The position numbers and the translations under genes were made by a program. Below the pieces are notes generated by a model that ran no database searches, was not told the DNA's origin, and saw only the letters and a list, made by a program, of their open reading frames with translations. This document shows, one piece after another, positions 1-64,000 of a stretch of DNA of 64,000 nucleotides (positions within the stretch are counted from its first letter, which is position 1; each line of letters starts with the position of its first letter). The stretch is from Patescibacteria group bacterium (GTDB lineage: Bacteria > Patescibacteriota > Minisyncoccia > Phycocordibacterales > CSBR16-119): NCBI GenBank assembly GCA_030917865.1, contig JAUPTX010000002.1, forward strand, positions 40 to 64,039, in the 5' to 3' direction.

Positions 1-1123
1 CTGAATTCATATAGTGAACAAAGACTCCGCCCTTTAGCGAGTTATTTCTTCTGATAGAGCCGACAGCAATGTCTGGCACCCCGTCGTTGTTTAAATCACC
101 AACTCCTTCTAAAGATGTTGCATAATTGTAAACAGTACCAAGACCAGTTGCGCCATTGGCGGTGTCTTTATCTATTTTTACACTAGAATCAATTGACCCG
201 TCGGTGTTCATAAAGTGAATATAAAAATAACTTCCAGTTGAGTCAGATATACTATCTGCGCCAACAGCAATGTCTGTGACCCCGTCGTTGTTTAAATCAC
301 CGATGTTTGCAACCGCCCCTCCGTAACCATCTGCAGCAAGTGTTGTTGGTCCATTTGTTGTAGAGCCATCGATTTTTACAGTAGAATCTATAGACCCGTC
401 AGTGTTCATAAAATGTATGAATGCTGCACCTCTAGCTGAACCACCAGCAGAATCAAAAGACGCACCAACGAGAAGGTCCGCAACCCCATCGTTGTTTAAA
501 TCACCAATACTATCTATGGAAGAACCATAGTGGTCATTTCCGTCTATGTTTCTAGTTGTACTAGGGCCATTTGCTGTATTTCTGTCTATTATAGAGGTTG
601 AATCAATTGACCCGTCGGTGTTCATAAAATGAACAAAAACCCTTCCTGTGTAAATTGAACTGTTATTAAAATAAGAAAGTGCGCCAATTGCAATATCACG
701 AACTCCATCGTTATTCAAATCGCCTATTCCAGCGACAGACCAACCATACCTAAAGTTATCAAAACCAAGAGTTGCACCATTGGTTGTTGTTCCATCCAAC
801 TTAATAGTGGACTTAACAGAGCCGTTATTATTCATAAAGTGAATATATGCTGCACCGTAATTTGCACCTCCAGTGTCGTCAACAGGAGCGCCAACTAAAA
901 TATCGTCAACATTGTCACCATCTAAGTCACCAATATTTGCAATAGAAAATCCGTATATTTTAGTTGTAACATCTGGGACATTTGTAGTAGATGAATTTAT
1001 CTTAATAACATCTAAAGAATCAATCGCCGCAAATATTTTTTTATCAACAAAAACAAAATACGATACGACAATAAGAGCCAAAGAAAGCAACGCCAAAATA
1101 TAAGAATGTTTTTTTCTTACCAT
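1..1123 (-). CDS. FG-GAP (integrin-alpha type) repeat protein with N-terminal signal/TM segment; 3' end cut by the window edge, so absent from the ORF track
   Basis: Manual minus-strand translation from the ATG at complement(1121..1123) gives MVRKKHSYILALLSLALIVVSYF... followed by at least five repeats of the type GDLNNDGV(x)DIAVGA...FIHFMNTDGSIDS. These DxNxDGxxD loops are typical of FG-GAP/VCBS repeats. No stop codon before position 1. Confidence 0.75.
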   Translation of the reverse strand, partial: MVRKKHSYILALLSLALIVVSYFVFVDKKIFAAIDSLDVIKINSSTTNVPDVTTKIYGFSIANIGDLDGDNVDDILVGAPVDDTGGANYGAAYIHFMNNNGSVKSTIKLDGTTTNGATLGFDNFRYGWSVAGIGDLNNDGVRDIAIGALSYFNNSSIYTGRVFVHFMNTDGSIDSTSIIDRNTANGPSTTRNIDGNDHYGSSIDSIGDLNNDGVADLLVGASFDSAGGSARGAAFIHFMNTDGSIDSTVKIDGSTTNGPTTLAADGYGGAVANIGDLNNDGVTDIAVGADSISDSTGSYFYIHFMNTDGSIDSSVKIDKDTANGATGLGTVYNYATSLEGVGDLNNDGVPDIAVGSIRRNNSLKGGVFVHYMNS

Positions 1124-1147
1124 CTTGATAATTATACCAAGAAAAAA

Positions 1148-2269
1148 TTAATTACTTTTATTTTTTGTGGAGAAAGATATTTCTACCATCTCTGGGGTGT
1201 TTAGAAGTCTTATTGGCGGACCAGAAGTTCCGACACCGCTGGTTGTTATTACACTTAAATCCTCAAAATCATTTAAACCATAATGATATTTTCCATAAAT
1301 AGCGCGAGTTATATATCTAAGTGGCCAAAACTGCCCCCTGTGTGTGTGGCCTGAGAACATTAAATCAAAGCCTATTTCTTCCGCTTCTTCATAGAAAATC
1401 GGTGCGTGGTTTAAAAGTATTGAAAAATCGGTTAATTTATTTTCAAAATTTTTAATAACAGGTAAAGCTTCATCTATTTCATCTTTTGACCTATAAACAA
1501 TTCCAACCACTGAAACATCTTCGTACGATCCAAGCCCGTCTTCAAGAACAATAAAACCGGATTTCTCTGCTGAATCTAAAAACTTTTCATAATTTCCGTA
1601 TTCTTCGTGGTTGCCAGGTATAAAAAATACCGGAACTTTTTCTGAAAGTTTCTTCCAGCTATTTTCTATTTCTTCTGTGGAAACATCTGGGCCGTCAAAA
1701 AAGTCCCCGGCTAAAAACACCACATCAGGATTCTTCTCTATTATTTTATTCACCAAACGATTTGCAGCTTTTTTATGATTAACCAAACCGTAGTGAGTAT
1801 CAGAAACTAAAATTATCTTTTTATCTTCCAAAGAAGCAGGGATATTTTCTTTTTCTACCACATAGGAAATTACTTTTAAATCTCTGGCTTGCACAAAAGC
1901 AAATACAGAAATAAAACAAGAAATAACAAAAGCACCAATTGGTATAAATGACGGCAACGGCTTTCTTATTATTTTAAAAACAAGATAAGCTAAAGAAATT
2001 AAAATCGCACCAACCAAAAAGTAGAAAGCAAGCCCCGCTCCAATACTCATCAAAGAATAAATATATTTTACAAACTCAAGATTTGAAGACCGACTTAAGG
2101 CGTTTGCAAAAATAAACAGAAACGGAAAGAGAAATCCTAAAACCCGCACAATATATGCTAGCTTTTGATTCATTTTAATAGTTTTCGTATAAACAAAAGC
2201 TGTAAAATACGAAAGTGCCAAAGTTGTAAGACTTACCGAAAGTAAAAATAAAAGCGCTTGTTTTGTCAT
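1148..2269 (-). CDS. membrane-anchored calcineurin-like metallophosphoesterase
   Basis: About 150 aa of hydrophobic helices at the N-terminus, then phosphoesterase motifs DTHYG, GDFFDG, GNHE and GHTHRGQ. Confidence 0.75.
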   Translation of the reverse strand: MTKQALLFLLSVSLTTLALSYFTAFVYTKTIKMNQKLAYIVRVLGFLFPFLFIFANALSRSSNLEFVKYIYSLMSIGAGLAFYFLVGAILISLAYLVFKIIRKPLPSFIPIGAFVISCFISVFAFVQARDLKVISYVVEKENIPASLEDKKIILVSDTHYGLVNHKKAANRLVNKIIEKNPDVVFLAGDFFDGPDVSTEEIENSWKKLSEKVPVFFIPGNHEEYGNYEKFLDSAEKSGFIVLEDGLGSYEDVSVVGIVYRSKDEIDEALPVIKNFENKLTDFSILLNHAPIFYEEAEEIGFDLMFSGHTHRGQFWPLRYITRAIYGKYHYGLNDFEDLSVITTSGVGTSGPPIRLLNTPEMVEISFSTKNKSN

Positions 2270-2318
2270 AGATTAAATATTACCACATTTATTACAAACA
2301 AAGACTTTTTACCACGTA

Positions 2319-2346
2319 TTGCAAAAAAATCATAAATAGGTAAAAT
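2319..2346 (+). promoter_or_regulatory. sigma70-like promoter for tRNA-Ala (-35 TTGCAA, 16-nt spacer, -10 TAAAAT)
   Basis: TTGCAA at 2319-2324 and TAAAAT at 2341-2346, 11 nt upstream of the tRNA 5' end. Confidence 0.4.
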
Positions 2347-2357
2347 GTATATCACTT

Positions 2358-2430
2358 GGGCCTATAGCTCAGTTGGTAGAGCAGTCGCTTTGCAAGCGAA
2401 AGGTCAGGAGTTCGAATCTCCTTAGGTCCA
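2358..2430 (+). tRNA. tRNA-Ala (anticodon TGC)
   Basis: Hand-folded cloverleaf: acceptor GGGCCTA/TAGGTCC with the G3:U70 wobble diagnostic of tRNA-Ala. D-arm GCTCAGTTGGTAGAGC, anticodon loop TTTGCAA, T-arm AGGAGTTCGAATCTCCT, discriminator A. No encoded CCA. Confidence 0.9.
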
Positions 2431-2435
2431 CAACT

Positions 2436-2470
2436 TAAATAGCGGCGCCCGCAGGGCGCCGCTATTTAAT
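2436..2470. terminator. bidirectional intrinsic terminator between tRNA-Ala (+) and ddl (-)
   Basis: Near-perfect palindrome ATAGCGGCGCCC-GCAG-GGCGCCGCTAT flanked by A/T runs on both sides. Confidence 0.6.
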
Positions 2471-3477
2471 TATCTATCTAATTTTCTTCTTATTAAATGG
2501 TCTATCCAGACATGATCTGGGCAACCAACTTCAGACATCATAGAAGGTAATATCTCCCCTTCGCCAAGTATCGGCTGACTGTCGACTTCGATAACATATA
2601 TTCCGCCCTTTGGAGAAATTATCAGGTTCGCTGTTGAATAATCCTTTAAATCAAACTCTTTGTGTAAAGTTTTAATTATGTCGTTTATAGCATCTTTATG
2701 CTCTTCTAATTTATTGTTTAAAATTTTAAGAGAATGCTTTTTGTTAAACCTCGTTTCATAGTCGAGTATTTTTCCAGGCTTTTGAATTTCAAAAGGAGGT
2801 AAAACATATTCTTCCTCACCACGAAGCCCATTTATTATTCCAGAAACGACCTCTGTTCCTTCTATGTATTCTTCGACAATTATTTCATCAAATCTGTCAG
2901 CCAAATCATTTAAAAGATAAATTAATTCTGAAAAAGTCGTAACCAGATACGTAAAAGTAGAAGCAGATCCAAGTATCGGTTTTACAACCCAAGGCGGATT
3001 TATTTTCTTGAAAATCTCCATAGCCTTTTTACGCATAAATTCAATCTGTTCTTTTTCATCCTCCATCTTAAGAAGACCTTGTAAAATAAAATATCTAGGC
3101 GTTTTAAGTCCAATATCTTCTAGTCTTTGTTTCTTTTTTTGCTTATTAGCTGTCATTGAAGAAGAAAAAGGATCAGAGCCAACATATGGAACACCGAGCT
3201 CGTCTAAGAAATCTTGGAGCTTTCCATCTTCACCATAAACACCGTACAAGGTATTAAAAACAACATCAACATATTTTTTTAAATCCCTTGGCTCCATTGG
3301 TAGACCTTTTTTGTGCCAAGTTCCATCTTTTGTAATCAAAATATCAACAGCCTCATATCTGTCTTTTGGAATGTGATTTAAAATATATGATCCAGCCGCA
3401 AGTGACATGTAGTATTCAGGAGTCACTCCGCCACGTATAACACCAACACGAATTTTAGAATTAGAATCCATATCCAT
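2470..3477 (-). CDS. ddl: D-alanine--D-alanine ligase-like ATP-grasp enzyme
   Basis: N-terminal KIRVGVIRGG...E..VSL motif, central ATP-grasp block (VVKP, EIIVEEYIEGTEVVSGII) and C-terminal EVDSQPILGEGEILPSMM segment resembling the Ddl C-terminal domain. Confidence 0.65.
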   Translation of the reverse strand: MDMDSNSKIRVGVIRGGVTPEYYMSLAAGSYILNHIPKDRYEAVDILITKDGTWHKKGLPMEPRDLKKYVDVVFNTLYGVYGEDGKLQDFLDELGVPYVGSDPFSSSMTANKQKKKQRLEDIGLKTPRYFILQGLLKMEDEKEQIEFMRKKAMEIFKKINPPWVVKPILGSASTFTYLVTTFSELIYLLNDLADRFDEIIVEEYIEGTEVVSGIINGLRGEEEYVLPPFEIQKPGKILDYETRFNKKHSLKILNNKLEEHKDAINDIIKTLHKEFDLKDYSTANLIISPKGGIYVIEVDSQPILGEGEILPSMMSEVGCPDHVWIDHLIRRKLDR

Positions 3478-3516
3478 ATTTTACACGAAAATATTTTTAT
3501 ACGTTTGTGGATTAAA

Positions 3517-4725
3517 CTATTTCTTTCCCAAAAACTTCTTCCCCCTCAAATCCTTATGATATTTAATAGAAAATCTATGGGCTTCAGCATTTACTAAAAC
3601 TATCGCGTCTTCTCTTCCTTTTATATAATCTTTTCCGCCCAAAATAGCTTTTGGTTTATGTCTTTCGTCTTTTACCACAGCCACAACTGGTATCACCGCG
3701 CCGATTTCATTTAACACTTTTTCAGCCGCGCGCTTTTGAGCCACAGACCCATCGACAACAATCATATTTGGATAGACCCATTCTGTATGAGCAAAACGCC
3801 GTAAAAGCATCTCACGAAGAGCGCCGACGTCGTTAGATTTATCAAATCCTTTTATTTTAAATTTTCGATACTCACTATTTTCTGGCACACTGTTTGTGAC
3901 AACGGTCATAACCCCCACCATCTCGCTTCCGCCAGTATGAGAAACATCGTATCCTTCAATACGAAAAGTTTTTTCTCTGTTTTCTATTCCCTCTTTTTTA
4001 ATTAAGGAAATATCTTTTATATGATCAAGTGCAAAAATTCTTTTCTTTAAAACATTTGCTTCTTCAAATCGTTCCTCTTTTGCGAGCTCCATCATTTCTT
4101 TTTCGAGTCTTTTTACAACATCTCTTTTTTTACCCTTAAAAAACAAAATCAGGTTCTCTATATTCTGTTCATAGGCTTTTATAAAATTAGAATCAGAAGA
4201 ATCTGGCGCAAGACCGATTTGTCTGTAAAATTCTTTTTGATCTTTCTTTATAGAATTTTCATCTTGAAACGGGAAAATCCTTCGGATTATCCTCATCGCT
4301 TCGCGTATAACAGAACCGTTTGGAAAAGGTCCAAATGTTGTTTTGAATTTCAGCCCCAGCTTTTCAACTTCTCTTTGGCGAACAGTCAAAACTTTTGGAA
4401 TATCTTCTTTAGTTATGCCGACGACATAAAAACTTTTATCATCTTTCTCTTTTGTGTTAGCTGCCGGCTGGTGTTTTTTAATTAGATTCGCTTCAAGTAT
4501 CAAAGCTTCGAGAACAGAGTCCGTCTCAAAAAATTTTACTTCGTCTGACTTTGTCACCATATCCAAAATAACAGGTCCGCGAGTATTAAATAAATCTTTT
4601 CCAAAATAACTTTTTACACGAGAGTGGAGTGAGGTTGCTTTTCCGATATACAAAATCTGCCCCTTTTCCAGGAACATATAAACACCCGGAGAATCTGGTA
4701 ATTTAGGCAAATCTTTACTTTTCAT
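3517..4725 (-). CDS. uvrC: excinuclease ABC subunit C (short form: GIY-YIG + UVR + RNase-H-like endonuclease domain; no C-terminal helix-hairpin-helix pair)
   Basis: GIY-YIG N-terminus (PGVYMFLEKGQILYIGKATSLHSRVKSYF), a UVR motif (EEANVLKKRIFALDHI), and a C-terminal block GYDVSHTGG...MIVVDGSVAQ...VVAVVKDERH typical of the UvrC 3'-incision domain. Only 402 aa. Confidence 0.8.
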   Translation of the reverse strand: MKSKDLPKLPDSPGVYMFLEKGQILYIGKATSLHSRVKSYFGKDLFNTRGPVILDMVTKSDEVKFFETDSVLEALILEANLIKKHQPAANTKEKDDKSFYVVGITKEDIPKVLTVRQREVEKLGLKFKTTFGPFPNGSVIREAMRIIRRIFPFQDENSIKKDQKEFYRQIGLAPDSSDSNFIKAYEQNIENLILFFKGKKRDVVKRLEKEMMELAKEERFEEANVLKKRIFALDHIKDISLIKKEGIENREKTFRIEGYDVSHTGGSEMVGVMTVVTNSVPENSEYRKFKIKGFDKSNDVGALREMLLRRFAHTEWVYPNMIVVDGSVAQKRAAEKVLNEIGAVIPVVAVVKDERHKPKAILGGKDYIKGREDAIVLVNAEAHRFSIKYHKDLRGKKFLGKK

Positions 4726-4761
4726 AAAATAAATATATCATAAATTAAAACCCCAGCACCC

Positions 4762-4983
4762 ATGAAAGACCAAAAGGTTCACAACAAAGAAAAGCTTAAG
4801 GCTTTCGACCAGCAAGATTGGATAACTGTAGCAATTCTTATTTTGGCCTTTATCTTAGTATACGTGAGCATCTCTGAAGAATACGAACAAGAAGAACCAA
4901 AACAAGAGATGAAAAGCGAATGGAGATCGCCCACACAAGAAGATACAGTGTATTATGAGATCGCACCATCGCCCCCGCTCTAA
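4762..4983 (+). CDS. hypothetical small membrane protein (73 aa, one predicted TM helix)
   Basis: ORF with hydrophobic core ITVAILILAFILVYVSI, followed by a GC hairpin plus T-run. Slightly GC-richer than its neighbours. Confidence 0.35.
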   Translation: MKDQKVHNKEKLKAFDQQDWITVAILILAFILVYVSISEEYEQEEPKQEMKSEWRSPTQEDTVYYEIAPSPPL

Positions 4984-5006
4984 TAAGAGTCGGGGGTTTA
5001 TTTTTT
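4972..5006 (+). terminator. intrinsic terminator (hairpin CCCCCGCTC..GAGTCGGGGG + TTTATTTTTT)
   Basis: Seen directly; overlaps the 3' end of uvrA on the opposite strand. Confidence 0.5.
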
Positions 5007-7646
5007 AATCTTCTTCATTGCTCTCTTTGTCTTTAGTAAGGTTTTTCGAAGATACTGACCTGTAAACGACTTTTCATTATCGGCAACTTCTTCTGGAGTC
5101 CCCTTTGCAATAACCCTACCTCCATTTTGCCCTCCCTCTGGACCCAAGTCTACGATATAATCAACCACTTTTATAAGGTCCAAGTTGTGTTCGATAACCA
5201 CAACAGTATTTCCCTTCTGAACCAATTTATCTAAAACAGAAATCAAATTCGCCACATCATCGTAGTGAAGTCCAACCGTTGGCTCATCAAGTAAATATAT
5301 TGTTCGCTCTGTCATAGGTCTATAAAGCTCTGAAGAAATTTTTACACGTTGAGCCTCCCCACCAGATAGAGTTGTTGCGGGCTGGCCAATTTCCAAATAA
5401 CCAAGACCAACATCAGAAAGAGTTTTTAGTCTGTCATAAATAGCTGGAATATCTCCAAAAAATTCTATTCCTTCTTCCACCGTCATACGCAAAACCTCGT
5501 AAACGTTTTTGCCTTTGTATTTTACTTTTAGAGTCTCTTTATCAAATCTTTTTCCATCACAAACATCACAAGTCACATACACGGTCGGCAAAAAGTGCAT
5601 CTCTACAGCCTGTAGACCTTTTCCTTCACAGGCCTCACATCGTCCACCTTTTACGTTAAAAGAAAATCTATTTGCTTTCCACCCCCGAAAACGCGCTTCG
5701 TCTGTAGCCGCAAACATATCTCGAATATGACCCCATGCGCCGGTATAAGTCGCCAAGTTTGAACGTGGTGTTCGACCGATCGGAGACTGATCTATCAAGA
5801 TCGCACGTGACAAATTTTCTGTGCCGGAAAATTCAGCACAGTTAAAAGTTTTTGCGCTTCTGTATTTTCTTTCAAATCTTGCTTGTAAATTTTTATGCAA
5901 AACTTCGTAAAGGAAAGAAGATTTTCCAGAACCAGAAACTCCAGTAATAGCAGTCATACGACCCAAAGGTATTTCTGCGTTTATATTTTTTATATTGAAT
6001 ACTTTTGCACCTTTTATTTTTATCCAACCCTTGTTCGTATCGCGTCTTTTTTCCGGCAAAGGAATAACTTCTTCTTCTCTTAAATATGAAATTGTTCGAG
6101 AACCGCTTTTATCTTCTTTTCCTGACAAAAGTTTATCAAGATAATCAGCAACAACAATCTGACCGCCATGAACTCCGGCCTTTGGACCAATATCTACAAT
6201 ATAATCAGACGCATAAATAGTATCTTCATCGTGCTCAACCACAATTATAGTGTTTCCAAGGTCTCGTAAATCCTCTAAAGTTTTGATCAGCCTATCGTTA
6301 TCTCTTTGATGAAGTCCGATTGTCGGTTCGTCGAGCACATATAGTGCGCCCACAAGCCTGGACCCTAGCTGCGAAGCAAGTCTGATACGCTGCGATTCAC
6401 CACCAGAAAGCGTGCTTGCTTTTCGATCAAGAGTTAAATAATCTAGTCCAACATTTAACATGAACTTTAGCCTATCTTCTATTTCTTTTATAACAGAAAC
6501 AGAAATCTCGGTTTCTTTTTTAGAAAGTTTTAAACTTGTTATAAAATCATATGCATCTTTTATAGACTGATCTGTAAATTTCACAATATTCATTCCTTTT
6601 GATCTGTCGCCCAAAAACACATTTAAAGCCTCTTCACGAAGTCTGGCCCCACCACAAGTATCACAAATCTCATCCCCAAAGAAATTTTTAGTACCAAGCC
6701 CGTTACAATCAGGACACGCACCATATGGAGAGTTAAAAGAAAAAAGTCTTGGCTCTATTTCAGGAAAAGTATATCCGTCATCTGGACAAATAAGTTTAGC
6801 GGAAAGTAAAATATTTTCTAGATCTTCACCCTTATTATGAAAATCAGAAACAACGATTCTAATAAATCCGTCAGATTCGTTTATGGCTCGCTCTATTGCT
6901 TCTGACAAACGCATATCAAAATCCTCGCTAGAATTTATTGCCTCACTAAAAGAAAAAGAATCGATTAGTAAATCTATCTCATGTTTTTTTGTTTTTGAAA
7001 GAGTTATAGAGTCACGTAAATTTTTAACAGCGCCATCAACACGCACTTTCGAATACCCCTTTCCTAAAAAGTCGTAAAGCATCTGATAGTATTCCCCCTT
7101 TCTTCCGCGAACAACAGGTGAATAAATATGCACAGAATCTTCTGTGTACTCTACACCCATCACTTCTTTTTTATTTGGAGAATTTTTCAAACCTCTGATT
7201 TTATTTTTTACAAATTCAGAAATTTCTTGATTTGAAAGTTTCTTAATTTCTTTTCCAGAAATAGGACTGTAAGGCCTGCCAATACGCGCATAAAGAACAC
7301 GCAGATAGTCGTAAATTTCTGTTATTGTGGCAACGGTAGAACGAGGGTTATTTGACCTTGATTTTTGATCAATAGAGATTGCTGGTGAAAGACCGGTGAT
7401 TTCATCGACGTCAGGCTTTGGCATTTGAGAAAGAAATTGACGCGCATAAGAAGAAAGCGACTCTACGTAACGACGTTGACCTTCTGCGAAAATTGTATCA
7501 AAAGCAAGCGAAGACTTTCCAGAACCAGAAAGACCAGTAAAAACCACCATTTTATTTCTTGGCATTTCAACACTTATATTTTTAAGATTATGAGTTTTTG
7601 CCCCACGAACCACTATTTTCCCCGCCTCAAATTCTTGTTTTTTCAT
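4998..7646 (-). CDS. uvrA: excinuclease ABC subunit A
   Basis: Two ABC ATPase modules with Walker A motifs GLSGSGKSS and [12 protein letters not shown] signatures LSGGESQR and LSGGEAQR, and zinc-finger cysteine clusters ([16 protein letters not shown]). Confidence 0.95.
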
Positions 7647-7752
7647 AAATATTTATAAATACGCTAAATCCCCCTCCGGATGACCTTTGGGGTTTACAGG
7701 AAGACTATACCACACTTTATAAAGATAATTAATAGGCAATATTTTTCCACAT

Positions 7753-7781
7753 TTGACAATATCACAGCTTCAGGCTATGAT
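7753..7781 (+). promoter_or_regulatory. near-consensus sigma70-type promoter (-35 TTGACA, 17-nt spacer, -10 TATGAT) driving the small GC-rich ORF pair
   Basis: TTGACA at 7753-7758 and TATGAT at 7776-7781. Shares the context tTTGACAAt with four other cassette promoters in this window. Confidence 0.5.
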
Positions 7782-7847
7782 ACCAATCCGCCACAAACGG
7801 CAAGTTCTTTCAATAGACCGATCACAAACAAAAACCTTAAACACTGA

Positions 7848-8024
7848 ATGCACCTAACATTGGACTTCTTGAACGGATCACTTGGCTTACTAGCAATAGT
7901 GGCTGTGATCCTAGCGATGTGGGCAATCACACCTAGCGACAAAAAGCGAAGTGCGCGGATTGCCGAATTCAAACGAGTAGCACTCAGGGCACGAATTGGT
8001 TTCTACAACATCATTTCACGATGA
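7848..8024 (+). CDS. hypothetical small membrane peptide (58 aa); not in the supplied ORF track (under 60 aa)
   Basis: Manual translation gives MHLTLDFLNGSLGLLAIVAVILAMWAITPSDKKRSARIAEFKRVALRARIGFYNIISR*. One hydrophobic helix. Lies in a visibly GC-rich patch. The stop codon overlaps the next start (ATGA). Confidence 0.35.
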   Translation: MHLTLDFLNGSLGLLAIVAVILAMWAITPSDKKRSARIAEFKRVALRARIGFYNIISR

Positions 8025-8170
8025 AAGCAGAGCTGATTCTAACCATAGTACTACTCGTAGTCGGAACCATTGCATGCTTGGCATACAAGTATACCTTGTG
8101 CAACCCGATGAAGTGGAGGAGGAAGGTTGTTCACTGGAACAACAAACTCTTCAAGGAAAAGGCTGCGTAA
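8021..8170 (+). CDS. hypothetical small membrane peptide (49 aa), translationally coupled to the upstream ORF
   Basis: Manual translation gives MKAELILTIVLLVVGTIACLAYKYTLCNPMKWRRKVVHWNNKLFKEKAA*. A hydrophobic helix followed by a basic tail. A 4-nt ATGA overlap couples it to the previous ORF. Confidence 0.35.
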   Translation: MKAELILTIVLLVVGTIACLAYKYTLCNPMKWRRKVVHWNNKLFKEKAA

Positions 8171-8249
8171 CCAATCGACGCAGTGGAAAAGTTTGTGTGA
8201 TCCTCACTGGAGGAAGCACGAGTCTTACACCAAAGTGCAAGATCGCGAA

Positions 8250-8283
8250 GGCCGTCACGGGAGTGACGGCCTTCATTATTTTT
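8250..8283 (+). terminator. intrinsic terminator (GGCCGTCAC-GGGA-GTGACGGCC + TTCATTATTTTT)
   Basis: Perfect 9-bp GC-rich stem followed by a T-rich tract, closing the small-ORF cassette. The tail overlaps the uvrB stop on the other strand. Confidence 0.7.
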
Positions 8284-10306
8284 ATTCTTCTTTTATTCCC
8301 TCAAATTTCTCCCGTAAAACTTTTATTTCATCTCGAAGTATTGCTGCAGTTTCAAAATCTAATTCTTTCACCGCTTCATTCATTTGTTTTTCTTTTAACT
8401 TAATCAACTTTTTAGGATTTTCTGCAAAAAGTTTTTCATCTATCTCAAGTTCTTTTTTCACCGCTTTTTTATGCTGTGAATCCATCGCCTCTGTAATATC
8501 TTTTATTTTTTTGATAATAGTTTTTGGAGTTATTTTATGCTTTTTATTATACGCTTCTTGAACAGACCTTCTTCTGTTTGTCTCGTCTATAGCCTTTTTC
8601 ATGGAATTCGTCACAGAGTCAGCATATAAAATAACGCGACCGTTTACATTTCTAGCTGCACGTCCGATTGTTTGTATTAAAGAAGTTTCAGATCGCAAAA
8701 AACCTTCTTTATCGGCGTCGAGTATACCAATCAAAGAAACTTCTGGTAAATCTAATCCCTCGCGAAGCAAGTTCACTCCAACCAAAATATCAAAATCACC
8801 TTTTCTAAACTCTGTTAAGATTTTTATTCTATCGATAGTCTTAACATCTGAGTGAACATACTCGGCTTTTATTCCTTCATTTTTTAAATATTCAGACAAA
8901 TCTTCTGCCATTTTTTTAGTTAAAGTCGTCGCGATAACTCGTCCGCCTTTTTTAATCTCAGCCTTTGCTTCGCTAATAAAATCTTGGACTTGTCCCTTAT
9001 ACTTTTTACCTTCTATAACTGGGCGGATTTCAAGCGCCGGGTCGATAAGCCCAGTTGGACGCACAATCTGCTCGACTATTTGCTGGCTATTTTCTTTTTC
9101 TTGGTCCGACGGCGTCGCGGAAACATATATCATCTGACCGACACGCTGATTAAACTCTTCATATCGAAGAGGTCTGTTATCTTTTGCAGAAGGTAAACGA
9201 AAACCGAAATCAACCAAGTTTTGTTTTCGAGAAGCGTCACCTCCATACATCGCCGAAAGTTGCGGCAAAGTCACATGCGACTCGTCTATAACAGTTAAAA
9301 ATTCTGGATTGCCATCTTTGTCGTGTGGGAAATATGAGATAAGCGTATCAGGCGCTTCACCAGGAGATTTACCCGAAAGATGTCTTGAATAGTTTTCAAT
9401 ACCAGAACAATATCCAACCTCTTTTATAAGAGCCAGGTCATATTTTGTTCTTCTTTTTAATCTTTCAGCTTCTAGAATTTTTCCTTCTTTTTCTAAAACC
9501 CTAAGTCGGTCTTTTAATTCTGCTTCGATAGACCTTATTGCATTTTCTTTTTTCTCGTCATTTGTTAAAAAGTGTTTTGCTGGGAATATAAAAATATTTT
9601 CTGGTCTGCCTGTAATTTTCGAAGAAACAGGATCGATCTCAATAATCTCAGAAATCTTGTCTCCGTTAAAATTTATCCGGTACATATAGTTTTCTGAAAT
9701 CGGCATGACCTCTACCATGGATCCAATAGCGCGAAACTGTCCTGAATTTAAGTCAGCATTTGTTCGGTCGTAGTGGATAGAGATTAGCCGACGCATGAGT
9801 TCGTTGCGCCCAATTTCTGAACCAACAGAAAGCATCAAATTATTTTGCCTGTATTCTTCTGGACTTCCTAAACCATAAATACAAGAAACCGATGCGACTA
9901 TTATCACATCGTCACGCGTCAAAAGCGACTGTGTTGAAGCATGTCGGAGTCTGTCTATCTCTTCATTTATCTGCGCATCTTTTTCTATATATGTATCGCT
10001 CGCCGCCATGTATGCTTCTGGCTGATAGTAGTCGTAGTAAGAAACGAAATAATGCACAGCGTTTTCTGGGAAAAATTCTTTAAACTCGCTGGCAAGTTGC
10101 GCAGCAAGAGTTTTGTTATGAGCTATAACAAGAGTTGGCTTTTGCACCTTTTCGATAACATTCGCAACAGTAAAAGTTTTTCCAGAACCAGTCACACCTA
10201 ATAAGGTCTGCTTTCGCATACCTTTTTTAAGACCATCCACTAACTTTTTAATAGCTTCTGGCTGATCTCCGGCTGGTTTGTATTCAGACTTAAGTTTGAA
10301 TTTCAT
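8282..10306 (-). CDS. uvrB: excinuclease ABC subunit B
   Basis: N-terminal KPAGDQPEAI...GVTGSGKTFT, helicase motifs, and a C-terminal UVR domain (ETAAILRDEIKVLRE). Confidence 0.95.
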   Translation of the reverse strand: MKFKLKSEYKPAGDQPEAIKKLVDGLKKGMRKQTLLGVTGSGKTFTVANVIEKVQKPTLVIAHNKTLAAQLASEFKEFFPENAVHYFVSYYDYYQPEAYMAASDTYIEKDAQINEEIDRLRHASTQSLLTRDDVIIVASVSCIYGLGSPEEYRQNNLMLSVGSEIGRNELMRRLISIHYDRTNADLNSGQFRAIGSMVEVMPISENYMYRINFNGDKISEIIEIDPVSSKITGRPENIFIFPAKHFLTNDEKKENAIRSIEAELKDRLRVLEKEGKILEAERLKRRTKYDLALIKEVGYCSGIENYSRHLSGKSPGEAPDTLISYFPHDKDGNPEFLTVIDESHVTLPQLSAMYGGDASRKQNLVDFGFRLPSAKDNRPLRYEEFNQRVGQMIYVSATPSDQEKENSQQIVEQIVRPTGLIDPALEIRPVIEGKKYKGQVQDFISEAKAEIKKGGRVIATTLTKKMAEDLSEYLKNEGIKAEYVHSDVKTIDRIKILTEFRKGDFDILVGVNLLREGLDLPEVSLIGILDADKEGFLRSETSLIQTIGRAARNVNGRVILYADSVTNSMKKAIDETNRRRSVQEAYNKKHKITPKTIIKKIKDITEAMDSQHKKAVKKELEIDEKLFAENPKKLIKLKEKQMNEAVKELDFETAAILRDEIKVLREKFEGIKEE

Positions 10307-10334
10307 GTTCGGATTATAACCTTAATTTAAAAAC

Positions 10335-10362
10335 TTGACAATATTTTAAACTTATTATAAAT
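10335..10362 (+). promoter_or_regulatory. sigma70-type promoter (-35 TTGACA, 15-nt spacer, -10 TATAAAT) for the 77-aa GC-rich ORF
   Basis: TTGACA at 10335-10340 and TATAAAT at 10356-10362. Same cTTGACAAt context as the 7753 promoter. Confidence 0.4.
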
Positions 10363-10380
10363 TATAAAAAACAAAATTCC

Positions 10381-10614
10381 ATGGCACAAGAAAAGAAGGA
10401 GCCCACAATGCTCGAAAAGTGTGGAATACTTTTCATTGCCTATAGTGTTGGCGAAAATCTGCCAACACCTAGGACGCTCAACAAGATCATCGGCGAGCTC
10501 GAAGCGGTGAGCGGTCTCACATCAGAAGAGATCCGACAGGTTTATCGCTACGTACAAGAAGAGGCATTCAAGATGTATCTTCCCAAAGAACGTAGAGGTG
10601 TCGGATTCAAGTAA
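10381..10614 (+). CDS. hypothetical small protein (77 aa), GC-rich cassette
   Basis: Complete ORF (MAQEKKEPTMLEKCGILFIAYSVGENLPTPRTLNKIIGELEAV...) bracketed by the promoter above and a GC-hairpin terminator. No family recognised. Confidence 0.4.
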   Translation: MAQEKKEPTMLEKCGILFIAYSVGENLPTPRTLNKIIGELEAVSGLTSEEIRQVYRYVQEEAFKMYLPKERRGVGFK

Positions 10615-10637
10615 GATGGTTCCCTGACACCACACCA

Positions 10638-10668
10638 AGAGCCCCGCATCGCAGGGCTCTCTTTTTTA
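10638..10668 (+). terminator. intrinsic terminator (AGAGCCC-CGCATCGCA-GGGCTCT + CTTTTTTAC)
   Basis: Seen directly. Confidence 0.6.
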
Positions 10669-10711
10669 CAAATACATCTCTTTTACTTTCTCTTCGAGTT
10701 TTTACCCTGAT

Positions 10712-11941
10712 TTATTTTATAGAGTACCCTTTTATAAACTCCTCCTTAAACTCGAAAAATTTATCCTCCAAAATCGCTTCGCGGATTTTGTGAACTAGGT
10801 TTACGATAAAATAAACATTGTGAACTGAAGCTAAAGTGTTAGCCAAAATTTCTTTTGCATGAAAAAGATGCGCCAAATACGCTTTCGTATAATTTTGACA
10901 AGTGTAACACTGGCAACCCTCTTCTATCGGCGAAAAGTCTGCTCTGTATGCAGCGTTTGTAATATGTATTGGTCCGTTTTTTGTATACAAAGATCCGTTA
11001 CGAGCAACACGTGTCGGAGCTACACAATCGAAAAGATCGCATCCATTTTCAACTCCCAAAAACACATCTATCGGGTCTCCGATACCGAGGAGATGCCTCG
11101 GCTTTTCTTCTGGCAGAGATTCATTCACCCACGCCACCGCTGTGCCCATATCGTCTTTGTCAAAAGATCCACCGATTCCAAATCCGTCGAACATGCTTCC
11201 GTTTTCTGTTTTCATTTCCGCTAAAGCTTTCGCAGACTCTTTTCGTAAATCTTCATGTCGTCCACCCTGAACCACCCCAAAAAGAGCCTGGATGTTTTCA
11301 GGATCTAATTTTTCATGAGCAACCAAACTTCTCATCGCCCATCTGTGAGTTCTGTCCATCGCTTCTTTTTGATACTCATGTGTTGCTTGCGGGCTCGTGC
11401 ATTCGTCGAATGCGAAAATCATATCAGCACCTAAATCCCACTGCACTTGCATCGAAGACTCTGGTGTAAATCTGTGCTGGTCGCCGTTTATGTGCGAACG
11501 AAAAGTCACACCATCTTCATCTATTTTTGCTAATTTATTTTTGTTTCCAGTTCCACCATCTTCTACCTTTTTTCTATTTTCATCTCCTGCTTTTGCAACC
11601 TTACTCACATGTTCACCGAAAGCGGCGCCCAATGAAAAAACCTGAAAACCTCCAGAGTCTGTCATTGTCGGACCTTGCCAACCCATGAATTTAGCGAAAC
11701 CTCCCGCCTTTTTTACAAGTTCATTTCCTGGCTGAAGATACAGGTGATATGTATTCGCCAGTACAACTTGTGCACCGAGACTTTTAAGCATTTCTGGCGT
11801 CATCGCTTTTACCGTGGCCTTGGTTCCCACTACAACAAAAGAAGGCGTATTGATTTCGCCGTTTGGAGTAGTTATTTTCCCTGCTCGCCCGAGTTTACCC
11901 GGAAGCTTTTTTTCAATTTTAAAATTAAAATTTTCTGACAT
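10712..11941 (-). CDS. tgt: queuine tRNA-ribosyltransferase (tRNA-guanine transglycosylase)
   Basis: N-terminus GRAGKITTPNGEINTPSFVVVGTKATVKAMTPEM...LANTYHLYLQPG and the zinc site CQCYTCQNYTKAYLAHL. Contains a roughly 40-aa insertion (GDENRKKVEDGGTGNKNKLAKIDEDG). Confidence 0.9.
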   Translation of the reverse strand: MSENFNFKIEKKLPGKLGRAGKITTPNGEINTPSFVVVGTKATVKAMTPEMLKSLGAQVVLANTYHLYLQPGNELVKKAGGFAKFMGWQGPTMTDSGGFQVFSLGAAFGEHVSKVAKAGDENRKKVEDGGTGNKNKLAKIDEDGVTFRSHINGDQHRFTPESSMQVQWDLGADMIFAFDECTSPQATHEYQKEAMDRTHRWAMRSLVAHEKLDPENIQALFGVVQGGRHEDLRKESAKALAEMKTENGSMFDGFGIGGSFDKDDMGTAVAWVNESLPEEKPRHLLGIGDPIDVFLGVENGCDLFDCVAPTRVARNGSLYTKNGPIHITNAAYRADFSPIEEGCQCYTCQNYTKAYLAHLFHAKEILANTLASVHNVYFIVNLVHKIREAILEDKFFEFKEEFIKGYSIK

Positions 11942-12424
11942 TTAAAAATCTTTTATTATAATCTCCGGTAAATCTTTTTTTGAAACTTGTATATACATTA
12001 CTGGTTCAATTTCTTCATAAGACACGGATTCATTGAAATTTATTTCTTTAAAATTTTCTTTTTCAAAAACATATACATAACCAAAAGCATCGTCTCCTAT
12101 TTGATCCATTGTTTCTTTTGTAGCACGAAATTCAAAACTTCCATTATTATTAGAAGAAAAACCGGTTCTCGATTCAAATGGTGCATTTTTTCCATTCATT
12201 ACCGCCATAAATATTGCCGTTTTAGCAAAAGGAGAAGTAAAAACCGCCGGCTCACCATCTGGGATTTTTTCATACTCGCCATTATCTTTTTTTATATGAT
12301 TAAAGGCTTGTCTTGGTTCAAATTTATTAATCTTAAAAGGCGAACCATGAAAAACATATCTTCCTGTTTTTTCAAGATTTTCTAAAATTTGTTTTGGTGT
12401 TTTTTCAAAATTTATATTTTCCAT
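11942..12424 (-). CDS. hypothetical protein (160 aa, soluble) between mreC and tgt
   Basis: Complete ORF tightly packed between mreC and tgt. No recognisable motif. Not MreD-like (not hydrophobic). Confidence 0.5.
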   Translation of the reverse strand: MENINFEKTPKQILENLEKTGRYVFHGSPFKINKFEPRQAFNHIKKDNGEYEKIPDGEPAVFTSPFAKTAIFMAVMNGKNAPFESRTGFSSNNNGSFEFRATKETMDQIGDDAFGYVYVFEKENFKEINFNESVSYEEIEPVMYIQVSKKDLPEIIIKDF

Positions 12425-12426
12425 TT

Positions 12427-13212
12427 TTATTTATCAATTCTCACCTGCACCCATTTTAACTCTTGGATATTTACTGCACTTCTAAACAAAACTGTTTTGT
12501 ATGAATCTCGTGGATCAAAAACAACTTTTTCTACCACACCCACGACGTAGTTGTTAATACTTGGATACAAAAATAGCTGACCTTCTTCTATTTCAAGTTC
12601 TCTTGGAAACTGAATTTCAAAATCCCCCGCACCGCGACCCTTTGCATTAAAATATCTCCCTGTGTTTTCTAGAGTCACCTGAGAAATATATCCTGGAGCA
12701 GAATACAAAACCACTTTTGAGGAATTTTTATCAACACTTTCTATCTCGCCGACAACAACGTTCCCCATAGCAAAAACCAAATCTTCAGGCTTCACGCCGT
12801 CTTCTTCTCCGATATCAATAATTATAGTTCCATATGGCGACCTTGTTGGTTTTGTTAGAATAGTTCCGATTATATTATTATCACCCACAGATCTTAAGAA
12901 AATTTCTTTTAGTGATTCGTTTTCTTTTTCTAATAAAGAAAATTGTGCGAGCTCTATCTTCGCTTCTTCTAGACGACTTTTTAGAATTTCATTTTGTCTG
13001 ATTAAATCTTTTTTTGATGTAAAAACTTCTTTTAAGAAAACATCTCTAAAAGCTATTTCTGTTTTCCAAATTGGTGTAACACTTCTTTCAAAAAAATTTG
13101 ATAAGAAAATTAGCTTACCTTCTCTAAACATAAAAAATAAAAAAACCAAAACCGCGATTAAGATAATCGCAGTATTTCTTTTTTTGTATTTTCTATCTAG
13201 GCGGTAATTCAT
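12427..13212 (-). CDS. mreC: rod shape-determining protein MreC
   Basis: N-terminal TM helix, coiled-coil segment (LKSRLEEAKIELAQFSLLEKENESLKE) and a C-terminal beta-rich domain. Sits immediately downstream of mreB. Confidence 0.8.
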   Translation of the reverse strand: MNYRLDRKYKKRNTAIILIAVLVFLFFMFREGKLIFLSNFFERSVTPIWKTEIAFRDVFLKEVFTSKKDLIRQNEILKSRLEEAKIELAQFSLLEKENESLKEIFLRSVGDNNIIGTILTKPTRSPYGTIIIDIGEEDGVKPEDLVFAMGNVVVGEIESVDKNSSKVVLYSAPGYISQVTLENTGRYFNAKGRGAGDFEIQFPRELEIEEGQLFLYPSINNYVVGVVEKVVFDPRDSYKTVLFRSAVNIQELKWVQVRIDK

Positions 13213-14242
13213 ATTGAGTATCGACTAATATATCTTTATATTTTTCTAAATTCTCTAATATAACTCCAGTACCACGAGCAACGGCGGTTATTGGGTCTTC
13301 GGAAATATGCACCGGCATCTTGATATGCTTTTGGATTAAAGTCGTAAGACCTTTGATCAAAGATCCGCCACCAGTAAGTATTATACCTCTATTCATAACG
13401 TCGGCTAATATTTCAGGAGGAGTTGTTTCCAAAACCTCTTTAACACCTTCAACCAAAATATTTATCGAAGCAAAAATTGCTTCTCGTATATCAGAATCAG
13501 TCACAACAACTTGTCTTGGTAGACCTGTCACCAAATCTCTACCACGAACTTCTATCTCTACCGGTTCTGGAAGAGGCAAAACAGAGCCTATGGCGATTTT
13601 AATATTTTCAGCAGTTTTTTCTCCAATCAAAAGTTTGAATTCATTTCTGAAATATGAAGAGATATCATTATTTAATTTATCACCAGCAATTATTAGATTT
13701 TTAGATTGCACGATACCTCCCAAAGAGATAACAGCAATATCTGTTGTTCCACCACCAATATCAACAATCATAGAACCCACAGGATCATGAACAGGTAAAC
13801 GTATCCCCACAGCCGCGGCCATTGGTTCTTCTACGACGTACACTTCTCTTGCTCCTGCATTTTTCGCAGCATCATAAACAGCTCGAACTTCAACGGAGGT
13901 TATACCTGAAGGCACGCCAATAACAACACGAGGTCTAAAAAACTTTGGAGACATTTTCTCAACTTTATTTAAAAGATAAGAAAGCATTTCTTCTGTTATT
14001 TCAAAATCAGAGACAACTCCATCCACCAAAGGTTTAACGGCTTGAATATGTGGAGGTGTTCGGCCGAGCATTTGTTTTGCTTCGGCACCAATAGCGACTA
14101 TCTGCCCTGTTTTTTTATTAACAGCAACAACAGAAGGCTCTGATAGTACAATACCTCGGCCTTCTAGATAGACCAAGGTGTTGGCTGTACCCAAATCAAT
14201 ACCAATATCGTTTGAAAATAATTTATAAAGTTTTGAAAACAT
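13193..14242 (-). CDS. mreB: rod shape-determining protein MreB (actin homologue)
   Basis: IGIDLGTANTLVY, DIGGGTTD and the actin-fold motifs of MreB. Confidence 0.95.
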   Translation of the reverse strand: MFSKLYKLFSNDIGIDLGTANTLVYLEGRGIVLSEPSVVAVNKKTGQIVAIGAEAKQMLGRTPPHIQAVKPLVDGVVSDFEITEEMLSYLLNKVEKMSPKFFRPRVVIGVPSGITSVEVRAVYDAAKNAGAREVYVVEEPMAAAVGIRLPVHDPVGSMIVDIGGGTTDIAVISLGGIVQSKNLIIAGDKLNNDISSYFRNEFKLLIGEKTAENIKIAIGSVLPLPEPVEIEVRGRDLVTGLPRQVVVTDSDIREAIFASINILVEGVKEVLETTPPEILADVMNRGIILTGGGSLIKGLTTLIQKHIKMPVHISEDPITAVARGTGVILENLEKYKDILVDTQYELPPR

Positions 14243-15479
14243 AATCTTTTAATTCTGAAATTAACTCTTCTTTTGAAACAATTCTTCCTTTTTCATCTTT
14301 TCTGTATTTTATTTCATACCCTCCCTCTTCAAGACTTCTTTTACTTACAACAACACGAAGAGGAATTCCAAACAAATCAGAATCTGCAAATTTTTCTCCA
14401 GCCGGAGCTTCTCTGTCGTCTAGCAACACTTCTACACCAGAAGAATTAAGCTCGTTGTAAATCTCTTCTGCTTTTTCATTTTCCCCTAAAGAGATTAAGT
14501 GAACATGAAAAGGACTAACTTCTTTTGGCCAGATTATTCCTTTTTCGTCAGATAAAACTTCTACGATAGTTCCCATAAGTCTTGAAGGTCCAATCCCATA
14601 CGAACCCATAAAAACTTTTTGCTCTTTTCCTTCTTCATCTTTGTAAACAAGATTTATAGGATCTGAAAATTTTGTTCCAAGTGTAAAAATATTTCCAACC
14701 TCTACCGCTTTTTGTTCAACCAAATTTTCACGACTCACACCAAGATCAGACAAAACCTCTTCGTTTAAAACTTCTTGGTTGATCGCAATACCCTTATCTT
14801 CATCAACATAAATAGTATCTTCTCCTGCAGAAGTTATTGTTTGAAATTCATGAGAGTACTTTGAAAAAGTTCCACCCGAAGCAAATGTCATATAAGTCAA
14901 ATGACCTATTCCAAGTCTTTCATAAACTTTTTTGTAAGCTTTTTGCACTTTTTCATAAAAAGAATTGTGCTCTTCTTCGTTCTTTGAAAAAGAATACATG
15001 TCTTTCATCAAAAATTCTCTTCCACGCATTACGCCAGATTTAGCACGAGCTTCATTTCGAAACTTTGCTTGAATTTGATAAACACAAACAGGCAAATCTC
15101 TATAAGAGTTTATGTGATTTTTTAACATTTCAGTTATCGGCTCTTCGTGAGTAAAGCCAAGCCCAAGCTCTGTTTCATTTTTAAGTTTTGTTTTAAACCA
15201 ATTATCCACCACATCGTCAGACCAGCGTCCAGACTTTTGCCAGACATCAGAATCCTGAAGAACCGTCATTTTGATTTCTTGTCCGCCGACAGCGTCCATC
15301 TCTTCACGAACGATATTTGAAATTTTATTCATCACGCGAAGTCCAAGTGGTAAATATGAATAAACCCCAGCCATCTCTTTATTAATAAATCCACCTCTGA
15401 TTAAAAGCTCAGCGTTTTTTGACACTTCGTCGGCTGGAGCCTCTTTTCTTGTTTTTATAAATAGTTTTGATTGTTTCAT
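14223..15479 (-). CDS. proS: prolyl-tRNA synthetase (short form without an insertion/editing domain)
   Basis: The N-terminus (KLFIKTRKEAPADEVSKNAELLIRGGFINKEMAGVYSYLPLGLRVMNKISNIVREEM) aligns to the ProRS N-terminus. Class II motifs and a C-terminal anticodon-binding domain. 418 aa. Confidence 0.85.
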   Translation of the reverse strand: MKQSKLFIKTRKEAPADEVSKNAELLIRGGFINKEMAGVYSYLPLGLRVMNKISNIVREEMDAVGGQEIKMTVLQDSDVWQKSGRWSDDVVDNWFKTKLKNETELGLGFTHEEPITEMLKNHINSYRDLPVCVYQIQAKFRNEARAKSGVMRGREFLMKDMYSFSKNEEEHNSFYEKVQKAYKKVYERLGIGHLTYMTFASGGTFSKYSHEFQTITSAGEDTIYVDEDKGIAINQEVLNEEVLSDLGVSRENLVEQKAVEVGNIFTLGTKFSDPINLVYKDEEGKEQKVFMGSYGIGPSRLMGTIVEVLSDEKGIIWPKEVSPFHVHLISLGENEKAEEIYNELNSSGVEVLLDDREAPAGEKFADSDLFGIPLRVVVSKRSLEEGGYEIKYRKDEKGRIVSKEELISELKDYVFKTL

Positions 15480-15480
15480 C

Positions 15481-15600
15481 CGGTTAGAGGCAGGTCACGG
15501 TCACCCGATTTTCTGCCATAGGTTAATTTATAATAAAACTTTAATTTTCTAATTCCAGTTTAGAGTTTATATTTTAGTGACCGCGGCCTCTAACGGGATT
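15481..15600 (-). promoter_or_regulatory. long imperfect inverted repeat in the proS leader whose downstream arm abuts the start codon (possible regulatory structure)
   Basis: Arms CCCGTTAGAGGC-CGCGGTCAC and GTGACCG-TGACCT-GCCTCTAACCGG separated by about 75 nt of AT-rich loop. The downstream arm ends 0 nt from the proS ATG. Confidence 0.3.
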
Positions 15601-15643
15601 CATAAGGCTTATAATACTTTAAAATTCCTTTTTTTGCTATATT

Positions 15644-15672
15644 TGACAAAACACTATTTATATGATAATATA
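15644..15672 (+). promoter_or_regulatory. sigma70-type promoter (-35 TTGACA, 17-nt spacer, -10 TAATAT) for the 77-aa ORF at 15700
   Basis: TTGACA at 15644-15649 and TAATAT at 15667-15672, in the context aTTTGACAAa. Confidence 0.4.
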
Positions 15673-15699
15673 TAGAAGAACCTGAACAAATTAGAAACA

Positions 15700-15933
15700 A
15701 TGAGCTACTACTCCTTCATCTTTCGCATTCAGTACCTGTCTGCCCAAAAAGTGGTCATGACTGAGTTTACGTCCAACACCTTAAAATCAATTGATTGCTC
15801 AACGCTATCACATCTAAGAGATATGATAGCCTTGGAGCTTGGATCAACTGAGAAAAGGGCGTCAGCCAGTCAAAGAATTGGAAAAATGGTTGACAAGGTG
15901 GAGGTTGATCTGGTCAGCCACTGCAAGATCTGA
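15700..15933 (+). CDS. hypothetical small protein (77 aa), GC-richer cassette inside the 680-bp proS-rpsB gap
   Basis: Complete ORF MSYYSFIFRIQYLSAQKVVMTEF... with its own promoter and terminator. No family recognised. Confidence 0.35.
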   Translation: MSYYSFIFRIQYLSAQKVVMTEFTSNTLKSIDCSTLSHLRDMIALELGSTEKRASASQRIGKMVDKVEVDLVSHCKI

Positions 15934-15953
15934 ACATGTGAACCATTGAAGTA

Positions 15954-15986
15954 GACCTCGGCCAAGCGCTGGGGTCTTCTTTTTTA
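15954..15986 (+). terminator. intrinsic terminator (GC hairpin ending GGGGTCTTCTTTTTT)
   Basis: GACC..GGTC stem with a CCAAGCGCTGG core, followed by TCTTCTTTTTT. Confidence 0.5.
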
Positions 15987-16161
15987 CCCCTTGAAAAAAA
16001 CCTCATTTTGTAGTAAAGTATCGTTTGTCTGTAAGTAATCCGCCTTGGTCAAAAACCCCGGCAGATGCCCTCCCTAGTCAGGAGCGGTCAAACGAAAGCA
16101 ATTAAAATAACAAAGCTTTTGTGCAGATATAGAGCCTAAATTACAGGGTAAATTACAAATT

Positions 16162-16833
16162 ATGTCAAAACAAAATCTACAAGAAATGATTGACGCTGGT
16201 GTACACTTCGGATACACAAAAACTCGAAGACACCCAAGCGCAAAACCTTTTATTTTCGATACGAAAAACAAGGTTGATCTAATCGATATAAACAAAACAG
16301 AAGAAATGCTTAAAAAAGCTTCTGAGTTTATGGCGTCTCTAGGAAAAGACGGAAAGAAAGTTCTTTTCGTTGGAACAAAAGCTGAAGCTAAAGATTTAGT
16401 TAAAAATTCAGCAGATAAACTAAGAATGCCTTTTGTTATAAGCCGATGGATTGGTGGAACATTAACAAACTTTGGAGAAATCAAAAGAAGAGTTGATGTT
16501 TTAACAGATCTTAAAGAAAGAAAAGATAAAGGTTTACTTGAAAAATACACAAAGAAAGAACAATCTGATTTCGGAAGACAAATCAACAAAATGGAAGGAT
16601 ACTTTGGAGGCCTTGTTGGTATGGAAAGAAAGCCAGACGCTATCGTGATCATCGATGTTAAAAAAGAAATAAACGCTTTCAGAGAAGCAAAACAACTAAA
16701 AATCCCAGTTATCTCAATCTCAAGCACAGACTGTGATATCAGTGAAGTTGATTATCCAATATTGGCTAACGACGCAGCTATCTCAAGTCTAAAACTTCTG
16801 CTAGACAAACTAACAGAAAGTTATTCTGCCTAA
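16162..16833 (+). CDS. rpsB: 30S ribosomal protein S2
   Basis: MIDAGVHFGYTKTRRHPSAKPFIF...LFVGTK...ISRWIGGTLTNF. Confidence 0.95.
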   Translation: MSKQNLQEMIDAGVHFGYTKTRRHPSAKPFIFDTKNKVDLIDINKTEEMLKKASEFMASLGKDGKKVLFVGTKAEAKDLVKNSADKLRMPFVISRWIGGTLTNFGEIKRRVDVLTDLKERKDKGLLEKYTKKEQSDFGRQINKMEGYFGGLVGMERKPDAIVIIDVKKEINAFREAKQLKIPVISISSTDCDISEVDYPILANDAAISSLKLLLDKLTESYSA

Positions 16834-16841
16834 CTTTAAAT

Positions 16842-16871
16842 ACCGTCTTTCGTGTTAAAATGAAAGACGGT
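16842..16871 (+). terminator. 10-bp perfect hairpin after rpsB (ACCGTCTTTC-loop-GAAAGACGGT); attenuator or terminator before tsf
   Basis: Seen directly, followed by a T-rich stretch. Encloses the ORF-track start codon at 16860. Confidence 0.45.
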
Positions 16872-16907
16872 ATTTCAAACATTAAAAATAGTTCATTTAT
16901 TTTATTT

Positions 16908-17675
16908 ATGACAACAGAGTTAATTAAACAATTACGAGACGAGACTGGTATTTCTGTAATGCAATGTAAAAAAGCGTTAGAAGAAGCTGGTGGAGATGTA
17001 GAAAAAGCGAGAATCATCCTTAAAAAGAAAAGCGGTGTCGCTGCTTCTAAAAAAGCTGACAGAGAGCTCGCTTCTGGATTTATTGCGTCAGCAGCAGGAG
17101 AAGGAAAAGTTGCTATCGTTACTCTTTTCTGCGAAACAGACTTCGTTGCAAAAAATGAAGACTTTATAAAGGTTGCAAAATCTATCGCAGAAAAAGCTAT
17201 AACTGAAGGAGAATCTGCAAAAGAATCTTCTTCTGATACGGTAAACGAATTGATTCAAAAAATCGGAGAAAATATCAAAATTGGTGATATTAAAATCGCA
17301 GAAGGAAATGCTGGATCTTATGTTCACAATGGACAAATCGCAGCCGTAGTAAACCTAAAAGAAAAGAACGATGAACTGGCTCGCGATATCGCAATGCACA
17401 TAACAGCAATGCGACCAGCTTTCATGAACGAATCTGACATCGACGAAACAGCAAAAGAAAATGCTAAATCTATTTTCAGCAAAGAAGTAGAAGAACAAGC
17501 AAAAGACAAACCTGAAGAGATGAAGACTCAAATCTTAAACGGCAAACTTGCATCTTTCTTTAAAGATCAAGTTTTAATGAAGCAATCTTTCGTAAAAGAT
17601 CCTTCTAAAACAATAGAACAGCTTGTTAAAGAAGCAAATAACGAAATAGTGTCTTATACACTAGAACAAATATAG
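16908..17675 (+). CDS. tsf: elongation factor Ts (start moved to the internal ATG at 16908; the ORF track begins at 16860)
   Basis: MTTELIKQLRDETGISVMQCKKALEEAGGDVEKA matches the conserved EF-Ts N-terminus. The 16860 ATG lies inside the rpsB hairpin. Confidence 0.9.
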   Translation: MTTELIKQLRDETGISVMQCKKALEEAGGDVEKARIILKKKSGVAASKKADRELASGFIASAAGEGKVAIVTLFCETDFVAKNEDFIKVAKSIAEKAITEGESAKESSSDTVNELIQKIGENIKIGDIKIAEGNAGSYVHNGQIAAVVNLKEKNDELARDIAMHITAMRPAFMNESDIDETAKENAKSIFSKEVEEQAKDKPEEMKTQILNGKLASFFKDQVLMKQSFVKDPSKTIEQLVKEANNEIVSYTLEQI

Positions 17676-17678
17676 TTT

Positions 17679-18110
17679 ATGCAAACTCTTCTTATCATAT
17701 TTGGAATATCTTTAATTGGAATTCTGGTAATGATATACCGCGGTGTTTCTCATGTTCGAAGAAATGGCTTTGAACATGAGGAAGACGGTGTCCACCCTGT
17801 TGCGAAAAACCTAAATTCCATACTAAAAAAGATTGGAATAATTTTCACTTACATAATGCATGTGATAGCGGCATTTCTTTCAAGGATCTGGGCCAGGATA
17901 ACCCACAAGATTTCAAATATCTACAAGAAGATTGTAAACAAGCTAGAAGACTACTTCAAACACAAACACGAGAACAATATAAACAAAGATATAAAAACAC
18001 AGTCAATACTTCTAACCACAATAAAGGCCTATAAAAAAGAAATAAAGAAACTAAACCAAAAAATAGAGCCTGACCAGATGCGACCAAAAGACAATACAAA
18101 AGTGGAATAA
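17679..18110 (+). CDS. hypothetical membrane protein (143 aa) immediately downstream of tsf
   Basis: Two hydrophobic segments (LLIIFGISLIGILVMIY and IGIIFTYIMHVIAAFL), then a lysine-rich tail. Starts 4 nt after the tsf stop. Confidence 0.5.
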   Translation: MQTLLIIFGISLIGILVMIYRGVSHVRRNGFEHEEDGVHPVAKNLNSILKKIGIIFTYIMHVIAAFLSRIWARITHKISNIYKKIVNKLEDYFKHKHENNINKDIKTQSILLTTIKAYKKEIKKLNQKIEPDQMRPKDNTKVE

Positions 18111-18184
18111 CAAGGGTTGACTTTATGTCAGAAAAAAATAAAATAGAGTAAGTTTTTGAAATATAGAACTGAAATATTTTATAC

Positions 18185-18260
18185 GCCGTCTTAGCTCAGT
18201 TGGTAGAGCAACCGCCTTGTAAGCGGTAGGTCCCGAGTTCAAATCTCGGAGACGGCTCCA
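18185..18260 (+). tRNA. tRNA-Thr (anticodon TGT), CCA encoded
   Basis: Hand-folded: acceptor GCCGTCT/AGACGGC, D-arm GCTCAGTTGGTAGAGC, anticodon stem ACCGC/GCGGT with loop CTTGTAA, T-arm CCGAGTTCAAATCTCGG, then TCCA. Confidence 0.9.
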
Positions 18261-18261
18261 A

Positions 18262-18294
18262 ATAAATAAACCCCGTAAGGGGTTTATTTATTTG
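18262..18294. terminator. bidirectional terminator (AAATAAACCCC-GTAA-GGGGTTTATTT)
   Basis: Perfect palindrome with A/T-rich flanks, between tRNA-Thr (+) and the convergent minus-strand gene. Confidence 0.7.
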
Positions 18295-19528
18295 GAGGGT
18301 TTATGGAGTTTCTTATTTTTTTAGCCAAAATCTGACTATAGCTCATATTTTTACCATCAACAACTTCGTCTTTACCAACACTCTTATGTTCAATATCTAT
18401 ACCAAAAAATTTTTCCGCAACCGCCAAAGCAAGTCTTGCATCTTCTTCCGAAGCACCATGCATAACAACCTGATCATTTAACCTAACACCCTGTTCTGAC
18501 ATGTCTTGAAAAATTTTAATATCGCCATTGTATCCTGAATCCCTAAGAGATTTCATAAAATCAATAAACCTTTCTGGGGTTAGCGTATTTAAATCTTTTA
18601 AAGAAAAATATGATTTATAAGTCTCCTGTCCCACCTCAGCTGCACCATTATTTATCCCAAAAAATAACCACGAATCAGATTTTTGTGTTCCTTGTCTTAC
18701 TCTTATATTTTCAGAAATAAATCGATTTTCTTCACCGGCCTTTTCTTTCATAAGATAAGAAAATCTTGCAAACTCTTTTTCAGACTCTGGTTTTATACGT
18801 GCTTTTATTTTTCTATTCTCTAAAACAATCTCATTCACTGAAGTGCCCATACGCTGCCAAGGAGCAAGCCTTAACTGGTCATCATCAATAGCTAAATGAT
18901 TTTTAATAGCAAAATCAACGTAATCTTCTCGAGAAATTTTTGACAAGTCTACACCTTGGTATTTTGCAATTTTTGCCAACTCATAACTGGCAGACCATCC
19001 ACTTAATTTTTTTCTCTCTTCAATATTTAAAAATTCAACATCTTTATTAGACGAAGGGGCATCAATAGTTTCGCCTTGTGTTTCAGCATCTTTGGCAAAT
19101 TCTTCAATCCCAAGAAGACTTCTTATTTCTTTAATTTTTTTATTATCTTCGACTTTTCTTTCTGTTATTTTATTATGTTTTTCTTCTTGTTTCTTTAGGG
19201 CGGCAACACATCTAGCTTTCCATTCTTTTATTTTTCTTGTTTTATCTTCATCTATATATTCAGGGATTGTCCAAATAAAATCTAAAGTTTCAGAATCAAT
19301 ACCATCAAACGCATATTTTGAAGGAATTGTATCCATCTCATTATCTTTATTTTCTTGAGATATTTCAGATAATCTTTTTTCAAGAGCAGAAGTAAATGAA
19401 GGAGGTAAACCTTGAAAAATAGAATCTCTTGATTCACCGTTTTTAATACGCTCTACATATTCTTCTATCTTTTTTTCTGCAGCAGATATATTTAAATTGT
19501 CTCTCTGAGATTCCATAAACAAATACAC
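18284..19528 (-). CDS. hypothetical acidic protein (414 aa); the true start may be the second Met (MESQRDN)
   Basis: Long complete ORF with protein-like composition and no recognisable motif. Confidence 0.6.
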   Translation of the reverse strand: MYLFMESQRDNLNISAAEKKIEEYVERIKNGESRDSIFQGLPPSFTSALEKRLSEISQENKDNEMDTIPSKYAFDGIDSETLDFIWTIPEYIDEDKTRKIKEWKARCVAALKKQEEKHNKITERKVEDNKKIKEIRSLLGIEEFAKDAETQGETIDAPSSNKDVEFLNIEERKKLSGWSASYELAKIAKYQGVDLSKISREDYVDFAIKNHLAIDDDQLRLAPWQRMGTSVNEIVLENRKIKARIKPESEKEFARFSYLMKEKAGEENRFISENIRVRQGTQKSDSWLFFGINNGAAEVGQETYKSYFSLKDLNTLTPERFIDFMKSLRDSGYNGDIKIFQDMSEQGVRLNDQVVMHGASEEDARLALAVAEKFFGIDIEHKSVGKDEVVDGKNMSYSQILAKKIRNSINPPNK

Positions 19529-19563
19529 TTTATCATCTTATTAATTTTTCTACAATATAATCA

Positions 19564-19594
19564 AAAGCCGGAACGCGAAGCGTTCCGGCTTTTG
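19564..19594. terminator. bidirectional terminator (AAAAGCCGGAACGC-GAA-GCGTTCCGGCTTTT)
   Basis: Perfect 10-bp stem with A-run and T-run flanks. Confidence 0.7.
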
Positions 19595-19595
19595 A

Positions 19596-19955
19596 TTATT
19601 TCACCACTCCCCAATCCCCTTTATACAAAATCCCTTCCACCTTATGGTTATCAATCCAAACATAGTTTCCACCGCGAGGTTTATCCATTAGAAGCGCGTG
19701 ATATTTAAATCCATGATCTTTTAGCCACTTCTCTGTTACCTCTCGATGATCTTTATTTGATCTTGAGGTAAAGAAGGTCACAATGTGCCCAGCTTCATAA
19801 AGAGAATTGATTTTCTCTCTTGCGCCAACATACTCTTTAGAGGTCACCATTCGCTCTGGCTCCTCATTCGGAATATCATCGCAGATGGTTCCATCTATAT
19901 CTATTAGATAATTTATCTTACCTTCTGGTAAAACAGGGCTTACGTTTCCTGACAT
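19596..19955 (-). CDS. small HAD-superfamily phosphatase-like protein (119 aa)
   Basis: DxDGT motif I (LIDIDGTICDD), T/S motif II (FFTSRS), Lys in MDKPRGG, Asp in WIDNH. Confidence 0.55.
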   Translation of the reverse strand: MSGNVSPVLPEGKINYLIDIDGTICDDIPNEEPERMVTSKEYVGAREKINSLYEAGHIVTFFTSRSNKDHREVTEKWLKDHGFKYHALLMDKPRGGNYVWIDNHKVEGILYKGDWGVVK

Positions 19956-19961
19956 TTTATT

Positions 19962-20690
19962 TTAATTAGTAGAGTCTTTTTCTGATTCTTTCTTCTCTGC
20001 CTCTTCTAAAGCTTTTTTCTCAGCTTCTCTTTTTTCCTTTATCTTCAAAAGCTCTGGCATTATTGTCTCTATATCTTCGCGAGATTTAAATCCTTTATAG
20101 ACTCTTTCGTTTATTATAAGAGCTGGAAGATTTTGATCTATTTGATAAATTGATTTTAGTGCATCGATAGCAGAAAGATCCATATAGTAATCGAAAGAAT
20201 AAACTCGAAGCTCAGGATACTCTTGTCTTAGATCTGTTAAAACATATCCTTGCTTACCACAATCCTCACAGTCTTCTCTTCCATAAAAGTATATTATAGA
20301 TTCAATATTTAGATTACATCTTTCTGTTGCTTTTTGCATTAAAAGAAAGTCTTTTATCTGTAGTAGAGAATAATATTTTTTAAGACTTAAAAGTTCACCA
20401 TCTAAGTCGAAATTTTTCTCTCCGTATTCTATCTTGCTTGCAAGCTCGTTTAACTCTTTAGATAAAATAGAGTCTGTAATATTTTCACAAGAAAGTTCTT
20501 CGAATAAATCAAATTGAGTTTCCAGAGAAAGAATGTCTATAGATATGGTATCTTCTATCTTTCTGATTTCTTCTAATTTACTGTTGTTTAGATTATTAGA
20601 AATATAGAAAGCAGTAGCAAATATAAAAATGGTTATAAAAAACACTATAATATACTTCTTCCAATCATTTTTTTCTTCAATATTTTTCAT
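19962..20690 (-). CDS. membrane-anchored protein with an extracytoplasmic CxxC motif (possibly thioredoxin-like)
   Basis: N-terminal TM helix. YFYGREDCEDCGKQGYV segment (CxxC). Lysine/glutamate-rich tail. Tightly linked to the GT2 gene upstream. Confidence 0.5.
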   Translation of the reverse strand: MKNIEEKNDWKKYIIVFFITIFIFATAFYISNNLNNSKLEEIRKIEDTISIDILSLETQFDLFEELSCENITDSILSKELNELASKIEYGEKNFDLDGELLSLKKYYSLLQIKDFLLMQKATERCNLNIESIIYFYGREDCEDCGKQGYVLTDLRQEYPELRVYSFDYYMDLSAIDALKSIYQIDQNLPALIINERVYKGFKSREDIETIMPELLKIKEKREAEKKALEEAEKKESEKDSTN

Positions 20691-20701
20691 AGGATATTAC
20701 T

Positions 20702-21952
20702 TTACCTCCAAGCGGTCTTTTTTGCAAATACTGCGTTATAAATCGCTTTCATAACCCAAAAAGGAGCAATGAAAGAAAATGTAAACATAAATAATATAAT
20801 TCTTAAATCGAATCCATATTTTCCGGTCGCCATTCTTTTACCGATTATGATTGTTGTCATAACAATCAAATAAAGAACAAGTCCTGTGAACACATAAGCT
20901 TCTGTGTTTAGGAAAAATGTATCAAAGTTAGGCATGCCAAAAGTAAAATTGAAATCGAAACCGGTAATGCTAACTTTTTCGATGAATTTAATTATTGCTT
21001 TAATAATTTGAACAAACAAAAGACCTAGAATATATGGCACAGCAATAATAGAAACGAATCCAGCAGGAACAGCAAGTAAAGAAAAAGTTCCGTACTCTTT
21101 TTTAAATAATATGTGCTTATAATCTAGAGTATTCATTATAAATCCATATATCCATCTAAGTCTTTGTTTATAAAGCGCTAAAACATTTTTAGGTCCAGTT
21201 GTATAAACAAAAGCATCGTTACATTGATCAATCTTGTAGTGATTTTTCTGCATACGAAAAGCTATTTCCATATCTTCTGTATTGTGAGCCTTTCTAAAAA
21301 GACCAAGATTTGTGAAGACCTCTCTCCTAAACACAGAAAAAGGTCCAGGTGTAACGTATATTCCACCAAGTATACCTAAAACCTTCTTTAAAAAGACAGC
21401 CCATTCGTATTCAACTTTTTGCAAAACCTGAGTAAAGCTTTTAGGCTTGTCTATTAGAATAGACGGTGCCACAGCCATTGTCTTCGGATCTTTTTGGAAA
21501 TAAGATATTATTCTTCGCAGCGCGTCCGGATCAACGAAAGAGTCTGCATCCAAACAAGAAACGAATTCAGATTCTGAATTTTCTATAGCATAGTTAACAG
21601 CAGTGTGTTTACCACCGTTTTCTTTTTGAATTATTTTTATATTAGGGTATTTTTCAAATTTTTTCAGAACCTGCCAAGTATTATCTGTAGATCCGTCATC
21701 AACAGCGATAATAGTCACCTTGTCTTTTGGATAATCCATCGCAAGCAAAGAATTTAAGGTTTTTTCAACTGTTTTTTCTTCATTCCAACAAGGAACAGCC
21801 ACTGCCACGGTTGGATAATAGTCTAATTTAGTAGTACCTTTTCGATACTGTATCTTTTTTCTTTTCTCAAAAAAGGTAATCAAAAAGAATATCTGCACAT
21901 ACATGGAGATAAAGGCCAAAATATAGAATATTATAGTCGAAACATTATTCAT
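20702..21952 (-). CDS. family-2 glycosyltransferase, processive type (Q-R-x-R-W motif), polytopic membrane protein
   Basis: VAVAVPCWNEE...IIAVDDGSTDNT (DxD region), QRLRW motif, and TM helices at both ends. Resembles PgaC, IcaA and cellulose-synthase-like synthases. Confidence 0.8.
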   Translation of the reverse strand: MNNVSTIIFYILAFISMYVQIFFLITFFEKRKKIQYRKGTTKLDYYPTVAVAVPCWNEEKTVEKTLNSLLAMDYPKDKVTIIAVDDGSTDNTWQVLKKFEKYPNIKIIQKENGGKHTAVNYAIENSESEFVSCLDADSFVDPDALRRIISYFQKDPKTMAVAPSILIDKPKSFTQVLQKVEYEWAVFLKKVLGILGGIYVTPGPFSVFRREVFTNLGLFRKAHNTEDMEIAFRMQKNHYKIDQCNDAFVYTTGPKNVLALYKQRLRWIYGFIMNTLDYKHILFKKEYGTFSLLAVPAGFVSIIAVPYILGLLFVQIIKAIIKFIEKVSITGFDFNFTFGMPNFDTFFLNTEAYVFTGLVLYLIVMTTIIIGKRMATGKYGFDLRIILFMFTFSFIAPFWVMKAIYNAVFAKKTAWR

Positions 21953-22007
21953 TTAGACGTTTGGTATTATACCACAAAATAGGCTGTTTTACAACACTAA
22001 AATATTA

Positions 22008-22262
22008 TTATTTGTGGACGTCGCAAGATCCGTCTTTACAAGAAGCACAAGACCCATTATCGCACTTTTTACACCCGCAATGCCCCATTATTATATAAAC
22101 TGCAGAAACACCGACGAGGGCGTAGATTATGTAAGCCAAACTTCCTGATCCAACAATCAAGGTCACCAAATTTATCTCTCCGCCCAAAAATAAGCCACCC
22201 ACCGCAACAAGCCCCCAATTAAGCGCACCTATTAAAGTTAACCACCATGCTATTTTTTTCAT
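22008..22262 (-). CDS. DUF378-family small membrane protein with a cysteine-rich C-terminal tail
   Basis: LTLIGALNWGLVAVGG matches the DUF378 core. Tail GHCGCKKCDNGSCASCKDGSCDVHK carries 8 Cys. Confidence 0.6.
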   Translation of the reverse strand: MKKIAWWLTLIGALNWGLVAVGGLFLGGEINLVTLIVGSGSLAYIIYALVGVSAVYIIMGHCGCKKCDNGSCASCKDGSCDVHK

Positions 22263-22315
22263 ATAATTATAAAATTTATTTCGTAATAATACTTTAGTAA
22301 AAGTATAGCACAGCT

Positions 22316-23566
22316 CTAATCAAAGTAGTTTCGAAGTCTAGCAATCTTTTCGTTATTTCTTAATTTTTCATGAACCTTGGCTTCGATTTGTCGAATTCTT
22401 TCTCGGGTAACACCAAACTCATGACCCACTTCTTCTAGTGTGTGCTGTATTCCATCCTCTAGACCATAGCGCATTTCTAAAATTTTCTTTTCTTTTGGCG
22501 AAAGCTCATTAAGAACCTCTTTAATCTGGTCAGACAAAATTCTTTGAGCAGAATCTTGGTCAGGACGCGCGATTTTATCATCAGCAATAAATTCTCCGAG
22601 AGTTGATTTGTCTTCGTCTTCACTTATTGGCTTTTCCAAAGATGCAGTGGATTGGCTAATCTTTTCTATAACGTGAATCTTTTCAACCTCAACGCCCATC
22701 TCTGTTGCAACTTCTTCAGCCAAAGGCTCCCTTCCTAAATCTTGGAAAAGTCTTCTGTAAACTTGTTTATATTTTGAAATCGTTTCAACCATGTGCACGG
22801 GTATACGGATGGTTCTAGATTGGTCCGCTAAAGCTCGAGTGATAGATTGTCTGATCCACCATGTTGCATATGTAGAGAATTTGAAACCCTTTGACCAGTC
22901 GAATTTTTCTACCGCTTTGAAAAGCCCCAGGTTTCCTTCTTGAATCAAATCAAGCAAAGTTAAGTCCTGACTTCTTCCAGAATATTTTTTCGCGATAGAA
23001 ACAACCAAACGAAGGTTTGCCCTCGCAAGCAAGTTTTTAGCTTCTTCGTCGCCCGCTTCTATTCTTTTTGCCAAATCTTTTTCTTCTGAAGCCTTAATCA
23101 AAGAATACTGACCAATTTCCTTTAGATACATTTGAATAGAATCTCTACCTTTTTTATCTTTTACATATTTTTCTATTTTATCTTTTGGATCTTCAAAGTC
23201 GAGCAAATTACCACCCTCCAAAACATCGATTCCAGAATCCATCATCTGAGAATATAGATCATCTAAAAAGATAACGTCGTTTTCAATATTTGGAAAAGTT
23301 TTTAGAATTTCATCGTAAGTAATAAACCCTCTTTTCTTACCTTTTTCGATTATTTGATCAGCCTGCTTTTGTTGAATTTCAGCTTTTGTTAAAACCTTCT
23401 TCTCTCTTGAACCCTTTACAAGAGTCTTTTTTATAATCTTCTTTACTTCTTTTTTAACAACCTTTTTAGTAACAGGCTTTTTTGAAACCTTTTTTACAGA
23501 TTTTTTAGCAGCTTTTTTTACAACTTTCTTTACCATCTTTTTATTTGTCTTTTTTGTTTTTGGCAT
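22316..23566 (-). CDS. rpoD: RNA polymerase primary sigma factor (sigma-70 family) with a roughly 50-aa lysine-rich N-terminal extension
   Basis: Regions 1.2 to 4 are present ([65 protein letters not shown]). The N-terminus is KK(x)VKK repeats. Confidence 0.9.
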
Positions 23567-23571
23567 ATTTT

Positions 23572-25284
23572 TTAGTTTGATTTAATGTATCGACTATTAT
23601 TAATTTGATCAATTTCTTTTTGTAATAATTGTTGCTCTTTTAATAATTTATTAGCTCTCTCGTCATCCCTTTCACTATCGGCAAACCGAAGCTCTTCTTT
23701 TATATCTAATAACTTTTTTTGCAAGTAATTTCTTTTGTAATTATCAAATGTTTCTTCAAGTCCCAAAGTGTAATCTCTTTCACTAAAAACAAATTCGCTT
23801 TCTCTGTCTTTGAATTTATCTAAGAGTATTTGGAAACCTCCTTCTCCTGAAACCTCAACTATCTTTTCTTTAATCTTATCATCTTTATCTTTTGCAATAT
23901 ACGCTCCCCATATTTCTTTTTCTATATCACTGACTTTTTCTTCGATATTTTGAAATTCTTTTTTAGGCAAAGCTTCTTTTTTAGGAACAAAATTTGCTGT
24001 GGTGGCTTTTGATAAATCGGATATTATATAGTCTTCTTTGATTCCCGTTATAGAACTTACTTCTTTTATAAAATACGCTCTTTCTATATCACTATTTATT
24101 TTAACAATTTCCGGCAGGACTTCTTCTTTAATTCTTTTTCCTAAATCTCTTTCATCTTTAGCGGAATTTTTTATTTTATGTGTGTAAAATAAAATTAAAT
24201 GCTTTGCATTTTTTAAAATCTTTGACCAAGCATCCTTACCAAAGTCTTTTATAATATCTGCTGGATCTTTTCCACCAAGAACATCTACAATCTTAACGTC
24301 CATGCCTAAAGACATAGCGATAGATGCAGATCTTTTTGCTGCATTAACACCAGCGCTGTCAGAGTCGAAAGCTAAAACCAGATTATTAGAAAGTCTTTTA
24401 ATAACACCAAGATTGTTTACACTTGAATTTTTTCCTGTTGTTGTGTCAGAAAGCGCAGTCCCAGAAACACCCACAGTATTTTTAAATCCAGCCTGATGAA
24501 GAAGAGCTACGTCAAACTGCCCTTCTACTATTGTGGTGAAATTATATTTTCTAATATAATTTTTTGCCTTATCTATACCAAACAAAACGTCACTTTTATT
24601 AAATAGCGGAGTGTCTGGACTGTTAACGTATTTTGCAGATTTGCCATCGTCTTTAAATATTCTTCCAGAAAAAGCTATTGTTCTACCGGACGAATCACAA
24701 ATAGGAAACATTATTCTATCTCTGAAAGTATCATAGTGCCCTCTTTCTGTTTTCTTAATCAAGCCAACCAAAGACAAATCTTTTTCTTGAAATTTATTTT
24801 TTAAATAATCGTATAAATTTCTCCAGCCAGCCGGTGCATACCCAACACGAAATTCTTCTATACTTTTTTCTATAAGACCACGATTTAAAACAAGGTAATC
24901 AGTAACTTCTTTACTTTCTTTTAATTTCAACTGAAAAAACTTTGTAGCCTCTTCCATTATTTCGTAAAGTTTATCTTTTTCTTCTTTTTCTTTTGGATTA
25001 AAGTTTTGAAGAGAGATACCAGCTTTATCAGCCAAAACTTTCAAAGCTCCACGAAAGTCTAATCCCTCCATCTCCTGGACAAAGGTGAACATATCGCCAC
25101 CTTTGCCCGTCGAGAAGCAATGATACAGACCCTTATCAGGAGAAACATAAAAAGATGGTGTTCTCTCCTGCTTAAAAGGAGATTTACCTTTATAATTCTT
25201 CCCAGCTGGAACAAGAGCAACGTATGCTGAAACAACATCAACAATATTTAAACGCTCTTTAATTAAATCAACTGGAGATGTCAT
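23572..25284 (-). CDS. dnaG: DNA primase DnaG (TOPRIM); zinc-ribbon region present but its zinc ligands are substituted
   Basis: N-terminus [51 protein letters not shown] aligns to the CHC2 zinc finger but has S/K/S/T in place of C/H/C/C. TOPRIM motifs (EGQFDV, DSDSAG) are intact. Confidence 0.85.
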
Positions 25285-25316
25285 AAATAAAGGTATTTCT
25301 CTTTTATTTTAAGATA

Positions 25317-28300
25317 TTAAGCCTCTTCTTCATTTACCACTTCCTCTTCTTCTACATAGTCACCTCGGAAACCTGTTCCTGCCGGGATAAGTCTTCCGAT
25401 AATAACATTTTCTTTTAGACCTCTTAGGTTATCAACGCCACCCTTTATTGCATTATTGATCAAAACTCTGTTTGTGTTTTGGAACGACGCAGCAGATAAC
25501 CATGAGGTTGTTGTAAGCGATACTTGAGAAATACCCTCCACTACAACCTCGGCCTTTGCTGGCTTACCACCCTCAGCTACAGTTCTTTCATTTTCTTCTA
25601 TTAGTTCGATATTTTCAACAACATCGTTTGGAGAAAATGTAGTGTCTCCAGCGTCAGCTATTTTTCTTCTTGAGAACATTTGTCTTACGATTATTTCAAG
25701 GTGTTTTCTTGAAATAGGAGCACCTTGTAGTTCGTAAACTTTGTTAATTTCGTCGATAATATAATTTTCTGCCAAATCCTTACCTCCGTATTTAAACACG
25801 TCAGTAATTTTCGCAGAACCGTCTGTTAGAAGTTGACCTTTTGTCACCACTTCTCCTTTTTTAACAGTAGGTGTTCTCTTTAGAGGAACTGGATATTCTA
25901 GAGTGTTTGATTTTCCATCGTTCTTAGAGTCAGACAGAACTACAATCATTCTTTCTTTTCCTTCACCTTTGATTTCTAGAACTTGTCCGTCTACCATACA
26001 TACAACAGCTGGATTTTTAGGATTTCTTCTTTCGAAAACTTCTTCGACACGAGGAAGACCTTGAGTAATATCTGATCCTCCCGCCACACCTCCGGCGTGG
26101 AATGTTCTAAGTGTTAGCTGAGTACCTGGTTCACCGATAGCTTGAGCCGCAATAATACCAACAGCTTCTCCAAGTTTTACTGGTTTATTTCTTCCAAGAT
26201 CAAGACCGTAACAAGCCTGACATACTCCGTGAACAGTCTCACAAGCGATAGGAGTTCTGATGAAAACTTCTTTGATTCCAAGTTTTTCAATTTCTTTCGC
26301 TTCTTCTTTAGTTACAATATGACCTTTTTTGAAAATGGTATTTCCAGAAGTATCTTTCAAATCTTCAGCCAAAGTTCTACCCATTATGTTTTTAGACAAA
26401 GGTATGATAAGTCCTGAAATATTTTCTTCTGTCATAACTCTGCCTTTCTTTGTTCCACAATCTTCTTCTGTAACAACAACGTCTTGTGACACGTCTACAA
26501 GTCTTCTTGTTAGATAACCAGCTGATGCAGTCTTAAGAGCTGTATCGGCCAAACCTTTTCTAGAACCGTGAGTTGTAATGAAATATTCAAGTGGAGAAAG
26601 ACCTTCTTTGAAAGACGGAACAACTGGGAAATCGATGATTCTACCAACAGTGTTTGTCATAAGTCCTTTCATACCTGCCATCTGCACAAGCTGACCCATA
26701 GAACCTCTCGCTTGAGAATTAATCATGTCAGCCGCTGGACCATTTTTGTCCATAGAGCCTGGAATAGCTTCTTGGATTTTCATCTTTGCAGCTTCCCAGA
26801 TAGATATAACTTTTTGATATCTTTCTTCTTCAGAAAGAAGACCGTCGTTGAATTGAGATATAACTTCTGCTTCTTCTTTTCTTGCATTTGCTACAATCTC
26901 AGTTTTTTCTTTTGGAACAACCACGTTGTCCATACTCCAAGTAATACCTGATTTTGTAGAATATTTATATCCGAACTCTTTAATTTTATCCAAAACTGCT
27001 GGAGTCTCGTCTACACCATATTTGTAAATCACATCGTCAACCAACGCAGAAAGTTTCTTCTGTGTCATGTCGTCGTTTACATATGGGAAATCTTTTGGAA
27101 GAGATGAATTGAACATCAATCGTCCAACTGTTGTTTCAAAAACCTTTCCTTCGAATTTTGCATATCGCGGTGAATCAGTTGGAAGAACTTTTACCTTCGC
27201 TCTAAAAGACACTTGTCCGTAATCATAAGCAGTCATCGCCTCATTTGGACTTGCGAAATATTTTCCTTCACCTGTTGCACCATCTACAGTTTTCGTCATC
27301 CAATAACATCCGAGCACAATGTCTTGTTTTGGGTTAACGATAGGGTTACCGTCTTGAGGTTTAAGTAGGTTTTTGTTTGAAGCCATCAAATCTCTAGCTT
27401 CTGCTTGAGCTGCTTCTCCCAATGGAACATACACCGCCATTTGGTCTCCGTCGAAGTCAGCGTTGAAAGCTGAACATACTAATGGATGAACTTGAATAGC
27501 CTTACCTTCGATAAGAACTGGATTGAAAGCTTGAATACCAAGTCTGTGTAGAGTTGGCGCACGGTTTAGAAGTACATATTTGCCTTGAATCACTTCTTCA
27601 AGAATAGCCCAAACTTCTGGCACACCTTCTTCGATTAACTTGTTCGCACCTCTTATGTTAAATGCAAGCTCTCTTGAAAGAATCTTTGAAATAACGAAAG
27701 GTCTGAAAAGCTCAAGAGCCATTCTCTTTGGAAGACCACATTGGTTAAGTTTTAGCTGTGGGCCAACAACGATCACAGAACGACCAGAATAGTCTACTCG
27801 TTTACCTAAAAGGTTTTGTCGGAATAGACCTTGTTTTGATTTAAGGTTGTCTGACAAAGATTTCAAAGCTCGTCTTTGTGTTTGATTCATCGCAGCATCT
27901 GATTTTGCGATAGAGTTATCCAAAAGAGCATCAACGGCTTCTTGCAAGATTCTCTTTTCGTTTCGCAAAATAACATCAGGGGCGTTGATCTCGATAAGTT
28001 TTCGTAGACGGTTATTTCTGTTTATAACTCTTCGATATAGATCGTTAACATCTGAAGTTGCGTGTCGTCCACCCTCCAGAGCAACCATCGGACGAAGTCC
28101 TGGTGGTATAACTGGTAGAGATTTTACGAACATCCATTCAGGTCTAACATTTGAATGAATCATTGATCTAATAAGACCAAGTCTTTTCTTTAGTTTAACT
28201 TTGTCTAGCGCACCAGCCTTTTCGATCATTTCTTCTGTTTCTTTCTTTAGTTTTTCTAAATCAAGATTTGAGAAAAGATTGTAAATAGCTTCAGCACCAA

Positions 28301-28937
28301 TACTTGCTTCAAAAGCAGAAGAATATCTTAGTGAATAGTGATGATATTCTATTTCTGATAGAACTCGTCCAACATTTATATCAGCCAAATCTCTTTTTGT
28401 GTTAGAGAAAAGTTCTTTTAGCTTTTCTTTTGTTTCGTCATCACTTGCTGATTTTACTTTTTGTTTATATTCAGATTCCAAATCTTTTATGATTCGGCTC
28501 TTTTCGTCGTTGTTAACTTTGTGGATCATATATCCAGCGAAATAAACAACTTTTTCAAGATCAGTTAGAGTAATGTTTAGTAAGATGCTCATTCTTGATG
28601 GAACACCTCGAAGAAACCAAATATGAGCAACAGGAGAAGCAAGTTCTATGTGCCCCATTCTCTCTCTTCGTACAATAGATTTTGTTATTTCAACTCCACA
28701 TTTTTCACAAACAATACCTTTGTATTTTACTCCTCGATATTTTTTACAGTAACATTCATAGTCTTTCTCTGGACCAAAAATCTTTTCATCGAAAAGACCG
28801 CCTCGTTCTGAACGACCTGTTCTGTAGTTTATTGTTTCTGGTTTTGTGATTTCACCATAAGACCATTCTTTAACTCTCTCAGGAGAAGCAAGTTTGATAC
28901 TTATTTGATTGAAATCTTTTTCGTCTAAAACTTTCAT
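25317..28937 (-). CDS. rpoC: DNA-directed RNA polymerase subunit beta'
   Basis: Zinc finger CKKYRGVKYKGIVCEKCGVE, the NADFDGD catalytic motif and the trigger-loop region. 1206 aa. Confidence 0.97.
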   Translation of the reverse strand: MKVLDEKDFNQISIKLASPERVKEWSYGEITKPETINYRTGRSERGGLFDEKIFGPEKDYECYCKKYRGVKYKGIVCEKCGVEITKSIVRRERMGHIELASPVAHIWFLRGVPSRMSILLNITLTDLEKVVYFAGYMIHKVNNDEKSRIIKDLESEYKQKVKSASDDETKEKLKELFSNTKRDLADINVGRVLSEIEYHHYSLRYSSAFEASIGAEAIYNLFSNLDLEKLKKETEEMIEKAGALDKVKLKKRLGLIRSMIHSNVRPEWMFVKSLPVIPPGLRPMVALEGGRHATSDVNDLYRRVINRNNRLRKLIEINAPDVILRNEKRILQEAVDALLDNSIAKSDAAMNQTQRRALKSLSDNLKSKQGLFRQNLLGKRVDYSGRSVIVVGPQLKLNQCGLPKRMALELFRPFVISKILSRELAFNIRGANKLIEEGVPEVWAILEEVIQGKYVLLNRAPTLHRLGIQAFNPVLIEGKAIQVHPLVCSAFNADFDGDQMAVYVPLGEAAQAEARDLMASNKNLLKPQDGNPIVNPKQDIVLGCYWMTKTVDGATGEGKYFASPNEAMTAYDYGQVSFRAKVKVLPTDSPRYAKFEGKVFETTVGRLMFNSSLPKDFPYVNDDMTQKKLSALVDDVIYKYGVDETPAVLDKIKEFGYKYSTKSGITWSMDNVVVPKEKTEIVANARKEEAEVISQFNDGLLSEEERYQKVISIWEAAKMKIQEAIPGSMDKNGPAADMINSQARGSMGQLVQMAGMKGLMTNTVGRIIDFPVVPSFKEGLSPLEYFITTHGSRKGLADTALKTASAGYLTRRLVDVSQDVVVTEEDCGTKKGRVMTEENISGLIIPLSKNIMGRTLAEDLKDTSGNTIFKKGHIVTKEEAKEIEKLGIKEVFIRTPIACETVHGVCQACYGLDLGRNKPVKLGEAVGIIAAQAIGEPGTQLTLRTFHAGGVAGGSDITQGLPRVEEVFERRNPKNPAVVCMVDGQVLEIKGEGKERMIVVLSDSKNDGKSNTLEYPVPLKRTPTVKKGEVVTKGQLLTDGSAKITDVFKYGGKDLAENYIIDEINKVYELQGAPISRKHLEIIVRQMFSRRKIADAGDTTFSPNDVVENIELIEENERTVAEGGKPAKAEVVVEGISQVSLTTTSWLSAASFQNTNRVLINNAIKGGVDNLRGLKENVIIGRLIPAGTGFRGDYVEEEEVVNEEEA

Positions 28938-28956
28938 AATAATTGGAGATTATTTA

Positions 28957-31900
28957 TTAATTATCGTCTTGTGTAAGATCAATATCGAGAGCAAGACCTC
29001 TTAGGTAGTTAAGCATCACTTTAAATGAAGCAGGAATATTTGGTTCTTGTATTTTTTCTCCCTTGATAATTGAATCGAAAGTCTGTGATCGACCTAAAAT
29101 GTCATCAGATTTTATTGTAAGCATTTCTCGTAGCGCGTGAGCAGCACCGTATCCTTCTAGAGCCCACACTTCCATTTCTCCGAATCTTTGACCTCCTGAT
29201 TGAGCTTTACCTCCCAAAGGTTGTTGAGTAATAAGTGAGTATGGACCAATAGCTCTGGCGTGAACTTTGTCTTCAACCATGTGGTGAAGTTTAAGCATGT
29301 ACATGTAACCCATCGCAGTCTTTTGGTCGAAAGGCTCACCTGTTCGTCCATCGTATAGTTGAACTTGTCCGTCTTCTGGAAGACCAGCTTTTCTTAATTC
29401 TCCTTTAATCTCATCTACCGTAGCACCGCCGAAAAGTGGAACTATAGCTTGGTAACCAAGTGCATTCGCAGCAAGACCTAAGTGGATTTCAAGGATTTGT
29501 CCAAGGTTCATACGAGACGGAACACCGAGCGGAGTCAGTATCACGTCCACAGGTTCACCATCTTTTGTATATGGCATTTCTTCTTCTGGTAGGATTGTAG
29601 AGATAACACCTTTGTTTCCGTGTCGTCCTGCAAGTTTGTCTCCAACAGAAATATTTCTAAGTTGTGCAACTTCTACAACAACCTTTTTAATAATTCCTGA
29701 TTCTAGTTGGTGACCCTTATCTCTTGAGAAAACCTTTACAGAGATAACTCTTCCGGCACCACCGTGACCAACACGCATAGATGTGTCTTTTACGTCACGA
29801 GCTTTTTCAGCGAAAATTGATCGTAGCAGTCTTTCTTCTGGAGTAAGTTCTGTTTCTCCTTTTGGAGTAATCTTACCAACCAAGATATCGTTTTCACGAA
29901 CTTCTGCACCAACTCGCACGATTCCTTCTTCGTCCAAGTTAACAAGCTTAGATTCTCCAACGTTTGGAATATCTCTTGTTGTCACTTCTGGTCCTAATTT
30001 TGTATCTCGAACAACACAAATAAATTCTTCAACATAAATACTTGAGAAAATACTATTTTTAACAAGTCTTTCTGAAAGAATAATCGCGTCTTCGTAATTT
30101 CGTCCGTTCCATGACATGAAAGCCACACGCACGTTTTGACCCAAAGCCACTTGTCCGTTAACAGTCGAGGGAGCATCAGCTAGAACATCGCCTTTTTTAA
30201 CTTTGTCTCCAACAGAAACAACAGGTCGCTGTCTCATCATAGAGAATTTGTTTGTTCTGATTGCTCCGATCAAATCGTATTCTGTTTTCTTTCCTGCAGA
30301 ATTTTCTACAACGACTTTTTTAGAATCAACATAAGAAATAGTTCCAGCTTCTTCCGCTAAAATAATTCTTCCTGAATCACGAGCGATGAAGTCTTCCATA
30401 CCTGTTGCTACATATGCAGCTTGAGGCACGATACAAGGCACTGATTGCTTTTGCATGTTTGAACCCATGAGCGCTCTGTTTGCGTCGTTGTGTTCTAGGA
30501 AAGGAATCATAGAAGTACCAACAGAGAAAGCTTGATTTGTTGCAACGTCTATAAAGTCGATATCTTCTTTTGGAGCAAGCCCTGGAGAACCTTTCTTTCG
30601 AGCTTCGATCATGTCTCCTAGAAGATTTCCCTTATCATCTCTTTTAACACCTGCGTGTGCGATGTTGTATTTCTCTTCTTCAAGAGCGTTCATATAGATC
30701 ACTTCTCCAGTGATTTTTCCATTCTTAACTTTTACATAAGGAGTTTCTATAACACCAAATTCATTTATTTTTGAATAAGTAGAAAGGTGAAGAACTAAAC
30801 CGATGTTCGGACCTTCTGGTGTGTGGATAGGACAAACACGTCCGTAGTGAGAAGTGTGCACGTCACGAACTTCAAGACCAGCTCTCTCGCGTGTCAGACC
30901 TCCTGGACCTAAAGCAGAAAGAGTTCTTAAGTGCTCGAGTTCTGAAAGAACATTTTCTTGATCCATGAATTGTGAAAGTTGGTTTGTCGTAAAGAATTCT
31001 TTTATACGAGCTTGTAGTGGGCGTTGATTGATGATTGTCACAGGTGTAGCTGTGTCACCATCGATAGTAGACATCCTGTCTTGGATGTTTCTTTTAATTT
31101 GAGTCATACCAACTCGGAATTTTTGTTGTAGAAGTTCGCCTACATATCGAACTCTTCTTCTTCCTAAGTGGTCGATATCATCTGCCTTTGATCCTGGAGT
31201 TGTGTTTAGGTCAAAAACATTTTTTGTAATAGTCACAATGTCGTCTGCATTAAGAGTTAGTCTTGCTAGCTCTGCTTTGTCCATAGACTTTTCAAAACGA
31301 CTATTGAATCTGTGTCGCCCGACAGCAGAAAAATCATATCTTTCTTTGTTAAAGATTGCGTCGATGAATTCTTTTGCGTTGTCAGATGTAGCCATGTCTC
31401 CGTCTCGAAGTCTCTTGTAGATATCTACATATGCTTCTTCTGGAGTCTTTGCACTATCTTTATCTAGAATTTGATTAAGTAGTTTTTCGTGAACTTCGTT
31501 ACCTTTGAAAGCTTTTCTGATCTTGTCATCTGTATCAAGACCCATAACTCTCATAAGTTCAGTCACTGGGAATTTTCTTTTCTTGTCGATTCTGGCATAA
31601 ACAGTGTTGTCTTTGTCAGTTTCGAATTCAATCCAAACTCCTCTGTTTGGAATAATTTTCGCACCGAATTTCTTTCGTCCTTTTACATCAAGCTCTGTGA
31701 AGAAAACACCAGAACTTCTTGTAAGCTGAGGCACGATAACTCTCTCAACACCGTTGATTATGAAAGTTCCTTGCTTTGTCATCAAAGGAAAATCAGAGAA
31801 GAAAACTTCTTGCTCCTTTGTAGAACCATTTAATCTATTCAAAAGCTTTACACGCACCTTAAGAGGAGCTTCGTATGAAAGCTTGTTCTCTTTTGTGTAA

Positions 31901-32133
31901 AGTGGAGTATGTTTTGGTTCTCCCAAAGTGAAAGATTCAAAAGAAAGTTCAAATTTCTTTTCTGAATAATCCTTCATCGGAGAGAACTCTTTTAATGTCT
32001 CCTTTATACCTTCTTTTATAAGCCACTTGTAAGACTCGATTTGAGTCTCAAGAAGGTTTGGCATAGGAACCAAAGGCTCCTTGTATTTAGAGAAATATTT
32101 TTTCTCTAGCGTTTTGTTTTTCGTTTTCGCCAT
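28957..32133 (-). CDS. rpoB: DNA-directed RNA polymerase subunit beta
   Basis: Conserved beta-subunit blocks (GRHGNKGV, SRMNLGQILE, rifampicin-region sequences). 1058 aa. Immediately upstream of rpoC. Confidence 0.97.
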   Translation of the reverse strand: MAKTKNKTLEKKYFSKYKEPLVPMPNLLETQIESYKWLIKEGIKETLKEFSPMKDYSEKKFELSFESFTLGEPKHTPLYTKENKLSYEAPLKVRVKLLNRLNGSTKEQEVFFSDFPLMTKQGTFIINGVERVIVPQLTRSSGVFFTELDVKGRKKFGAKIIPNRGVWIEFETDKDNTVYARIDKKRKFPVTELMRVMGLDTDDKIRKAFKGNEVHEKLLNQILDKDSAKTPEEAYVDIYKRLRDGDMATSDNAKEFIDAIFNKERYDFSAVGRHRFNSRFEKSMDKAELARLTLNADDIVTITKNVFDLNTTPGSKADDIDHLGRRRVRYVGELLQQKFRVGMTQIKRNIQDRMSTIDGDTATPVTIINQRPLQARIKEFFTTNQLSQFMDQENVLSELEHLRTLSALGPGGLTRERAGLEVRDVHTSHYGRVCPIHTPEGPNIGLVLHLSTYSKINEFGVIETPYVKVKNGKITGEVIYMNALEEEKYNIAHAGVKRDDKGNLLGDMIEARKKGSPGLAPKEDIDFIDVATNQAFSVGTSMIPFLEHNDANRALMGSNMQKQSVPCIVPQAAYVATGMEDFIARDSGRIILAEEAGTISYVDSKKVVVENSAGKKTEYDLIGAIRTNKFSMMRQRPVVSVGDKVKKGDVLADAPSTVNGQVALGQNVRVAFMSWNGRNYEDAIILSERLVKNSIFSSIYVEEFICVVRDTKLGPEVTTRDIPNVGESKLVNLDEEGIVRVGAEVRENDILVGKITPKGETELTPEERLLRSIFAEKARDVKDTSMRVGHGGAGRVISVKVFSRDKGHQLESGIIKKVVVEVAQLRNISVGDKLAGRHGNKGVISTILPEEEMPYTKDGEPVDVILTPLGVPSRMNLGQILEIHLGLAANALGYQAIVPLFGGATVDEIKGELRKAGLPEDGQVQLYDGRTGEPFDQKTAMGYMYMLKLHHMVEDKVHARAIGPYSLITQQPLGGKAQSGGQRFGEMEVWALEGYGAAHALREMLTIKSDDILGRSQTFDSIIKGEKIQEPNIPASFKVMLNYLRGLALDIDLTQDDN

Positions 32134-32379
32134 ATTTACCTAGCCCGCTAATAAAAGATATAAAAACAAAAAAGACGACAAGGCCTACACGCCTTATCTT
32201 CTTTTAGATTACTTGTCTTTATTATCTTGTTTTAGCAAAGCAAATCTTGTATTAAACTCCTAATAATACAATTGCTTTAACGCCCATAACTCAATCGCGC
32301 AATTTGTGTGGTAAGTATAGCTGATTTTTGCATTTTGTCAAATATTGATCACCGTCGCAAAATGATCAAATTTGGACTT

Positions 32380-32721
32380 CTACTTCGGCTCAACTTTTAT
32401 AGTATTTATCTCTTCGTCTACCCTGCTCTTTACATTTGAAACCATCTTTTTCACCTTTCCATACAAAGACCAAAAAACTAACTCCAAAATCAAAAACGGA
32501 ATCAAAGAAAACCAAAACAAAAACCTAAAAAACCCCAAAGAATTTAAAATAATTTCTGTAAAACCCAGAACAAAAAACAAAGCAATAAAAAGTCCGCCTA
32601 AAATAGTAAAAAGTATTAGCGGAGCTTTAATAATCTCCAAAAGAGCATCTTGCCCGAAGCCTGTCGGATCTTTTACTCCATTTTTAACATCTTTATAGGT
32701 TTTAAATATTGCGAAAATCAT
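32380..32721 (-). CDS. hypothetical small membrane protein (113 aa) downstream of trmD, in the slot where rplS usually sits
   Basis: Two or three hydrophobic helices (LILFTILGGLFIALFFVLGF and FLFWFSLIPFLILELVFWSLY). Preferred over the overlapping plus-strand ORF 32372..32698, which has low-complexity composition. Confidence 0.5.
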   Translation of the reverse strand: MIFAIFKTYKDVKNGVKDPTGFGQDALLEIIKAPLILFTILGGLFIALFFVLGFTEIILNSLGFFRFLFWFSLIPFLILELVFWSLYGKVKKMVSNVKSRVDEEINTIKVEPK

Positions 32722-32722
32722 T

Positions 32723-33418
32723 TTATTTTTCTTCCCCCTTTTTATACTCCTCTAATTTTTTATGATGCCCTGAAAGAAAGACTTTTGGAACTTTGTATTT
32801 TTTCACTTTCCCTTCTTTTCCTGCTGGTTTGTATTCATAAATTTCTGGACGTGTGTACATTTCTCCGCTTGAAACTCTATTTTCTTCTAAAGATTCAATT
32901 TTACCGAGAACGCCAGGAATTTGTCGAGAAACTGTATCTATCACAATCATTGCTGGGATTTCCCCACCAGTTAACACATAGTCTCCGACAGAAACTTCTA
33001 GCGCCTTTGTTATTTTTTTCACTCGCGCGTCTATTCCCTCGTATCGGCCACAAATTAAAATCAAATCATCGAACTTTTTCGCAGAATTTTTCGCGAAAGT
33101 AGTATCGAGTTTTTCACCACCCGGAGCAAAGATTATTGTTTTTGTTTTTCCTTTGGATTTTTTAACTGCAGATTCCCACGCGCGGATTATAGGGTCGGCG
33201 ATCATCACCATCCCAGGCCCTCCACCATAAGGTTTGTCGTCTATCTTGCTTGAAATATTTCCATCTGGCCAAACCTTTCGGAGTTTTCCACGCACAAAAT
33301 CCCGCGGGTTATAAAAATTAACTTTTATTTTTTTCTCTTTTATCGCCCGCGCCAAAATAGACTCGCCTAGATACGAGTCGAACATGTTCGGGAAAATTGT
33401 TATTACGTGAAATGTCAT
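32723..33418 (-). CDS. trmD: tRNA (guanine37-N1)-methyltransferase TrmD (start moved to the internal ATG; the ORF track extends to 33487)
   Basis: MTFHVITIFPNMFDSYLGESILARA matches the conserved TrmD N-terminus. The 23-codon upstream extension is AT-rich with low-complexity composition. Confidence 0.85.
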   Translation of the reverse strand: MTFHVITIFPNMFDSYLGESILARAIKEKKIKVNFYNPRDFVRGKLRKVWPDGNISSKIDDKPYGGGPGMVMIADPIIRAWESAVKKSKGKTKTIIFAPGGEKLDTTFAKNSAKKFDDLILICGRYEGIDARVKKITKALEVSVGDYVLTGGEIPAMIVIDTVSRQIPGVLGKIESLEENRVSSGEMYTRPEIYEYKPAGKEGKVKKYKVPKVFLSGHHKKLEEYKKGEEK

Positions 33419-33487
33419 GGATAGTTTAAAGTTGTTGGTTTTTAGTTTATAGAAATAGTTTATATTTTTTAGCATAAATTGCAACAC

Positions 33488-33509
33488 AAAACCCGCCGAA
33501 GCGGGTTTT
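33488..33509. terminator. GC hairpin (AAAACCCGC-CGAA-GCGGGTTTT) between the KH-protein gene and trmD; possible internal attenuator or terminator
   Basis: Palindromic with A/T flanks. Confidence 0.45.
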
Positions 33510-33550
33510 GTGATTTACTGTGCCGTGTCGCGACAAGTTTGTTTTTTAAA

Positions 33551-33865
33551 TTAAATTCCCTTTAAATCATTCATCGCAGCATCTACATCAGATGCCATAG
33601 AACCTGCTGGTTTTTGAAATCCTTCTGGTTCGTCGATTTTTAGATTTACTCTTGAGTTATTTTTCATACCGATAACTCGAAGAAGTGTTCTGATTGCCTT
33701 TGCTGTATTTCCTTGGCGACCGATTATTTTACCCATATCGTCGCGAGCGACTGATAGAGTTAACAATACTCCCATCTCATCAACCTTTCGGTCAATCTTC
33801 ACTTCACCTGCGTTGTCTACTAAAGATTTGACAACATACTCAAGAAATTCTTTATCTCTTTCCAT
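33551..33865 (-). CDS. KH-domain RNA-binding protein (YlqC/UPF0109-like), in the usual position between rpsP and trmD
   Basis: GKIIGRQGNTAKAIRTLL is a KH GxxG loop. Size and synteny match the rpsP-KH-(rimM)-trmD operon. No rimM is present. Confidence 0.75.
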   Translation of the reverse strand: MERDKEFLEYVVKSLVDNAGEVKIDRKVDEMGVLLTLSVARDDMGKIIGRQGNTAKAIRTLLRVIGMKNNSRVNLKIDEPEGFQKPAGSMASDVDAAMNDLKGI

Positions 33866-33994
33866 GTGTAAGCATTAAAATAATATTTTAATTTGCAGAA
33901 CTTCTGACTAAGAATTACTGCTTTAAATATTCTACATTGATAAACAAAAAATTACAACTAGAGTTGTAATTTTTTGTGAATAATTTTTAAAAAA

Positions 33995-34291
33995 TTATTT
34001 TTGCTTTCTTTTTGTTGTTTTAGATTTCTTTGGTAGAACGTTTATCTTGTTTCCTTCGATAACTTTTTTATCAACCAAGAAATTGTGAACTGTTCCTGAA
34101 GCTTTTGCACCTTTTGAAATCCAGTACTTAACTTTTTCTTCTTTTAAGTTAACTGTTCCAGCTTTCGGGTCATATGAGCCAAGAACTTCAATAAACTTAC
34201 CGCTTTGAGCTGCGTTTGTGTGCTCACCAACAACAACCCTAAAATGAGGTTCGTTTTTTCTTCCTGTTCTTTGTAATCTAATCTTTAACAT
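33995..34291 (-). CDS. rpsP: 30S ribosomal protein S16
   Basis: MLKIRLQRTGRKNEPHFRVVV. Confidence 0.95.
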   Translation of the reverse strand: MLKIRLQRTGRKNEPHFRVVVGEHTNAAQSGKFIEVLGSYDPKAGTVNLKEEKVKYWISKGAKASGTVHNFLVDKKVIEGNKINVLPKKSKTTKRKQK

Positions 34292-34298
34292 GTTCGAA

Positions 34299-34327
34299 AT
34301 ATTAGCAGATATTCTTTATATAGTCAA
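34299..34327 (-). promoter_or_regulatory. sigma70-type promoter for rpsP (minus strand: -35 TTGACT, 17-nt spacer, -10 TAATAT), 7 nt upstream of the ATG
   Basis: The reverse complement of 34299-34327 reads TTGACT-atataaagaatatctgc-TAATAT, then ttcgaac ATG. Confidence 0.45.
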
Positions 34328-34510
34328 ATGGTCGAGGGCGCAGGCAAAGCCTGCGCCCAAGTTGGCAAATGAGTGACAGATGTAGCCTATTTTCGATGGA
34401 AAAATCGATTAGGCTTTCCTTGGTGGAACTTCGTAGGAAATCCGCGCCTTCCGCGAGCTCTCGCTCCGCCCCCGGCACGTGTGTGTCTGGTTCCACTTTG
34501 ACCACGTTTA
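34328..34510. other. GC-rich, stop-codon-rich, apparently non-coding structured element (candidate small RNA or 5' leader of rnr); class not identified
   Basis: About 180 nt with far higher GC than the flanks. Perfect hairpin GGGCGCAGGC-AAA-GCCTGCGCCC (34335-34359). Nested hairpin AGCCTATTTTCGAT-GGAAAA-ATCGATTAGGCT (34385-34416). Long-range pairing GTGGAAC...GTTCCAC. No convincing ORF. Confidence 0.4.
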
Positions 34511-34583
34511 CTCATGAAGATCTGGATTTGTTTTAATTCTATCAGACTAATAAATCGCGTCCAAATATGCTAAGCTATAATTA

Positions 34584-36512
34584 ATGAAAAAGAAAAAAGA
34601 AAACAAGTTTCGAAAAGAACAAACTGGCGTTATTAGAATCTCTCAAAAAGGTATCGGCTTTATGAAAAGCGATACAAAAGAAGGAATCGAAATACCTCAA
34701 AATCTATTAGGAGTTGCGCTTCACGGAGACACCGTAAAAGTTGCCATAAACTCTAAAAGAAAAGGCGGACCAGAAATAGGAGAAGTTGTAGAAATAGTCA
34801 AAAGAGCTAAAAAGGGCTTTTCTGGAAAAATAGTAAAAGAAGATGGTGAATACTTTTTAATAGCGAGCGACCCTCGTATGCCTTTTAATATTTTAATTAC
34901 AGAAAAAGACAGAAACGGTGCGGAGGTTGGAGACAAGGTTTTCGTAAAGCTTAAAAAATGGACTTCGAGAAAACAAACGCCGTCTGGGGTCGTGGACAGG
35001 GTTTTAGGTAAACACGGAGAACACAACGCAGAAATGGAAGGAATAATTTTAGAAAAAGGATTCGAAAGCTCGTTTCCAGAAAAAGTAGAACAAGAAGCAA
35101 TATATATAAAAGAGAAAAATTACGAAGATGAAATCGCAAAAAGAAGAGACTTGCGATCTGTTCCGACTTTTACTATAGACCCATTCGATGCAAAAGATTT
35201 CGACGACGCGCTATCTTTCGTAAAACTTCCTAACGGAAACTTTGAAGTCGGCGTGCACATCGCAGACGTTGCATTTTTTGTCCGTCCGGGAACAGCTCTC
35301 GACAAAGAAGCTCTCGAACGCGCAACTTCTGTTTATCTAGTAGATCGAACAATCCCGATGCTTCCAGAAGTTCTATCAAATGATTTATGTAGTTTAAACC
35401 CGAACGAAGACAAATTCGCTTTTTCTTCGATTTTTGAATTAGACGAAAAAGGAAATGTTCACAAAGAATGGTTTGGCAGAACTGTTATAAATTCAGACAA
35501 AAGATTTACATACGAAGAAGCACAAGAAGTCTTAGACAAAGGCGAAGGTATTTTCTACGAAGAATTAAATATTTTAAATAACATTGCAAAAGAACTAACA
35601 AAAGAGCGAATAAAAGCCGGCGCTCTTTTGATGGAACAAGACGAAGTTAAATTTATACTAGACGAAAACGGCGTACCGGTAGACGTTTATACAAAAAGAC
35701 GCGGAGACACAAACAAACTAATAGAAGAGTTCATGCTTTTGGCCAACAGACGCGTGGCAGAATTTGGAAGTTTCGATAAAAACAAAAAAGAAAGACTTTT
35801 TATATACCGAATCCACCAAGACCCAGACAAAGACAAAATGAAAGATCTAGCAAACTATCTTAAAATTTTAGGATATAATTTGCCGATTCATAAAGGATAC
35901 GTCGACCCAAAAGAATTAAACAAACTTCTTTTAGCTCTCGAAGGCAAAAACGAAAAAGATACAGTGCAAAGCGTCGTTGTCAGATCAATGCAAAAAGCGA
36001 TCTATTCAACCAAAAACAGATCTGGTCACTATGGTCTCGCATTTAAATACTACACTCATTTCACTTCCCCAATCAGAAGATATCCTGACATAATCGCCCA
36101 CAGAATGCTCGATATATATTTATCCGGAGGAAATATAGGCAAAGATAAACAAAACTATTATGAAGAAATGGCGACACATTCGTCCGAAAGAGAACGCGAC
36201 GCGCAAGAAGCAGAAAGAGGAAGTATAAAATTCAAACAAATAGAATACATGGCAAAAAGACTGGGACAAAAATTCACAGGTGTTGTCACTGGTATAACAG
36301 AATGGGGTATCTACATATCTGAGGAAAAGTCTCATGCAGAAGGTATGATAAAATTAAGAAGTCTTGAAACTGATTACTACACATACGATGAGAAAAATTT
36401 AATGGTTGTCGGACAAAAGACCAAACACATAATCAGAATCGGCGACAAAGTTTCAATAAAAGTCACAAAAGCGGACCCAGAAGAAGGAGTTATAGATTAC
36501 GAATTTGCATAA
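34584..36512 (+). CDS. rnr: ribonuclease R / RNase II-family 3'-5' exoribonuclease
   Basis: RNB catalytic motif (DPFDAKDFDDALS), a cold-shock-like N-terminal region and a C-terminal S1 domain (GVVTGITEWGIYISEE). Confidence 0.9.
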   Translation: MKKKKENKFRKEQTGVIRISQKGIGFMKSDTKEGIEIPQNLLGVALHGDTVKVAINSKRKGGPEIGEVVEIVKRAKKGFSGKIVKEDGEYFLIASDPRMPFNILITEKDRNGAEVGDKVFVKLKKWTSRKQTPSGVVDRVLGKHGEHNAEMEGIILEKGFESSFPEKVEQEAIYIKEKNYEDEIAKRRDLRSVPTFTIDPFDAKDFDDALSFVKLPNGNFEVGVHIADVAFFVRPGTALDKEALERATSVYLVDRTIPMLPEVLSNDLCSLNPNEDKFAFSSIFELDEKGNVHKEWFGRTVINSDKRFTYEEAQEVLDKGEGIFYEELNILNNIAKELTKERIKAGALLMEQDEVKFILDENGVPVDVYTKRRGDTNKLIEEFMLLANRRVAEFGSFDKNKKERLFIYRIHQDPDKDKMKDLANYLKILGYNLPIHKGYVDPKELNKLLLALEGKNEKDTVQSVVVRSMQKAIYSTKNRSGHYGLAFKYYTHFTSPIRRYPDIIAHRMLDIYLSGGNIGKDKQNYYEEMATHSSERERDAQEAERGSIKFKQIEYMAKRLGQKFTGVVTGITEWGIYISEEKSHAEGMIKLRSLETDYYTYDEKNLMVVGQKTKHIIRIGDKVSIKVTKADPEEGVIDYEFA

Positions 36513-36520
36513 AATTCTAA

Positions 36521-39124
36521 ATGTCAAAAAAGATTTTTAAAAACATACTTTGGAGTATTGTACCTATTGGATTAGGTATTGTTTTGACTGCATTTATCTG
36601 GAACAGCGCCGAACAAGCTATCACAAAAGAAAATGCGCCAAGAGAAAGATCTTCTTTTATAACCAAAATTAAAAATATAAATATTAAAATCGGCGAGAAA
36701 AATATTTCTCAAACTGTTTTTAAATTCGACAACACAATCTACCCACCAACTCCTGTTTACATGATTAAAAACCCAGACAAAGAACTCGACATAGGTGCAG
36801 TTTCTTTTGTTGTTGGAGATGTAAATACTGGAGAAATAATCTTAGAAAAAAACAGCGAAGCTGTATTCCCTATCGCATCGGTAACTAAACTAATGACAGC
36901 GCTAGTGTCACTAGAAACATTACCTCAAGAAGAAAAAACAAAAGTTTCAAATCGTGCGGCAAATATCGAAAGTTCTCGTGGAGACCTACGAACAGGTGAA
37001 AATGTTTTAATATCTGATTTACTCTACCCTCTTCTTTTAGTTTCCAGCAACAACGCGGCTGAAGTTCTAGCAGAAACAAAAGGTCGCCCGAGCTTCATGC
37101 AAAACATGAACGAATTTGCAGACAAAATCGGGATGAGCAAAACAAACTTCGATGACCCGAGTGGACTTTCAAGTAAAAACACCTCCACAGCCAAAGATCT
37201 TTTTAAATTAACAACATATCTTGAAAACAATCACAGACTTGTTTTTGACATCTCTACTCTTACAGAATACACAGCGATAGGCAAAGTCTGGAGAAATATA
37301 AATAGATTTTCAAACAATGACAACTTTATAGGAGGAAAAACAGGTTTTACAAGCCAAGCAAAAAGAACGGGCGTAGGTATTTTCTCTGTCTCTTTTCCAG
37401 AATATGAAGACAGACATATAGGTATAATTCTTCTTAGAACAGACGACAGAACTAAAGACATTTATACAATACTTAATTATCTGAGAGAAAATGTCGCTTA
37501 TGGATACGAAGAAGAAATCAAAAACCAGATAGCTGGAGCAAAAACAACAGACGGAGAAGTTTTAGGAGAATCCGACAGCTTATCTTTTTTAAGATTAAAG
37601 AAAAAAGAAAATGACTCGATAATAAACAGAGTTTCTGTTGTAGAGCCAAACAATTGCCCAAAACCAACAGAAGGGTTTCAAGATCTTTCTTTATTTAATG
37701 CATCTAGAGAAAACAAACTACCAACGAACTACATCCCAAAAGACCTGTCTCCGATTAAAAACATAATAGAGACCAAAGGTCGAGATATTTGCCTTACAGA
37801 AAAAGCAAAAGATGCACTCGCAAAACTAAACGAAAACGCTAAAAACGAAGGATTGGAAATTGTCGCCACTTCTGCCTTTCGAAGCGAAGAAACACAAAAA
37901 TGGATTCACGATGAATGGCACAGAAAAAACCAAGTGATAAACGGTGAAGAAGCTATTGCAAAACCAGGACACTCTGAACACCAACTCGGCACAACAGTCG
38001 ACTTCACTGCGCCGGGCGTCGGATATGATTCAGCGGATAGGAATTTTCACTTAACACCAGAATACGAATGGCTTTTAAACAATGCACACAAATACGGCTT
38101 TGTTTTAAGCTATCCAAATAAAAAACAAACTGGATATATTTTTGAACCTTGGCATTGGCGATATGTCGGAATTGAAAACTCATATCATATAAAACTTGCA
38201 GACATAACAATTCAAGAATTTCTTTCTGGCCAAAAACAAGAGTTTAAACCAGAAGAAAAGCAAGAAGTCACCATCTCATTTTTAGGAGACATAATGATGG
38301 ATCGCGGAGTCAAAACTTCTGTGTATAAAAACTACGGAGGCGACTTTAATTCCCTATTTAAAAATTTAGGAGAACTTAAAGATGATGATATAACTTTCGC
38401 AAACCTTGAAGGCCCTGTTTCTGATGTCGGGAAAAATGTCGGCAGCAAATACTCTTTTCGCATGGAAGAAAAAACTTTAGACGCACTTAAAAATGCTTCT
38501 TTTGAAATAGTATCGTTCGCAAACAACCACGTCGGAGACTGGAGTGTAGCCGCTTTTGACGACACCTTAGGAGGATTAAATAGAGTAGGAATAAAATACA
38601 CTGGCGCAGGTAAAAATCTAGCTGACGCAAGCGAGGTCAGAGTGATAGAAGAAAACGGAGTGAAAGTAGGATTTCTAGCTTTCACAGATGTCGGACCAAA
38701 TTGGATGGCCGCTGGAGAAAATAAGTCAGGGATACTTTTAGCAAGCGACCCAAAAAGACTTGAATATATAAAAACTGCAAAAGAAAAAGTAGATGTGCTT
38801 GTCGTATCGTACCACTGGGGCGAAGAATACGTAGCGTTTAATGCTCGTCAAAAAAGTTTAGCTGAAAGCTCAATCGATGCTGGTGCTGATATCATCGCAG
38901 GTCATCACCCACACGTAAGACAAGATACGCTTACATATAAAGATGGGCTGATTATGTATTCACTTGGAAACGCAATCTTTGATCAATACTTCTCAGAAGA
39001 AACAATGAAAGGAGGACTCGTAAATGTCACTGTCACAAAAGAAGGCATAAAAGATTTTGAAGAAAAAGTTTTTACGCTGGATAAGACTTATGTGCCAGGT
39101 GTTCCGGAAAAAAATAAAAATTAA
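36521..39124 (+). CDS. tri-domain exported cell-wall enzyme: S11 D-Ala-D-Ala carboxypeptidase (SxxK/SxN/KTG) + M15B VanY-like D,D-carboxypeptidase + CapA/PGA_cap-like metallophosphatase domain
   Basis: N-terminal TM helix. ASVTKLM (SxxK), SSNN (SxN), GGKTGFT (KTG). Then SAFRSEETQ...GHSEHQLGTTVDF...EPWHWRYVG (M15B signature). Then GDIMMDRGV, ANLEGP, FANNHVGDW, HWGEEY, GHHPHV (CapA-type). Confidence 0.8.
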   Translation: MSKKIFKNILWSIVPIGLGIVLTAFIWNSAEQAITKENAPRERSSFITKIKNINIKIGEKNISQTVFKFDNTIYPPTPVYMIKNPDKELDIGAVSFVVGDVNTGEIILEKNSEAVFPIASVTKLMTALVSLETLPQEEKTKVSNRAANIESSRGDLRTGENVLISDLLYPLLLVSSNNAAEVLAETKGRPSFMQNMNEFADKIGMSKTNFDDPSGLSSKNTSTAKDLFKLTTYLENNHRLVFDISTLTEYTAIGKVWRNINRFSNNDNFIGGKTGFTSQAKRTGVGIFSVSFPEYEDRHIGIILLRTDDRTKDIYTILNYLRENVAYGYEEEIKNQIAGAKTTDGEVLGESDSLSFLRLKKKENDSIINRVSVVEPNNCPKPTEGFQDLSLFNASRENKLPTNYIPKDLSPIKNIIETKGRDICLTEKAKDALAKLNENAKNEGLEIVATSAFRSEETQKWIHDEWHRKNQVINGEEAIAKPGHSEHQLGTTVDFTAPGVGYDSADRNFHLTPEYEWLLNNAHKYGFVLSYPNKKQTGYIFEPWHWRYVGIENSYHIKLADITIQEFLSGQKQEFKPEEKQEVTISFLGDIMMDRGVKTSVYKNYGGDFNSLFKNLGELKDDDITFANLEGPVSDVGKNVGSKYSFRMEEKTLDALKNASFEIVSFANNHVGDWSVAAFDDTLGGLNRVGIKYTGAGKNLADASEVRVIEENGVKVGFLAFTDVGPNWMAAGENKSGILLASDPKRLEYIKTAKEKVDVLVVSYHWGEEYVAFNARQKSLAESSIDAGADIIAGHHPHVRQDTLTYKDGLIMYSLGNAIFDQYFSEETMKGGLVNVTVTKEGIKDFEEKVFTLDKTYVPGVPEKNKN

Positions 39125-39164
39125 AAGTGGTCCCGTACGGCACCACTTTTAATTTTTATATACA

Positions 39165-41390
39165 TTACTTCGCATACCCTTCCGCCTCGGCAAACTTTAT
39201 CGAAAGGAGTTTTGACGCCCCGTCCCCACCGATTGTCACTCCGTAGATCAAATCTGCTCGCGACATCGTCTCTCTGTTATGAGTCACAACGATAAGCTCA
39301 GAATATTTTGAGAGCCTCTCAAGCATATCTCCATATCTTTTTGAGTTAGCTTCGTCGAGTGCCGCATCTGTTTCGTCGAGCACGAGGAACGGTGGCGGGT
39401 TTACCTGACTCATCGCGAAAAGTAGCGCGATAGATGTCAGAGACCTCTCCCCACCAGATAACATCGCCAAATCTTTTACTTTCTTTTGAGGAAGAGACAC
39501 ATTTATGTCTATCCCCTGCTCGAAACTTTTATCTTCTTCAACCACATCAGTCTCATCCATATTCTCGTCTAGCTTTTTTGGCTTTTCTACTACAATAGAA
39601 AGAAATGCCCCTCCGCCACCAAACATCAATTTAAAGAATTCTTCAAACCTCTCGTTTATCTTCGTAAGTCCTGTTTTAAATTCCGTGTCTAGCGTTACCT
39701 TTAGTTCGTCAATTAAAGTTTCTAGACTTTTTATGCTTCCTTCCAAATCCGCTAACTCTTTGATCAAGAAATTATCTCTTTCTGCGGTTTCTTCGTATTC
39801 TTTCAGAACATCAAACCCTCCGCCTGTACCGATATCTTCTAGTTTAATTTTCAATCTCTCGATTTGTCTTCGCAGGTCTTCTTGTTCTTCGTCTCTGAAA
39901 TCAATATTATCGTCACCTTTTTCAAATCCTAAAATATTCTGACCAACCAACACAACAGCCTCTTTCATATTTTCTTCAAACAAAGTTTTTCGTCGCAAGA
40001 AAATTGTATTTTTGTTCTCTATAACTTCCAAAGAAGACGCGACCCTGTTTCGTTCGTTTTCAAGAGTAAATTTTTCTTCGCCTGCTTTGTATCTATCTTC
40101 TTTGTTTTTTGAAATCTCATTTCGAATCAAAGAAACTTTTTCACTCGATTCTTCGATACTCTTGTCTAGCTCTGATATTTTAGAAAGTAATCCTTTTTTG
40201 CTTTCCAAAAGATTATCCAAATCTTCTCTTGAAACTTCGCCTGTTAATTTATACTTTTGTCTAAAACTACTTAAATCGTCTTTTATTTTCTTCAAAGAGG
40301 CTCCGGCAGAAGTTAAATCGCTAGACGACAAAGCGCTGTCGATATCGTCGTGTATTGAATCTATAAAAGAATTAAACTCACTGTTTTTTATTGTTATAGA
40401 CGAATCACCTCTTGAAACTTTCGCTTCTTCAAGCTCCACCAAACCTTCTATTTTACCGAGCGATCTTGAAAGATTTTCTTTTTCAAATCTAAAAGCTCTG
40501 ACTTTTTCTAAAATAGAATCTATCTCAGCGGTTTTTTGGATTTCAAAAGAATTATCATCTTCTATTTTAATATTTGAAATTTTTTGATTAAGAGAATCCA
40601 GTAAATCTTTTAGTCTAGACTTTTCTTTTTTTATAAAAGATTCTTCGTGACCTAAATAGGCATGCTCTCTTTTAAAATACAAAAGATAAAGCGTTGTCAG
40701 TTCCCCACGGAGTTCTTCGCCTTTTTGGATTTTTTCAACTTGCTTTTTAAGGTATCGCAAATGCGGAGCAAGTTCTCTTCTTATACTTTCTATTTCTTTG
40801 ATATTTTCTTTTGTTTTTGAAAGTTTTTTCTCGCTTTCTTTTAATCTGTATTGATATATCTTAAGACCAAGAGCGTCTTCTATCATCCCTCTTCGCTCTT
40901 TTGTGCTAGCTGTCAAAACCCTATCTGCATGACCTTGGGAAATAATATGGTGACCCGAAGAACCAATATTCACAGAAGCTAAAAGCTCAACAATATCACG
41001 AAGTCTGACTTCTGTGTTGTTTATATAGTAACTATTATTTCCGTCCGCAAAAACCTCTCTTTTGATTGAAATTTCGTCGAAGTCTACATTTATAGGAGAA
41101 TCACCACTTGGTAATTTAAAAACTCTATTTTTGTTATCAAAATTTATCGAGACATACGCTCTGTTTTGTTTTTGAACACCAGAAGATCCTTTGAAGATCA
41201 AATCTTTCCCTGATTTCCCTCTTAAAGATTTCATTGACTGCTCACCCAAAACGAAACGAAAAGATTCTACAACGTTTGATTTTCCTGATCCGTTTGGGCC
41301 AACAACACAAGTTAACGGGTGCGTAAAATCCAGCCGGCTCTTTTTGCCGAAAGACTTAAAACCGTTTAGTTCTATAGCTTTTAAATGCAT
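39165..41390 (-). CDS. smc: SMC-family chromosome-segregation ATPase, short form (741 aa)
   Basis: N-terminus LNGFKSFGKK...VVGPNGSGKSNVVESFRFVLGEQS, long coiled coils, and C-terminal LSGGERSLTSIALLFAM...LVLDETDAALD. Much shorter than the canonical roughly 1180-aa SMC. Confidence 0.7.
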   Translation of the reverse strand: MHLKAIELNGFKSFGKKSRLDFTHPLTCVVGPNGSGKSNVVESFRFVLGEQSMKSLRGKSGKDLIFKGSSGVQKQNRAYVSINFDNKNRVFKLPSGDSPINVDFDEISIKREVFADGNNSYYINNTEVRLRDIVELLASVNIGSSGHHIISQGHADRVLTASTKERRGMIEDALGLKIYQYRLKESEKKLSKTKENIKEIESIRRELAPHLRYLKKQVEKIQKGEELRGELTTLYLLYFKREHAYLGHEESFIKKEKSRLKDLLDSLNQKISNIKIEDDNSFEIQKTAEIDSILEKVRAFRFEKENLSRSLGKIEGLVELEEAKVSRGDSSITIKNSEFNSFIDSIHDDIDSALSSSDLTSAGASLKKIKDDLSSFRQKYKLTGEVSREDLDNLLESKKGLLSKISELDKSIEESSEKVSLIRNEISKNKEDRYKAGEEKFTLENERNRVASSLEVIENKNTIFLRRKTLFEENMKEAVVLVGQNILGFEKGDDNIDFRDEEQEDLRRQIERLKIKLEDIGTGGGFDVLKEYEETAERDNFLIKELADLEGSIKSLETLIDELKVTLDTEFKTGLTKINERFEEFFKLMFGGGGAFLSIVVEKPKKLDENMDETDVVEEDKSFEQGIDINVSLPQKKVKDLAMLSGGERSLTSIALLFAMSQVNPPPFLVLDETDAALDEANSKRYGDMLERLSKYSELIVVTHNRETMSRADLIYGVTIGGDGASKLLSIKFAEAEGYAK

Positions 41391-41460
41391 GTTTAATAAT
41401 AGTATTTTAACATAGAATTTTTAATTCAAGATATGTTTATATTACTTTTTATTTACAAAA

Positions 41461-41540
41461 GCCCGGCGCCTTTGGCGCCGGCCCTAAAACCGCAAAAATA
41501 AAATAGGTCGATATATCGACCTATTTTATTTTTAAATTTT
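41461..41540. terminator. two tandem palindromic terminators downstream of rnc (CCGGCGCC-TTT-GGCGCCGG and AGGTCGATATATCGACCT with T/A-run flanks)
   Basis: Seen directly at 41461-41484 and 41504-41522. Confidence 0.6.
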
Positions 41541-41580
41541 TAGCTTATGTTCTACATTCTACGATTCACAATCTACATCT

Positions 41581-42273
41581 CTATATCCACTTCTTCTTAT
41601 TCAATGCATTTCTTGCAGCATCTTGTTCAGCTTCTTGTTTTGACTTACCTTTCCCTTCTGCCACCTTTTCTTCGCCAAAATATATTCCTATAGTGAAGTT
41701 CTTATCATGATCAGGTCCTGTTTCTGAAATAACTTCATAAGAAGGAGTAAATCCGACAATTTCTTGCGCCTTTTCCTGAACAAAACTTTTAGAATCTATG
41801 TATGTTTTATTTTTTACAATTTTATCAATTCCAGAAAACAAACTATCAGAGATAAATTTTTTAGAATTCTCATATCCTGAATCTAGATATATCGCTCCGA
41901 CTATTGCTTCAAAAGTGTTGGCCAAAATATAACTTCGCGCTTTTCCTGTATCTTTTGACTCCCCTTTTGAGAGTAAAAGATAGTCATTTGCGCCCCATTC
42001 TCTGGCTGCATCAGAAATACTGTTTGTGTTCACGAGCGCTGCTCTGATAGAAGTCAGCTCACCTTCTGGCTTGTTTGGAAATCTTTCGTACAACTCTTCT
42101 GTTGTCACAAGCTCCAAAACCGCGTCTCCCAAAAATTCTAAACGCTCGTTGTGGCCTGTCACAACTCCTTGATTTTCATTTATGTATGACCTATGAGTAA
42201 AAGCCTGTTTTAACAGGTTTATATTTTTAAACTTTATACCAATCTTTTCTTCAAAACTAGAAAAATCTTTCAT
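41581..42273 (-). CDS. rnc: ribonuclease III
   Basis: RNase III signature ERLEFLGDAVLELVTTEELY and a C-terminal dsRBD. Confidence 0.95.
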   Translation of the reverse strand: MKDFSSFEEKIGIKFKNINLLKQAFTHRSYINENQGVVTGHNERLEFLGDAVLELVTTEELYERFPNKPEGELTSIRAALVNTNSISDAAREWGANDYLLLSKGESKDTGKARSYILANTFEAIVGAIYLDSGYENSKKFISDSLFSGIDKIVKNKTYIDSKSFVQEKAQEIVGFTPSYEVISETGPDHDKNFTIGIYFGEEKVAEGKGKSKQEAEQDAARNALNKKKWI

Positions 42274-42349
42274 TTTTAATAAAAGACTACATACCTTGTG
42301 TAAACAAAGCCAAAGGATTTACTTATACTAAGCATGTATATCTTAGAAA

Positions 42350-43240
42350 TTATTTTGTAATATACTCAACCGATTGTGCTAAAAGTGGCAAGATATCGTC
42401 GTATGTTTTGATATCTTCAAGCTCTGCGAGCGTAAACCACTTTCCGCCATCAAGACCGCCGTTTGTTTTAACGTTCATTTCCACAAATGGCGACTTAACC
42501 AGGTAATAACTTACCTGTTTACGAATTTTACCTTTTTCTGGGTGAGATGCAACATATTCGTTTTCCCCGAGAAGTTTTACAATTTCCGCATCTAAATCTG
42601 TCTTTTCTTTAATCTCTCTGATAGCGCCCTCTTCTGAAGTTTCGCCGTCTTCTACTCCGCCTTTTGCGAGAGTCCAATATCCAAAAACATCGTGGACAAG
42701 ACCGAAATAGAACTGACCGTCTTTTTCAGAAACGATAACACCCCCTGCCTTTTTCTCGACAGGCATGTCTTCTAGTTTAACTTCTTTTACTTTTTTCTTT
42801 CCACTGTCTTCTTTTCCTGGTTCACCCATCTCTTTATACACAGCGCCGAGTACTCCGTTTACGAATTTGCCGGATTTTTCACCACCGAAAGTTTTCGCGA
42901 GTTCGATCGCTTCGTTAATAGCAACTTTTGGAGGAACTTCGTTTTTGTCTGCGAACAAAAGTTCAGCCAAACCAATACGAAGAACATTTCTATCAACCAT
43001 AGAAATTTTCTCAAGAGGCCACTCTGGTGCAGCGCGAGTGATTATTTCATCAATAGATTCTTGTTTATCGAGAACGATTTTTAGCAAGGTCTCCATGAAA
43101 GAGTCCACAGAAAGACCAGGTCCAAATTCAGAAGTGTTATGAAGAAGTTCTTCTGATAGGTCAGAAGACTTGCGACCGTTAAAGTCCCATTCAAAAAGTG
43201 TTTGTAAAACTATAGAACGTGCTAAATGTCTGTTTGCCAT
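42350..43240 (-). CDS. nusB: transcription antitermination factor NusB fused to a C-terminal NUDIX hydrolase domain
   Basis: Residues 1 to about 140 are NusB-like (ARSIVLQTLFEWDF...VDRNVLRIGLAELLF...FVNGVLGAV). A lysine-rich linker follows, then a Nudix fold with the box GGVEDGETSEEGAIREIKEKTDLD. Confidence 0.8.
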   Translation of the reverse strand: MANRHLARSIVLQTLFEWDFNGRKSSDLSEELLHNTSEFGPGLSVDSFMETLLKIVLDKQESIDEIITRAAPEWPLEKISMVDRNVLRIGLAELLFADKNEVPPKVAINEAIELAKTFGGEKSGKFVNGVLGAVYKEMGEPGKEDSGKKKVKEVKLEDMPVEKKAGGVIVSEKDGQFYFGLVHDVFGYWTLAKGGVEDGETSEEGAIREIKEKTDLDAEIVKLLGENEYVASHPEKGKIRKQVSYYLVKSPFVEMNVKTNGGLDGGKWFTLAELEDIKTYDDILPLLAQSVEYITK

Positions 43241-43303
43241 TTTTTCTCAATTAACTATTACAAAGAATATTGTAGCATAAAAAAAGAAAAAGCAAGCAAT
43301 GGA

Positions 43304-43507
43304 TTAATTGCTCGCTTTTTCTTTCTTCGCTTTTTTAGCTACATTTAAAACTTGTCGGCCTTTGTACATACCTGTGTCCAGAGAAACTCGGTGTCTCATG
43401 TGAGCAACTCCTGTTTCTTTATCAACTACAATAGAAGCTGATGGAGCACGGTGGTGTGACCTTCTGTTTTTTGTATGAGCTCTTGTATGTCGCATTCTTA
43501 CTACCAT
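43304..43507 (-). CDS. rpmF: 50S ribosomal protein L32 (start moved to the internal ATG at 43507; the ORF track extends to 43564)
   Basis: MVVRMRHTRAHTKNRRSHHRAP...VVDKETGVAHMRHRVSLDTGMYKGRQV matches the L32 family. The upstream extension (MAVFQRACFLFAFQYTNPY) is not protein-like. Confidence 0.85.
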   Translation of the reverse strand: MVVRMRHTRAHTKNRRSHHRAPSASIVVDKETGVAHMRHRVSLDTGMYKGRQVLNVAKKAKKEKASN

Positions 43508-43572
43508 ATAGGGATTAGTATACTGAAAAGCAAATAAAAAGCAAGCCCTTTGAAATACCGCCAATCTACCGC

Positions 43573-45345
43573 TTGAAGGAGGTTTATGCTAATATTATCC
43601 TTATGGAAAACGAAAAACTATCACACAAAAGACACACATTAGCCCACCTTCTGGCTCAGGCGGTTTTAGAGCATTATCCGTCTGCCCTCCCAACACTTGG
43701 CCCAGCAGTAGAAAACGGCTTTTATTACGACTTTGATTTTGGTGCGGAAAAATTAACAGACGAAGACTTAAAGAAGATCCAAAAATCAATGAAGAAAAAC
43801 CTGAACAAATGGACAGAATTTTCTCACCGAGTCGTCTCAGCACAAGAAGCAAAAGATTTCTACAAAAATAATCCCTACAAACTAGAGCTGATAGAAGAAA
43901 TCGCAAACAAAGGTGAAGATATAACTTTCTACTCTTGTGGAGGATTTGAAGATTTGTGCCGAGGTGGACACTCAGAAAACCCATCAAAAGAAATTTCTGG
44001 CGATGCTTTTAAGCTATCTCACATAGCAGGAGCGTACTGGCGAGGAGATGAAAAAAATAAAATGCTAACTCGTATTTATGGTGTGGCTTTTGAAACGGCA
44101 GAAGATTTGAAAAACTACGAAGACTTTTTAGCAGAAGCAAAGAAGCGCGATCACAGAAAAATTGGCGCAGAGCTAGACCTTTTCACTTTCTCTGATTTGG
44201 TTGGACCGGGGCTACCACTTTTCACACCCAAGGGTACTCTTGTCCGAGATTTGGTAATTGAAAAAATAAGTAAAATCCAGAAAAAATTCGGATATCAAAA
44301 AGTTACAATTCCTCACATCACAAAAGCAGATTTGTATAAAACATCTGGTCACTACGAAAAATACGGCGAAGATTTATTTAAAGTAAAAGGCCGAGGCGAG
44401 ACAGAATTCTGTATCAAGCCAATGAACTGCCCTCACCACACACAAATCTATGCCTCACAAATGAGAAGCTATAAAGATTTACCTCTACGATATGTAGAAA
44501 CAACAACAGTTTACCGAGATGAACAAGCTGGTGAGCTGATGGGGCTTTCACGAGTACGAGCAATCTCTCAAGACGATGGACATATTTTCTGTACACCAGA
44601 GCAAGTAGAAGAAGAAATTAAAAATATCATCTACATAATCAAAGAATTCTACAACTCTTTAGGAATGCTACAAGACGGCAGATATTGGGTTTCTCTTTCT
44701 GTACGCGACCCGCAAAACTTGGACAAATACATTGGAGATGAAAATATCTGGAATACAGCAGAAAAGACCCTCGAAGAAATTTGTAAAAACGAAGGTCTAA
44801 ACTACAAACGAGTCGAAGGCGAAGCAGCTTTCTACGGACCAAAGATAGATTTCCAATTCAAAGACGCTATCGGCCGAGAATGGCAACTAGGTACTGCACA
44901 GCTGGACTTCAATATGCCGAAAAGATTTGGACTAGAATACACAGACAAAGACGGACAAAAGAAAACTCCTGTGATGATCCACCGCGCTATCGCAGGGTCG
45001 CTCGAGAGATTTCTCTCTGTTGCCATCGAACACTTTGCTGGTGCCTTCCCTGTTTGGATGTCGCCTGTACAAGTCGCGATAGTACCAGTGAACGCCGAAG
45101 CTCATGGAGACTATGCAAGGCAGGTTTACGAAAAACTTTTAGAAGCTGACGTGCGCGCAGAGCTTTATGCCGAAAACGAATCACTTGGCAAAAGAGTGCG
45201 ACAAATCAAAACTCAAAAAATCCCTTTTACGCTCGTAATCGGTGATAAAGAAAAAGATTCAGACAAACTGACAGCTGAAGGAAGAAACGAGGAGAAACAC
45301 GAAAATTTGAGTATAGAAGAAATAGTAAAATTAATTAAATCATAA
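43573..45345 (+). CDS. thrS: threonyl-tRNA synthetase (short form without an N-terminal TGS domain); its last roughly 500 nt are visibly GC-richer
   Basis: Second-additional-domain motifs HKRHTLAHLLAQAV and CGGFEDLCRGGH, a class II core, and a C-terminal anticodon-binding domain. Confidence 0.9.
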   Translation: MKEVYANIILMENEKLSHKRHTLAHLLAQAVLEHYPSALPTLGPAVENGFYYDFDFGAEKLTDEDLKKIQKSMKKNLNKWTEFSHRVVSAQEAKDFYKNNPYKLELIEEIANKGEDITFYSCGGFEDLCRGGHSENPSKEISGDAFKLSHIAGAYWRGDEKNKMLTRIYGVAFETAEDLKNYEDFLAEAKKRDHRKIGAELDLFTFSDLVGPGLPLFTPKGTLVRDLVIEKISKIQKKFGYQKVTIPHITKADLYKTSGHYEKYGEDLFKVKGRGETEFCIKPMNCPHHTQIYASQMRSYKDLPLRYVETTTVYRDEQAGELMGLSRVRAISQDDGHIFCTPEQVEEEIKNIIYIIKEFYNSLGMLQDGRYWVSLSVRDPQNLDKYIGDENIWNTAEKTLEEICKNEGLNYKRVEGEAAFYGPKIDFQFKDAIGREWQLGTAQLDFNMPKRFGLEYTDKDGQKKTPVMIHRAIAGSLERFLSVAIEHFAGAFPVWMSPVQVAIVPVNAEAHGDYARQVYEKLLEADVRAELYAENESLGKRVRQIKTQKIPFTLVIGDKEKDSDKLTAEGRNEEKHENLSIEEIVKLIKS

Positions 45346-45346
45346 A

Positions 45347-45408
45347 ATATAGGGCGCCTTCGGCGCCCTATATTTTATTTAAAAGCCCTACCAACTGGTA
45401 GGGCTTTT
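45347..45408. terminator. two adjacent GC hairpin terminators (TATAGGGCGCC-TTCG-GGCGCCCTATA + T-run for thrS; AAAAGCCCTACCA-ACTG-GTAGGGCTTTT, bidirectional, for the murD fragment)
   Basis: Seen directly at 45348-45380 and 45381-45408. Confidence 0.7.
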
Positions 45409-45954
45409 GCACGCAAGACGCGCCACAGAACTTCTGAACTCCCGAGATCTATGCTCATAGTTCGTAAAAAGGTCAAAACTTGCACACGCTGGAGAAAGCA
45501 GAACTGTATACCCGGGCTGAGCAAGCTGCATTGCAGACATAACAGCTTCGTCCATTAAAAGACAGTCCGAGGTAACGGGAACGTCTTGAGAGAAAAAATT
45601 CCTCAGACGATCGTTTACCCTGCCCAAGGCAACGATTGCTTTTACCTTCTTTTCGACAGCAGACAGAAGCACCGAATAGTTATTTCCCTTATCGACGCCG
45701 CCAGCAATCCAAATTATTGGACCACCAGTTTCTTCTAGTGCCCACCAAGCAGAATTCACATTGGTTGAAAAAGAATCATCTACAAAACTGATACCTTCGA
45801 ATAGCCCAACTTTTAGCAGACGATAGTCGAGGACCGGACGAAAACCTTCTCGTATTTCGTCTTTAGTTGGAGAAATTCTACCCTCAATACCAACACCCTC
45901 TCTCTTGTGCCCAGCAATGTTTCCGTTTACTGCGATCTCTATTATGTGTCTCAT
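45388..45954 (-). pseudogene. murD: GC-rich gene fragment matching only the C-terminal domain of UDP-N-acetylmuramoylalanine--D-glutamate ligase (MurD); truncated remnant or captured fragment
   Basis: VDDSFSTNVNSAWWALEE...IIWIAGGVDKGNNYSVL...LSPACASFDLFTNYEHRSREF aligns to the MurD C-terminal domain. The ATP-binding and N-terminal domains are absent (188 aa versus about 440). GC is visibly higher than in neighbouring genes. Confidence 0.55.
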
Positions 45955-46031
45955 GGTGCTGTAATTTGCATATATTATACAACGAAAAAGCCTTGTAATA
46001 GCAAGGCTTTTTCAGAACAACATATTTAATT

Positions 46032-48074
46032 TTATATATCAATATCCGCCAACTTTGCGTTTGTTTGTATAAATGCTTTTCTTGGAGGAACTTCACTTCC
46101 CATAAGCATATCAAAGGTTTTATCAGCTTCGATAGCATCTTCGATTTTAACTTGAAGAAGTATTCTATTGTCTTTATCCATCGTAGTTTCTTTAAGTTCG
46201 TCTGGGTTCATTTCTCCGAGACCTTTATATCGTTGAACAGAAAGTTTTGGCTTCTTTGTCTTTACCTCTTCTTCCTCTTCTACTGGAACACCTTCAGTTT
46301 CTCCAGTTTCTTCAAGATCTGTTTCGGAAACACCTTCTTTCTTTAGGAATTCTTTTTTCTCTTCATCAGAGTAAAGATAGATTTTTTCTTTTCCTTTTGT
46401 CACCTTGTAAAGTGGCGGCTGTGCGATATACAGATATCCAGCTTCTACAACAGGTCGGAAATATCTGTAGAACAAAGTCAAAAGCAAAGTTCTAATGTGT
46501 GCACCGTCAACGTCGGCATCTGTCGCGATGATGATTTTGTGATATCTAATGTCTTCGATATTAAATGTATCGCCGATAGAAGTACCGATAGCAATAACCA
46601 AAGATTTAACTTCGTTTGATGCAAGCATTTTGTCGAGTCTCGCTCTTTCTACGTTTAGGATTTTACCTTTGAGAGGTAGCACTGCTTGAGTTCGTCTATC
46701 GCGACCCATTTTTGTCGAACCACCCGCAGAGTCTCCCTCTACGATAAAAAGCTCTGATTCTTCGGCAGATTTTGACTGACAATCAGCAAGCTTTCCAGGT
46801 AGAGTCATCCCCTCCAAAGCACCTTTTCTCAAAACTGAATCTTTGGCAGCTTTCGCAGCTTTTCGCGCCTTAAGAGCAAGTATCGCTTTGTTGATTATTG
46901 ATTTTGCTTCGTCTGGGTTTTCTTCTAGGAAATTTGCAAATGCATCAGAGAAAACAGACTCAACAGCACCTCGTGCTTCTGGACTACCGAGTTTATCTTT
47001 TGTTTGACCTTCGAATTGGATTTCTGGCATTTTCACAGAAACTACAGCAGTGAGTCCTTCTAGCACGTCGTCTCCAGTAAAGCCACCCTCTTTTTCGTTT
47101 AGGATTCCGTTCTTTTTGTTATAGTTGTTTATGAGTCTTGTCAGTGCGGTTTTAAAACCTGTGACGTGCATACCCCCTCCTGGTGTATAGATATTGTTCG
47201 CAAAAGGAACAATACGAGAAGAAATATCGTCTACATATTGAAGTGCGATTTCAACTGTTATGTCGTCAACTTCTTTTTCAACATAGAAAATTTTATCGTT
47301 AACAGATTTTAGATCTTGGTTGTAGTGAGCAACCATAGAAACAATACCTCCTTCGAAATAAAAAGACATCGAAGGTATTTCAAGACCCAAATCTTTTACA
47401 AAGAAAGTGTCGTCTTCGTTTATCTTTTCTTCGTAGTCCCTAGCATCGTTTATAGTTATACGAAGTTTACGAACTAGGTAAGCCTGCTCTCTGTAGTGGT
47501 TAACAATTCTTTTCCAATCAAATTTAATTTCTTTGAAAATCTCAACGTCTGATTGAAACTTTACGATTGTTCCATTTTCTTTTGAAGATCCGATTTTCTT
47601 AACTTTATATTGAGGTTTACCGATTTTATATTCTTGAACATGCAAGCCACCTTCTCTGTGAACCGTTACTTTCATATGAGTCGAAAGAGCGTTCACCACA
47701 GAAGCACCCACACCGTGAAGACCTCCGGAAACTTTATAACCCTTGTCTTTTCCACCGAATTTACCTCCGGCGTGAAGAACCGTCATGATAGTTTCTAATG
47801 CAGAAACTTTTGTTTTTGAGTGAATACCAACTGGGATACCTCGCCCGTTGTCGGCAACACGCACGTAGTCGTTTGGCAAAAGAGTTATTTCGATATGATC
47901 ACAGTGACCCGCCATCGCTTCGTCGCGAGAGTTATCGAAAATTTCTTTTATAAGGTGATGAAGTCCGTCTGGTCCAGTTGAACCGATGTACATACCAGGA
48001 CGTTTTCTAACAGGCTCTAACCCCTCGAGAACTGAAATGTCATCTGCACTATAGTTACTTGTATCTTTTGCCAT
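46032..48074 (-). CDS. gyrB: DNA gyrase subunit B (type IIA topoisomerase ATPase subunit; ParE cannot be formally excluded)
   Basis: GHKL ATPase N-terminus (LEGLEPVRKRPGMYIGSTG...HHLIKEIFDNSRDEAMAG), a TOPRIM domain and the C-terminal end. Confidence 0.85.
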   Translation of the reverse strand: MAKDTSNYSADDISVLEGLEPVRKRPGMYIGSTGPDGLHHLIKEIFDNSRDEAMAGHCDHIEITLLPNDYVRVADNGRGIPVGIHSKTKVSALETIMTVLHAGGKFGGKDKGYKVSGGLHGVGASVVNALSTHMKVTVHREGGLHVQEYKIGKPQYKVKKIGSSKENGTIVKFQSDVEIFKEIKFDWKRIVNHYREQAYLVRKLRITINDARDYEEKINEDDTFFVKDLGLEIPSMSFYFEGGIVSMVAHYNQDLKSVNDKIFYVEKEVDDITVEIALQYVDDISSRIVPFANNIYTPGGGMHVTGFKTALTRLINNYNKKNGILNEKEGGFTGDDVLEGLTAVVSVKMPEIQFEGQTKDKLGSPEARGAVESVFSDAFANFLEENPDEAKSIINKAILALKARKAAKAAKDSVLRKGALEGMTLPGKLADCQSKSAEESELFIVEGDSAGGSTKMGRDRRTQAVLPLKGKILNVERARLDKMLASNEVKSLVIAIGTSIGDTFNIEDIRYHKIIIATDADVDGAHIRTLLLTLFYRYFRPVVEAGYLYIAQPPLYKVTKGKEKIYLYSDEEKKEFLKKEGVSETDLEETGETEGVPVEEEEEVKTKKPKLSVQRYKGLGEMNPDELKETTMDKDNRILLQVKIEDAIEADKTFDMLMGSEVPPRKAFIQTNAKLADIDI

Positions 48075-48168
48075 ATTTTAGTCGTGTTTTTATTAAAATT
48101 ACCATTATATTATAGCAAATTTTGACACTTTTTACAAAGAAATTTGTGGGAAAAAACAGAGTTTTTGT

Positions 48169-48197
48169 TTGACAAATTAATATAAAATATGTATACT
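48169..48197 (+). promoter_or_regulatory. sigma70-type promoter (-35 TTGACA, 17-nt spacer, -10 TATACT) for the 168-aa secreted ORF
   Basis: TTGACA at 48169-48174 and TATACT at 48192-48197, in the context tTTGACAAa. Confidence 0.45.
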
Positions 48198-48224
48198 TAC
48201 GAGCGAACCAACACAAACAAATAG

Positions 48225-48731
48225 ATGAAAAAACTGATCCTTCTCGCCATCTTTTTCCTGGGCATGATCGCCCAAGAAACATTCGGCCAAACCCGATACG
48301 GATGGGCAAACCCCATACCTGACAGTATGACGTGGAACTTGGACCAGTCGGTCAAAGAGGACTTTATCCTCTCCCCTCCAAGCGGCCAAGGTGACATACC
48401 CTTAGAATCGAGTATCTGGCAGAAACCAGAGAAAGACAAGATGACCGTAAAGATCGTGGCTGTAAGGCCCGCCGATCTCGGATTCGGACTTGGTTACGAC
48501 CACTCCGAATTCATCCTGGCCGCCAAAAAGCTCGGATACCTGCATTGCCCCGAATGGGTCCCAATCCAGGCGTACATGAGCTTTGGAAGGAGCAAGGGTC
48601 ACATCTTCTTCTACACAGGAGAAGCGAAGAAGTACTGGTGCTTTGGCCTATACGGCTACAAAAGCCAAGACCTTTGGAAAAGGACCCTGGACGGCAGACC
48701 TGATTCCATATGGATATTCGTACGAGAGTAA
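48225..48731 (+). CDS. hypothetical secreted protein (168 aa, N-terminal signal peptide), GC-rich cassette
   Basis: MKKLILLAIFFLGMIAQETFGQ signal peptide. The body is rich in aromatic residues and glycine. GC is roughly 50% by eye. A chance ORF of this length at that GC is improbable. Confidence 0.55.
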   Translation: MKKLILLAIFFLGMIAQETFGQTRYGWANPIPDSMTWNLDQSVKEDFILSPPSGQGDIPLESSIWQKPEKDKMTVKIVAVRPADLGFGLGYDHSEFILAAKKLGYLHCPEWVPIQAYMSFGRSKGHIFFYTGEAKKYWCFGLYGYKSQDLWKRTLDGRPDSIWIFVRE

Positions 48732-48744
48732 CAACTCTGGTACA

Positions 48745-48783
48745 AAAACCCCTGAAGCGAAAGCTTCAGGGGTTTCTTGTTTA
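48745..48783. terminator. bidirectional intrinsic terminator (AAAACCCCTGAAGC-GAAA-GCTTCAGGGGTTT + CTTGTTT)
   Basis: Perfect 13-bp stem between the convergent 168-aa ORF and pheT. Confidence 0.7.
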
Positions 48784-50595
48784 TCTTATTTCAAATCCTT
48801 TATCTTTTAATTTTGTGTAAATTTCTTCCATTATCGGAGCAACTTCTTCGTCTGTTAGAGTTTTTTCATGCGACTGAAATACAAGTCTGTAAGCATATGA
48901 AGTCTTGTAATCTTTTTGATACACATCGACAAGTCTCGGCTCTCTTGCTAAAAGATTCGCATCTTTTAAAACTTCTTCTATTTCTTTTTTATCAATCTCG
49001 TTTGGTATCAAAACAGCAATATCTCTTGTGATAAAAGGAAAAGAAGACCATTGTGTAAACTTTTTATTTTCTTTAATCTCATTTTCTGCAAATTTATAAG
49101 AAGAAAAATCTATGTTATTTTCTTTTACAAATTCGTCTAGTGACATTTCTGTCACACCTTTTTTATCCACCAAGGCAATATTTAAAACTTCGGAATCTTC
49201 TGTCGTAAAAACATTTCCGATTTCAAAAAGTTTTACATCATCAAGCCCCAAAACCCCAGCGTTTAATTTATTTATTTCATAAGACTCTTTTATTCCATCA
49301 GAAATATTTGTTCGGAGGTTTGATTTCCCTTTTGGACCACGAGCAACCTCGACCTTACCCTTTTTACCGAAAGTATATGTCATCGTCTCGCTATAGCCTT
49401 CATTTAACAGTTTCAAACGTACGGCAAAAATCTTTGCAAAAGTTTCGTTTATTTTTGGTTTTACAGAAATTTCTGGCATTACTGGCGCAACTTTTTCATA
49501 ACCAATAGTTCTACCAATTTCTTCTACTAAATCTTGCATCATATTTAGATCAAGTCTTTCTCCAGGAACAAAGATTTGGAAAATACCGTTTGTCTCACTG
49601 TAATCAAATCCAAGGGAAAGAACTGCTGTGGTTATCGTCGCGACGTCAAAGTCTACTCCCAAAACCCTGTTTATATCTTTCTGAGATACGACTATTTTTC
49701 TTTTTTCTTGCCACTTTTCTTTTGATTCATAAACGTCGACAATATCTTCAAAAGTTGCATCTGGAAACATTTCAAAAATCAAAGAAGAAAGTTCTGTCAT
49801 ACCGAGCGTCGCGTATTCTGGAGACAAATCATTTTCAAATCTTTTTGTAGAGTCTGTAAGTATGCCAAGTCTTCGTGCTGTCTTTCGCACAGATGAAGGC
49901 GCAAAGTTTGCAACTTCTATAACGATATCTTTTGTATTTTCATCAACTTCGGCTTTTGTTCCGCCTTTTACACCAGCAATAGCGAGAGCGCCTTCTTCAT
50001 CTGCAATAACTAAATCGGTTTCTAAAAGCTCTTTCTCTTCTCCGCCCAAGATTTGTATTTCTTCACCCATCTGAGCATTTCTAATATAGATTGTTTTATT
50101 GTCGGCAATTTTATCATAATCAAAAGCATGCGTTGGCTGACCAACGTTAAACATTACGATATTTGTCGCGTCGACAATATTGTTTATACTTCGCTGCCCA
50201 ATTGATTCTAAGTGCGTTACCATCCACTCTTTAGAAGGTCCGACTTTTACCCCGCGAATAATTCGCGCAGAGTATCTTCGGCAAGCACCTCCTTCTATGT
50301 TTATTTTTAATTCTGTTGGAGCGGATTCAGGAATTTTATATGAGAGTGTCGGATCAACAAAAGGAATATTTAAAAGCCCAGAAAGTTCTTTTGCCACACC
50401 TCTGTGTGAAAGCAAATCGTGCGCTCTGTTTGGCAAAATATTTATATCAAAAATAGTATCTTCTTTTCCATCTTTACCAATAAAAGTTTCTACACCTTCA
50501 ACTTCAGTTAAATGGTATGTGAAAACATCTGCCAATTTTTCAGCAGTCGGAATTTCTGGTATATACCACTTTAGCCAGTTGTAAGATATTTTCAT
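48781..50595 (-). CDS. pheT: phenylalanyl-tRNA synthetase beta subunit (short form, 604 aa)
   Basis: MKISYNWLKWYIP N-terminus, B3/B4 and B5 regions, and a C-terminal catalytic-like domain. Confidence 0.85.
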   Translation of the reverse strand: MKISYNWLKWYIPEIPTAEKLADVFTYHLTEVEGVETFIGKDGKEDTIFDINILPNRAHDLLSHRGVAKELSGLLNIPFVDPTLSYKIPESAPTELKINIEGGACRRYSARIIRGVKVGPSKEWMVTHLESIGQRSINNIVDATNIVMFNVGQPTHAFDYDKIADNKTIYIRNAQMGEEIQILGGEEKELLETDLVIADEEGALAIAGVKGGTKAEVDENTKDIVIEVANFAPSSVRKTARRLGILTDSTKRFENDLSPEYATLGMTELSSLIFEMFPDATFEDIVDVYESKEKWQEKRKIVVSQKDINRVLGVDFDVATITTAVLSLGFDYSETNGIFQIFVPGERLDLNMMQDLVEEIGRTIGYEKVAPVMPEISVKPKINETFAKIFAVRLKLLNEGYSETMTYTFGKKGKVEVARGPKGKSNLRTNISDGIKESYEINKLNAGVLGLDDVKLFEIGNVFTTEDSEVLNIALVDKKGVTEMSLDEFVKENNIDFSSYKFAENEIKENKKFTQWSSFPFITRDIAVLIPNEIDKKEIEEVLKDANLLAREPRLVDVYQKDYKTSYAYRLVFQSHEKTLTDEEVAPIMEEIYTKLKDKGFEIR

Positions 50596-51230
50596 GAGTT
50601 AATTTTATTATATTCTGCTTTATACTCCTCAATATAACGGGAAAACATTTCATTTTTTTGAGAATTAAGTACCTTTAATTTTTCTTCTCTTAACTGTGGA
50701 TCTAATTCTTTCTTATAAAGATCATCTACTTGTGATAAATATATTAGGTTTTGAAATTTAATTTTATTCCAAAGATTATTGTACTCTAACTCCACTAAAA
50801 TATCCTTTGTTTTAGATAAATCAACTACGGTAGAACCCTTATAAAAAATTTTATAAATTTTATTTTGAGTAGAACCAAGCATAGGTAAGCTTATAACCGA
50901 ATTATATGCAGCATGTCTAATCTTATGAACTACTAAAAAATTATTTTCTCTTGATAGATTCATGCAGTATTTGTCTGCATTAGATAAAACGTCATAATCG
51001 TATGTTTTCCCTTCAATATCTGAAAATATTTCTTTTTCTATTAATTTTTTATCTTTATCTAAAATGAAATCTTGTTCATCAAAATCACTTATTTTATCTG
51101 ACAACTCACAAATATACGCAATAAAAACATCGGTCACATTATTAACTATGTATACAGAACTCTCAAACCATTCTTGCTTTTGTCTAAGAAGTGTCCACCT
51201 TTTTTCTTCAAAAATAGATTTACTACTCAT
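50592..51230 (-). CDS. hypothetical AT-rich protein (212 aa) inserted between pheS and pheT
   Basis: Complete ORF starting 3 nt after the pheS stop; its stop overlaps the pheT start by 4 nt. Very AT-rich. No recognised motif. Confidence 0.55.
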   Translation of the reverse strand: MSSKSIFEEKRWTLLRQKQEWFESSVYIVNNVTDVFIAYICELSDKISDFDEQDFILDKDKKLIEKEIFSDIEGKTYDYDVLSNADKYCMNLSRENNFLVVHKIRHAAYNSVISLPMLGSTQNKIYKIFYKGSTVVDLSKTKDILVELEYNNLWNKIKFQNLIYLSQVDDLYKKELDPQLREEKLKVLNSQKNEMFSRYIEEYKAEYNKINS

Positions 51231-51233
51231 AAA

Positions 51234-51929
51234 CTAAAATTGATTTATCCTAATATCCCCCTGATAAAAATATCGCACATCTGGAATTTGCCATTTAACC
51301 ATCGCAACACGATCGAGTCCGCCACCAAAAGCAAATCCTTGAACCTTCTCTGGATCAAGTCCTGCATTTTTCAAAACATCAGGATGAATCATCCCGCCAC
51401 CCATCATCTCGAGCCATTTACCTTTGAACTTTGTGTGAATTTCAACAGAAGGTTCTGTGAATGGAAAAAAGCTCGGGCGGAATTCAACTAAAACATCTTC
51501 ACCTAAAACTTGTTTGTAAAATTCTAAAAGCACAGCTTTTAAATTAGCCAAACTTACTTTTGGTCCAACCATACATCCGTCTATCTGAAAAAATTGCATT
51601 TCGTGAGTCGCGTCTGTTGCTTCGTTTCGAAAAACTTTTCCAACAGAGATAAAAGCGCCTTCACTTTTACCTTCTTCTGCGAGCTTTTTCAAAGACCTGG
51701 CCGTGGAGTTTGTCGCATGAGTTCGCAAAACAAAACCAGGTTTTCCTTTGATATAAAAAGTGTCTTGCATGTCACGCGCCGGGTGATCTTTCGGCACATT
51801 TAAAGCGTCGAAATTGTGCCATTCATCTTCGAGTTCTGGAGCGGTCGAAACCTCAAATCCCATGCGAGAAAAAACACCAATAGATTCGGTCATTAATTTA
51901 ACGAGTGGATGTTCTTTACCTTTTTCCAT
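51234..51929 (-). CDS. pheS: phenylalanyl-tRNA synthetase alpha subunit (short form, 231 aa, catalytic core only)
   Basis: Class II motif 2 (FRNEATDATHEMQFFQIDG) and motif 3 (GFAFGGGLDRVAMV). Confidence 0.9.
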   Translation of the reverse strand: MEKGKEHPLVKLMTESIGVFSRMGFEVSTAPELEDEWHNFDALNVPKDHPARDMQDTFYIKGKPGFVLRTHATNSTARSLKKLAEEGKSEGAFISVGKVFRNEATDATHEMQFFQIDGCMVGPKVSLANLKAVLLEFYKQVLGEDVLVEFRPSFFPFTEPSVEIHTKFKGKWLEMMGGGMIHPDVLKNAGLDPEKVQGFAFGGGLDRVAMVKWQIPDVRYFYQGDIRINQF

Positions 51930-52067
51930 TCCTCAAATATAACAGATTTAACACTGTTTTAAAAGGCATATAAACTTTGACAAACCACATTTTTTTTATT
52001 GGATTTTAAAAACTATAACACTTTAACTTCTAGAATAAATATCGTTTAAAAAATATTTATTAAACAA

Positions 52068-55000
52068 CTATTTTACTTCTGAATCTGTTATCACATAGGG
52101 CTTACATTTTTGTAATCTTATTGTAGCACTACCCTCGTTATTGTTTTGATTTGCATCTGATTGATCGAGATAATGCAGGACGGCAATATTAGTCCTATTT
52201 CCACAAACCTTTGGTGAATTAGGAACTTTCATTGTTATAAATATATGCGTTTGCTGATTAGGAAAAAGTGTTGGAATGTAAAACATATGAACATTGTTGT
52301 TGTATGCGTTCGTGTTAGGTGTTTGATGAGAGTGATATATCAATCCTGGTGGAATTATTTCTTTAACTTGAACATTTGTAGCAGTATTATCTCCTAAATT
52401 TTTTACATCTATCCTCCAAGTTATATATCTATCAAATAAAGAGAGTGATGAATCAACCAACTCTTTTGCAACCCTTATATCTACTTTTCCATCAGTATTA
52501 ACTGGTGGAGTGTCTCCAACCAAAGCAACACCGAAATCTAAGTTTTCTACTGTTTCTCCGTCTTCTAGCGTGACTGTATACATATGGTTGTAATTTATAA
52601 ATGGATCAGTACTTATTCCCGGCTGTGTCACCGATTGATACAAATTTTCACCTATTAAACCGACGTAATACTCTCCGTCTGGAAGGTTTGTGAATTCGTA
52701 TCTACCGAGGTTTGGAATGTCTTCCGTAGTTGTGGTTTGGATTGGCATGTTGTTACCAGCTTGGAAAAGACCCACCGGAATACCTGCAAGGCGTAGCTCG
52801 GTCGATTGTTGAGAGCCGTTTTGGTTTTGGTCTTGATAAATATATCCATGAATAGAAGAAGTTCCTGCTTTTTTTAAACTTACACCATCAATATAAAACA
52901 TAGAGCTTACAAAAATATTACTCGTGTCAGAAATAAATTCGGGATCAAAAGCAATATAATTATACTCTATTCCATTATCTGGAATAGAAAAGTCTAAAAA
53001 GTATTCTTGCCATAAACCTATATTAGGATGTGAATATGAGTTAAGGTTTACAGGTACAGAAAATAACAAATCTGTCTGATTTGACACAAAAGATTCTTGA
53101 AAAGAAGGACTTGATAAAGGCTCTGCTGAAATATAAATTTTTTGATTGACATTAGATATCCCACCACCTCTTAGATATACACCGCGCCAAACCAATCGAT
53201 AACTACCAGGAAGAATGGGCTCTAAAGTCTTTGTTTGAATACTTTCAACATAAGTAGGCAAGCCAATATAATTACCAGGAACAAAAGAATTGGTCCCGCC
53301 AATATATCTGTTATTTGGAATACCATTATATGTTTCTTGAGGCCCAGAATTAGTCCAAGGAAAATCAAAATTTAAATCTCTAGTATATATATCAGTAGAT
53401 GGTCTAAAGTTACACCAACCAAGAAAATCACTTGGGCATAAAAAAGATAACTGACCTGCTCCATTTCCAGCACCCGGCAAATCTCCGATTTCAAAATTTC
53501 CATTACAAATATATTCATCGGGGTCATTAATACTTTCACAAGATGCTGCAGTCTTTATTAAAGCAGTAAATGAAAATCTGTTTGTATTTGAATTCTTGTT
53601 TGTATACCTAAAAACTCTAGTAGAAGTATCGATGGTTGGAATAATGTTTACAGACACAGAACCTGATGAATTTGATTGAATAGATCCAGTACAATTTGAT
53701 CCTGAGAAATACTGTATTACATCTCCAGGATCTGAAGCAACAACCTCAAAAATGTTAATCTTAAGCTGATTAACAGACCCCCCGGGATTAATATCATTAT
53801 CTAGTAAATTAACACACACTGGCTCTGTTCCATTAAACTGAATAAAATCATTCGTTGCTACCGGACTCGGCACTTCACACCCAGCCAATCCCTCCACCAT
53901 ATATCCCAAATGACACAAAACTTCTAGTTCATGTTCGTGGATATCTCTTTCTGTATTTGTTCCAATTGATGGATGCATTACATAAGTCTGTCCTGGGGCG
54001 CGATTCATGTCAAAGTGCGAAAGAGACGAGCCCTGTTGCCAGCTTGTTGGACTGTAAACAGGGCGAACGCCATCCGGAGCAGCGTTTAAAATATTTTTAA
54101 CACCACGGTAAACAACCTGGTTTGTTACAAACCAAGGAGAAGGGGCTCCGACTGGGACGTTTAATAGGTTTGTGACAGCGGTGATAAATCTGTTTTGAAG
54201 ACTTTCATCTTTGTGTGTGTAGTAGTCAAATGTTCCATGATTATAGGAAATATTGGTTTCATTTATAACCGAAGGCAAAAGACCTCTTAAACCAAGTGCA
54301 TGCATCATCTCATGCCACATAACGGTATAGAAGTCATAAGTATTCGCGTTAAGACTTGAATCAACGCTCCAGTTAATACCATTAAAATTTATTATTATGA
54401 AAGCGTCAAAAGACCCTTGTGCTGGGGTTGGGTTTTGTCTTGAGATGATATGTTTGTGAAGAGAGCCGTTGTCAGGGTTAGCAGAGTAATAGCCCAAATA
54501 TGAAGACGCCCCAGCTAGAGCTCCTGGTGGTAAGGGCTGGTCACTTCTTGTAAAAAGAATATCTGAGGTTACGGTAGTCGTATCTATCATTAGAATCTCT
54601 GACATATCTTCTAGAACCTGACAAGCTTCTTCTCTTCTACCATCTCCATATGTAGGGTCATCAAAACCAACGTTAGTGTTTAGTGCCACATCTTCAAAGT
54701 AGGCTTTGAAGTATCCCGTGACAGATGTATTTGCTCTACAGTTATATACTCCTGGATTACTTGTATCTTCATCGTATGCAACTACTTTTTTTGTTTTTAG
54801 GGAATCCAAGAAAGATTGTTTTCTTGGTTCTTCTTTTTTCATGAAAGCGTTTTCTTTTACCGGGTAACCCCAGGCGTCACGAATTGGTCCAAAGTCAACA
54901 TACTCTAATCCATATTCTTGTTTTAGGATAGCTCTTGCTTTTTCTTCGTCAAAAGGAAGTATCGGTAGGTCAAAGTTTGCCTCTTTTTTGTTTACTGGAA

Positions 55001-55217
55001 GCTTTGAGTATTGATATTGGAAATTAAATACTCCTGGAAATTCTTTTGAAGGAGAGATGTTATAGATGTTTTCACTTATTTGCCCAATCAAAGAAGCTTG
55101 GGCCGAATTTTCTATCTGAAGAATACTTGGAATAACAAGCCCTTGCATAGTAAAAAAAGTAAGAAACAAAATTCCCACAGAAATAATAAAATTTATTGAA
55201 GGTTTATATTTTTTCAT
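52068..55217 (-). CDS. large secreted/surface protein (1049 aa): signal peptide, HExxH zinc-metalloprotease-like region, SdrD-B/CnaB-type domain and C-terminal DUF11 repeat domain
   Basis: N-terminal hydrophobic signal. YTVMWHEMMHALGL (HExxH). A second HEHELE motif. GYIYQDQNQNGSQQSTE...GRYEFTNLPDGEYYV (SdrD B-like). VDIRVAKE...WRIDVKNLGDNTATNVQVKEIIPPGL (DUF11-like). Confidence 0.7.
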   Translation of the reverse strand: MKKYKPSINFIISVGILFLTFFTMQGLVIPSILQIENSAQASLIGQISENIYNISPSKEFPGVFNFQYQYSKLPVNKKEANFDLPILPFDEEKARAILKQEYGLEYVDFGPIRDAWGYPVKENAFMKKEEPRKQSFLDSLKTKKVVAYDEDTSNPGVYNCRANTSVTGYFKAYFEDVALNTNVGFDDPTYGDGRREEACQVLEDMSEILMIDTTTVTSDILFTRSDQPLPPGALAGASSYLGYYSANPDNGSLHKHIISRQNPTPAQGSFDAFIIINFNGINWSVDSSLNANTYDFYTVMWHEMMHALGLRGLLPSVINETNISYNHGTFDYYTHKDESLQNRFITAVTNLLNVPVGAPSPWFVTNQVVYRGVKNILNAAPDGVRPVYSPTSWQQGSSLSHFDMNRAPGQTYVMHPSIGTNTERDIHEHELEVLCHLGYMVEGLAGCEVPSPVATNDFIQFNGTEPVCVNLLDNDINPGGSVNQLKINIFEVVASDPGDVIQYFSGSNCTGSIQSNSSGSVSVNIIPTIDTSTRVFRYTNKNSNTNRFSFTALIKTAASCESINDPDEYICNGNFEIGDLPGAGNGAGQLSFLCPSDFLGWCNFRPSTDIYTRDLNFDFPWTNSGPQETYNGIPNNRYIGGTNSFVPGNYIGLPTYVESIQTKTLEPILPGSYRLVWRGVYLRGGGISNVNQKIYISAEPLSSPSFQESFVSNQTDLLFSVPVNLNSYSHPNIGLWQEYFLDFSIPDNGIEYNYIAFDPEFISDTSNIFVSSMFYIDGVSLKKAGTSSIHGYIYQDQNQNGSQQSTELRLAGIPVGLFQAGNNMPIQTTTTEDIPNLGRYEFTNLPDGEYYVGLIGENLYQSVTQPGISTDPFINYNHMYTVTLEDGETVENLDFGVALVGDTPPVNTDGKVDIRVAKELVDSSLSLFDRYITWRIDVKNLGDNTATNVQVKEIIPPGLIYHSHQTPNTNAYNNNVHMFYIPTLFPNQQTHIFITMKVPNSPKVCGNRTNIAVLHYLDQSDANQNNNEGSATIRLQKCKPYVITDSEVK

Positions 55218-55269
55218 ACCCCTCCATTATAGCAAAATATAATTCGTATCGATATTTTAAACAACCTTT

Positions 55270-56313
55270 TTAAAAATTATCAAAATTTTTCCTTAAGTAA
55301 TTTTTTCTATACTGATTTCCATGTTGTTGACGTCTATCTCTTCTAACCAAAAATCTGTTCATTTTAGAAGGCAGTGCGTCGCACAAACGACAAAAGTTAG
55401 AACAATACCCTTTATACTTTTCTAAACAATCATCACAAGACAAATGCAGAACATGACAGTTTTCATTTTTACAATGCCTATGTTCATCTGTTTTGTTTTT
55501 ATCACACAAGTGACACACTGAGATTATTTCATCCCCCACCTTCTCGCCGAGTCTTTCGTCAAAAACGAAATTTTTACCCTTGAATTTATTTGGCAAACCT
55601 TTTTCTTTTACCTGATGAGCGTAATCTATCACTCCACCTTTTATGTGTTTTACATTTTTAAATCCCTTATGCTTCATCCAAGCGCTTGCCTTCTCGCACC
55701 TGATTCCTCCAGTACAATAAAGCAAAACCTCTTCGTCTTTTTTGTCAGAAAACATATTTTCTACTTTTGCGAGCTGTTCACGGAAAGTATCCACTGGCAT
55801 TATCTTTGCATTTTCAAAATGTCCAATTTCAGCTTCGTAAAAATTCCTCATATCTATCACAGTCGCGCCTTTGTCTATCATCTCATTCACCTCTTCGGCG
55901 CTCGCATACGCGCCAGTATTAGCTGGATCAAAAGTAGAGTCATCTAGTCCATCTGCGACAATTTTTGGGCGGACTTTTACAATCAACTTTAGGAAAGATG
56001 ATTTACCTTTTTCTTCTACAGCCACTTTATACGGCACTCCGACAAACTCCGGGATGCTTTGAATAAATTTATCAAAAGCTTCAAAGTTATGTTCTGGAAC
56101 ATTCATCTGCGCGTTTATCCCCTCGTGCGCCACGTAGATACGACCCAAACATCCAAACTTTTCAAAATTAACATACAAAAAATCTCGCATCGTTTTTGGA
56201 TCTGCGATTTTCACATAGCGATAAAAAGATATTGTCTTTCGGCGAAAATCTTCTTTTTCTATCTGTGCCAAAAGCTGCTCTTTTGACTTTCTGTTGTAGA
56301 GTTTTTTAATCAT
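55270..56313 (-). CDS. trhO: rhodanese-domain protein of the TrhO/YceA (UPF0176) family (tRNA U34 hydroxylase-like)
   Basis: Rhodanese active-site loop LYCTGGIRCEKASAWM and a Cys-rich C-terminal tail (CHLCDKNKTDEHRHCKNENCHVLHLSCDDC). Confidence 0.7.
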   Translation of the reverse strand: MIKKLYNRKSKEQLLAQIEKEDFRRKTISFYRYVKIADPKTMRDFLYVNFEKFGCLGRIYVAHEGINAQMNVPEHNFEAFDKFIQSIPEFVGVPYKVAVEEKGKSSFLKLIVKVRPKIVADGLDDSTFDPANTGAYASAEEVNEMIDKGATVIDMRNFYEAEIGHFENAKIMPVDTFREQLAKVENMFSDKKDEEVLLYCTGGIRCEKASAWMKHKGFKNVKHIKGGVIDYAHQVKEKGLPNKFKGKNFVFDERLGEKVGDEIISVCHLCDKNKTDEHRHCKNENCHVLHLSCDDCLEKYKGYCSNFCRLCDALPSKMNRFLVRRDRRQQHGNQYRKNYLRKNFDNF

Positions 56314-56356
56314 AAGATATTTAGATATTAAAACTTTTTTAGGTTTTTAGGAAGGG

Positions 56357-56385
56357 TTGACAAAAATACAATAAAGATGTAATTT
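56357..56385 (+). promoter_or_regulatory. sigma70-type promoter (-35 TTGACA, 17-nt spacer, -10 TAATTT) for the 155-aa GC-rich ORF
   Basis: TTGACA at 56357-56362, in the context gGTTGACAAa. Confidence 0.35.
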
Positions 56386-56419
56386 AACGTTTGAAAGAAC
56401 AAACCTTAAACTCAATAGA

Positions 56420-56887
56420 ATGAGAACAATTGAAACACAAGTGCCAAACTGGCAAGGAGTACCAGCTGTTGGAATGGGGAAACTCATCTTCAACGATGTC
56501 ACGTACATATACTGTGTACTAGATACACGATTGTTAATGAAGCTCGCCACCATCTGCAAAGACGGCATACTGGCGGTAAGTATGGACTACCCAGGCGAAT
56601 ATCGCGAGCTAGCACTGATTCACGAACTCATTGAGTTCTCATCTTGGCAAGAAAAAGACCGAAAAAGAGTCTGCTCCTGCCAAAGTGCACTTCAACAAGA
56701 ATTAAGTATGGCCCAAAATCGTGGAATCGATATGGGTGAATACATAAAGCTTAGGCTTGAATTCTTTGAGGGTGTTGTGAGTTATTACGAAGGAAGGACA
56801 GGTAGCGGAGAAGCCACGGAAGAGGAGTGGGAGATCTTTGAGCACGTTGCACAAAGCCGAGACCATCTGAAAAGCCTGGTCCAATAA
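56420..56887 (+). CDS. hypothetical protein (155 aa), GC-rich cassette
   Basis: Complete ORF followed by a perfect terminator. No recognised family. GC roughly 47% by eye. Confidence 0.5.
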   Translation: MRTIETQVPNWQGVPAVGMGKLIFNDVTYIYCVLDTRLLMKLATICKDGILAVSMDYPGEYRELALIHELIEFSSWQEKDRKRVCSCQSALQQELSMAQNRGIDMGEYIKLRLEFFEGVVSYYEGRTGSGEATEEEWEIFEHVAQSRDHLKSLVQ

Positions 56888-56906
56888 CCAAGGACCATTC
56901 CACCAA

Positions 56907-56950
56907 AGCCCTGCCGGGCATTAACCGGCAGGGCTTCTTCTTTTAAAAAA
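56907..56950 (+). terminator. intrinsic terminator (AGCCCTGCCGG-GCATTAA-CCGGCAGGGCT + TCTTCTTTT)
   Basis: Perfect 11-bp stem and T-tail. Confidence 0.75.
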
Positions 56951-56983
56951 AATATTGTAATATGGCCAAAAACGCAGCACAAA

Positions 56984-57334
56984 ATGTTCCACAAACTTCA
57001 CCTCATACACCCAGGAGAACTTCATGGTGAAAACCACGCAGGAAATTATCATTACAACTTCTTCGCACAGAACAGAGATCAAATACCGAAAGGTATAGTT
57101 ATAGACCGCGTATTCCCCGGATTAAGCCTTATCTTTTTTGGAGATCGCGTGGAGAGAAACGGCAACATCTACGCCCCTGGACTTTATCGCGCCAAAGGAC
57201 TTATCTACTGTTCCTTCGCTGACCCAAGCGGATGGGAGGAATATTGGGTCTGTCTAGATGAAGAAGGAGCACCCGTGGTGAAGTACGGAGGACAGGATCT
57301 TTCCATGTACTACCGATACGTGGTGAAGAAGTGA
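56984..57334 (+). CDS. hypothetical protein (116 aa), GC-rich cassette
   Basis: Complete ORF (MFHKLHLIHPGELHGENHAGNYHYNFF...) with its own terminator. Rich in Tyr, Gly and His. No family recognised. Confidence 0.45.
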   Translation: MFHKLHLIHPGELHGENHAGNYHYNFFAQNRDQIPKGIVIDRVFPGLSLIFFGDRVERNGNIYAPGLYRAKGLIYCSFADPSGWEEYWVCLDEEGAPVVKYGGQDLSMYYRYVVKK

Positions 57335-57348
57335 CGAAGATGTCACGA

Positions 57349-57389
57349 AGCCCCGCAGCCGAAGGCTGCGGGGCTTCTTCTTTTTTATA
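57349..57389. terminator. bidirectional intrinsic terminator (GCCCCGCAGCC-GAA-GGCTGCGGGGC + TTCTTCTTTTTT), shared with the convergent helicase gene
   Basis: Perfect 11-bp stem. The tail is near-identical to the 56907 terminator (GGGCTTCTTCTTTT). Confidence 0.75.
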
Positions 57390-60300
57390 TCCTATTTTTT
57401 ATCTCTTCTACCAGCTCACAATATTTTTCATTTCCCTCGCCCATATCTTTTGGATCACAGGGTGTATCCCAAAATTTTAAGTTCAATATTTCATCCGACA
57501 CACGGATTATCTCTGACTTTAGATTTTCCACCTCCTCATCTGTTGGGGCAAATGTGTGTTTTGTAAATTTACCTTTTTCGTCTGGCTCAACGAATTCCAA
57601 AGATCCTTCGTCCATCACAAACTTTCCATCAGCATAAAGCGAAAGAAGAAGTTTATAGAAAACTATTTGCCTATAGTATGCACCATCAGAATCTTTCGTC
57701 TCTCCGCGCACGAATTTTTCTGATTTTGGCTTTCCTGTTTTATAGTCCACCACTCGCACGTGCCTCTCGCTTCCGTCTATAAACTCCAGCTTATCCAACT
57801 TACCAGTTAAACGAATCTCTGAATTTATATAAACCCCATTTATAGGAAGCTCAACCAAGGCATGTTTGTGTAATTTGCCCTTATTTTCTTCATACCACGC
57901 GTCGAGAGTTTTATATCCCTTGTCGAGCAAATCTTCTCTTTCGCTATCTCGAAGAGTTTCGCCAGAAAGTCTTTCTTCAAATTTTTGAAATAAAAATTCT
58001 TTGCCAGGTTCTTCGTATTTCAAGCTTTCAAAAAAAGCCTGAAGAACAGCATGGATCACGGTTCCATAAATCTGACTTCTGTTTTGTGGTTCTGGTAGCC
58101 GGACCAAATTGCGGTAGAAATAACGCCAAGGAGATTTTAGATAATTGTTTAAAGCTGTCACCGAAAGACCTTGAGACAAAAACTTTTCTCTGACGAAATC
58201 TTTGTATTTTTCTTTGTAATCTTCTTTTGTTGGCTTTACTATTTTTTCTTTAAATAAAATTTCTTTTTCTTTAGAAAAATTTTGCACAAAATTATCAGGA
58301 GAAACTATCTCGATAAAATCTGTATCTATCTCGCCGACAAACTGACTCGGCACACGCTCTCGCCCATCAGAAGAAAAAGATCCGTATGAAATATGTATTT
58401 CTTTTTTCGCACGAGTAAGCGCAACATAAAAAAGTCTTCTTTCTTCGTTGTCATTTTCTCCCGAAGAAGATTCGTCAAAATAATCAAAATCATTTTCTTT
58501 TTTATCTTTTATCAAAGAATAAACCGAAGGAAGAAGTTTTAATATTTCTCTTTTAGATTTGTTGCCCCAGTGCCCGTCGTACGCACCAACGATATAAACA
58601 TTTTCAAACTCAAGACCTTTTGATTTATGTGCAGTCATAAGTCTAACCGCGTCGCCTAAAGGTTTCGCTTTTCTTTTAATAGAAAGTCCGTGTTTTTCTA
58701 TGATGTCTAAATATTCACAAAAATCAGAAAGTCTAGCTGAAGGATTTGTTTTTTCTAAATCCCTTGCTTCTTCAAAAAAAGTGTTGATTACTTCGACTTT
58801 TTCAGGGTTTTCTGAAAGAGCTGTTGTTAAAAGTCCTGACTGCCTTAATATCTTTTCTAAACACTCTACAAGTTCTTCGTTTTTAGACGAGCTCACCCAA
58901 CCGGATAAATTCGCATAAGTTTCTAAAAATGATTCTTTGTTTTCTAGAGGCATTTTATCTAGCATTTTTTCCTTATTTGAAATTATGTCGTATAAGTCAA
59001 ATTTTTTCTTATCTTTTGCACTACGAACAACTCGAATTAAATCGATCGGAGAAATTTTGAACAAATCAAGATGAAGCATTTCAGCCAAAACGTCGTCGTC
59101 GCCAAAATTATTTACCGCTTTGATTATTTTAATAAACTTTCTGATATAAGAGTCACGTAAAATATCCTGATCAGATTCTATAACATAAGGGATCCCAAAA
59201 CGTGCCAACATATCCGCCACAGGAAACGCGTCACCATTATTTCTGTATAAAACAGCACAAGAAGACGCACCATTTCCCTCTTTTATTTTTTCTTGTATTG
59301 AAGAAGCGACGAAATAATATTCACTGGCATCGTCTGGAAAAGTGTAGAAATGTATTTTCTTTTCTTTTTCTTTTATATTTGCAGAAAGCTTTTCTCGTCC
59401 CGCCAAAAGACTGTGTGCCGAGTCTAAAATAGTCTGGGTTGAACGATAATTTTCTGTAAGAGTTATAAGTTTAGCTTCTGGATAAAGATGCTTAAAGTAG
59501 AAAAAGTTTTCTAAAGAAGCACCTTGGAATTTAAAGATTGATTGCTTTTTGTCTCCCACAACAAACAAGTTTGGGCTCTCGTGGAAATTCGCCAAGAGCT
59601 CAAGTATTTTATTTTGAGCATTGTTTGTATCTTGATGCTCGTCAACCAAAATATATTGATGATTTTCTTGGAGACGTAAAAGCAAATCAGAGTCTTCTTT
59701 TAGCATCTTCAAAACCTCCATTATCATATCGTTGTAGTCGTAATATTTTTTCTCTACGAGTTTTTCTTCATATTTTCTATAAACCAAAGCAAGTTCTCTA
59801 TTTTTCTCGATTCGTTTTTTCAAATCTTGATATTCATTTTTAATCTTGCCTTTATAGCGACCTTTTTCGTGATAAAGATCAGAAATTTCTTCAAAATCTC
59901 TTTGCGCCAAGAAAACAATATTATCAAAATCTTCAGGCAAAACTCCCTCTCTTTTTAAATCACTTATCGCAGAATTTATGGCTTTTGTGTAATACAAAGT
60001 ATCGCCAAAAGGTTTAAGCAAGCTTAATTTAGTCTCAATTATAATTTCTTCAATTAGAGAAATTTGAATGCTTTCTGTGATATTTTTAGCGCCAATAATT
60101 CTCGGGAAATTTTCTGGATTGTCGCGAATCACATCGTTTGCAAATCCGTGAAAAGTTTTAATCACAACAGAATACGCCGCAGATCCGATAAAATCTGTTA
60201 ATCTTTTACGCATATTAGAAACTCCAGACTCGGTGAAAGTCAGAGCCAAGATGTTTTCTGGGGCGGTGTCTGTTTGTCTTAGAATATTTGCAATACGAAG

Positions 60301-60435
60301 AGACAGGATTTGAGTCTTCCCTGTTCCTGGACCAGCAACAACCATAACTGGGCCTTCTATGGTGTCCACAGCTTCTTTTTGAGCCTTATTTAGCCTTTCA
60401 TAGCTTTCCAAAAACGCTTTTTCATCTTTTTTCAT
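57385..60435 (-). CDS. UvrD/PcrA-family superfamily-1 helicase fused to a C-terminal RecB-like PD-(D/E)xK nuclease domain (AddA-like)
   Basis: Walker A AGPGTGKTQILSLRIANIL and SF1 helicase motifs. C-terminal nuclease motifs (VVDYKTGK and YRQIVFYKLL, the QhxxY motif). No AddB-like partner is adjacent. Confidence 0.8.
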   Translation of the reverse strand: MKKDEKAFLESYERLNKAQKEAVDTIEGPVMVVAGPGTGKTQILSLRIANILRQTDTAPENILALTFTESGVSNMRKRLTDFIGSAAYSVVIKTFHGFANDVIRDNPENFPRIIGAKNITESIQISLIEEIIIETKLSLLKPFGDTLYYTKAINSAISDLKREGVLPEDFDNIVFLAQRDFEEISDLYHEKGRYKGKIKNEYQDLKKRIEKNRELALVYRKYEEKLVEKKYYDYNDMIMEVLKMLKEDSDLLLRLQENHQYILVDEHQDTNNAQNKILELLANFHESPNLFVVGDKKQSIFKFQGASLENFFYFKHLYPEAKLITLTENYRSTQTILDSAHSLLAGREKLSANIKEKEKKIHFYTFPDDASEYYFVASSIQEKIKEGNGASSCAVLYRNNGDAFPVADMLARFGIPYVIESDQDILRDSYIRKFIKIIKAVNNFGDDDVLAEMLHLDLFKISPIDLIRVVRSAKDKKKFDLYDIISNKEKMLDKMPLENKESFLETYANLSGWVSSSKNEELVECLEKILRQSGLLTTALSENPEKVEVINTFFEEARDLEKTNPSARLSDFCEYLDIIEKHGLSIKRKAKPLGDAVRLMTAHKSKGLEFENVYIVGAYDGHWGNKSKREILKLLPSVYSLIKDKKENDFDYFDESSSGENDNEERRLFYVALTRAKKEIHISYGSFSSDGRERVPSQFVGEIDTDFIEIVSPDNFVQNFSKEKEILFKEKIVKPTKEDYKEKYKDFVREKFLSQGLSVTALNNYLKSPWRYFYRNLVRLPEPQNRSQIYGTVIHAVLQAFFESLKYEEPGKEFLFQKFEERLSGETLRDSEREDLLDKGYKTLDAWYEENKGKLHKHALVELPINGVYINSEIRLTGKLDKLEFIDGSERHVRVVDYKTGKPKSEKFVRGETKDSDGAYYRQIVFYKLLLSLYADGKFVMDEGSLEFVEPDEKGKFTKHTFAPTDEEVENLKSEIIRVSDEILNLKFWDTPCDPKDMGEGNEKYCELVEEIKNRI

Positions 60436-60490
60436 GTAAGTATTATATCACAACCAAAAACGCGTTATAATAAAAACAAAGCACAGAACC

Positions 60491-60730
60491 ATGAATCAAA
60501 TTGGTGGAAAACCCGGCGCCACTATAACAACTTACGACAACAAAACAAACAAAAAAATAATCTTCTCTTTCTTTCATTTCCTTAACGGTCAAATACAAAT
60601 GACAATAACAAAAGGTAATAAAGAAAAAATAGTTGTATTTAGCTCTGAGGAAGATTTCCTCAACCGAGCAGAACGTAGTGGGTTACCGAGCCAATTTATC
60701 CAGACAGTTATTCTAGCCTCTCAGATATAG
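60491..60730 (+). CDS. hypothetical small protein (79 aa)
   Basis: Complete ORF in the 300-bp gap between the helicase and pepF. No motif. Confidence 0.3.
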   Translation: MNQIGGKPGATITTYDNKTNKKIIFSFFHFLNGQIQMTITKGNKEKIVVFSSEEDFLNRAERSGLPSQFIQTVILASQI

Positions 60731-60740
60731 TATTGAGGGG

Positions 60741-62732
60741 CTATTTTTTTATACCAAGGGCTTTAAGAAAAGCTTTATTGTTTGGCTTTCTTCCTAGGAA
60801 ATCTTTCATATATTCGAATTCATCCATACTTCCACCTTTTGACAGAACCTTATCTCTTAATTCTTTTCCTACTTTTTTATTTAAAAGACCAGATTCTTCA
60901 AATCTAGAAAATATGTCGTATGAATAGATCAAAGAAATAGAATACGCATAATAACTCGAAGCATATCCAACCATGTGCCCCCAACTTGCAGGAAAAAGAC
61001 TTTTTGGTGAAGAATCTCTCATTCCATATTTTTTGAATATTTTCTTTGCATAGCCCATTAAATCCTTAATCTTTTTACCATAATGATAATCTAGATCTAA
61101 AACACCAAGTAGCATTGTATAGTGATATTTTTCAGCATTAAAATCCTCTCGTAAAGATTTTATTGATCCAACAATCTCTTCGCTTACTGATTCACCTGTT
61201 TTATAGTGTTTTGATATCTTTTTCATTAACCCTAAATCATTAAACCAATTCTCAAAAAGCTGTGAAGGTGTTTCAACAAAATCAAAATCTGTATCCGTTC
61301 CAGACTGACTCTCAAAAGTTGCCCTAGTTAAAAGAGAGTGACACGAATGACCAAATTCATGAAATAGAGTTCTAACTTCATCACGAGATAAAAGAGACGG
61401 GTTTCCATTTTGACCTTTCGGGAAATTGCCAATAATTGTAGAGACCGGCATGGCGTAGTTTTTGTTTTTTGGATAATCTAAATAATAACCAGGCATAATA
61501 CCCCAAGAACACATATGAGAATATTTCCCATCCCTTGGAAACATATCAAGAATTAAAATTCCAATTTTTTTATTTTTTTCAACCAAATCATATATCATCA
61601 AATCCTCGTGCCAGAGCTTTAATTCTTTATTCTGAAGAAAAGATATGCTAAAAAGACTGCCAAACATATTAAACATTTGATCTAGAACATGGTTAAGTTC
61701 AAAATATTCTTTTATTTTTTGATCATCTAAATTATATTTTTCTTTTTTATACAATTCAGAATAATAGGAAGCGTCGTAATAGGTCGTTTTATCGCCCTTT
61801 TTACCGGTAATAGACGCCTTATAAGAATCTATCAACTTTTCAGACTCTAAATATTTTGGTTTTATTTTCTTCAAACTCTCCTCTAATATAATTCTTACAT
61901 TTTGCGGACTCTTAGACATTCTGTCTGACAAAACAAATTCAGAATAGTTTTTATAGCCAAGTATTTTAGCCTGCTTATTTCTTAACTCAAAAAGTTTTTC
62001 TAAAATTTTAATATTTTCTTTTCCACCCTTTAAACTATTTAAGTCCGCAAGTTCTTTTCTTTTTTTATCACTCTTTGCAAATCTCATAAACGGTCGATAA
62101 ACAGGATACGATGTATCCACTATATATTTCCCAGTCTTTTCATCTTTATGAAGAGAATTTACATATTCAGATGAAAGACCATCTAGATCTTTTTCAGTAC
62201 AAAGAATTTGTTTTTTAAAATTATTAAGATTTGAGCTAAATTTAGAACCCAAACTTATTTGTTCTTTAATAATATTTTTTAGTTCTTTTTGTTTTTCTTC
62301 TGAAAGTTGAAAACCGGCTTTTTTATAAAAATCATTCTGATCTCTATAAAGCTCTTTTTCAGCAGTAGATAGTTTTTCTTTTTTAGGATTATATTCCTTA
62401 AAAGCTCTGTATAGATCTTTATCATAAATCAAATCTGTCATTTTTTCTGAGATTTCAGTAAAATATTTTTTACCTGCCTCCCTTTGTTCTTTGTTTGAGC
62501 TTACATAAAAAAGAACCTCGGCAAAAATAGAATCTATTCCAGAATCTAATTGACCAGCTTTTTCGTAGGCATAGATTGTGTTTAAAAAGTTTCTATCTTT
62601 TTTAGGAATAGATTTTATCTTTTCTAAATCTTGTTTTGTTTTTTCAAAAACCATTTCTAGGTTTTTCTTTATATCTTCAGGACTCCAATTTATCCATTCA
62701 AAATCTTTTTGTGTCTTTGGTATTATTTTCAT
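60741..62732 (-). CDS. pepF: M3-family oligoendopeptidase (PepF-like)
   Basis: Zinc-binding HEFGHSCH (HExxH) within an M3B-like architecture. 663 aa. Confidence 0.8.
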   Translation of the reverse strand: MKIIPKTQKDFEWINWSPEDIKKNLEMVFEKTKQDLEKIKSIPKKDRNFLNTIYAYEKAGQLDSGIDSIFAEVLFYVSSNKEQREAGKKYFTEISEKMTDLIYDKDLYRAFKEYNPKKEKLSTAEKELYRDQNDFYKKAGFQLSEEKQKELKNIIKEQISLGSKFSSNLNNFKKQILCTEKDLDGLSSEYVNSLHKDEKTGKYIVDTSYPVYRPFMRFAKSDKKRKELADLNSLKGGKENIKILEKLFELRNKQAKILGYKNYSEFVLSDRMSKSPQNVRIILEESLKKIKPKYLESEKLIDSYKASITGKKGDKTTYYDASYYSELYKKEKYNLDDQKIKEYFELNHVLDQMFNMFGSLFSISFLQNKELKLWHEDLMIYDLVEKNKKIGILILDMFPRDGKYSHMCSWGIMPGYYLDYPKNKNYAMPVSTIIGNFPKGQNGNPSLLSRDEVRTLFHEFGHSCHSLLTRATFESQSGTDTDFDFVETPSQLFENWFNDLGLMKKISKHYKTGESVSEEIVGSIKSLREDFNAEKYHYTMLLGVLDLDYHYGKKIKDLMGYAKKIFKKYGMRDSSPKSLFPASWGHMVGYASSYYAYSISLIYSYDIFSRFEESGLLNKKVGKELRDKVLSKGGSMDEFEYMKDFLGRKPNNKAFLKALGIKK

Positions 62733-62756
62733 ATCCGCTTATCTTAAAATTAATTG

Positions 62757-62827
62757 TCGGGAAGCCGGGAATCGAACCCGGGCCACACCCACCCCATGGG
62801 TGCACACTACCACTGTGCTACATCCCG
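62757..62827 (-). tRNA. probable tRNA-Pro (anticodon GGG) with non-canonical features (U6-U66 mismatch, short D-stem, no position 26)
   Basis: The minus strand reads CGGGATG-TA-GCACAGTGGTAGTGTG-CACCC-ATGGGGT-GGGTG-TGGC-CCGGGTTCGATTCCCGG-CTTCCCG-A. It has a canonical T-arm (GGTTCGATTCC) and D-loop (AGTGGTAG). The anticodon loop is AT-GGG-GT. Should be confirmed with tRNAscan-SE. Confidence 0.55.
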
Positions 62828-62850
62828 CCCTTTCGGGATTTTGTTTTATT
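62821..62850 (+). other. plus-strand-oriented hairpin with T-run (ATCCCG-CCCTTT-CGGGAT + TTTGTTTTATT) overlapping the tRNA-Pro 5' end; no plus-strand gene upstream
   Basis: Seen directly. Confidence 0.3.
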
Positions 62851-63445
62851 AAGAATTTTTTATGATCTCCTCAACCTTATTCCAATTCACCACATTCCAA
62901 AAATCTGAAACATAGTCAGCTCTTTTGTTTTGATGTTTTAAATAATACGCATGCTCCCAAACATCGATCCCAAGAATCGGGATACCTTTTTCTTTTGCAT
63001 CGTCCATGAGTGGATTGTCTTGTAGAGATGTTTGAACTATTTTCAAAATACCATCTTGTTTAATAAGCCAAACCCACCCAGAACCAAAAAGACTCAGCGC
63101 CGACTCTGTAAATTTATTTTTAAATTCATCGAAACTCCCAAAATCTTTTTCAACTGATTTAGCAAAAATCTCTCCTGGCGCACCACCATATTTTGATAGA
63201 ATCTCCCAAAAGAAAGAATGGTTCCAGTGACCGCCGGCATTATTGCGAACTACTCTTTCAAGCCCTGACACACTCGAGAGAATTTCTTCTATGGATTTTT
63301 GTTCCAATTCTGTTCCCTCTATGGCTCTATTTAATTTATCTACATATCCACCATGATGCTTTGTATGGTGTATTTCAATTGTTTTTGCATCAATAAAAGG
63401 CTCTAACGCATCATATTCATATTTTAATTTTGGTAATTCAAACAT
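62849..63445 (-). CDS. sodA: Fe/Mn superoxide dismutase
   Basis: HHTKHHGGYVDKLN, and metal ligands in the DVWEHAYY motif. Confidence 0.95.
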   Translation of the reverse strand: MFELPKLKYEYDALEPFIDAKTIEIHHTKHHGGYVDKLNRAIEGTELEQKSIEEILSSVSGLERVVRNNAGGHWNHSFFWEILSKYGGAPGEIFAKSVEKDFGSFDEFKNKFTESALSLFGSGWVWLIKQDGILKIVQTSLQDNPLMDDAKEKGIPILGIDVWEHAYYLKHQNKRADYVSDFWNVVNWNKVEEIIKNS

Positions 63446-63497
63446 GTTGCCATTATAACAAAAATCCCAAACCTTTAAAGAGTTTAGGATTTTTTGA

Positions 63498-63914
63498 TTA
63501 TTTTTTAAGAGAGTCTCTTATTTCCATCAATACATCTAATTCTGATGGGCCTTTTGGAGACGGATTTTCTGCCTCTTTTTTCTTTAATTTATTCATCCCC
63601 TTAATAACAAAAAATAGCGCTAGTGCTACAACTAAAAAAGCAATGAATGCGTTTATAAAAGCCCCAAGCGCTAAAACAGAGGCCCCGGCCTCACGAGCAA
63701 CAGATAAAGATGTGAGAGTTTCTCCTGTTGGATTTCTCAAAATCAAGAAAAGATTGCTAAAATCTGGCAACTTTAAAAGACCAGAAATCACAGGCATCAC
63801 AACATCATCAACTAAAGATTTGACCACGGTTCCAAAAGCGCCTCCGATTATAATACCGACAGCCAAGTCGATCATATTTCCCTTCATTGCAAATTCTTTA
63901 AATTCCTTTAACAT
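63498..63914 (-). CDS. mscL: large-conductance mechanosensitive channel
   Basis: MLKEFKEFAMKGNMIDLAVGIIIGGAFGTVVKSLVDDVVMPVI. Confidence 0.9.
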   Translation of the reverse strand: MLKEFKEFAMKGNMIDLAVGIIIGGAFGTVVKSLVDDVVMPVISGLLKLPDFSNLFLILRNPTGETLTSLSVAREAGASVLALGAFINAFIAFLVVALALFFVIKGMNKLKKKEAENPSPKGPSELDVLMEIRDSLKK

Positions 63915-63957
63915 GTGAATATAACTAACTTTTAATAGTTTAATTATACTGAATTTT

Positions 63958-64000
63958 GGAGGCGTCGCATAGCGGTCTAGTGCACCATCTTGGAAAGGTG
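63958..64000 (+). tRNA. 5' part of a type II tRNA, probably tRNA-Ser (anticodon GGA), cut by the window edge
   Basis: GGAGGCG-TC-GCA-TAGCGGTCTAG-TGC-A-CCATC-TTGGAAA-GGTG... It has a Ser-type D-arm (3-bp stem, 11-nt loop xAGCGGTxxAx) and an anticodon loop with U33, GGA and A37. The rest lies outside the window. Confidence 0.5.

Follow-up and report, generated by a model that had tools for sequence, protein, structure and literature searches.

Few bacterial transcription factors are as conserved as NusB, which is regarded as a protein of one domain; the question arises why a nusB gene of a Patescibacteria genome continues into a Nudix-fold domain and of what this domain might do there. The gene is found on the minus strand of the window, i.e., the whole 64,000-nucleotide stretch of DNA analyzed here, as one intact open reading frame (42350..43240) with an ATG start, encoding 296 amino acids followed by a stop codon. 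The database annotation of its product is plain NusB, and our literature search for NusB with Nudix, or for NusB with Patescibacteria, found nothing relevant among open-access papers. The first-pass annotation had described a normal NusB continuing through a Lys-rich linker into a complete Nudix fold, and this layout was borne out by Pfam, AF2, and Foldseek. Both Pfam matches were far above their gathering cut-offs: NusB (PF01029) covered aa 7-136 (E=6.8e-34) and NUDIX (PF00293) covered aa 167-278 (E=3.5e-15), so that the C-terminal region passed the Nudix profile search. The AF2 model of the fusion protein (mean pLDDT 84) comprised two well-folded domains and a disordered segment, aa 141-154, between them.

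The N-terminal part (aa 1-138; 42827..43240, minus strand) is a bona fide, standard NusB, as indicated by Pfam, TIGR01951, Foldseek, and dN/dS. The protein scored 128.9 bits against the NCBIfam nusB equivalog model TIGR01951 (cut-off, 88.35), and the predicted fold has seven helices within aa 2-138 with pLDDT of about 80-95. By Foldseek, this half resembled Aquifex NusB 3r2c/3r2d (target TM-score, 0.86) and Mycobacterium tuberculosis NusB (TM-score, 0.84). It shares its equivalog family and fold with the canonical NusB of Escherichia coli and of Aquifex aeolicus (NusB-NusE-boxA complex 3r2c), and its gene takes the place that plain nusB has in related Patescibacteria. Canonical NusB stands alone at about 140 aa, whereas the fusion continues into a charged tether of 25 aa and a Nudix domain of 133 aa. 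The orthologous locus beside rnc and the invariant motifs VPxKVAINEAIELAKxFG and KFVNGVL allow us to predict NusE (S10) and boxA binding and a role in rRNA antitermination and processing. The other well-known fusion of a NusB fold with an rRNA-acting enzyme, the 16S rRNA m5C methyltransferase RsmB/Sun, joins a NusB-like paralogue to a methyltransferase, whereas here a true NusB is joined to a Nudix domain. An RsmB identity was rejected: the match reached 43.8 bits for a cut-off of 319 and covered the NusB part alone, and the C-terminal domain is not a methyltransferase.

That such an architecture arises from an assembly, frameshift, or gene-calling error is extremely improbable. The survey of homologues retrieved the C-terminal extension in all of the best 120 (NCBI, JGI, ENA, and Logan assemblies), with equal length and both Pfam domains, in 46 of the 80 GTDB species loci (33 were unfused), and in 77 of the 80 metagenome contigs. 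These extensions are all fused in frame. Because independent assemblies and metagenome contigs in the hundreds share an identical architecture, and dN/dS is low in both halves, we set the artefact explanation aside. An exact-sequence look-up of the fusion protein among contigs gave no match. In the sets examined, the fusion was found in Patescibacteria, in Paceibacteria/"Parcubacteria" lineages, and always occupied the rpmF-nusB-rnc-smc locus, the GTDB loci as a whole reading rpmF-nusB(-nudix)-rnc-smc. In the window, rpmF, for ribosomal protein L32 (43304..43498, minus strand; PF01783, E=4e-12), is the conserved neighbor immediately upstream, and rnc, for an RNase III with a dsRBD by Pfam (41581..42273, minus strand), lies immediately downstream; rnc adjoins nusB in 74 of the 77 fused metagenome loci and, among the GTDB loci, in almost all of both the fused and the unfused ones. 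The fusion is still in frame where Nudix-domain identity drops to about 30%, over at least 53 clusters at 50% identity, and no split nusB and nudix gene pair was found among the 160 loci, besides one frameshifted pseudogene-like locus per set (L044 and L091). We propose that an orthologous nusB gained its C-terminal Nudix domain, from an Ap(n)A-hydrolase-type enzyme, in one large Patescibacteria sublineage; a neighbor-joining tree of the 140-column NusB domain, which is poorly resolved, implied five changes between the fused and unfused states.

The flexible tether between the two domains (aa 139-163; 42752..42826, minus strand), delimited by translation, low pLDDT, and dN/dS, is the Lys-rich linker GEPGKEDSGKKKVKEVKLEDMPVEK. 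In it, a stretch rich in Lys and Glu comes after a conserved GEPGK[DE] motif, and pLDDT falls below 50 across aa 141-154. The GEPGKD motif and a charged tail also end NusB in Patescibacteria without the Nudix domain, which argues that the tail is older than the fusion; the Nudix domain would thus have been added onto a Lys-rich NusB tail already in existence.

By its closest sequence and structure neighbors, the Nudix domain (an alpha/beta/alpha fold; aa 164-296; 42353..42751, minus strand), delimited by Pfam, PDB sequence matches, Foldseek, and dN/dS, belongs with the ApnA (dinucleoside-polyphosphate) hydrolases. Its top PDB sequence matches were the T. thermophilus Ap6A hydrolase Ndx1 1vc8 (E=3e-10, together with 1vc9), the Aquifex Ap4A hydrolase 3i7u (E=1.5e-9), and 1kt9, and the ApnA-hydrolase matches spanned E=3e-10 to 9e-6. 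The top Foldseek matches of the C-terminal half (pLDDT mostly 84-94 in this domain) were 3i7u, 1vc8, 9cxx, and 1ktg, with target TM-scores of 0.81-0.84 to solved Nudix Ap4A/Ap6A hydrolases and of 0.74-0.84 over ApnA hydrolases overall. The best sequence and fold matches altogether comprised Ndx1 1vc8, Aquifex 3i7u, C. elegans and human NUDT2, and M. tuberculosis Rv2985; BdRppH and B. subtilis RppH came lower in the match lists, and the NrtR Nudix domain was among the fold matches. In the profile search of the fusion protein, none of the MutT, NudC, RppH, and (p)ppGpp-related models reached its cut-off. An RppH identity was rejected, as the NCBIfam models PRK00714 and TIGR02705 gave 19-24 bits for cut-offs of 116-259. 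The coupling to (p)ppGpp, NAD-cap, or dinucleotide turnover put forward in the first-pass annotation is supported only in part: dinucleotides agree with the ApnA neighbors, RppH and NAD-diphosphatase models scored far below their cut-offs, and no result pointed to (p)ppGpp. A likeness to Dcp2, which also combines a helical N-domain with a Nudix domain, was treated as superficial (whole-model Foldseek rmsd of 12-14 A).

Compared with these ApnA hydrolases, the fusion differs by the attached NusB and by several positions at the putative active site. The reference consensus of the Nudix box is GX5EX7REUXEEXGU; the box of the fusion protein, GGVEDGETSEEGAIREIKEKTDL (aa 194-216; 42593..42661, minus strand), reads G194-x5-E200-x7-R208-E209-I-K-E212-K213-T-D215-L in translation. 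The box earlier described as near-canonical is therefore present as quoted but is not a complete Nudix box, because Lys replaces the last Glu (K213) and Asp replaces the Gly (D215). Aligning the catalytic Glu residues placed E200, E209, and E212 as expected, with K213 (codon at 42602..42604, minus strand) in place of the second Glu of the "EE" pair; together with R208, three of the four residues of the catalytic quartet (R208, E209, E212, E213; R-E..E-E) are kept, as is E200. In the PDB alignment, the column of K213 is E50 in Ndx1 1vc8 and Gln in its E50Q mutant, 1vc9, which was solved with ATP-Mg. E209 is taken here to be the counterpart of E58 in human NUDT2, mutated to Ala in 4ijx. Among the 120 closest homologues, position 213 is Glu in 63 and Lys in 57. 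Divalent-cation-dependent pyrophosphohydrolase activity is probably weak or absent in the E213K clade, judging from these residues. Residual or altered hydrolase activity of the fusion protein may nevertheless persist, as R208, E209, E212, and E200 are kept and some Nudix enzymes tolerate box deviations.

The residues expected to contact a ligand are better preserved than the box. The domain shares with ApnA hydrolases the motif W-T-x-x-K-G-[GH], and its Y280 (98-100% conserved) aligns with C. elegans Tyr121, which presumably stacks on adenine. The ligand contacts of human Ap4A hydrolase include K42, Y82, K89, and a stacking Tyr, of which K42 and K89 contact the P1 phosphate (PMC4734340); in the alignment with such distant enzymes (25-29% identity), K193 (conserved at 99-100%) and K241 (88-96%) fall on the phosphate-contacting lysines. 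The adenine-stacking Tyr/Phe sits 17 residues after the Nudix box (PMC2425470), whereas the corresponding position 233 of the fusion is a His, as in 56-85% of the family.

Across the fused family as a whole, the catalytic quartet is not conserved. It is intact in 10/52 fused representatives of 50%-identity clusters, in 21/46 fused GTDB species, and in 67/211 pooled fused proteins (32%), i.e., in 19-46% of fused lineages compared to 39/41 true stand-alone relatives (95%; Fisher p=2e-14 and 4e-7, for sequence counts that are phylogenetically non-independent). The stand-alone control set excludes three apparently free-standing close versions (P0124, P0127, and P0134), which start at an internal Met of the linker and whose nearest metagenome loci are in-frame fusions, identifying them as gene-calling fragments; the intact share is 95% without them and 73% with them. 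The fused proteins display 40 different quartet states, and a neighbor-joining tree, which probably inflates the number of independent losses, required at least 37 transitions between intact and degenerate states. Glu at position 209 is found in 38% of fused and 84% of solo domains. Lineages with two or more quartet changes nonetheless retain W189 (1.00), K193 (1.00), Y229 (0.95), K241 (0.88), W268 (0.98), and Y280 (0.98), compared to only 0.60 for the accessory acidic residues E200 and E228. Purifying selection on the Nudix domain is strong and matches that on NusB, with dN/dS values relative to locus L001 of 0.079 for Nudix, 0.063 for NusB, and 0.38 for the linker. Catalysis thus looks dispensable in the fused family.

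We propose, with a probability of about 0.5, that the Nudix domain is a NusB-tethered module binding nucleotide polyphosphates or RNA 5' ends and catalytic only in some lineages. A binding role rather than an ordinary enzymatic one is suggested by the strong conservation of a domain whose catalytic residues are often lost, and the persistence of residues at phosphate- and adenine-binding positions where the box is degenerate suggests that the ligand pocket is kept. The data agree more closely with a binding, sensor, or tether role than with a strict need for turnover. What is conserved would be ligand binding, with hydrolysis optional, and the domain would bind a purine nucleoside polyphosphate: a free alarmone of the ApnA/NTP type, or else the nascent pre-rRNA leader at its 5'-ppp or NpnN-capped end. 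Nudix domains that bind without hydrolyzing have precedents, e.g., CFIm25 with Ap4A (PMC2425470) and TRPM2 NUDT9-H (PMC4974056; reviewed in PMC5389931), and RNA 5' ends are also substrates of ApnA-type Nudix enzymes (PMC8616924; bioRxiv 10.1101/563817). Held beside the NusB-NusE-boxA RNA complex on RNA polymerase, the domain could either let nucleotide status tune how the rRNA antitermination/processing complex assembles or provide a second tether for the leader, aiding its processing by RNase III, an enzyme functionally linked to NusB (PMC4807359; bioRxiv 10.64898/2026.03.17.712431). Lineages with an intact box may still hydrolyze the ligand; hydrolysis may indeed have been the original function and in places still be so, as a third to half of the fused lineages have a fully canonical box. 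A far more specific form of this model, which we consider unlikely in its entirety, would make the domain a reader, with weak or lost hydrolysis, of dinucleoside polyphosphates or of the 5'-ppp/NpnN-capped pre-rRNA leader, so that assembly of the CPR rRNA antitermination/RNase III-processing complex would respond directly to an alarmone of the Ap(n)A type or to the status of the 5' end; the domain might also assume the complex-stabilizing role of SuhB.

An active pyrophosphohydrolase linked to NusB, as the first-pass annotation envisaged, could be an ApnA hydrolase, an RppH-like remover of 5'-ppp, or an NpnN decapper. Tethered to the antitermination complex, it would work where the leader of the nascent rRNA has its 5' end or clear dinucleoside polyphosphates in the vicinity of RNA polymerase, and E200, E209, E212, E228, and D264 would keep the E213K variant active. 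The ApnA-type domain is confirmed, active ApnA hydrolases make up all of its nearest relatives in sequence and structure, the three remaining quartet residues and E200 of the fusion protein would be at its service, and so would the canonical quartet of those fused lineages that keep it. Trimming of PPP-RNA by NUDT2-type enzymes (PMC8616924), the existence of bacterial NpnN caps (bioRxiv 10.1101/563817), and the adjacent rnc, which ties the locus to rRNA processing, point in the same direction. However, the loss of the quartet in most fused lineages, in so many different ways, while the domain is kept would be unexpected if catalysis were the selected function; moreover, K213 occupies the very Glu changed in the E50Q structure of Ndx1, and the RppH models scored far too low. 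Obligatory turnover is thus not upheld, given K213 and the contrast between fused and stand-alone relatives, and we regard an active hydrolase as a somewhat doubtful account of the family.

Two accounts without enzymatic coupling appear less probable again. During genome streamlining, a housekeeping Nudix gene could have fused with nusB, the two domains working independently and uncoupled to transcription. Reduced genomes often contain fused genes, and besides the disordered linker the AF2 model has no confident interface between the domains (pTM 0.51), so that it predicts no structural coupling of the Nudix domain to the NusB surface. Such a neutral fusion is nonetheless improbable: the in-frame state has been kept over deep divergence, split pairs are absent from the loci apart from the two frameshifted ones, and the catalytic residues of a housekeeping enzyme would be expected to persist, as they do in the free-standing relatives but not in the fused ones. 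The domain could instead be a protein-protein interaction module that stabilizes the CPR antitermination complex without any nucleotide ligand. The dispensable catalytic residues and the conserved positions specific to fused proteins (H183, F186, A231, L263, F269, and D282) would suit such a role, for which a precedent exists in E. coli SuhB, an enzyme-fold protein that joins the rrnTAC in a NusB-dependent manner and stabilizes it (PMC4807359; bioRxiv 10.64898/2026.03.17.712431). The enzymatic (IMPase) activity of SuhB is not considered its principal function (PMC4807359); SuhB is, however, a separate polypeptide with an inositol monophosphatase fold, and the analogy is conceptual only. Moreover, the fused-specific positions are mostly hydrophobic and hence probably in the core rather than at the surface, and the best-conserved residues lie at positions that contact the ligand and are shared with active ApnA hydrolases; this speaks for preservation of the ligand pocket and makes a ligand-free module quite improbable.

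The proposed binding module has its nearest functional parallels in CFIm25/NUDT21, TRPM2 NUDT9-H, and the NrtR Nudix domain, degenerate-box folds that bind nucleotides without hydrolysis within other machines (PMC2425470, PMC4974056), CFIm25 being part of an RNA-processing factor and binding Ap4A (PMC2425470). These binders belong to other subfamilies with other partners, none tied to NusB or to bacterial transcription elongation, and their loss of catalytic residues is fixed, whereas it is patchy over lineages in the NusB-fused family. Here, in a very large lineage of tiny uncultured bacteria, a domain of the ApnA-hydrolase type has stayed with a NusB orthologue over deep divergence, and this domain evolves like a pseudoenzyme in the making. 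This offers a testable link from nucleotide/alarmone chemistry, or that of RNA 5' ends, to how rRNA is transcribed and processed, for which orthologues with intact and degenerate boxes form a natural series to separate binding from catalysis. It also bears on what Ap4A-type molecules act on and on how ribosome production is controlled in host-dependent CPR bacteria with minimal nucleotide metabolism. If the reader role were true, this would be the first direct protein target joining ApnA signaling to rRNA transcription; if the domain were a mere active housekeeping hydrolase on a string, it would be a curiosity of genome streamlining.

The 64-kb window contains no second NusB or Nudix gene. 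A GC-rich terminator-like hairpin with eight G-C pairs and a T-tract (41463..41481, minus strand) follows rnc, and no comparable site occurs between nusB::nudix and rnc; this hairpin is the probable end of an rpmF-nusB::nudix-rnc transcription unit.

The gene nusB::nudix (42350-43240, minus strand) is a single ORF with an ATG start encoding 296 aa, in which Pfam places a NusB domain at aa 7-136 (E=6.8e-34) and a NUDIX domain at aa 167-278 (E=3.5e-15). In NCBIfam, the protein scores 128.9 bits against the cut-off of 88.35 for the nusB equivalog TIGR01951 and stays far below cut-off for all Nudix equivalogs (RppH, MutT, NudC, and others); RppH identity of the C-terminal half was rejected by these criteria. 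The AlphaFold2 model, obtained with 50 homologues as input (mean pLDDT, 84.4), comprises an N-terminal domain of seven helices and a C-terminal beta-grasp Nudix domain, with a disordered segment at aa 141-154 in between (pLDDT <50); the pTM is just 0.51, and therefore no fixed inter-domain orientation is predicted. Foldseek searches of the PDB matched the N-terminal half to Aquifex NusB in the NusB-NusE-boxA complex (3r2c, 0.86) and gave among the best matches of the Nudix half the Thermus thermophilus Ap6A hydrolase Ndx1 (1vc8; target TM-score, 0.84), the Aquifex Ap4A hydrolase 3i7u (0.81), M. tuberculosis Rv2985, M. smegmatis MutT1, and the C. elegans and human Ap4A hydrolases, BdRppH being a weaker match. 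A PDB sequence search ranked the Nudix-half relatives identically (Ndx1, E=3e-10; 3i7u, E=1.5e-9; 1kt9, E=9e-6). Altogether, these searches and the model bear out the NusB-Nudix architecture claimed by the first-pass annotation: the N-terminal half is a NusB by sequence, fold, and locus, and the C-terminal half belongs to the Nudix fold superfamily, nearest to the ApnA-hydrolase subfamily. Among the substrates that the annotation had envisaged, dinucleotides were the right neighbourhood, and no evidence was found for (p)ppGpp or NAD caps.

An assembly or frameshift artefact, a concern raised at first reading, is refuted by the recurrence of the same fusion in NCBI, JGI, ENA, Logan, GTDB, and metagenome sequences. 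The best 120 matches of the window protein in a 5.8-billion-protein collection (NCBI, JGI, ENA, and Logan assemblies) all carry both Pfam domains, with 295-334 aa and query coverage of 92-100%; names, where given, are only "transcription antitermination factor NusB," and the named hosts are Patescibacteria, Paceibacterota, Nomurabacteria, or Pacebacteria MAGs. Among the best 80 loci of GTDB species representatives, 46 encode the in-frame fusion (titles including Nomura-, Kaiser-, Zambryski-, Ryan-, Niyogi-, and Komeilibacteria, "Paceibacterota," and "Parcubacteria"), 33 encode plain NusB (Azam-, Yanofsky-, Moran-, Wildermuth-, Falkow-, Kerfeld-, Staskawicz-, and Nealsonbacteria, among others), and 1 is frameshifted. 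On JGI/ENA metagenome contigs, the fusion is in frame at 77/80 loci, 2 being cut by the contig end and 1 frameshifted. The Nudix half alone gave 148 matches below 1e-10 among 1.84 billion 50%-identity cluster representatives; 53 of the best 150 also contain a NusB domain, at Nudix identities down to about 30%. Three apparently free-standing close relatives (P0124, P0127, and P0134) start at an internal linker Met (MPVE..., MGEP...) and are gene-calling fragments, because the nearest contigs (loci L081-L085) encode in-frame fusions, a warning for architecture counts based on predicted proteins. At two loci, L044 (a GTDB species genome) and L091 (a metagenome contig), frameshifts or stops split the gene into several ORFs; errors of sequencing at low contig coverage could explain this, as could true pseudogenisation. 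In the predicted protein P0210 (577 aa), a distant relative, some 400 additional N-terminal residues precede the Nudix domain and its NusB-like segment.

The order rpmF (L32)-nusB-rnc (RNase III)-smc, preceded by a divergent thrS, is that of the window and of essentially all related loci with or without Nudix on NusB, rnc directly following nusB in unfused lineages. This order being common to fused and unfused loci, nusB::nudix is an orthologue of ordinary nusB. No second NusB or Nudix gene was seen within the 64-kb window, and no Nudix gene within 6 kb of nusB in related unfused loci. The linker (42752-42826, minus strand) consists of a GEPGK[DE] motif and a Lys/Glu-rich stretch; in many unfused Patescibacteria (loci L046-L062), NusB ends in this motif plus 20-50 aa of low-complexity sequence rich in Lys and Glu. 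By this comparison, the charged tail predates the fusion, the Nudix domain having been appended to what is now the linker. A GC-rich terminator-like hairpin of 8 G-C pairs lies 3' of rnc (41481-41463, minus strand), where an AT-rich palindrome of 18 pairs (41494-41533, plus strand) adjoins it between rnc and smc; no terminator-like hairpin was found between nusB::nudix and rnc in the window, a placement compatible with an rpmF-nusB::nudix-rnc transcription unit. The pairing with rnc is biologically sensible, as pre-rRNA processing by RNase III is promoted in E. coli by the Nus factors, which tether boxA to RNA polymerase (PMC4807359; bioRxiv 10.64898/2026.03.17.712431).

The Nudix box reads G194-x5-E200-x7-R208-E209-I-K-E212-K213-T-D215-L. 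Compared with GX5EX7REUXEEXGU, the "near-canonical" description holds for G194, E200, R208, E209, and E212, but Lys replaces the final Glu of the "EE" pair and Asp the Gly that follows, and the C-terminal half falls outside the strict Nudix-box definition. K213 aligns with Glu50 of Ndx1, the very column at which 1vc9, the E50Q mutant-Mg2+-ATP complex, departs from 1vc8; of the 120 closest homologues, 63 have E and 57 have K at position 213. The catalytic quartet R208/E209/E212/E213 is intact in 10/52 (19%) fused 50%-identity cluster representatives, 21/46 (46%) fused GTDB species, and 67/211 (32%) pooled fused sequences, versus 39/41 (95%) true stand-alone relatives, counted after removal of 8 fragments of fused genes (Fisher p, 2e-14 and 4e-7, ignoring phylogenetic non-independence). 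Obligatory catalysis by the fused domain is doubtful. In the pooled fused sequences, the quartet takes 40 different states. E209, the Glu of "RE," is kept in 38% of fused versus 84% of solo domains; by our numbering, it is equivalent to E58 of human NUDT2, mutated in 4ijx. A neighbour-joining tree that leaves out the quartet columns requires at least 37 changes between intact and degenerate states, a count probably inflated by tree error, but the changes are clearly many and independent.

Between the window and locus L001, both with the quartet REEK (dS about 0.7), dN/dS is 0.079 for Nudix, compared with 0.063 for NusB and 0.38 for the fast-evolving linker, and the Nudix domain is therefore not decaying. 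In lineages with at least two quartet changes, conservation of the accessory acidic residues drops (E200 and E228 to 0.60, D264 to 0.70), and values of at least 0.88 are kept by W189, T190, K193, Y229, P234, G237, K241, G262, W268, Y280, and D282. Y280 aligns to Tyr121 of the C. elegans Ap4A hydrolase, presumably the second stacking aromatic. Mapped by alignment to this enzyme and by contacts published for its human and Plasmodium counterparts (PMC4734340), K193 aligns to the P1-phosphate lysine (human K42) and K241 to human K89; H233, 17 residues past the box, occupies the position of the stacking Tyr (PMC2425470). The alignments demonstrate, at the sequence level, that the catalytic residues came under relaxed constraint specifically upon fusion; the pattern is one of an optional catalytic apparatus and a retained nucleotide pocket.

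The protein is thus a genuine NusB with a flexibly tethered ApnA-hydrolase-type fold under strong purifying selection. We propose, with a probability of about 0.5, that this fold has been selected to bind a purine nucleoside polyphosphate beside the NusB-NusE-boxA complex. Candidate ligands are a free alarmone of the ApnA/NTP-like type and the 5' end of the nascent leader, either 5'-ppp or NpnN-capped; NUDT2-type enzymes are known to bind such RNA ends and to act on them (PMC8616924; bioRxiv 10.1101/563817). Binding could affect how the antitermination/processing complex assembles or provide an extra tether for the leader. Hydrolysis may be retained in intact-box lineages and is probably poor or absent in the window E213K/G215D protein. 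Binding without cleavage has precedents in the RNA-processing factor CFIm25, whose Nudix fold binds Ap4A (Kd, about 2.4 uM) without hydrolysis (PMC2425470), and in the NUDT9-H domain of TRPM2 (PMC4974056); further cases are reviewed in PMC5389931, a review from which NusB is absent. An active tethered hydrolase or decapper would agree with this action of NUDT2-type enzymes on RNA ends and with the intact boxes, but the eroded quartets make it rather unlikely. A functionally neutral fusion is improbable, as a housekeeping enzyme would be expected to keep its catalytic residues. A ligand-independent, SuhB-like structural subunit seems slightly less probable still given the retained contacts.

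The open-access literature search found no description of a NusB-Nudix protein; its novelty is the undescribed, lineage-wide combination of two known domains with an unusual evolutionary signature. To our knowledge, the sole familiar NusB-fold fusion is RsmB, which differs in carrying a methyltransferase domain on the NusB fold; the nusB::nudix product is not an RsmB.

Downstream of rnc, the SMC-like protein (39165-41390, minus strand) has just 741 aa, with Pfam SMC_N at residues 3-724 and no Pfam match to SMC_hinge, and could be an SMC that is shortened or lacks the hinge; most related Patescibacteria loci have a homologue after rnc. A 188-aa ORF (45388-45954, minus strand) with a subthreshold Mur_ligase_C match (26.0 bits; cut-off, 28.4) could encode a Mur ligase that is truncated or has diverged strongly.

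Follow-up and report, generated by a model that had tools for sequence, protein, structure and literature searches.

A stand-alone MurD C-terminal-domain gene kept between gyrB and thrS in a narrow clade of Patescibacteria

MurD, the ligase to which the protein described here can best be compared, contacts ATP through Asn268 and Asn271 (HNxxN motif), Arg302, Asp317 and Lys319, and its pocket for D-Glu comprises Thr321, Lys348, Ser415, Leu416 and Phe422 (PMC9780078). MurT, part of the GatD/MurT lipid II amidotransferase (PDB 6h5e, 6gs2), is a partly reduced homologue of Mur ligases; it is catalytic, has retained its central ATPase domain and acts together with a partner protein. A full-length protein of eukaryotes, the MurE-like subunit found in the plastid-encoded RNA polymerase (PDB 8r6s chain Q), an unrelated complex, uses the Mur-ligase fold for structure or binding rather than for enzymatic catalysis. 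Literature searches yielded nothing relevant on Mur-ligase C-domains that stand alone, on transfer of murD in CPR bacteria or on MurD in phages. Here, we describe a gene for just such a C-domain in a 64-kb stretch of DNA from a Patescibacteria group bacterium (the window hereafter).

The gene (45388..45954, minus strand) starts with an ATG and encodes a protein of 188 aa, P0001, which is annotated as MurD ligase in its NCBI entry (MDQ5901393.1). As the initial annotation had it, only the last ~190 aa of a MurD-type ligase are present: P0001 matches the C-terminal third of MurD, covering positions 304-439 of 441 in NCBIfam model TIGR01087 (E=7e-39; 134.1 bits, below the curated cutoff of 211.95 bits), it reaches 26 bits against Pfam Mur_ligase_C (PF02875; gathering score 28.4), and MurD chains in the PDB align to it over residues ~307-448 only. 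Both the UMA-binding domain (N-terminal) and the P-loop ATPase domain (central) are absent, and the locus has no space for them since gyrB ends at 46032, 78 nt upstream of the short gene. The window holds no full-length murD, and a tblastn search across it found no second MurD-like sequence. Codons 1-40 (45835..45954, minus strand) are what remains, in degenerate form, of the final helices of the central domain of MurD, as seen in alignments, residue audit, pLDDT and dN/dS; in these codons the HNxxN adenine-binding motif is replaced, constraint is weak and residues 1-26 have an AF2 pLDDT <50. Codons 41-180 (45415..45834, minus strand) encode the Rossmann-like, D-Glu-binding C-terminal domain, as judged by PDB alignment, AF2, residue audit and dN/dS. 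The AF2 model of P0001 (pLDDT 81.5) superposes on MurD C-domains with an rmsd of 1.6-1.8 A over 142 columns (probability 1.00), the range for solved MurDs being 1.6-2.3 A. A BFVD fold search returned one viral match, which was weak, and P0001 has no match to PADLOC defence models or PHROG, no signal peptide and no delivery domain.

What is left of MurD has also changed at key positions. When six members of the short family were compared with 65 Bacteroidota MurDs, the equivalents of His267, Asn268 and Asn271 (HNxxN) were found to be replaced in 6/6, the His of the EHR motif was Tyr in every member, and the equivalent of Lys319, a residue that all 65 Bacteroidota MurDs share, was lost in 5/6 (Phe, His or Arg); a seventh member, P0245, has Tyr there. 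The Arg302, Asp317, Lys348 and Ser415 equivalents are invariant in the short family, while those of Leu416 and Phe422 are Phe and Tyr, both as in Bacteroidota MurD. Conservation of the D-Glu pocket nonetheless appears incomplete, because the Thr321 equivalent is Arg in two of the six proteins and that of Ser411 is Ala in four. P0001 retains the fold and, for the most part, the pocket in which MurD accommodates the D-Glu carboxylates, and shares with Bacteroidota MurD the signatures NVNSxW, IWIAGGxDKGNDY and LLSPACASFDLFxNY. Since it lacks the domains for UMA binding and ATPase activity, and since the ATP-contact residues that it might have supplied are replaced, P0001 cannot, judging by its sequence, be a ligase. 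The public annotation 'MurD ligase' is an impossible assignment, and recognising a non-catalytic domain-only derivative of this kind avoids false murD calls in metabolic reconstructions of reduced genomes. The other two systems are more remote: the fold match to MurT is weak (Foldseek E=1.5e-4) with an identity of only 13%, and, unlike for MurT, no partner gene adjoins that of P0001; the MurE-like subunit is also a weak fold match, with no specific sequence relationship.

The short gene is not peculiar to one genome. Same-length orthologues were found at 82, 62, 60, 56, 54 and 57% identity to P0001, with unbroken frames (181-191 aa) in seven lineages, each of which carries the gene between gyrB and thrS (the order is gyrB-(169 aa)-murDC-(62 aa)-thrS-L32-NusB/Nudix-RNase III in L001-L009 and L094). 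The family is monophyletic (bootstrap 99-100%). Selection is strongly purifying, with a dN/dS of 0.109 against L001 (Fisher p=5e-24) and of 0.11-0.20 across lineages (p<1e-17), divided into 0.09-0.11 in the C-terminal domain and 0.19-0.42 in codons 1-40. P0001 evolves 3-6x faster than its neighbours (dN 0.094 vs 0.016-0.027). The gene also has its own punctuation. The upstream TATAAT reported by the initial annotation was found at 45974..45979 (minus strand), 19 nt before the ATG, and this -10 box is common to all five loci together with a short leader, in which no Shine-Dalgarno sequence is evident. At the other end, a perfect 12-bp hairpin, AAAAGCCCTACC-loop-GGTAGGGCTTTT (45381..45408, minus strand), is the gene's terminator, and compensatory changes preserve it in L001, L002 and L005. 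Within it fall the final six codons of the ORF and its TAG stop, and it encodes a family-specific tail, CKSPTxW (also given as ACKSPTxW), which, like the promoter and the location outside a dcw cluster, sets P0001 apart from MurD. A further hairpin, AAAAAGCCTTG-loop-CAAGGCTTTTT (45985..46012, minus strand), follows gyrB (46032..48074, minus strand), the conserved same-strand upstream neighbour; it too shows compensatory changes between lineages, and always sits directly upstream of the -10 box, even where the 169-aa gene comes between gyrB and the short gene. The idea that promoter and hairpin form a repeated cassette was dropped, as the two do not recur within the window. These data show that 45388..45954 (minus strand) is a real, independently punctuated gene, which purifying selection has maintained in a narrow clade of Patescibacteria.

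Where the murD piece came from was addressed by word-indexed and exhaustive HMMER searches. Among the matches listed, the nearest full-length relatives are Bacteroidota MurDs (45-54% identity, ~150 bits), assigned to Bacteroidales, Bacteroidia, Cytophagaceae or simply Bacteroidota, whereas PDB MurDs from other phyla score 42-76 bits only; this is a ranking of database matches, not a rooted tree, within a comparison set without Patescibacteria MurD. Divergence from any Bacteroidota MurD is strong (distance 0.72), and the Bacteroidota homologues are housed in the dcw cluster (mraY-murD-ftsW), outside which the short gene sits. Downstream of thrS, the short gene is absent in L095 and L096, the two more distant Patescibacteria contigs recovered. 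Scans of genome contigs (among the matches listed) and of metagenome contigs revealed no further member of the short family, only MurDs of Bacteroidota type (<=54% identity). The many 'MurD-C' matches of exactly 182 aa, which might have passed for a wider stand-alone family, are split Bacteroidota murD genes in dcw clusters, in which (L011, L092, L093) murD is broken by frameshifts or a nonsense codon and re-called from a conserved internal Met. The lateral acquisition proposed in the initial annotation is thus supported as regards a foreign origin (Bacteroidota affinity, absence in L095 and L096) and not as regards a recent island: synonymous sites are saturated between lineages (dS>=2), the gene is present clade-wide, the thirds of thrS are congruent, and no integrase, transposase or repeat was found at the borders. 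This indicates an apparently old acquisition followed by domestication, and would make the short gene a dated and clean case of Bacteroidota-to-Patescibacteria transfer.

Our proposed explanation is that the ancestor of the clade would have taken up a murD of Bacteroidota type, either complete or truncated beforehand, of which the part from a conserved internal Met onward would be the sole survivor as a gene. Because the ATP-contact residues are lost while the fold and D-Glu pocket residues are kept, P0001 is most likely, as far as sequence and structural model can tell, a non-catalytic binding module. It may act in peptidoglycan-precursor metabolism, with a modulating rather than a catalytic part: its target would be D-Glu, a ligand that carries D-Glu, or a partner from the Mur pathway to which it docks. 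The setting is appropriate: the window encodes Ddl, MreB, MreC and a DD-carboxypeptidase fusion, and the organism therefore makes peptidoglycan. We regard this account, taken as a whole, as narrowly probable.

The same cell-wall genes imply that MurD activity is needed, and there is no murD in the window, which would suit a split enzyme, in which the clade's own murD would lack the C-domain, the short gene would supply it in trans and the pair would be active. Strong purifying selection and the invariant equivalents of Arg302, Asp317, Lys348 and Ser415 fit such an arrangement, whereas the replacement of the otherwise invariant Lys319 in most members, Arg in place of Thr321 in two, Tyr for the EHR His throughout, an evolutionary rate far above that of essential neighbours and a position away from any dcw context all tell against it. 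We therefore think a split MurD unlikely.

MurD C-domains have also been set free elsewhere. C-domain-only murD ORFs, with their own start codons on the phage contigs, are found on three IMG/VR phage contigs, within replication or early modules, and on one plasmid-like (RepL-like) contig (the copies outside the clade being L178, L179, L180, L010/P0033 and P0318). They were brought out as four loci by an IMG/VR scan with a broader alignment (A1), neither the family profile nor P0033 giving a match in such scans, while matches in the 'phages' GenBank collection were mostly host DNA in mislabelled records. Like P0001, these are Bacteroidota-type MurDs reduced to the C-domain, and several also carry Arg for Lys319; their N-termini differ from that of the Patescibacteria family (being Zn-ribbon-like in L178 and P0318), and they are independent captures, each closest to a different cellular Bacteroidota MurD. 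No copy groups with the Patescibacteria family as a supported sister (bootstrap <=24%), and we do not claim a mobile-element copy, whether P0033 or a phage one, as the direct source (bootstrap 11-24%; 62% in a smaller tree). The existence of the short family and of phage-borne copies suggests that the MurD C-domain may have a function of its own.

An isolated MurD C-domain could be a recurrent 'cell-wall interference' module, which was captured independently by Bacteroidota phages and plasmid-like elements and domesticated by an episymbiotic clade of Patescibacteria, phages and episymbiont targeting the same kind of host. By mimicking part of Bacteroidota MurD, it would disturb peptidoglycan-precursor synthesis in the Bacteroidota cell as a dominant-negative partner or a sequesterer of ligand, P0001 for example blocking MurD domain closure, or sequestering D-Glu or UMAG, in a Bacteroidota partner. 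The independent mobile copies are consistent with this, as is the report that Bacteroidota are frequent gene donors to, and co-occurring partners of, Patescibacteria (PMC12455944). The copies are rare though (3-4 in 2.9 million viral contigs) and might reflect neutral capture of host fragments, P0001 has neither signal peptide nor delivery domain, and it has diverged far from every Bacteroidota MurD. We consider both the general idea of a recurrent module and its application to P0001 decidedly doubtful; were the latter true, the short gene would also point to the host of the clade.

The reading offered in the initial annotation, a decaying remnant of a laterally acquired murD next to a recombined thrS 3' end, is very improbable. 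Truncated architecture, Bacteroidota affinity and a GC excess speak for it. The excess of 44800-45954 is beyond chance (GC 0.444, z=2.5, 99.6th percentile of 1155-bp windows), and the murD piece is indeed GC-rich, at 0.455 as measured rather than the ~47% claimed. A pseudogene is, however, excluded by an intact syntenic ORF of the same length in seven lineages, low dN/dS and the conserved -10 box and hairpins; a conserved short MurD-like protein, which had been named beforehand as the outcome that would speak against a remnant, is what was found. About half of the excess of the short gene stems from amino-acid composition (its GC12 of 0.487 is unsurpassed in the window), all orthologues show an elevated GC3, and the excess has been kept despite saturation of synonymous sites. 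As for thrS (43573..45345, plus strand; TIGR00418, 668 bits), its 3' part is GC-rich as stated (0.48 over 44800-45199), and the dense stack of spurious ORFs is present across 44414-45184. This part (44800..45200, plus strand) runs from the final portion of the class II catalytic core into the beginning of the anticodon-binding domain. No mosaic is apparent: the N-terminal, middle and C-terminal thirds of ThrS rank relatives identically (93/99/94% identity to L001, 89/96/91% to L005, 58-69% to outgroups), the C-terminal 181 aa match Nomurabacteria, Moranbacteria and Paceibacterota, all pointing to Patescibacteria, and the GC peak is present in all five orthologues, at a stretch that is 90-100% conserved. 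Comparable peaks (>0.45) occur in the conserved cores of native tgt, rpoB, smc and gyrB. The threonine-tRNA ligase gene is thus native and outside any transferred segment, the GC richness of its 3' part is what a highly conserved core usually shows in an AT-rich genome, and in the genome of this Patescibacteria group bacterium GC-rich patches are poor evidence of recent transfer.

That RNA or DNA is what is conserved, in the form of a structured non-coding element with an incidental reading frame, is scarcely credible, since the compensatory changes in both hairpins, the tail encoded by a hairpin arm and the raised GC3 are outweighed by nonsynonymous changes ~9-fold rarer than synonymous ones over 140 codons, conservation that tracks the MurD fold and the lack of any Rfam family in the region. 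Next to the terminator of the short gene lies a perfect 17-bp hairpin (45342..45378) with A/T runs on both sides, a terminator of thrS usable from either strand. The perfect bidirectional terminator described earlier downstream of the murD piece is therefore real as a perfect hairpin, but there are two adjacent hairpins, not one, which, folded together, reach -46.6 kcal/mol (z=-10.4).

The short murD gene (45388..45954, minus strand) lies between thrS (43573..45345, plus strand) and gyrB (46032..48074, minus strand), and its 188-aa product is a 100% match to NCBI MDQ5901393.1 ('MAG: ... [Patescibacteria group bacterium]'). This protein covers the NCBIfam murD model at positions 304-439 of 441 only (E=7e-39; 134 bits, below the cutoff of 212), scores slightly below the gathering score of Pfam Mur_ligase_C (26 bits) and aligns with solved MurD structures at residues ~307-448 only. 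Its AlphaFold model (pLDDT 81.5; mostly >90 for residues 45-180, <50 for residues 1-26) superposes on MurD C-domains with an rmsd of 1.6-1.8 Å.

A TATAAT box is found 19 nt 5' of the ATG, immediately past the gyrB terminator hairpin, and the 42-nt gap to thrS is occupied by two perfect tandem hairpins, the second of which contains the last six codons and stop of the ORF. The initial annotation, which had described a domain-only MurD ORF in a GC-rich stretch with its own TATAAT and a perfect downstream hairpin, is borne out by the sequence, save that the downstream hairpins number two. The order hairpin, TATAAT, ~19-nt leader and ATG is the same in 5/5 loci, among which the upstream hairpin stems display compensatory changes. 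Both arms of the 3' hairpin have changed between the window (AAAAGCCCTACC/GGTAGGGCTTTT) and the related locus L001 (AAGAGTCCTACC/GGTAGGACTCTT), but the 5' arm still codes K-S-P-T, and the family-specific tail ACKSPTxW is therefore a translated conserved terminator stem.

Orthologues of the same length and extent (82, 62, 60, 56 and 54% identity, with a seventh member at 57%) all sit in one neighbourhood consisting of gyrB, a 169-aa gene present only in some lineages, the short murD gene, a 62-aa gene missing from the window, thrS, L32, NusB-Nudix and RNase III. Against the closest relative, dN/dS is 0.109 (38 nonsynonymous vs 67 synonymous differences; Fisher p=5e-24), and it is 0.14-0.20 against more distant ones, the domain proper being at 0.09-0.11 and the first 40 codons at 0.19-0.42. 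For comparison, dN/dS is 0.054 for thrS, 0.032 for gyrB and 0.137 for pheT, and the short MurD protein is changing at 3-6 times the rate of its neighbours. The same-length orthologues, fixed neighbourhood, dN/dS values and conserved promoter and hairpins contradict the proposal of a murD remnant: this is a conserved gene.

The neighbourhood also has variable parts. The 62-aa ORF (MTNNNLHNLMSQMTTEQKSLWRIENHYIEEAG...), >90% conserved, is found in every relative (L001 6885-7073, L002 6578-6766, L005 3975-4163, L007 651-839, L094 1153-1341), and the window has in its place just the 42 nt with two hairpins. The 169-aa gene, AT-rich and with no assigned function, separates gyrB from the short murD gene in L002 (5362-5871) and L005 (2787-3296), where the hairpin and TATAAT unit remains joined to the murD gene; it is not in the window. 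NusB and NUDIX form an unusual fusion protein of 296 aa (42350-43240, minus strand), kept across the clade as well as in more distant relatives.

Good support exists for what the short murD gene is and for its evolutionary history. The family is monophyletic (99-100% bootstrap), its weakest member scoring 286 bits in a profile search vs 213 bits for the next match. In three different searches (word-indexed; pattern scan with one genome per species; exhaustive HMMER against 1.84 billion representatives), the closest full-length proteins are Bacteroidota MurDs (45-54% identity). With one exception, the best 80 loci listed by the pattern scan are from Bacteroidota, and the named top HMMER matches are from Bacteroidota, Cytophagaceae and Bacteroidia, including a full-length murD (L177) in a typical dcw cluster setting. 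PDB MurDs from other phyla score 42-76 bits vs about 150. A foreign origin of the murD piece, which the initial annotation had also favoured, is supported, and this ranking of matches, unrooted and from a set without Patescibacteria MurD, points to a Bacteroidota-type source. In a published survey (PMC12455944), Bacteroidota are reported to donate genes to Patescibacteria relatively often, one case being a Bacteroidota-to-Paceibacteria transfer of gyrB, here the constant neighbour of the short murD gene. Two more distant Patescibacteria contigs (L095 and L096) retain RNase III, NusB-Nudix, L32 and thrS, with different genes downstream of thrS, which places the gain of the short murD gene in the ancestor of one narrow clade. 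A recent island is at odds with a gene common to this clade, whose GC is 0.42-0.48 in every orthologue vs 0.35-0.40 in neighbours; this excess persists although synonymous sites are saturated between lineages, and so cannot be an unameliorated donor signature. About half of it reflects amino-acid composition (GC12 0.487, the top of the window; composition-expected GC 0.413), and the remainder a persistently raised GC3.

In this window from a low-GC (0.366) Patescibacteria genome, the stretch 44800-45954 reaches 0.444, the 99.6th percentile among windows of equal size. A codon alignment of thrS with its orthologues in L001, L002, L005 and L007, four related lineages, reveals that the 3'-third GC peak is common to 5/5 sequences (0.42-0.53) and falls where the protein is most conserved (90-100% identity); the conserved cores of tgt, rpoB, smc and gyrB likewise have GC peaks >0.45. 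The N, middle and C thirds of ThrS order relatives identically (93/99/94% vs L001, 89/96/91% vs L005, 79-89% vs L002 and L007, 58-69% vs L095 and L096), and the C-terminal 181 aa searched alone gave Patescibacteria (Nomurabacteria, Moranbacteria, Paceibacterota) as the named matches. Neither breakpoint nor phylogenetic discordance was found by GC along the alignment, comparison of thirds or C-terminal search, and thrS is native, not mosaic at its 3' end as had been suggested.

C-domain-only murD ORFs also occur, rarely (3-4 in 2.9 million viral contigs), on mobile elements, in replication or auxiliary-gene modules. One (P0033; 2190-2735) is on a 4.4-kb plasmid-like contig, L010, with a RepL-like gene and PHROG matches. 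Three are on IMG/VR contigs of 40-103 kb (L178 5869-6456, L179 5950-6462, L180 3035-3535), surrounded by exonuclease, helicase, DnaD-like loader, DNA polymerase exonuclease subunit or phage NAD-salvage genes. Two C-domain-only forms (L178 and protein P0318) have a Zn-ribbon-like N-terminus. The mobile-element copies are independent truncations, since each is closest to a different cellular Bacteroidota MurD and the tree supports none as sister to the Patescibacteria family; the copies could be either functional modules or host fragments captured neutrally. Dozens of 182-aa 'MurD' database proteins are spurious: in public assemblies, a frameshift or a nonsense codon often splits Bacteroidota murD (L011, L092 = CP121331.1, L093), and gene callers restart at a conserved internal Met.

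As for function, the family was compared with 65 Bacteroidota MurDs, with ATP-contact residues assigned as in PMC9780078. In all members, other residues stand in for the HNxxN motif (His267/Asn268/Asn271 equivalents) and Tyr for the EHR His; the Lys319 equivalent is Phe/His/Arg in 5/6, and the Arg302 and Asp317 equivalents are kept. D-Glu-holding residues are largely kept: the Lys348 and Ser415 equivalents are invariant, and those of Leu416 and Phe422 are Phe and Tyr, as in Bacteroidota. At the position equivalent to Thr321, two members carry Arg. Because N-terminal and ATPase domains are missing and ATP-contact residues lost, ligase activity is excluded for the protein alone and is unlikely in trans. 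The organism makes peptidoglycan, the window encoding Ddl, MreB, MreC and a DD-carboxypeptidase/VanY fusion; its full-length murD was not found within these 64 kb. Within peptidoglycan-precursor metabolism, the short protein most likely acts as a non-catalytic binder, a mode of action that we only infer, and a possible interference role is worth testing given the mobile-element copies. It is a domesticated, domain-only Mur ligase derivative, for which the public annotation 'MurD' is a misnomer. The unusual DD-carboxypeptidase fusion (36521-39124, plus strand) is an 867-aa protein that combines S11 DD-carboxypeptidase, VanY and PGA_cap domains.

Other GC-rich ORFs are present in the window. A signal-peptide-bearing protein of 168 aa (48225-48731, plus strand; GC3 0.64 vs a window mean of 0.30), with no Pfam or PADLOC match, has homologues adjoining gyrB in L001, L002 and L005 (GC3 0.49-0.63) and is very fast-evolving (29-58% identity where gyrB has 90-97%). 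Two further ORFs with no Pfam or PADLOC match (56420-56887 and 56984-57334, both plus strand; GC 0.46-0.47, GC3 0.46-0.49) are probably the 'small-ORF cassettes' of the initial annotation.

What the first reader, a model, noticed from the sequence alone, without database searches (positions are those of the whole stretch)
48165..48790. GC-rich cassette encoding a 168-aa signal-peptide protein with no recognisable family
It has a promoter (TTGACA-17-TATACT), a short leader and an ORF with a textbook signal peptide (MKKLILLAIFFLGMIAQETFGQ). The mature part is rich in aromatic residues, glycine and tryptophan (…GFGLGYDHSEF…YWCFGLYGYKSQDLWKRTLDGRPDSIWIFVRE). A perfect 13-bp terminator follows. It has about 50% GC between AT-rich gyrB and pheT. 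An ORF of this length is very unlikely by chance, so it is the best-supported coding member of the cassette family. A secreted protein of foreign composition in a putative episymbiont is a plausible host-interaction factor.
Basis: partly seen in the sequence, partly recalled or inferred. Interest (0 to 1): 0.65.

Follow-up and report, generated by a model that had tools for sequence, protein, structure and literature searches.

The report
Fast-evolving secreted-protein cassette beside gyrB
This is a real, self-contained gene for a small exported protein of unknown fold, found only in one narrow group of ultra-small Paceibacteria (Patescibacteria), always in the same swap-prone slot next to gyrB and with an unexplained, long-maintained GC-rich composition; its function is untested.

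Summary
Positions 48169-48790 form an autonomous unit: the best sigma-70-like promoter in 18 kb, a CA-rich leader without a Shine-Dalgarno motif, a 168-codon ORF (48225-48731) and a 13-bp hairpin terminator. The product has a Sec/SPase-I-type signal peptide and a confidently modelled alpha/beta domain with no Pfam, NCBIfam, PHROG, PDB or Foldseek match.

Only about 30 related protein clusters exist among roughly 15 billion proteins. All 17 contigs that could be examined are Paceibacteria, with the gene in one slot: divergent from gyrB, usually before pheT. The slot holds 1-3 such units from two homologous families.

The gene is under purifying selection (dN/dS 0.10-0.21), but its dN is about 10 times that of gyrB. 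Allele similarity is uncoupled from gyrB similarity, which points to cassette turnover.

GC3 is 0.64 against 0.28 for the window. This excess is shared by all slot genes and persists despite saturated synonymous divergence, so it is not recent import.

Every slot protein has Gln at +1 after the signal peptide, a trait otherwise described for Bacteroidota.

The most likely role is an abundant extracellular interaction protein under diversifying pressure. That function is inferred, not shown.

The parts
46032..48074 (-). gyrB, the conserved anchor gene. The cassette slot lies immediately upstream of its start and is transcribed divergently.
   Evidence: 680-aa ORF. The orthologue in L001 has HATPase_c, DNA_gyraseB, Toprim and GyrB_C domains. 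It is 81-95% identical across loci.
48109..48137 (-). gyrB promoter (TTGTAA-17-TATAAT with an extended TG), back-to-back with the cassette promoter
   Evidence: Scan hit scoring 10/12 with TG. The -10 region ATTATAGCAAATTTT is invariant or near-invariant in 9 loci.
48140..48156 (.). Conserved inter-promoter motif AAATTTGTGGGAAAAAA, function unknown
   Evidence: TGTGGG/TGGGGA plus an A-run is conserved in the 9-locus alignment A4.
48169..48197 (+). Cassette promoter TTGACA-17-TATACT
   Evidence: Scores 11/12, the best match in 18 kb. TTGACAAA is invariant in 9 loci. The same promoter is repeated before each gene in multi-gene arrays.
48198..48224 (+). Short CA-rich 5' leader (GAACCAACAC at 48205-48214) without a Shine-Dalgarno motif
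   Evidence: Sequence. A GAACCAAMAC-like leader is present in 22 slot genes, and 0 of 22 have an SD-like 4-mer. Native genes also mostly lack one (2/31).
48225..48287 (+). Signal peptide (residues 1-21, MKKLILLAIFFLGMIAQETFG). Predicted SPase I cleavage is G21|Q22.
   Evidence: Inspection of the n, h and c regions. Q22 is invariant in 21/21 family A and 10/10 family B sequences, always preceded by A/G/S.
48288..48731 (+). Mature 147-aa protein (about 17 kDa, pI about 7.9, 15.6% aromatic residues, 7 Trp) plus the stop codon. An N-terminal arm carries the WNL and W.KP motifs. The alpha/beta core carries P.DLGF, CP.WVPVQ.Y, G.N, DLF/DLW and WIF/WVF.
   Evidence: Alignments A1 and A3. AF2 model with pLDDT 83 and pTM 0.75. 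dN/dS 0.10-0.21. Composition.
48746..48775 (+). Intrinsic terminator hairpin (13 bp, 7 G-C pairs, GAAA loop), placed between the convergent cassette and pheT, so probably bidirectional
   Evidence: Scan. Folding energy -25.6 kcal/mol. An equivalent GC hairpin plus T-run follows every slot gene in 10 loci. The minus strand reads GGGGTTTTTG after the stem.
48781..50595 (-). pheT, the conserved distal boundary of the slot in most loci
   Evidence: 604-aa ORF. B3_4, B5 and FDX-ACB domains in the orthologues.

Best explanation
The region 48169-48790 is an autonomous, probably strongly expressed transcription unit. It encodes a Sec-exported, SPase-I-processed protein of about 17 kDa whose mature N-terminus is glutamine.

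The protein belongs to an orphan superfamily with two homologous families, A and B. The superfamily is confined to a narrow clade of Paceibacteria. There, 1-3 such units always fill one accessory slot, immediately upstream of gyrB and divergent from it, usually before pheT.

The slot behaves like a chromosomal counterpart of phage 'morons'. Each gene brings its own conserved promoter, CA-rich leader and hairpin terminator. Gene number and allele type change between near-identical genomic backgrounds.

The protein is functional: it is under purifying selection and its fold is confidently predicted. It also diverges about ten times faster than its neighbour and exists as deeply diverged alleles whose distribution ignores the gyrB tree. 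That is the pattern expected for an extracellular protein under diversifying or frequency-dependent selection.

My best reading is that it is an abundant secreted or wall-associated binding or recognition module. It would act at the interface between this ultra-small, presumably host-dependent cell and its partner or enemies.

The GC-rich, nearly unbiased codon usage is a long-maintained property of slot genes, not a trace of recent import.

Shown: the anatomy, coding status, export-signal features, restricted distribution, slot conservation, evolutionary rates, allele uncoupling and compositional persistence.

Inferred: high expression, N-terminal pyroglutamate, extracellular binding function, and the selective regime.
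For: Anatomy.

Coding and functional:
- dN/dS is 0.10 (W-L001), 0.15 (L002-L003) and 0.21/0.13 (L004-L007).
- The AF2 model has pLDDT 83 and pTM 0.75.

Orphan and restricted:
- No match in Pfam, NCBIfam, PHROGs or PDB sequences.
- Only 18 representatives at E<1e-3 among 1.84 billion representative proteins.
- Only 4-10 clusters per family in the word-indexed search of 5.8 billion clusters.
- Among 80 GTDB loci ranked by gyrB similarity, HMM hits occur only where the gyrB N-terminus is at least 85% identical.

One superfamily: hhalign of A3 against A6 gives probability 95.7%, E 1e-8, and the two AF2 models share the same order of secondary-structure elements.

Slot: all 17 distinct contigs place the genes next to gyrB and/or pheT, with no exception.

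Cassette architecture: the divergent promoters are invariant in 9 loci, and each array member has its own promoter and terminator.

Rates: slot dN is 0.256 against 0.028 for gyrB, 0.110 against 0.000, and 0.127 against 0.009 in the same genome pairs.

Allele turnover: family A identity against gyrB identity gives Spearman rho 0.07, p 0.56. For example, L002/L019 are 99% (gyrB) against 33% (family A), and W/L002 are 88% against 64%.

Composition:
- GC3 is 0.42-0.65 in slot genes, mostly 0.48-0.65, against 0.25-0.35 in the flanks, in every locus.
- Four-fold sites are about uniform in slot genes, against A .34, C .10, G .12, T .44 in core genes.
- The excess persists at dS of 0.6 to above 2, and a decay model would need an ancestral GC3 above 1.

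Precedent: highly expressed signal-peptide proteins of unknown function have been proposed as attachment factors in cultured Paceibacteria (PMC10936435).
Against: - There is no direct evidence of expression, secretion or binding.
- SignalP could not be run.
- The fold has no significant structural neighbour, so nothing supports a binding activity in particular.
- No anchor motif explains how the protein would be retained on the cell.
- dN/dS is below 1 overall, and site-wise positive selection could not be tested with so few close sequences.
- Allele uncoupling could come from differential loss out of an ancestral multi-paralogue array rather than from exchange.
- The 190-aa gyrB yardstick is short and highly conserved.
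- The cause of the sustained GC3 is unexplained.
Confidence: 0.55

Rival explanations
1. The gene is foreign DNA. It was acquired by horizontal transfer from a GC-richer donor, plausibly a Bacteroidota given the Q-at-+1 signal peptide, and has not yet adjusted to the host genome.
For: - GC3 is 0.64 against 0.28, with both G-ending and C-ending codons enriched. That pattern fits a donor with about 50% GC, not the native translational-selection pattern.
- Q is invariant at +1. The Q-rule is described as Bacteroidetes-specific (PMC5837995).
- Q at +1 occurs in 17/21 GC3-excess signal-peptide ORFs against 4/28 others, p 5e-6.
- Bacteroidota are over-represented as HGT partners of Patescibacteria in aquifers (PMC12455944).
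Against: - No homologue turned up outside this Paceibacteria clade, in an exhaustive search of 1.84 billion cluster representatives (standing for about 15 billion proteins) and word-indexed searches of 5.8 billion clusters.
- Position and promoter are conserved in 15 or more independent assemblies.
- The promoters are sigma-70 type, native to the recipient.
- The GC3 excess persists although synonymous sites are saturated between orthologues. Passive decay would require an ancestral GC3 above 1.
- My guess of a T9SS sorting domain in a neighbouring GC-rich ORF was tested and failed.
- An ancient Bacteroidota origin of the family cannot be excluded, but recent import is contradicted.
Confidence: 0.12
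2. The proteins are extracellular immunity or inhibitor proteins. They would neutralise hydrolases or toxins secreted by hosts or competitors (for example lysozyme-, amidase- or protease-type), and they diversify in an arms race.
For: - They are small, secreted, single-domain proteins in tandem paralogue arrays that evolve fast and differ by allele between strains. This profile is typical of periplasmic or extracellular inhibitor families (my own knowledge).
- A T6SS amidase immunity complex appears among the weak Foldseek matches, at E 4.5, which is not significant.
Against: - No cognate toxin or effector gene is in the slot.
- There is no sequence or significant structural similarity to known inhibitor families.
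- The PADLOC defence library was not searched.
Confidence: 0.15
3. What selection conserves is the divergent transcription unit, not the protein. A strong back-to-back promoter upstream of gyrB would modulate the supercoiling-sensitive gyrB promoter through transcription-generated supercoils. The ORF would be a replaceable passenger.
For: - The invariant elements across 9 loci are the two promoters, with -35 elements about 31 bp apart, and a motif between them. The coding sequence diverges to 25-35% identity.
- In the sister clade the same position holds unrelated ORFs.
- Slot mRNAs are unusually stable. Synonymous-permutation z averages -2.1, against -0.66 for core genes, Mann-Whitney p 0.003.
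- Relaxation-stimulated gyrB transcription and twin-domain supercoiling are established in E. coli (my own knowledge).
Against: - Purifying selection acts on the protein, and the signal peptide and Q at +1 are conserved.
- Downstream array members, far from gyrB, keep the same architecture.
- The same cassette type occurs elsewhere in the window, away from gyrB.
- Some relatives have an empty slot (L022, L027, L029, L030).
Confidence: 0.1
4. The ORF is spurious, or an assembly chimera in which GC-rich DNA from another organism was joined into an AT-rich contig.
For: There is an abrupt compositional step at both ends.
Against: - The identical protein is on 7 contigs from several sources.
- Syntenic homologues occur in at least 16 other independent assemblies, with the junction sequences (promoters) conserved.
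- dN/dS is 0.10-0.21.
- The fold is confidently predicted.
Confidence: 0.01

Closest known systems
Phage 'morons': single ORFs with their own promoter and terminator, inserted between adjacent genes, with deviant nucleotide composition (definition as given in PMC4378225)
   Same: - One ORF per unit.
- Its own sigma-70 promoter and factor-independent terminator.
- Composition unlike the neighbouring genes.
- Present or absent between genes that abut in related genomes (gyrB and pheS/T are adjacent in L022, L027, L029 and L030).
- Acquisition mechanism unknown.
   Different: - It sits in a bacterial chromosome between housekeeping genes, not in a phage or prophage.
- The units form tandem arrays of homologous genes with a shared promoter sequence.
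- The compositional deviation is old and maintained, not recent.
Bacteroidota Q-rule substrates: Sec/SPase I proteins with Gln at +1 that glutaminyl cyclase converts to pyroglutamate (PMC5837995, PMC10653852)
   Same: - Cleavable signal peptide ending in A/G/S, followed by an invariant Gln.
- Gln at +1 is one of only three invariant residues in family A.
   Different: - The organism is a Patescibacterium, not a Bacteroidota.
- No glutaminyl cyclase has been identified.
- Pyroglutamate has not been shown.
- No T9SS or other Bacteroidota feature was found.
- The library holds no paper linking the Q-rule to Patescibacteria.
Highly expressed signal-peptide proteins of unknown function in cultured Paceibacteria, proposed as host-attachment factors (PMC10936435)
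   Same: Same bacterial class. Both are exported proteins without assigned function, proposed to act at the host interface.
   Different: Those proteins carry recognisable PGBD, Ig-like or PKD domains. This family has no recognisable domain, and no expression data exist for it.
Integron gene cassettes
   Same: Small, single-gene, modular units arrayed in tandem at a fixed chromosomal site, with variable content between relatives.
   Different: - Each unit here has its own promoter, whereas integron cassettes are usually promoterless.
- The hairpins are perfect GC stems with T-runs (terminators), not attC sites.
- No integrase is nearby, and there are no flanking repeats.
Hypervariable surface or secreted antigen loci flanked by conserved genes and exchanged by homologous recombination (a general class, from my own knowledge)
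   Same: Conserved flanks, deeply diverged alleles whose distribution is uncoupled from the flanking phylogeny, and extracellular products.
   Different: No evidence yet for recombination tracts. The function and the selective agent are unknown.

Membership tests
Sec/SPase I secreted protein | N-terminal positively charged n-region, a hydrophobic h-region of about 10-15 residues, and small residues at -3 and -1 | tested here: met
   MKK, then LILLAIFFLGMIA, then T-F-G|Q. The same layout is conserved in 21 family A and 10 family B sequences. This was judged by inspection and heuristic only; SignalP was not available.
Sec/SPase I secreted protein | Not a lipoprotein (no lipobox Cys) and no further transmembrane segment or anchor | tested here: met
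   No Cys in residues 1-25. The AF2 model shows a soluble alpha/beta domain after the signal helix. No LPXTG motif or C-terminal hydrophobic stretch.
Bacteroidota Q-rule substrate | Gln at +1 of the SPase I cleavage site | tested here: met
   Q22 is invariant in A3 (21/21) and A6 (10/10). Q at +1 occurs in 17/21 GC-rich signal-peptide ORFs against 4/28 others.
Bacteroidota Q-rule substrate | Encoded in a Bacteroidota genome that also encodes glutaminyl cyclase | tested here: not met
   The context is Paceibacteria in all loci. A glutaminyl cyclase gene was not searched for genome-wide, because only 64 kb is available.
Bacteroidota Q-rule substrate | N-terminal pyroglutamate on the mature protein | not testable with these tools
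   This needs proteomics.
Moron-type autonomous accessory cassette | A single ORF flanked by its own promoter and a factor-independent terminator | tested here: met
Moron-type autonomous accessory cassette | Nucleotide composition different from the adjacent genes | tested here: met
   GC 0.507 against 0.35-0.40, and GC3 0.64 against 0.25-0.31.
Moron-type autonomous accessory cassette | Inserted between two genes that are adjacent in related genomes | tested here: met
   pheS/pheT abuts gyrB with no intervening ORF in L022, L027, L029 and L030.
Moron-type autonomous accessory cassette | Resides in a phage or prophage genome | tested here: not met
   The flanks are thrS, gyrB, pheT and pheS. 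There was no significant PHROG hit and no relative in viral contigs.
Integron gene cassette | An attC recombination site at the cassette 3' end and an intI integrase with attI nearby | tested here: not met
   The 3' structures are perfect GC hairpins plus T-runs. There is no integrase-like ORF in the flanks and no boundary repeats. No dedicated attC covariance model was run.
C-type lectin-like / DUF1566 fold | Significant structural or profile similarity to CTLD, FGE or DUF1566 domains | tested here: not met
Diversity-generating retroelement target | A template/variable repeat pair and a nearby reverse transcriptase | tested here: not met
   No repeat involves 48225-48731 within 40-62 kb. There is no RT-like ORF in the flanks.

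The most novel reading that the evidence does not exclude
The slot beside gyrB may be a dedicated effector locus. In it, this Paceibacteria clade would keep secretory proteins of Bacteroidota-like design (Gln at +1, about 50% GC, unbiased codons) behind a conserved strong promoter. This would be either because they were captured from Bacteroidota hosts or because they function against them.

If so, slot content and the Q-rule signature would work as a genomic marker of host range for an uncultured lineage. The sustained GC3 would then reflect an active, locus-specific force, such as selection on the mRNA, biased gene conversion during cassette exchange, or a hidden GC-richer reservoir.
Probability: 0.12. 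Interest if true: 0.8.

Novelty: new variant of a known kind. Interest (0 to 1): 0.55.

Why it matters
Hosts and host-interaction mechanisms are unknown for almost all Paceibacteria. This finding offers three things:

1. A concrete candidate locus that is easy to find, because it is anchored to gyrB. It carries fast-evolving, allele-swapping secreted proteins that can be followed in metagenomes, metatranscriptomes and metaproteomes.
2. A compositional puzzle. GC3 has stayed at about twice the genome level through saturated synonymous divergence, which cannot be explained as un-ameliorated HGT. The puzzle can be tested with population data.
3. The first indication I could find of a Q-rule-like signal-peptide design outside Bacteroidota.

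It also shows that moron-like autonomous cassettes are a recurrent architecture in this genome: at least six lie within 64 kb.

Tried and rejected
1. Native translational selection as the cause of high GC3. Rejected. Highly expressed core genes use T or A at four-fold sites and only favour C at NNY codons, whereas slot genes are near-uniform, with G-ending codons enriched too.

2. A T9SS C-terminal sorting domain in the GC-rich Q+1 ORF L009:12086-13024. This was my recollection of the motif. There were no Pfam or NCBIfam hits, so I dropped it.

3. A C-type lectin or DUF1566 fold. Only weak BFVD hits, no PDB support, and family B points elsewhere. Not supported.

4. A difference in Shine-Dalgarno usage between slot and native genes. 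None found; the organism is largely SD-less (2/31 against 0/22).

5. DGR or integron mechanisms. No repeats, RT, integrase or attC-like sites.

6. Pattern scans of GTDB genomes, JGI metagenome contigs and IMG/VR with the close alignment A1 found no relatives. The wider alignment A3 was too diverse for pattern design.

7. Selection for mRNA structure as the full explanation of the GC content. There is a real but uneven excess: z averages -2.1 against -0.66, p 0.003, and W itself scores -1.9. Not decisive.

9. Replication orientation from GC skew. The skew follows gene orientation here, so I make no claim about head-on orientation.
Full report
**1. What is at the coordinates**

The window contains, exactly as described, an ATG-initiated ORF at 48225-48731 on the + strand (168 aa). 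Upstream lies TTGACA-17-TATACT at 48169-48197. It scores 11 of 12, the best sigma-70-type match in the 18 kb scanned. Downstream lies a perfect 13-bp hairpin at 48746-48775 with a T-rich tail.

The hairpin sits between the ORF and the convergent pheT (stop at 48781). It reads GGGGTTTTTG on the other strand, so it probably terminates both genes (inference).

The ORF has GC 0.507 against 0.366 for the window. Its GC3 of 0.639 is the highest of all ORFs of at least 80 aa; most have 0.20-0.35. gyrB (46032-48074) and pheT (48781-50595) flank it on the opposite strand.

**2. It is a real gene with no known family**

Pfam, NCBIfam and PDB sequence searches return nothing, even at E up to 10. Profile searches against the PDB and per-member scans of Pfam and PHROGs also give nothing meaningful.

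An exhaustive phmmer search of 1.84 billion representative proteins finds only 18 relatives at E<1e-3, all 162-199 aa. The word-indexed searches of 5.8 billion clusters find 4 and 7.

Nei-Gojobori estimates for the closest pairs give dN/dS of 0.10, 0.15, 0.21 and 0.13. This is clear purifying selection, so the ORF encodes a functional protein.

AlphaFold2 on the 21-sequence alignment gives a confident model (pLDDT 83, pTM 0.75). It shows a signal helix, an N-terminal arm with the conserved WNL and W.KP motifs, and a beta-alpha-alpha-beta4 core.

**3. Export signal**

The N-terminus has a classic layout: MKK, a 13-residue hydrophobic core, then T-F-G followed by Q. There is no lipobox cysteine. 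This layout is conserved across all family members, although the mature parts fall to about 25% identity. Q22 is one of only three invariant residues. SignalP was not available, so this rests on inspection and conservation.

The mature protein is 147 aa, about 17 kDa, with pI about 7.9. It is 15.6% aromatic, including 7 Trp, and has no anchor motif.

**4. A conserved slot, not a stray insertion**

I recovered the genomic context of every relative that sits on a usable contig. In all 17 distinct contigs the gene lies immediately upstream of gyrB and divergent from it, and/or immediately before pheT. The contigs are W, L001-L005, L007-L015, L019 and L021. There are no exceptions, even for relatives at 25-35% identity.

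The slot holds one to three genes. A second family (B) often accompanies family A. Profile-profile comparison shows that the two are homologous (hhalign probability 95.7%, E 1e-8). Their AF2 models share the same order of secondary-structure elements.

Named records identify the organisms as Candidatus Paceibacterota or Patescibacteria MAGs.

I also scanned 80 GTDB species loci ranked by gyrB similarity, using HMMs of both families. Hits occur only where the gyrB N-terminus is at least 85% identical to the window's, so the superfamily is confined to a narrow clade.

In the sister clade (gyrB 76-79% identical) the same position holds other GC-rich genes with signal peptides. These belong to unrelated orphan families. 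In some relatives the slot is empty, with pheS/T abutting gyrB.

**5. Cassette architecture**

The 150-bp region between gyrB and the slot gene is conserved in nine loci. The conserved elements are:
- an invariant extended -10 and a -35 for gyrB;
- an invariant TTGACAAA followed 17 bp later by a GTATAAT-like -10 for the slot gene;
- a TGTGGG motif between the two promoters.

In multi-gene arrays every gene carries its own copy of this promoter. Each also has a CA-rich leader (GAACCAAMAC) and a strong GC hairpin plus T-run.

The window contains at least five more units with this architecture, all on the + strand: about 7753-8283, 10335-10660, 15643-15985, 56357-56940 and 56940-57385. The closest described analogue is the phage 'moron' (definition in PMC4378225). 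These units, however, lie between chromosomal housekeeping genes. No phage, integron or DGR signature is present.

**6. Evolutionary behaviour**

In the same genome pairs, slot dN is about ten times that of gyrB: 0.256 against 0.028, 0.110 against 0.000, and 0.127 against 0.009.

Across 13 genomes, family A similarity is uncorrelated with gyrB similarity (Spearman rho 0.07, p 0.56):

| Genome pair | gyrB N-terminus identity | Family A identity |
|---|---|---|
| L002 / L019 | 99% | 33% |
| L010 / L013 | 99% | 30% |
| W / L002 | 88% | 64% |

Deeply diverged cassette types are therefore either exchanged within the clade or differentially retained from paralogue arrays. Decayed remnants support ongoing birth and death. 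These include signal-peptide-only mini-ORFs of about 22 aa in L005 and L010, and a frameshifted copy in L021.

**7. The composition problem**

The GC3 excess is shared by every slot gene in every locus: 0.42-0.65, mostly 0.48-0.65, against 0.25-0.35 in the flanks. This includes a relative in a GC-richer genome (0.65 against 0.45-0.50).

| Codon class | Slot genes | Core genes |
|---|---|---|
| Four-fold sites (A / C / G / T) | .27 / .27 / .23 / .23 | .34 / .10 / .12 / .44 |
| G share at NNR codons | 0.49 | 0.21 |

Codon usage in slot genes is close to uniform. The bias is therefore not the native translational-selection pattern, which only favours C at NNY codons.

Synonymous divergence between orthologous slot genes is 0.6 to above 2. 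A two-state decay model using even the slower flank clock would require an ancestral GC3 above 1. Passive amelioration after a single old import is thus untenable. The composition is either maintained or renewed from a pool.

One possible contributor is selection for mRNA stability. With synonymous-codon permutation, all 16 slot CDSs fold better than their permuted versions, with a mean z of -2.1. Twenty-eight core-gene segments average -0.66 (Mann-Whitney p 0.003). The effect is uneven, and W's gene scores -1.9. The cause remains unexplained.

**8. Gln at +1**

Every family A and family B member has A/G/S followed by Q at the predicted cleavage site. So do most of the unrelated slot proteins in the sister clade.

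I applied a simple, explicit signal-peptide heuristic over about 90 loci. Q at a candidate +1 occurs in 17 of 21 ORFs with GC3 excess, against 4 of 28 others (p 5e-6). The four exceptions are themselves slot genes.

Two caveats apply. Many of these ORFs are homologous to each other, and the heuristic cannot separate cleaved signal peptides from N-terminal anchors.

Exposure of N-terminal Gln by SPase I, followed by cyclisation to pyroglutamate, is described as a Bacteroidetes-specific trait that stabilises extracytoplasmic proteins (PMC5837995, PMC10653852). I found no report of it in Patescibacteria. Bacteroidota are over-represented as HGT partners of Patescibacteria in aquifers (PMC12455944).

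This makes an old Bacteroidota connection a legitimate lead. However, no Bacteroidota homologue was found, and a specific prediction (a T9SS sorting domain in a neighbouring ORF) failed.

**9. Most likely function, and rivals**

The shown facts are:
- a strong conserved promoter and terminator;
- an export signal;
- a compact, conserved fold;
- rapid but constrained divergence;
- tandem paralogues;
- allele turnover in a fixed slot;
- in several genomes, neighbouring large surface-type proteins with NHL, beta-propeller or SdrD-B/DUF11 domains.

These fit best with an abundant extracellular protein that acts at the interface between this ultra-small cell and its partner or enemies, under diversifying pressure. 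Cultured Paceibacteria do express exported proteins of unknown function highly, and these have been proposed as attachment factors (PMC10936435).

Whether the protein binds a host surface, blocks a hostile enzyme, or serves mainly as cargo of a transcription unit that tunes the adjacent gyrB promoter cannot be decided from sequence. I rank the possibilities in that order. A spurious ORF or an assembly chimera is excluded.

**10. Verdict**

It is wrong in implying recent foreign origin. The feature is a new, lineage-restricted protein superfamily carried in a chromosomal, moron-like, hypervariable slot anchored to gyrB. Two properties remain unexplained: the sustained GC-rich unbiased codon usage, and a Q-rule-like signal peptide outside Bacteroidota.

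Noticed in passing
window 7753-8283, 10335-10660, 15643-15985, 56357-56940, 56940-57385 (all + strand): Five further autonomous cassettes share this architecture: a TTGACAA-type promoter, a CA-rich leader, a small ORF richer in GC than its surroundings, and a GC hairpin plus T-run. They encode two TM peptides of about 50-58 aa, two 77-aa proteins, and 155-aa and 116-aa proteins without signal peptides. The 155-aa ORF has a 73%-identical orthologue at the same position (between the rhodanese gene and the UvrD/AddA-like helicase gene) in L004. Other GC-rich ORFs occupy that position in L008 and L010.
   Followed up: partly
window 45388-45954 (-); L001 3374-4021: A stand-alone ORF of 188-215 aa matches only the C-terminal (glutamate-ligase) domain of Mur ligases (Pfam E 1.8e-5, below the curated cutoff). 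It lies between thrS and gyrB, has elevated GC (0.455) and evolves fast (57% identity between genomes whose gyrB is 95% identical). Other relatives lack it and have small coiled-coil ORFs there instead.
   Followed up: partly
L008 7608-8741, L009 13212-14342, L022 2713-3846, L023 2230-3363, L027 2694-3827: Some close relatives replace the two-subunit pheS/pheT with a single protein of about 377 aa that combines tRNA-synt_2d and FDX-ACB. This is the domain layout of monomeric, mitochondrial-type PheRS. L009 has this form although its gyrB is 90% identical to the window's.
   Followed up: no
window 50592-51230 (-): A very AT-rich 212-aa orphan ORF (GC 0.258, GC3 0.19) is wedged between pheT and pheS. 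L004 has a 114-aa Nuc_deoxyrib_tr-like ORF at that position, and L010 has nothing. This looks like a second small variable slot, of opposite compositional sign.
   Followed up: no
L007 about 581-700 and L009 about 6826-6950 (alignment A4, columns 17-107): An insertion of about 90 bp carries a GC-rich perfect hairpin (GCACCCAGCACCTTTCGCGAAAGGTGCTGGGT). It lies between the gyrB start codon and the gyrB promoter in two loci only. It could be a miniature mobile element or a 5'-UTR structure.
   Followed up: no
window, upstream of many core genes (e.g. 62849-63445, 57385-60435, 20702-21952, 52068-55217): Only 2 of 31 core genes have a Shine-Dalgarno-like 4-mer. Many have a TATAAT-like -10 element within about 7-15 nt of the start codon, which suggests widespread leaderless or very short-leader mRNAs in this organism.
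   Followed up: partly
L005 about 668-736; L010 about 2881-2952: Downstream of the slot gene's terminator lie ORFs of 22-23 codons that encode only a signal-peptide-like hydrophobic segment (MKKTVVTTIVLLLISFVYVGCDT and MKVKVHIPTFVVVLMIWLVYPAD). Each has its own hairpin terminator. They may be decayed cassettes or small membrane peptides.
   Followed up: no
window 48140-48156 and alignment A4: A conserved motif (AAATGTGGGAAA / AAATGGGGAGAA) lies between the back-to-back gyrB and cassette promoters, whose -35 elements are about 31 bp apart. It could be a regulator binding site, or relevant to supercoiling coupling of the two promoters.
   Followed up: no
window 52068-55217 (-); L002 1476-3734; L009 8089-13024: The interval from gyrB to pheS, and the region just beyond it, often carries large native-composition surface-type proteins. 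Examples are a 1049-aa protein with metalloprotease-like, SdrD_B and DUF11 domains; NHL/SBBP plus CarboxypepD_reg proteins; and fragmented beta-propeller repeat ORFs. L009 also has a GC-rich 312-aa orphan with a ...VQA|QE signal peptide. The whole neighbourhood looks like a hotspot for cell-surface genes.
   Followed up: partly
L021 4001-5863 and 2700-3216: In this GTDB representative (JAWKSO010000001.1), gyrB is broken into three ORFs and the family A gene into two. This reflects either assembly or frameshift errors, or genuine pseudogenisation.
   Followed up: no
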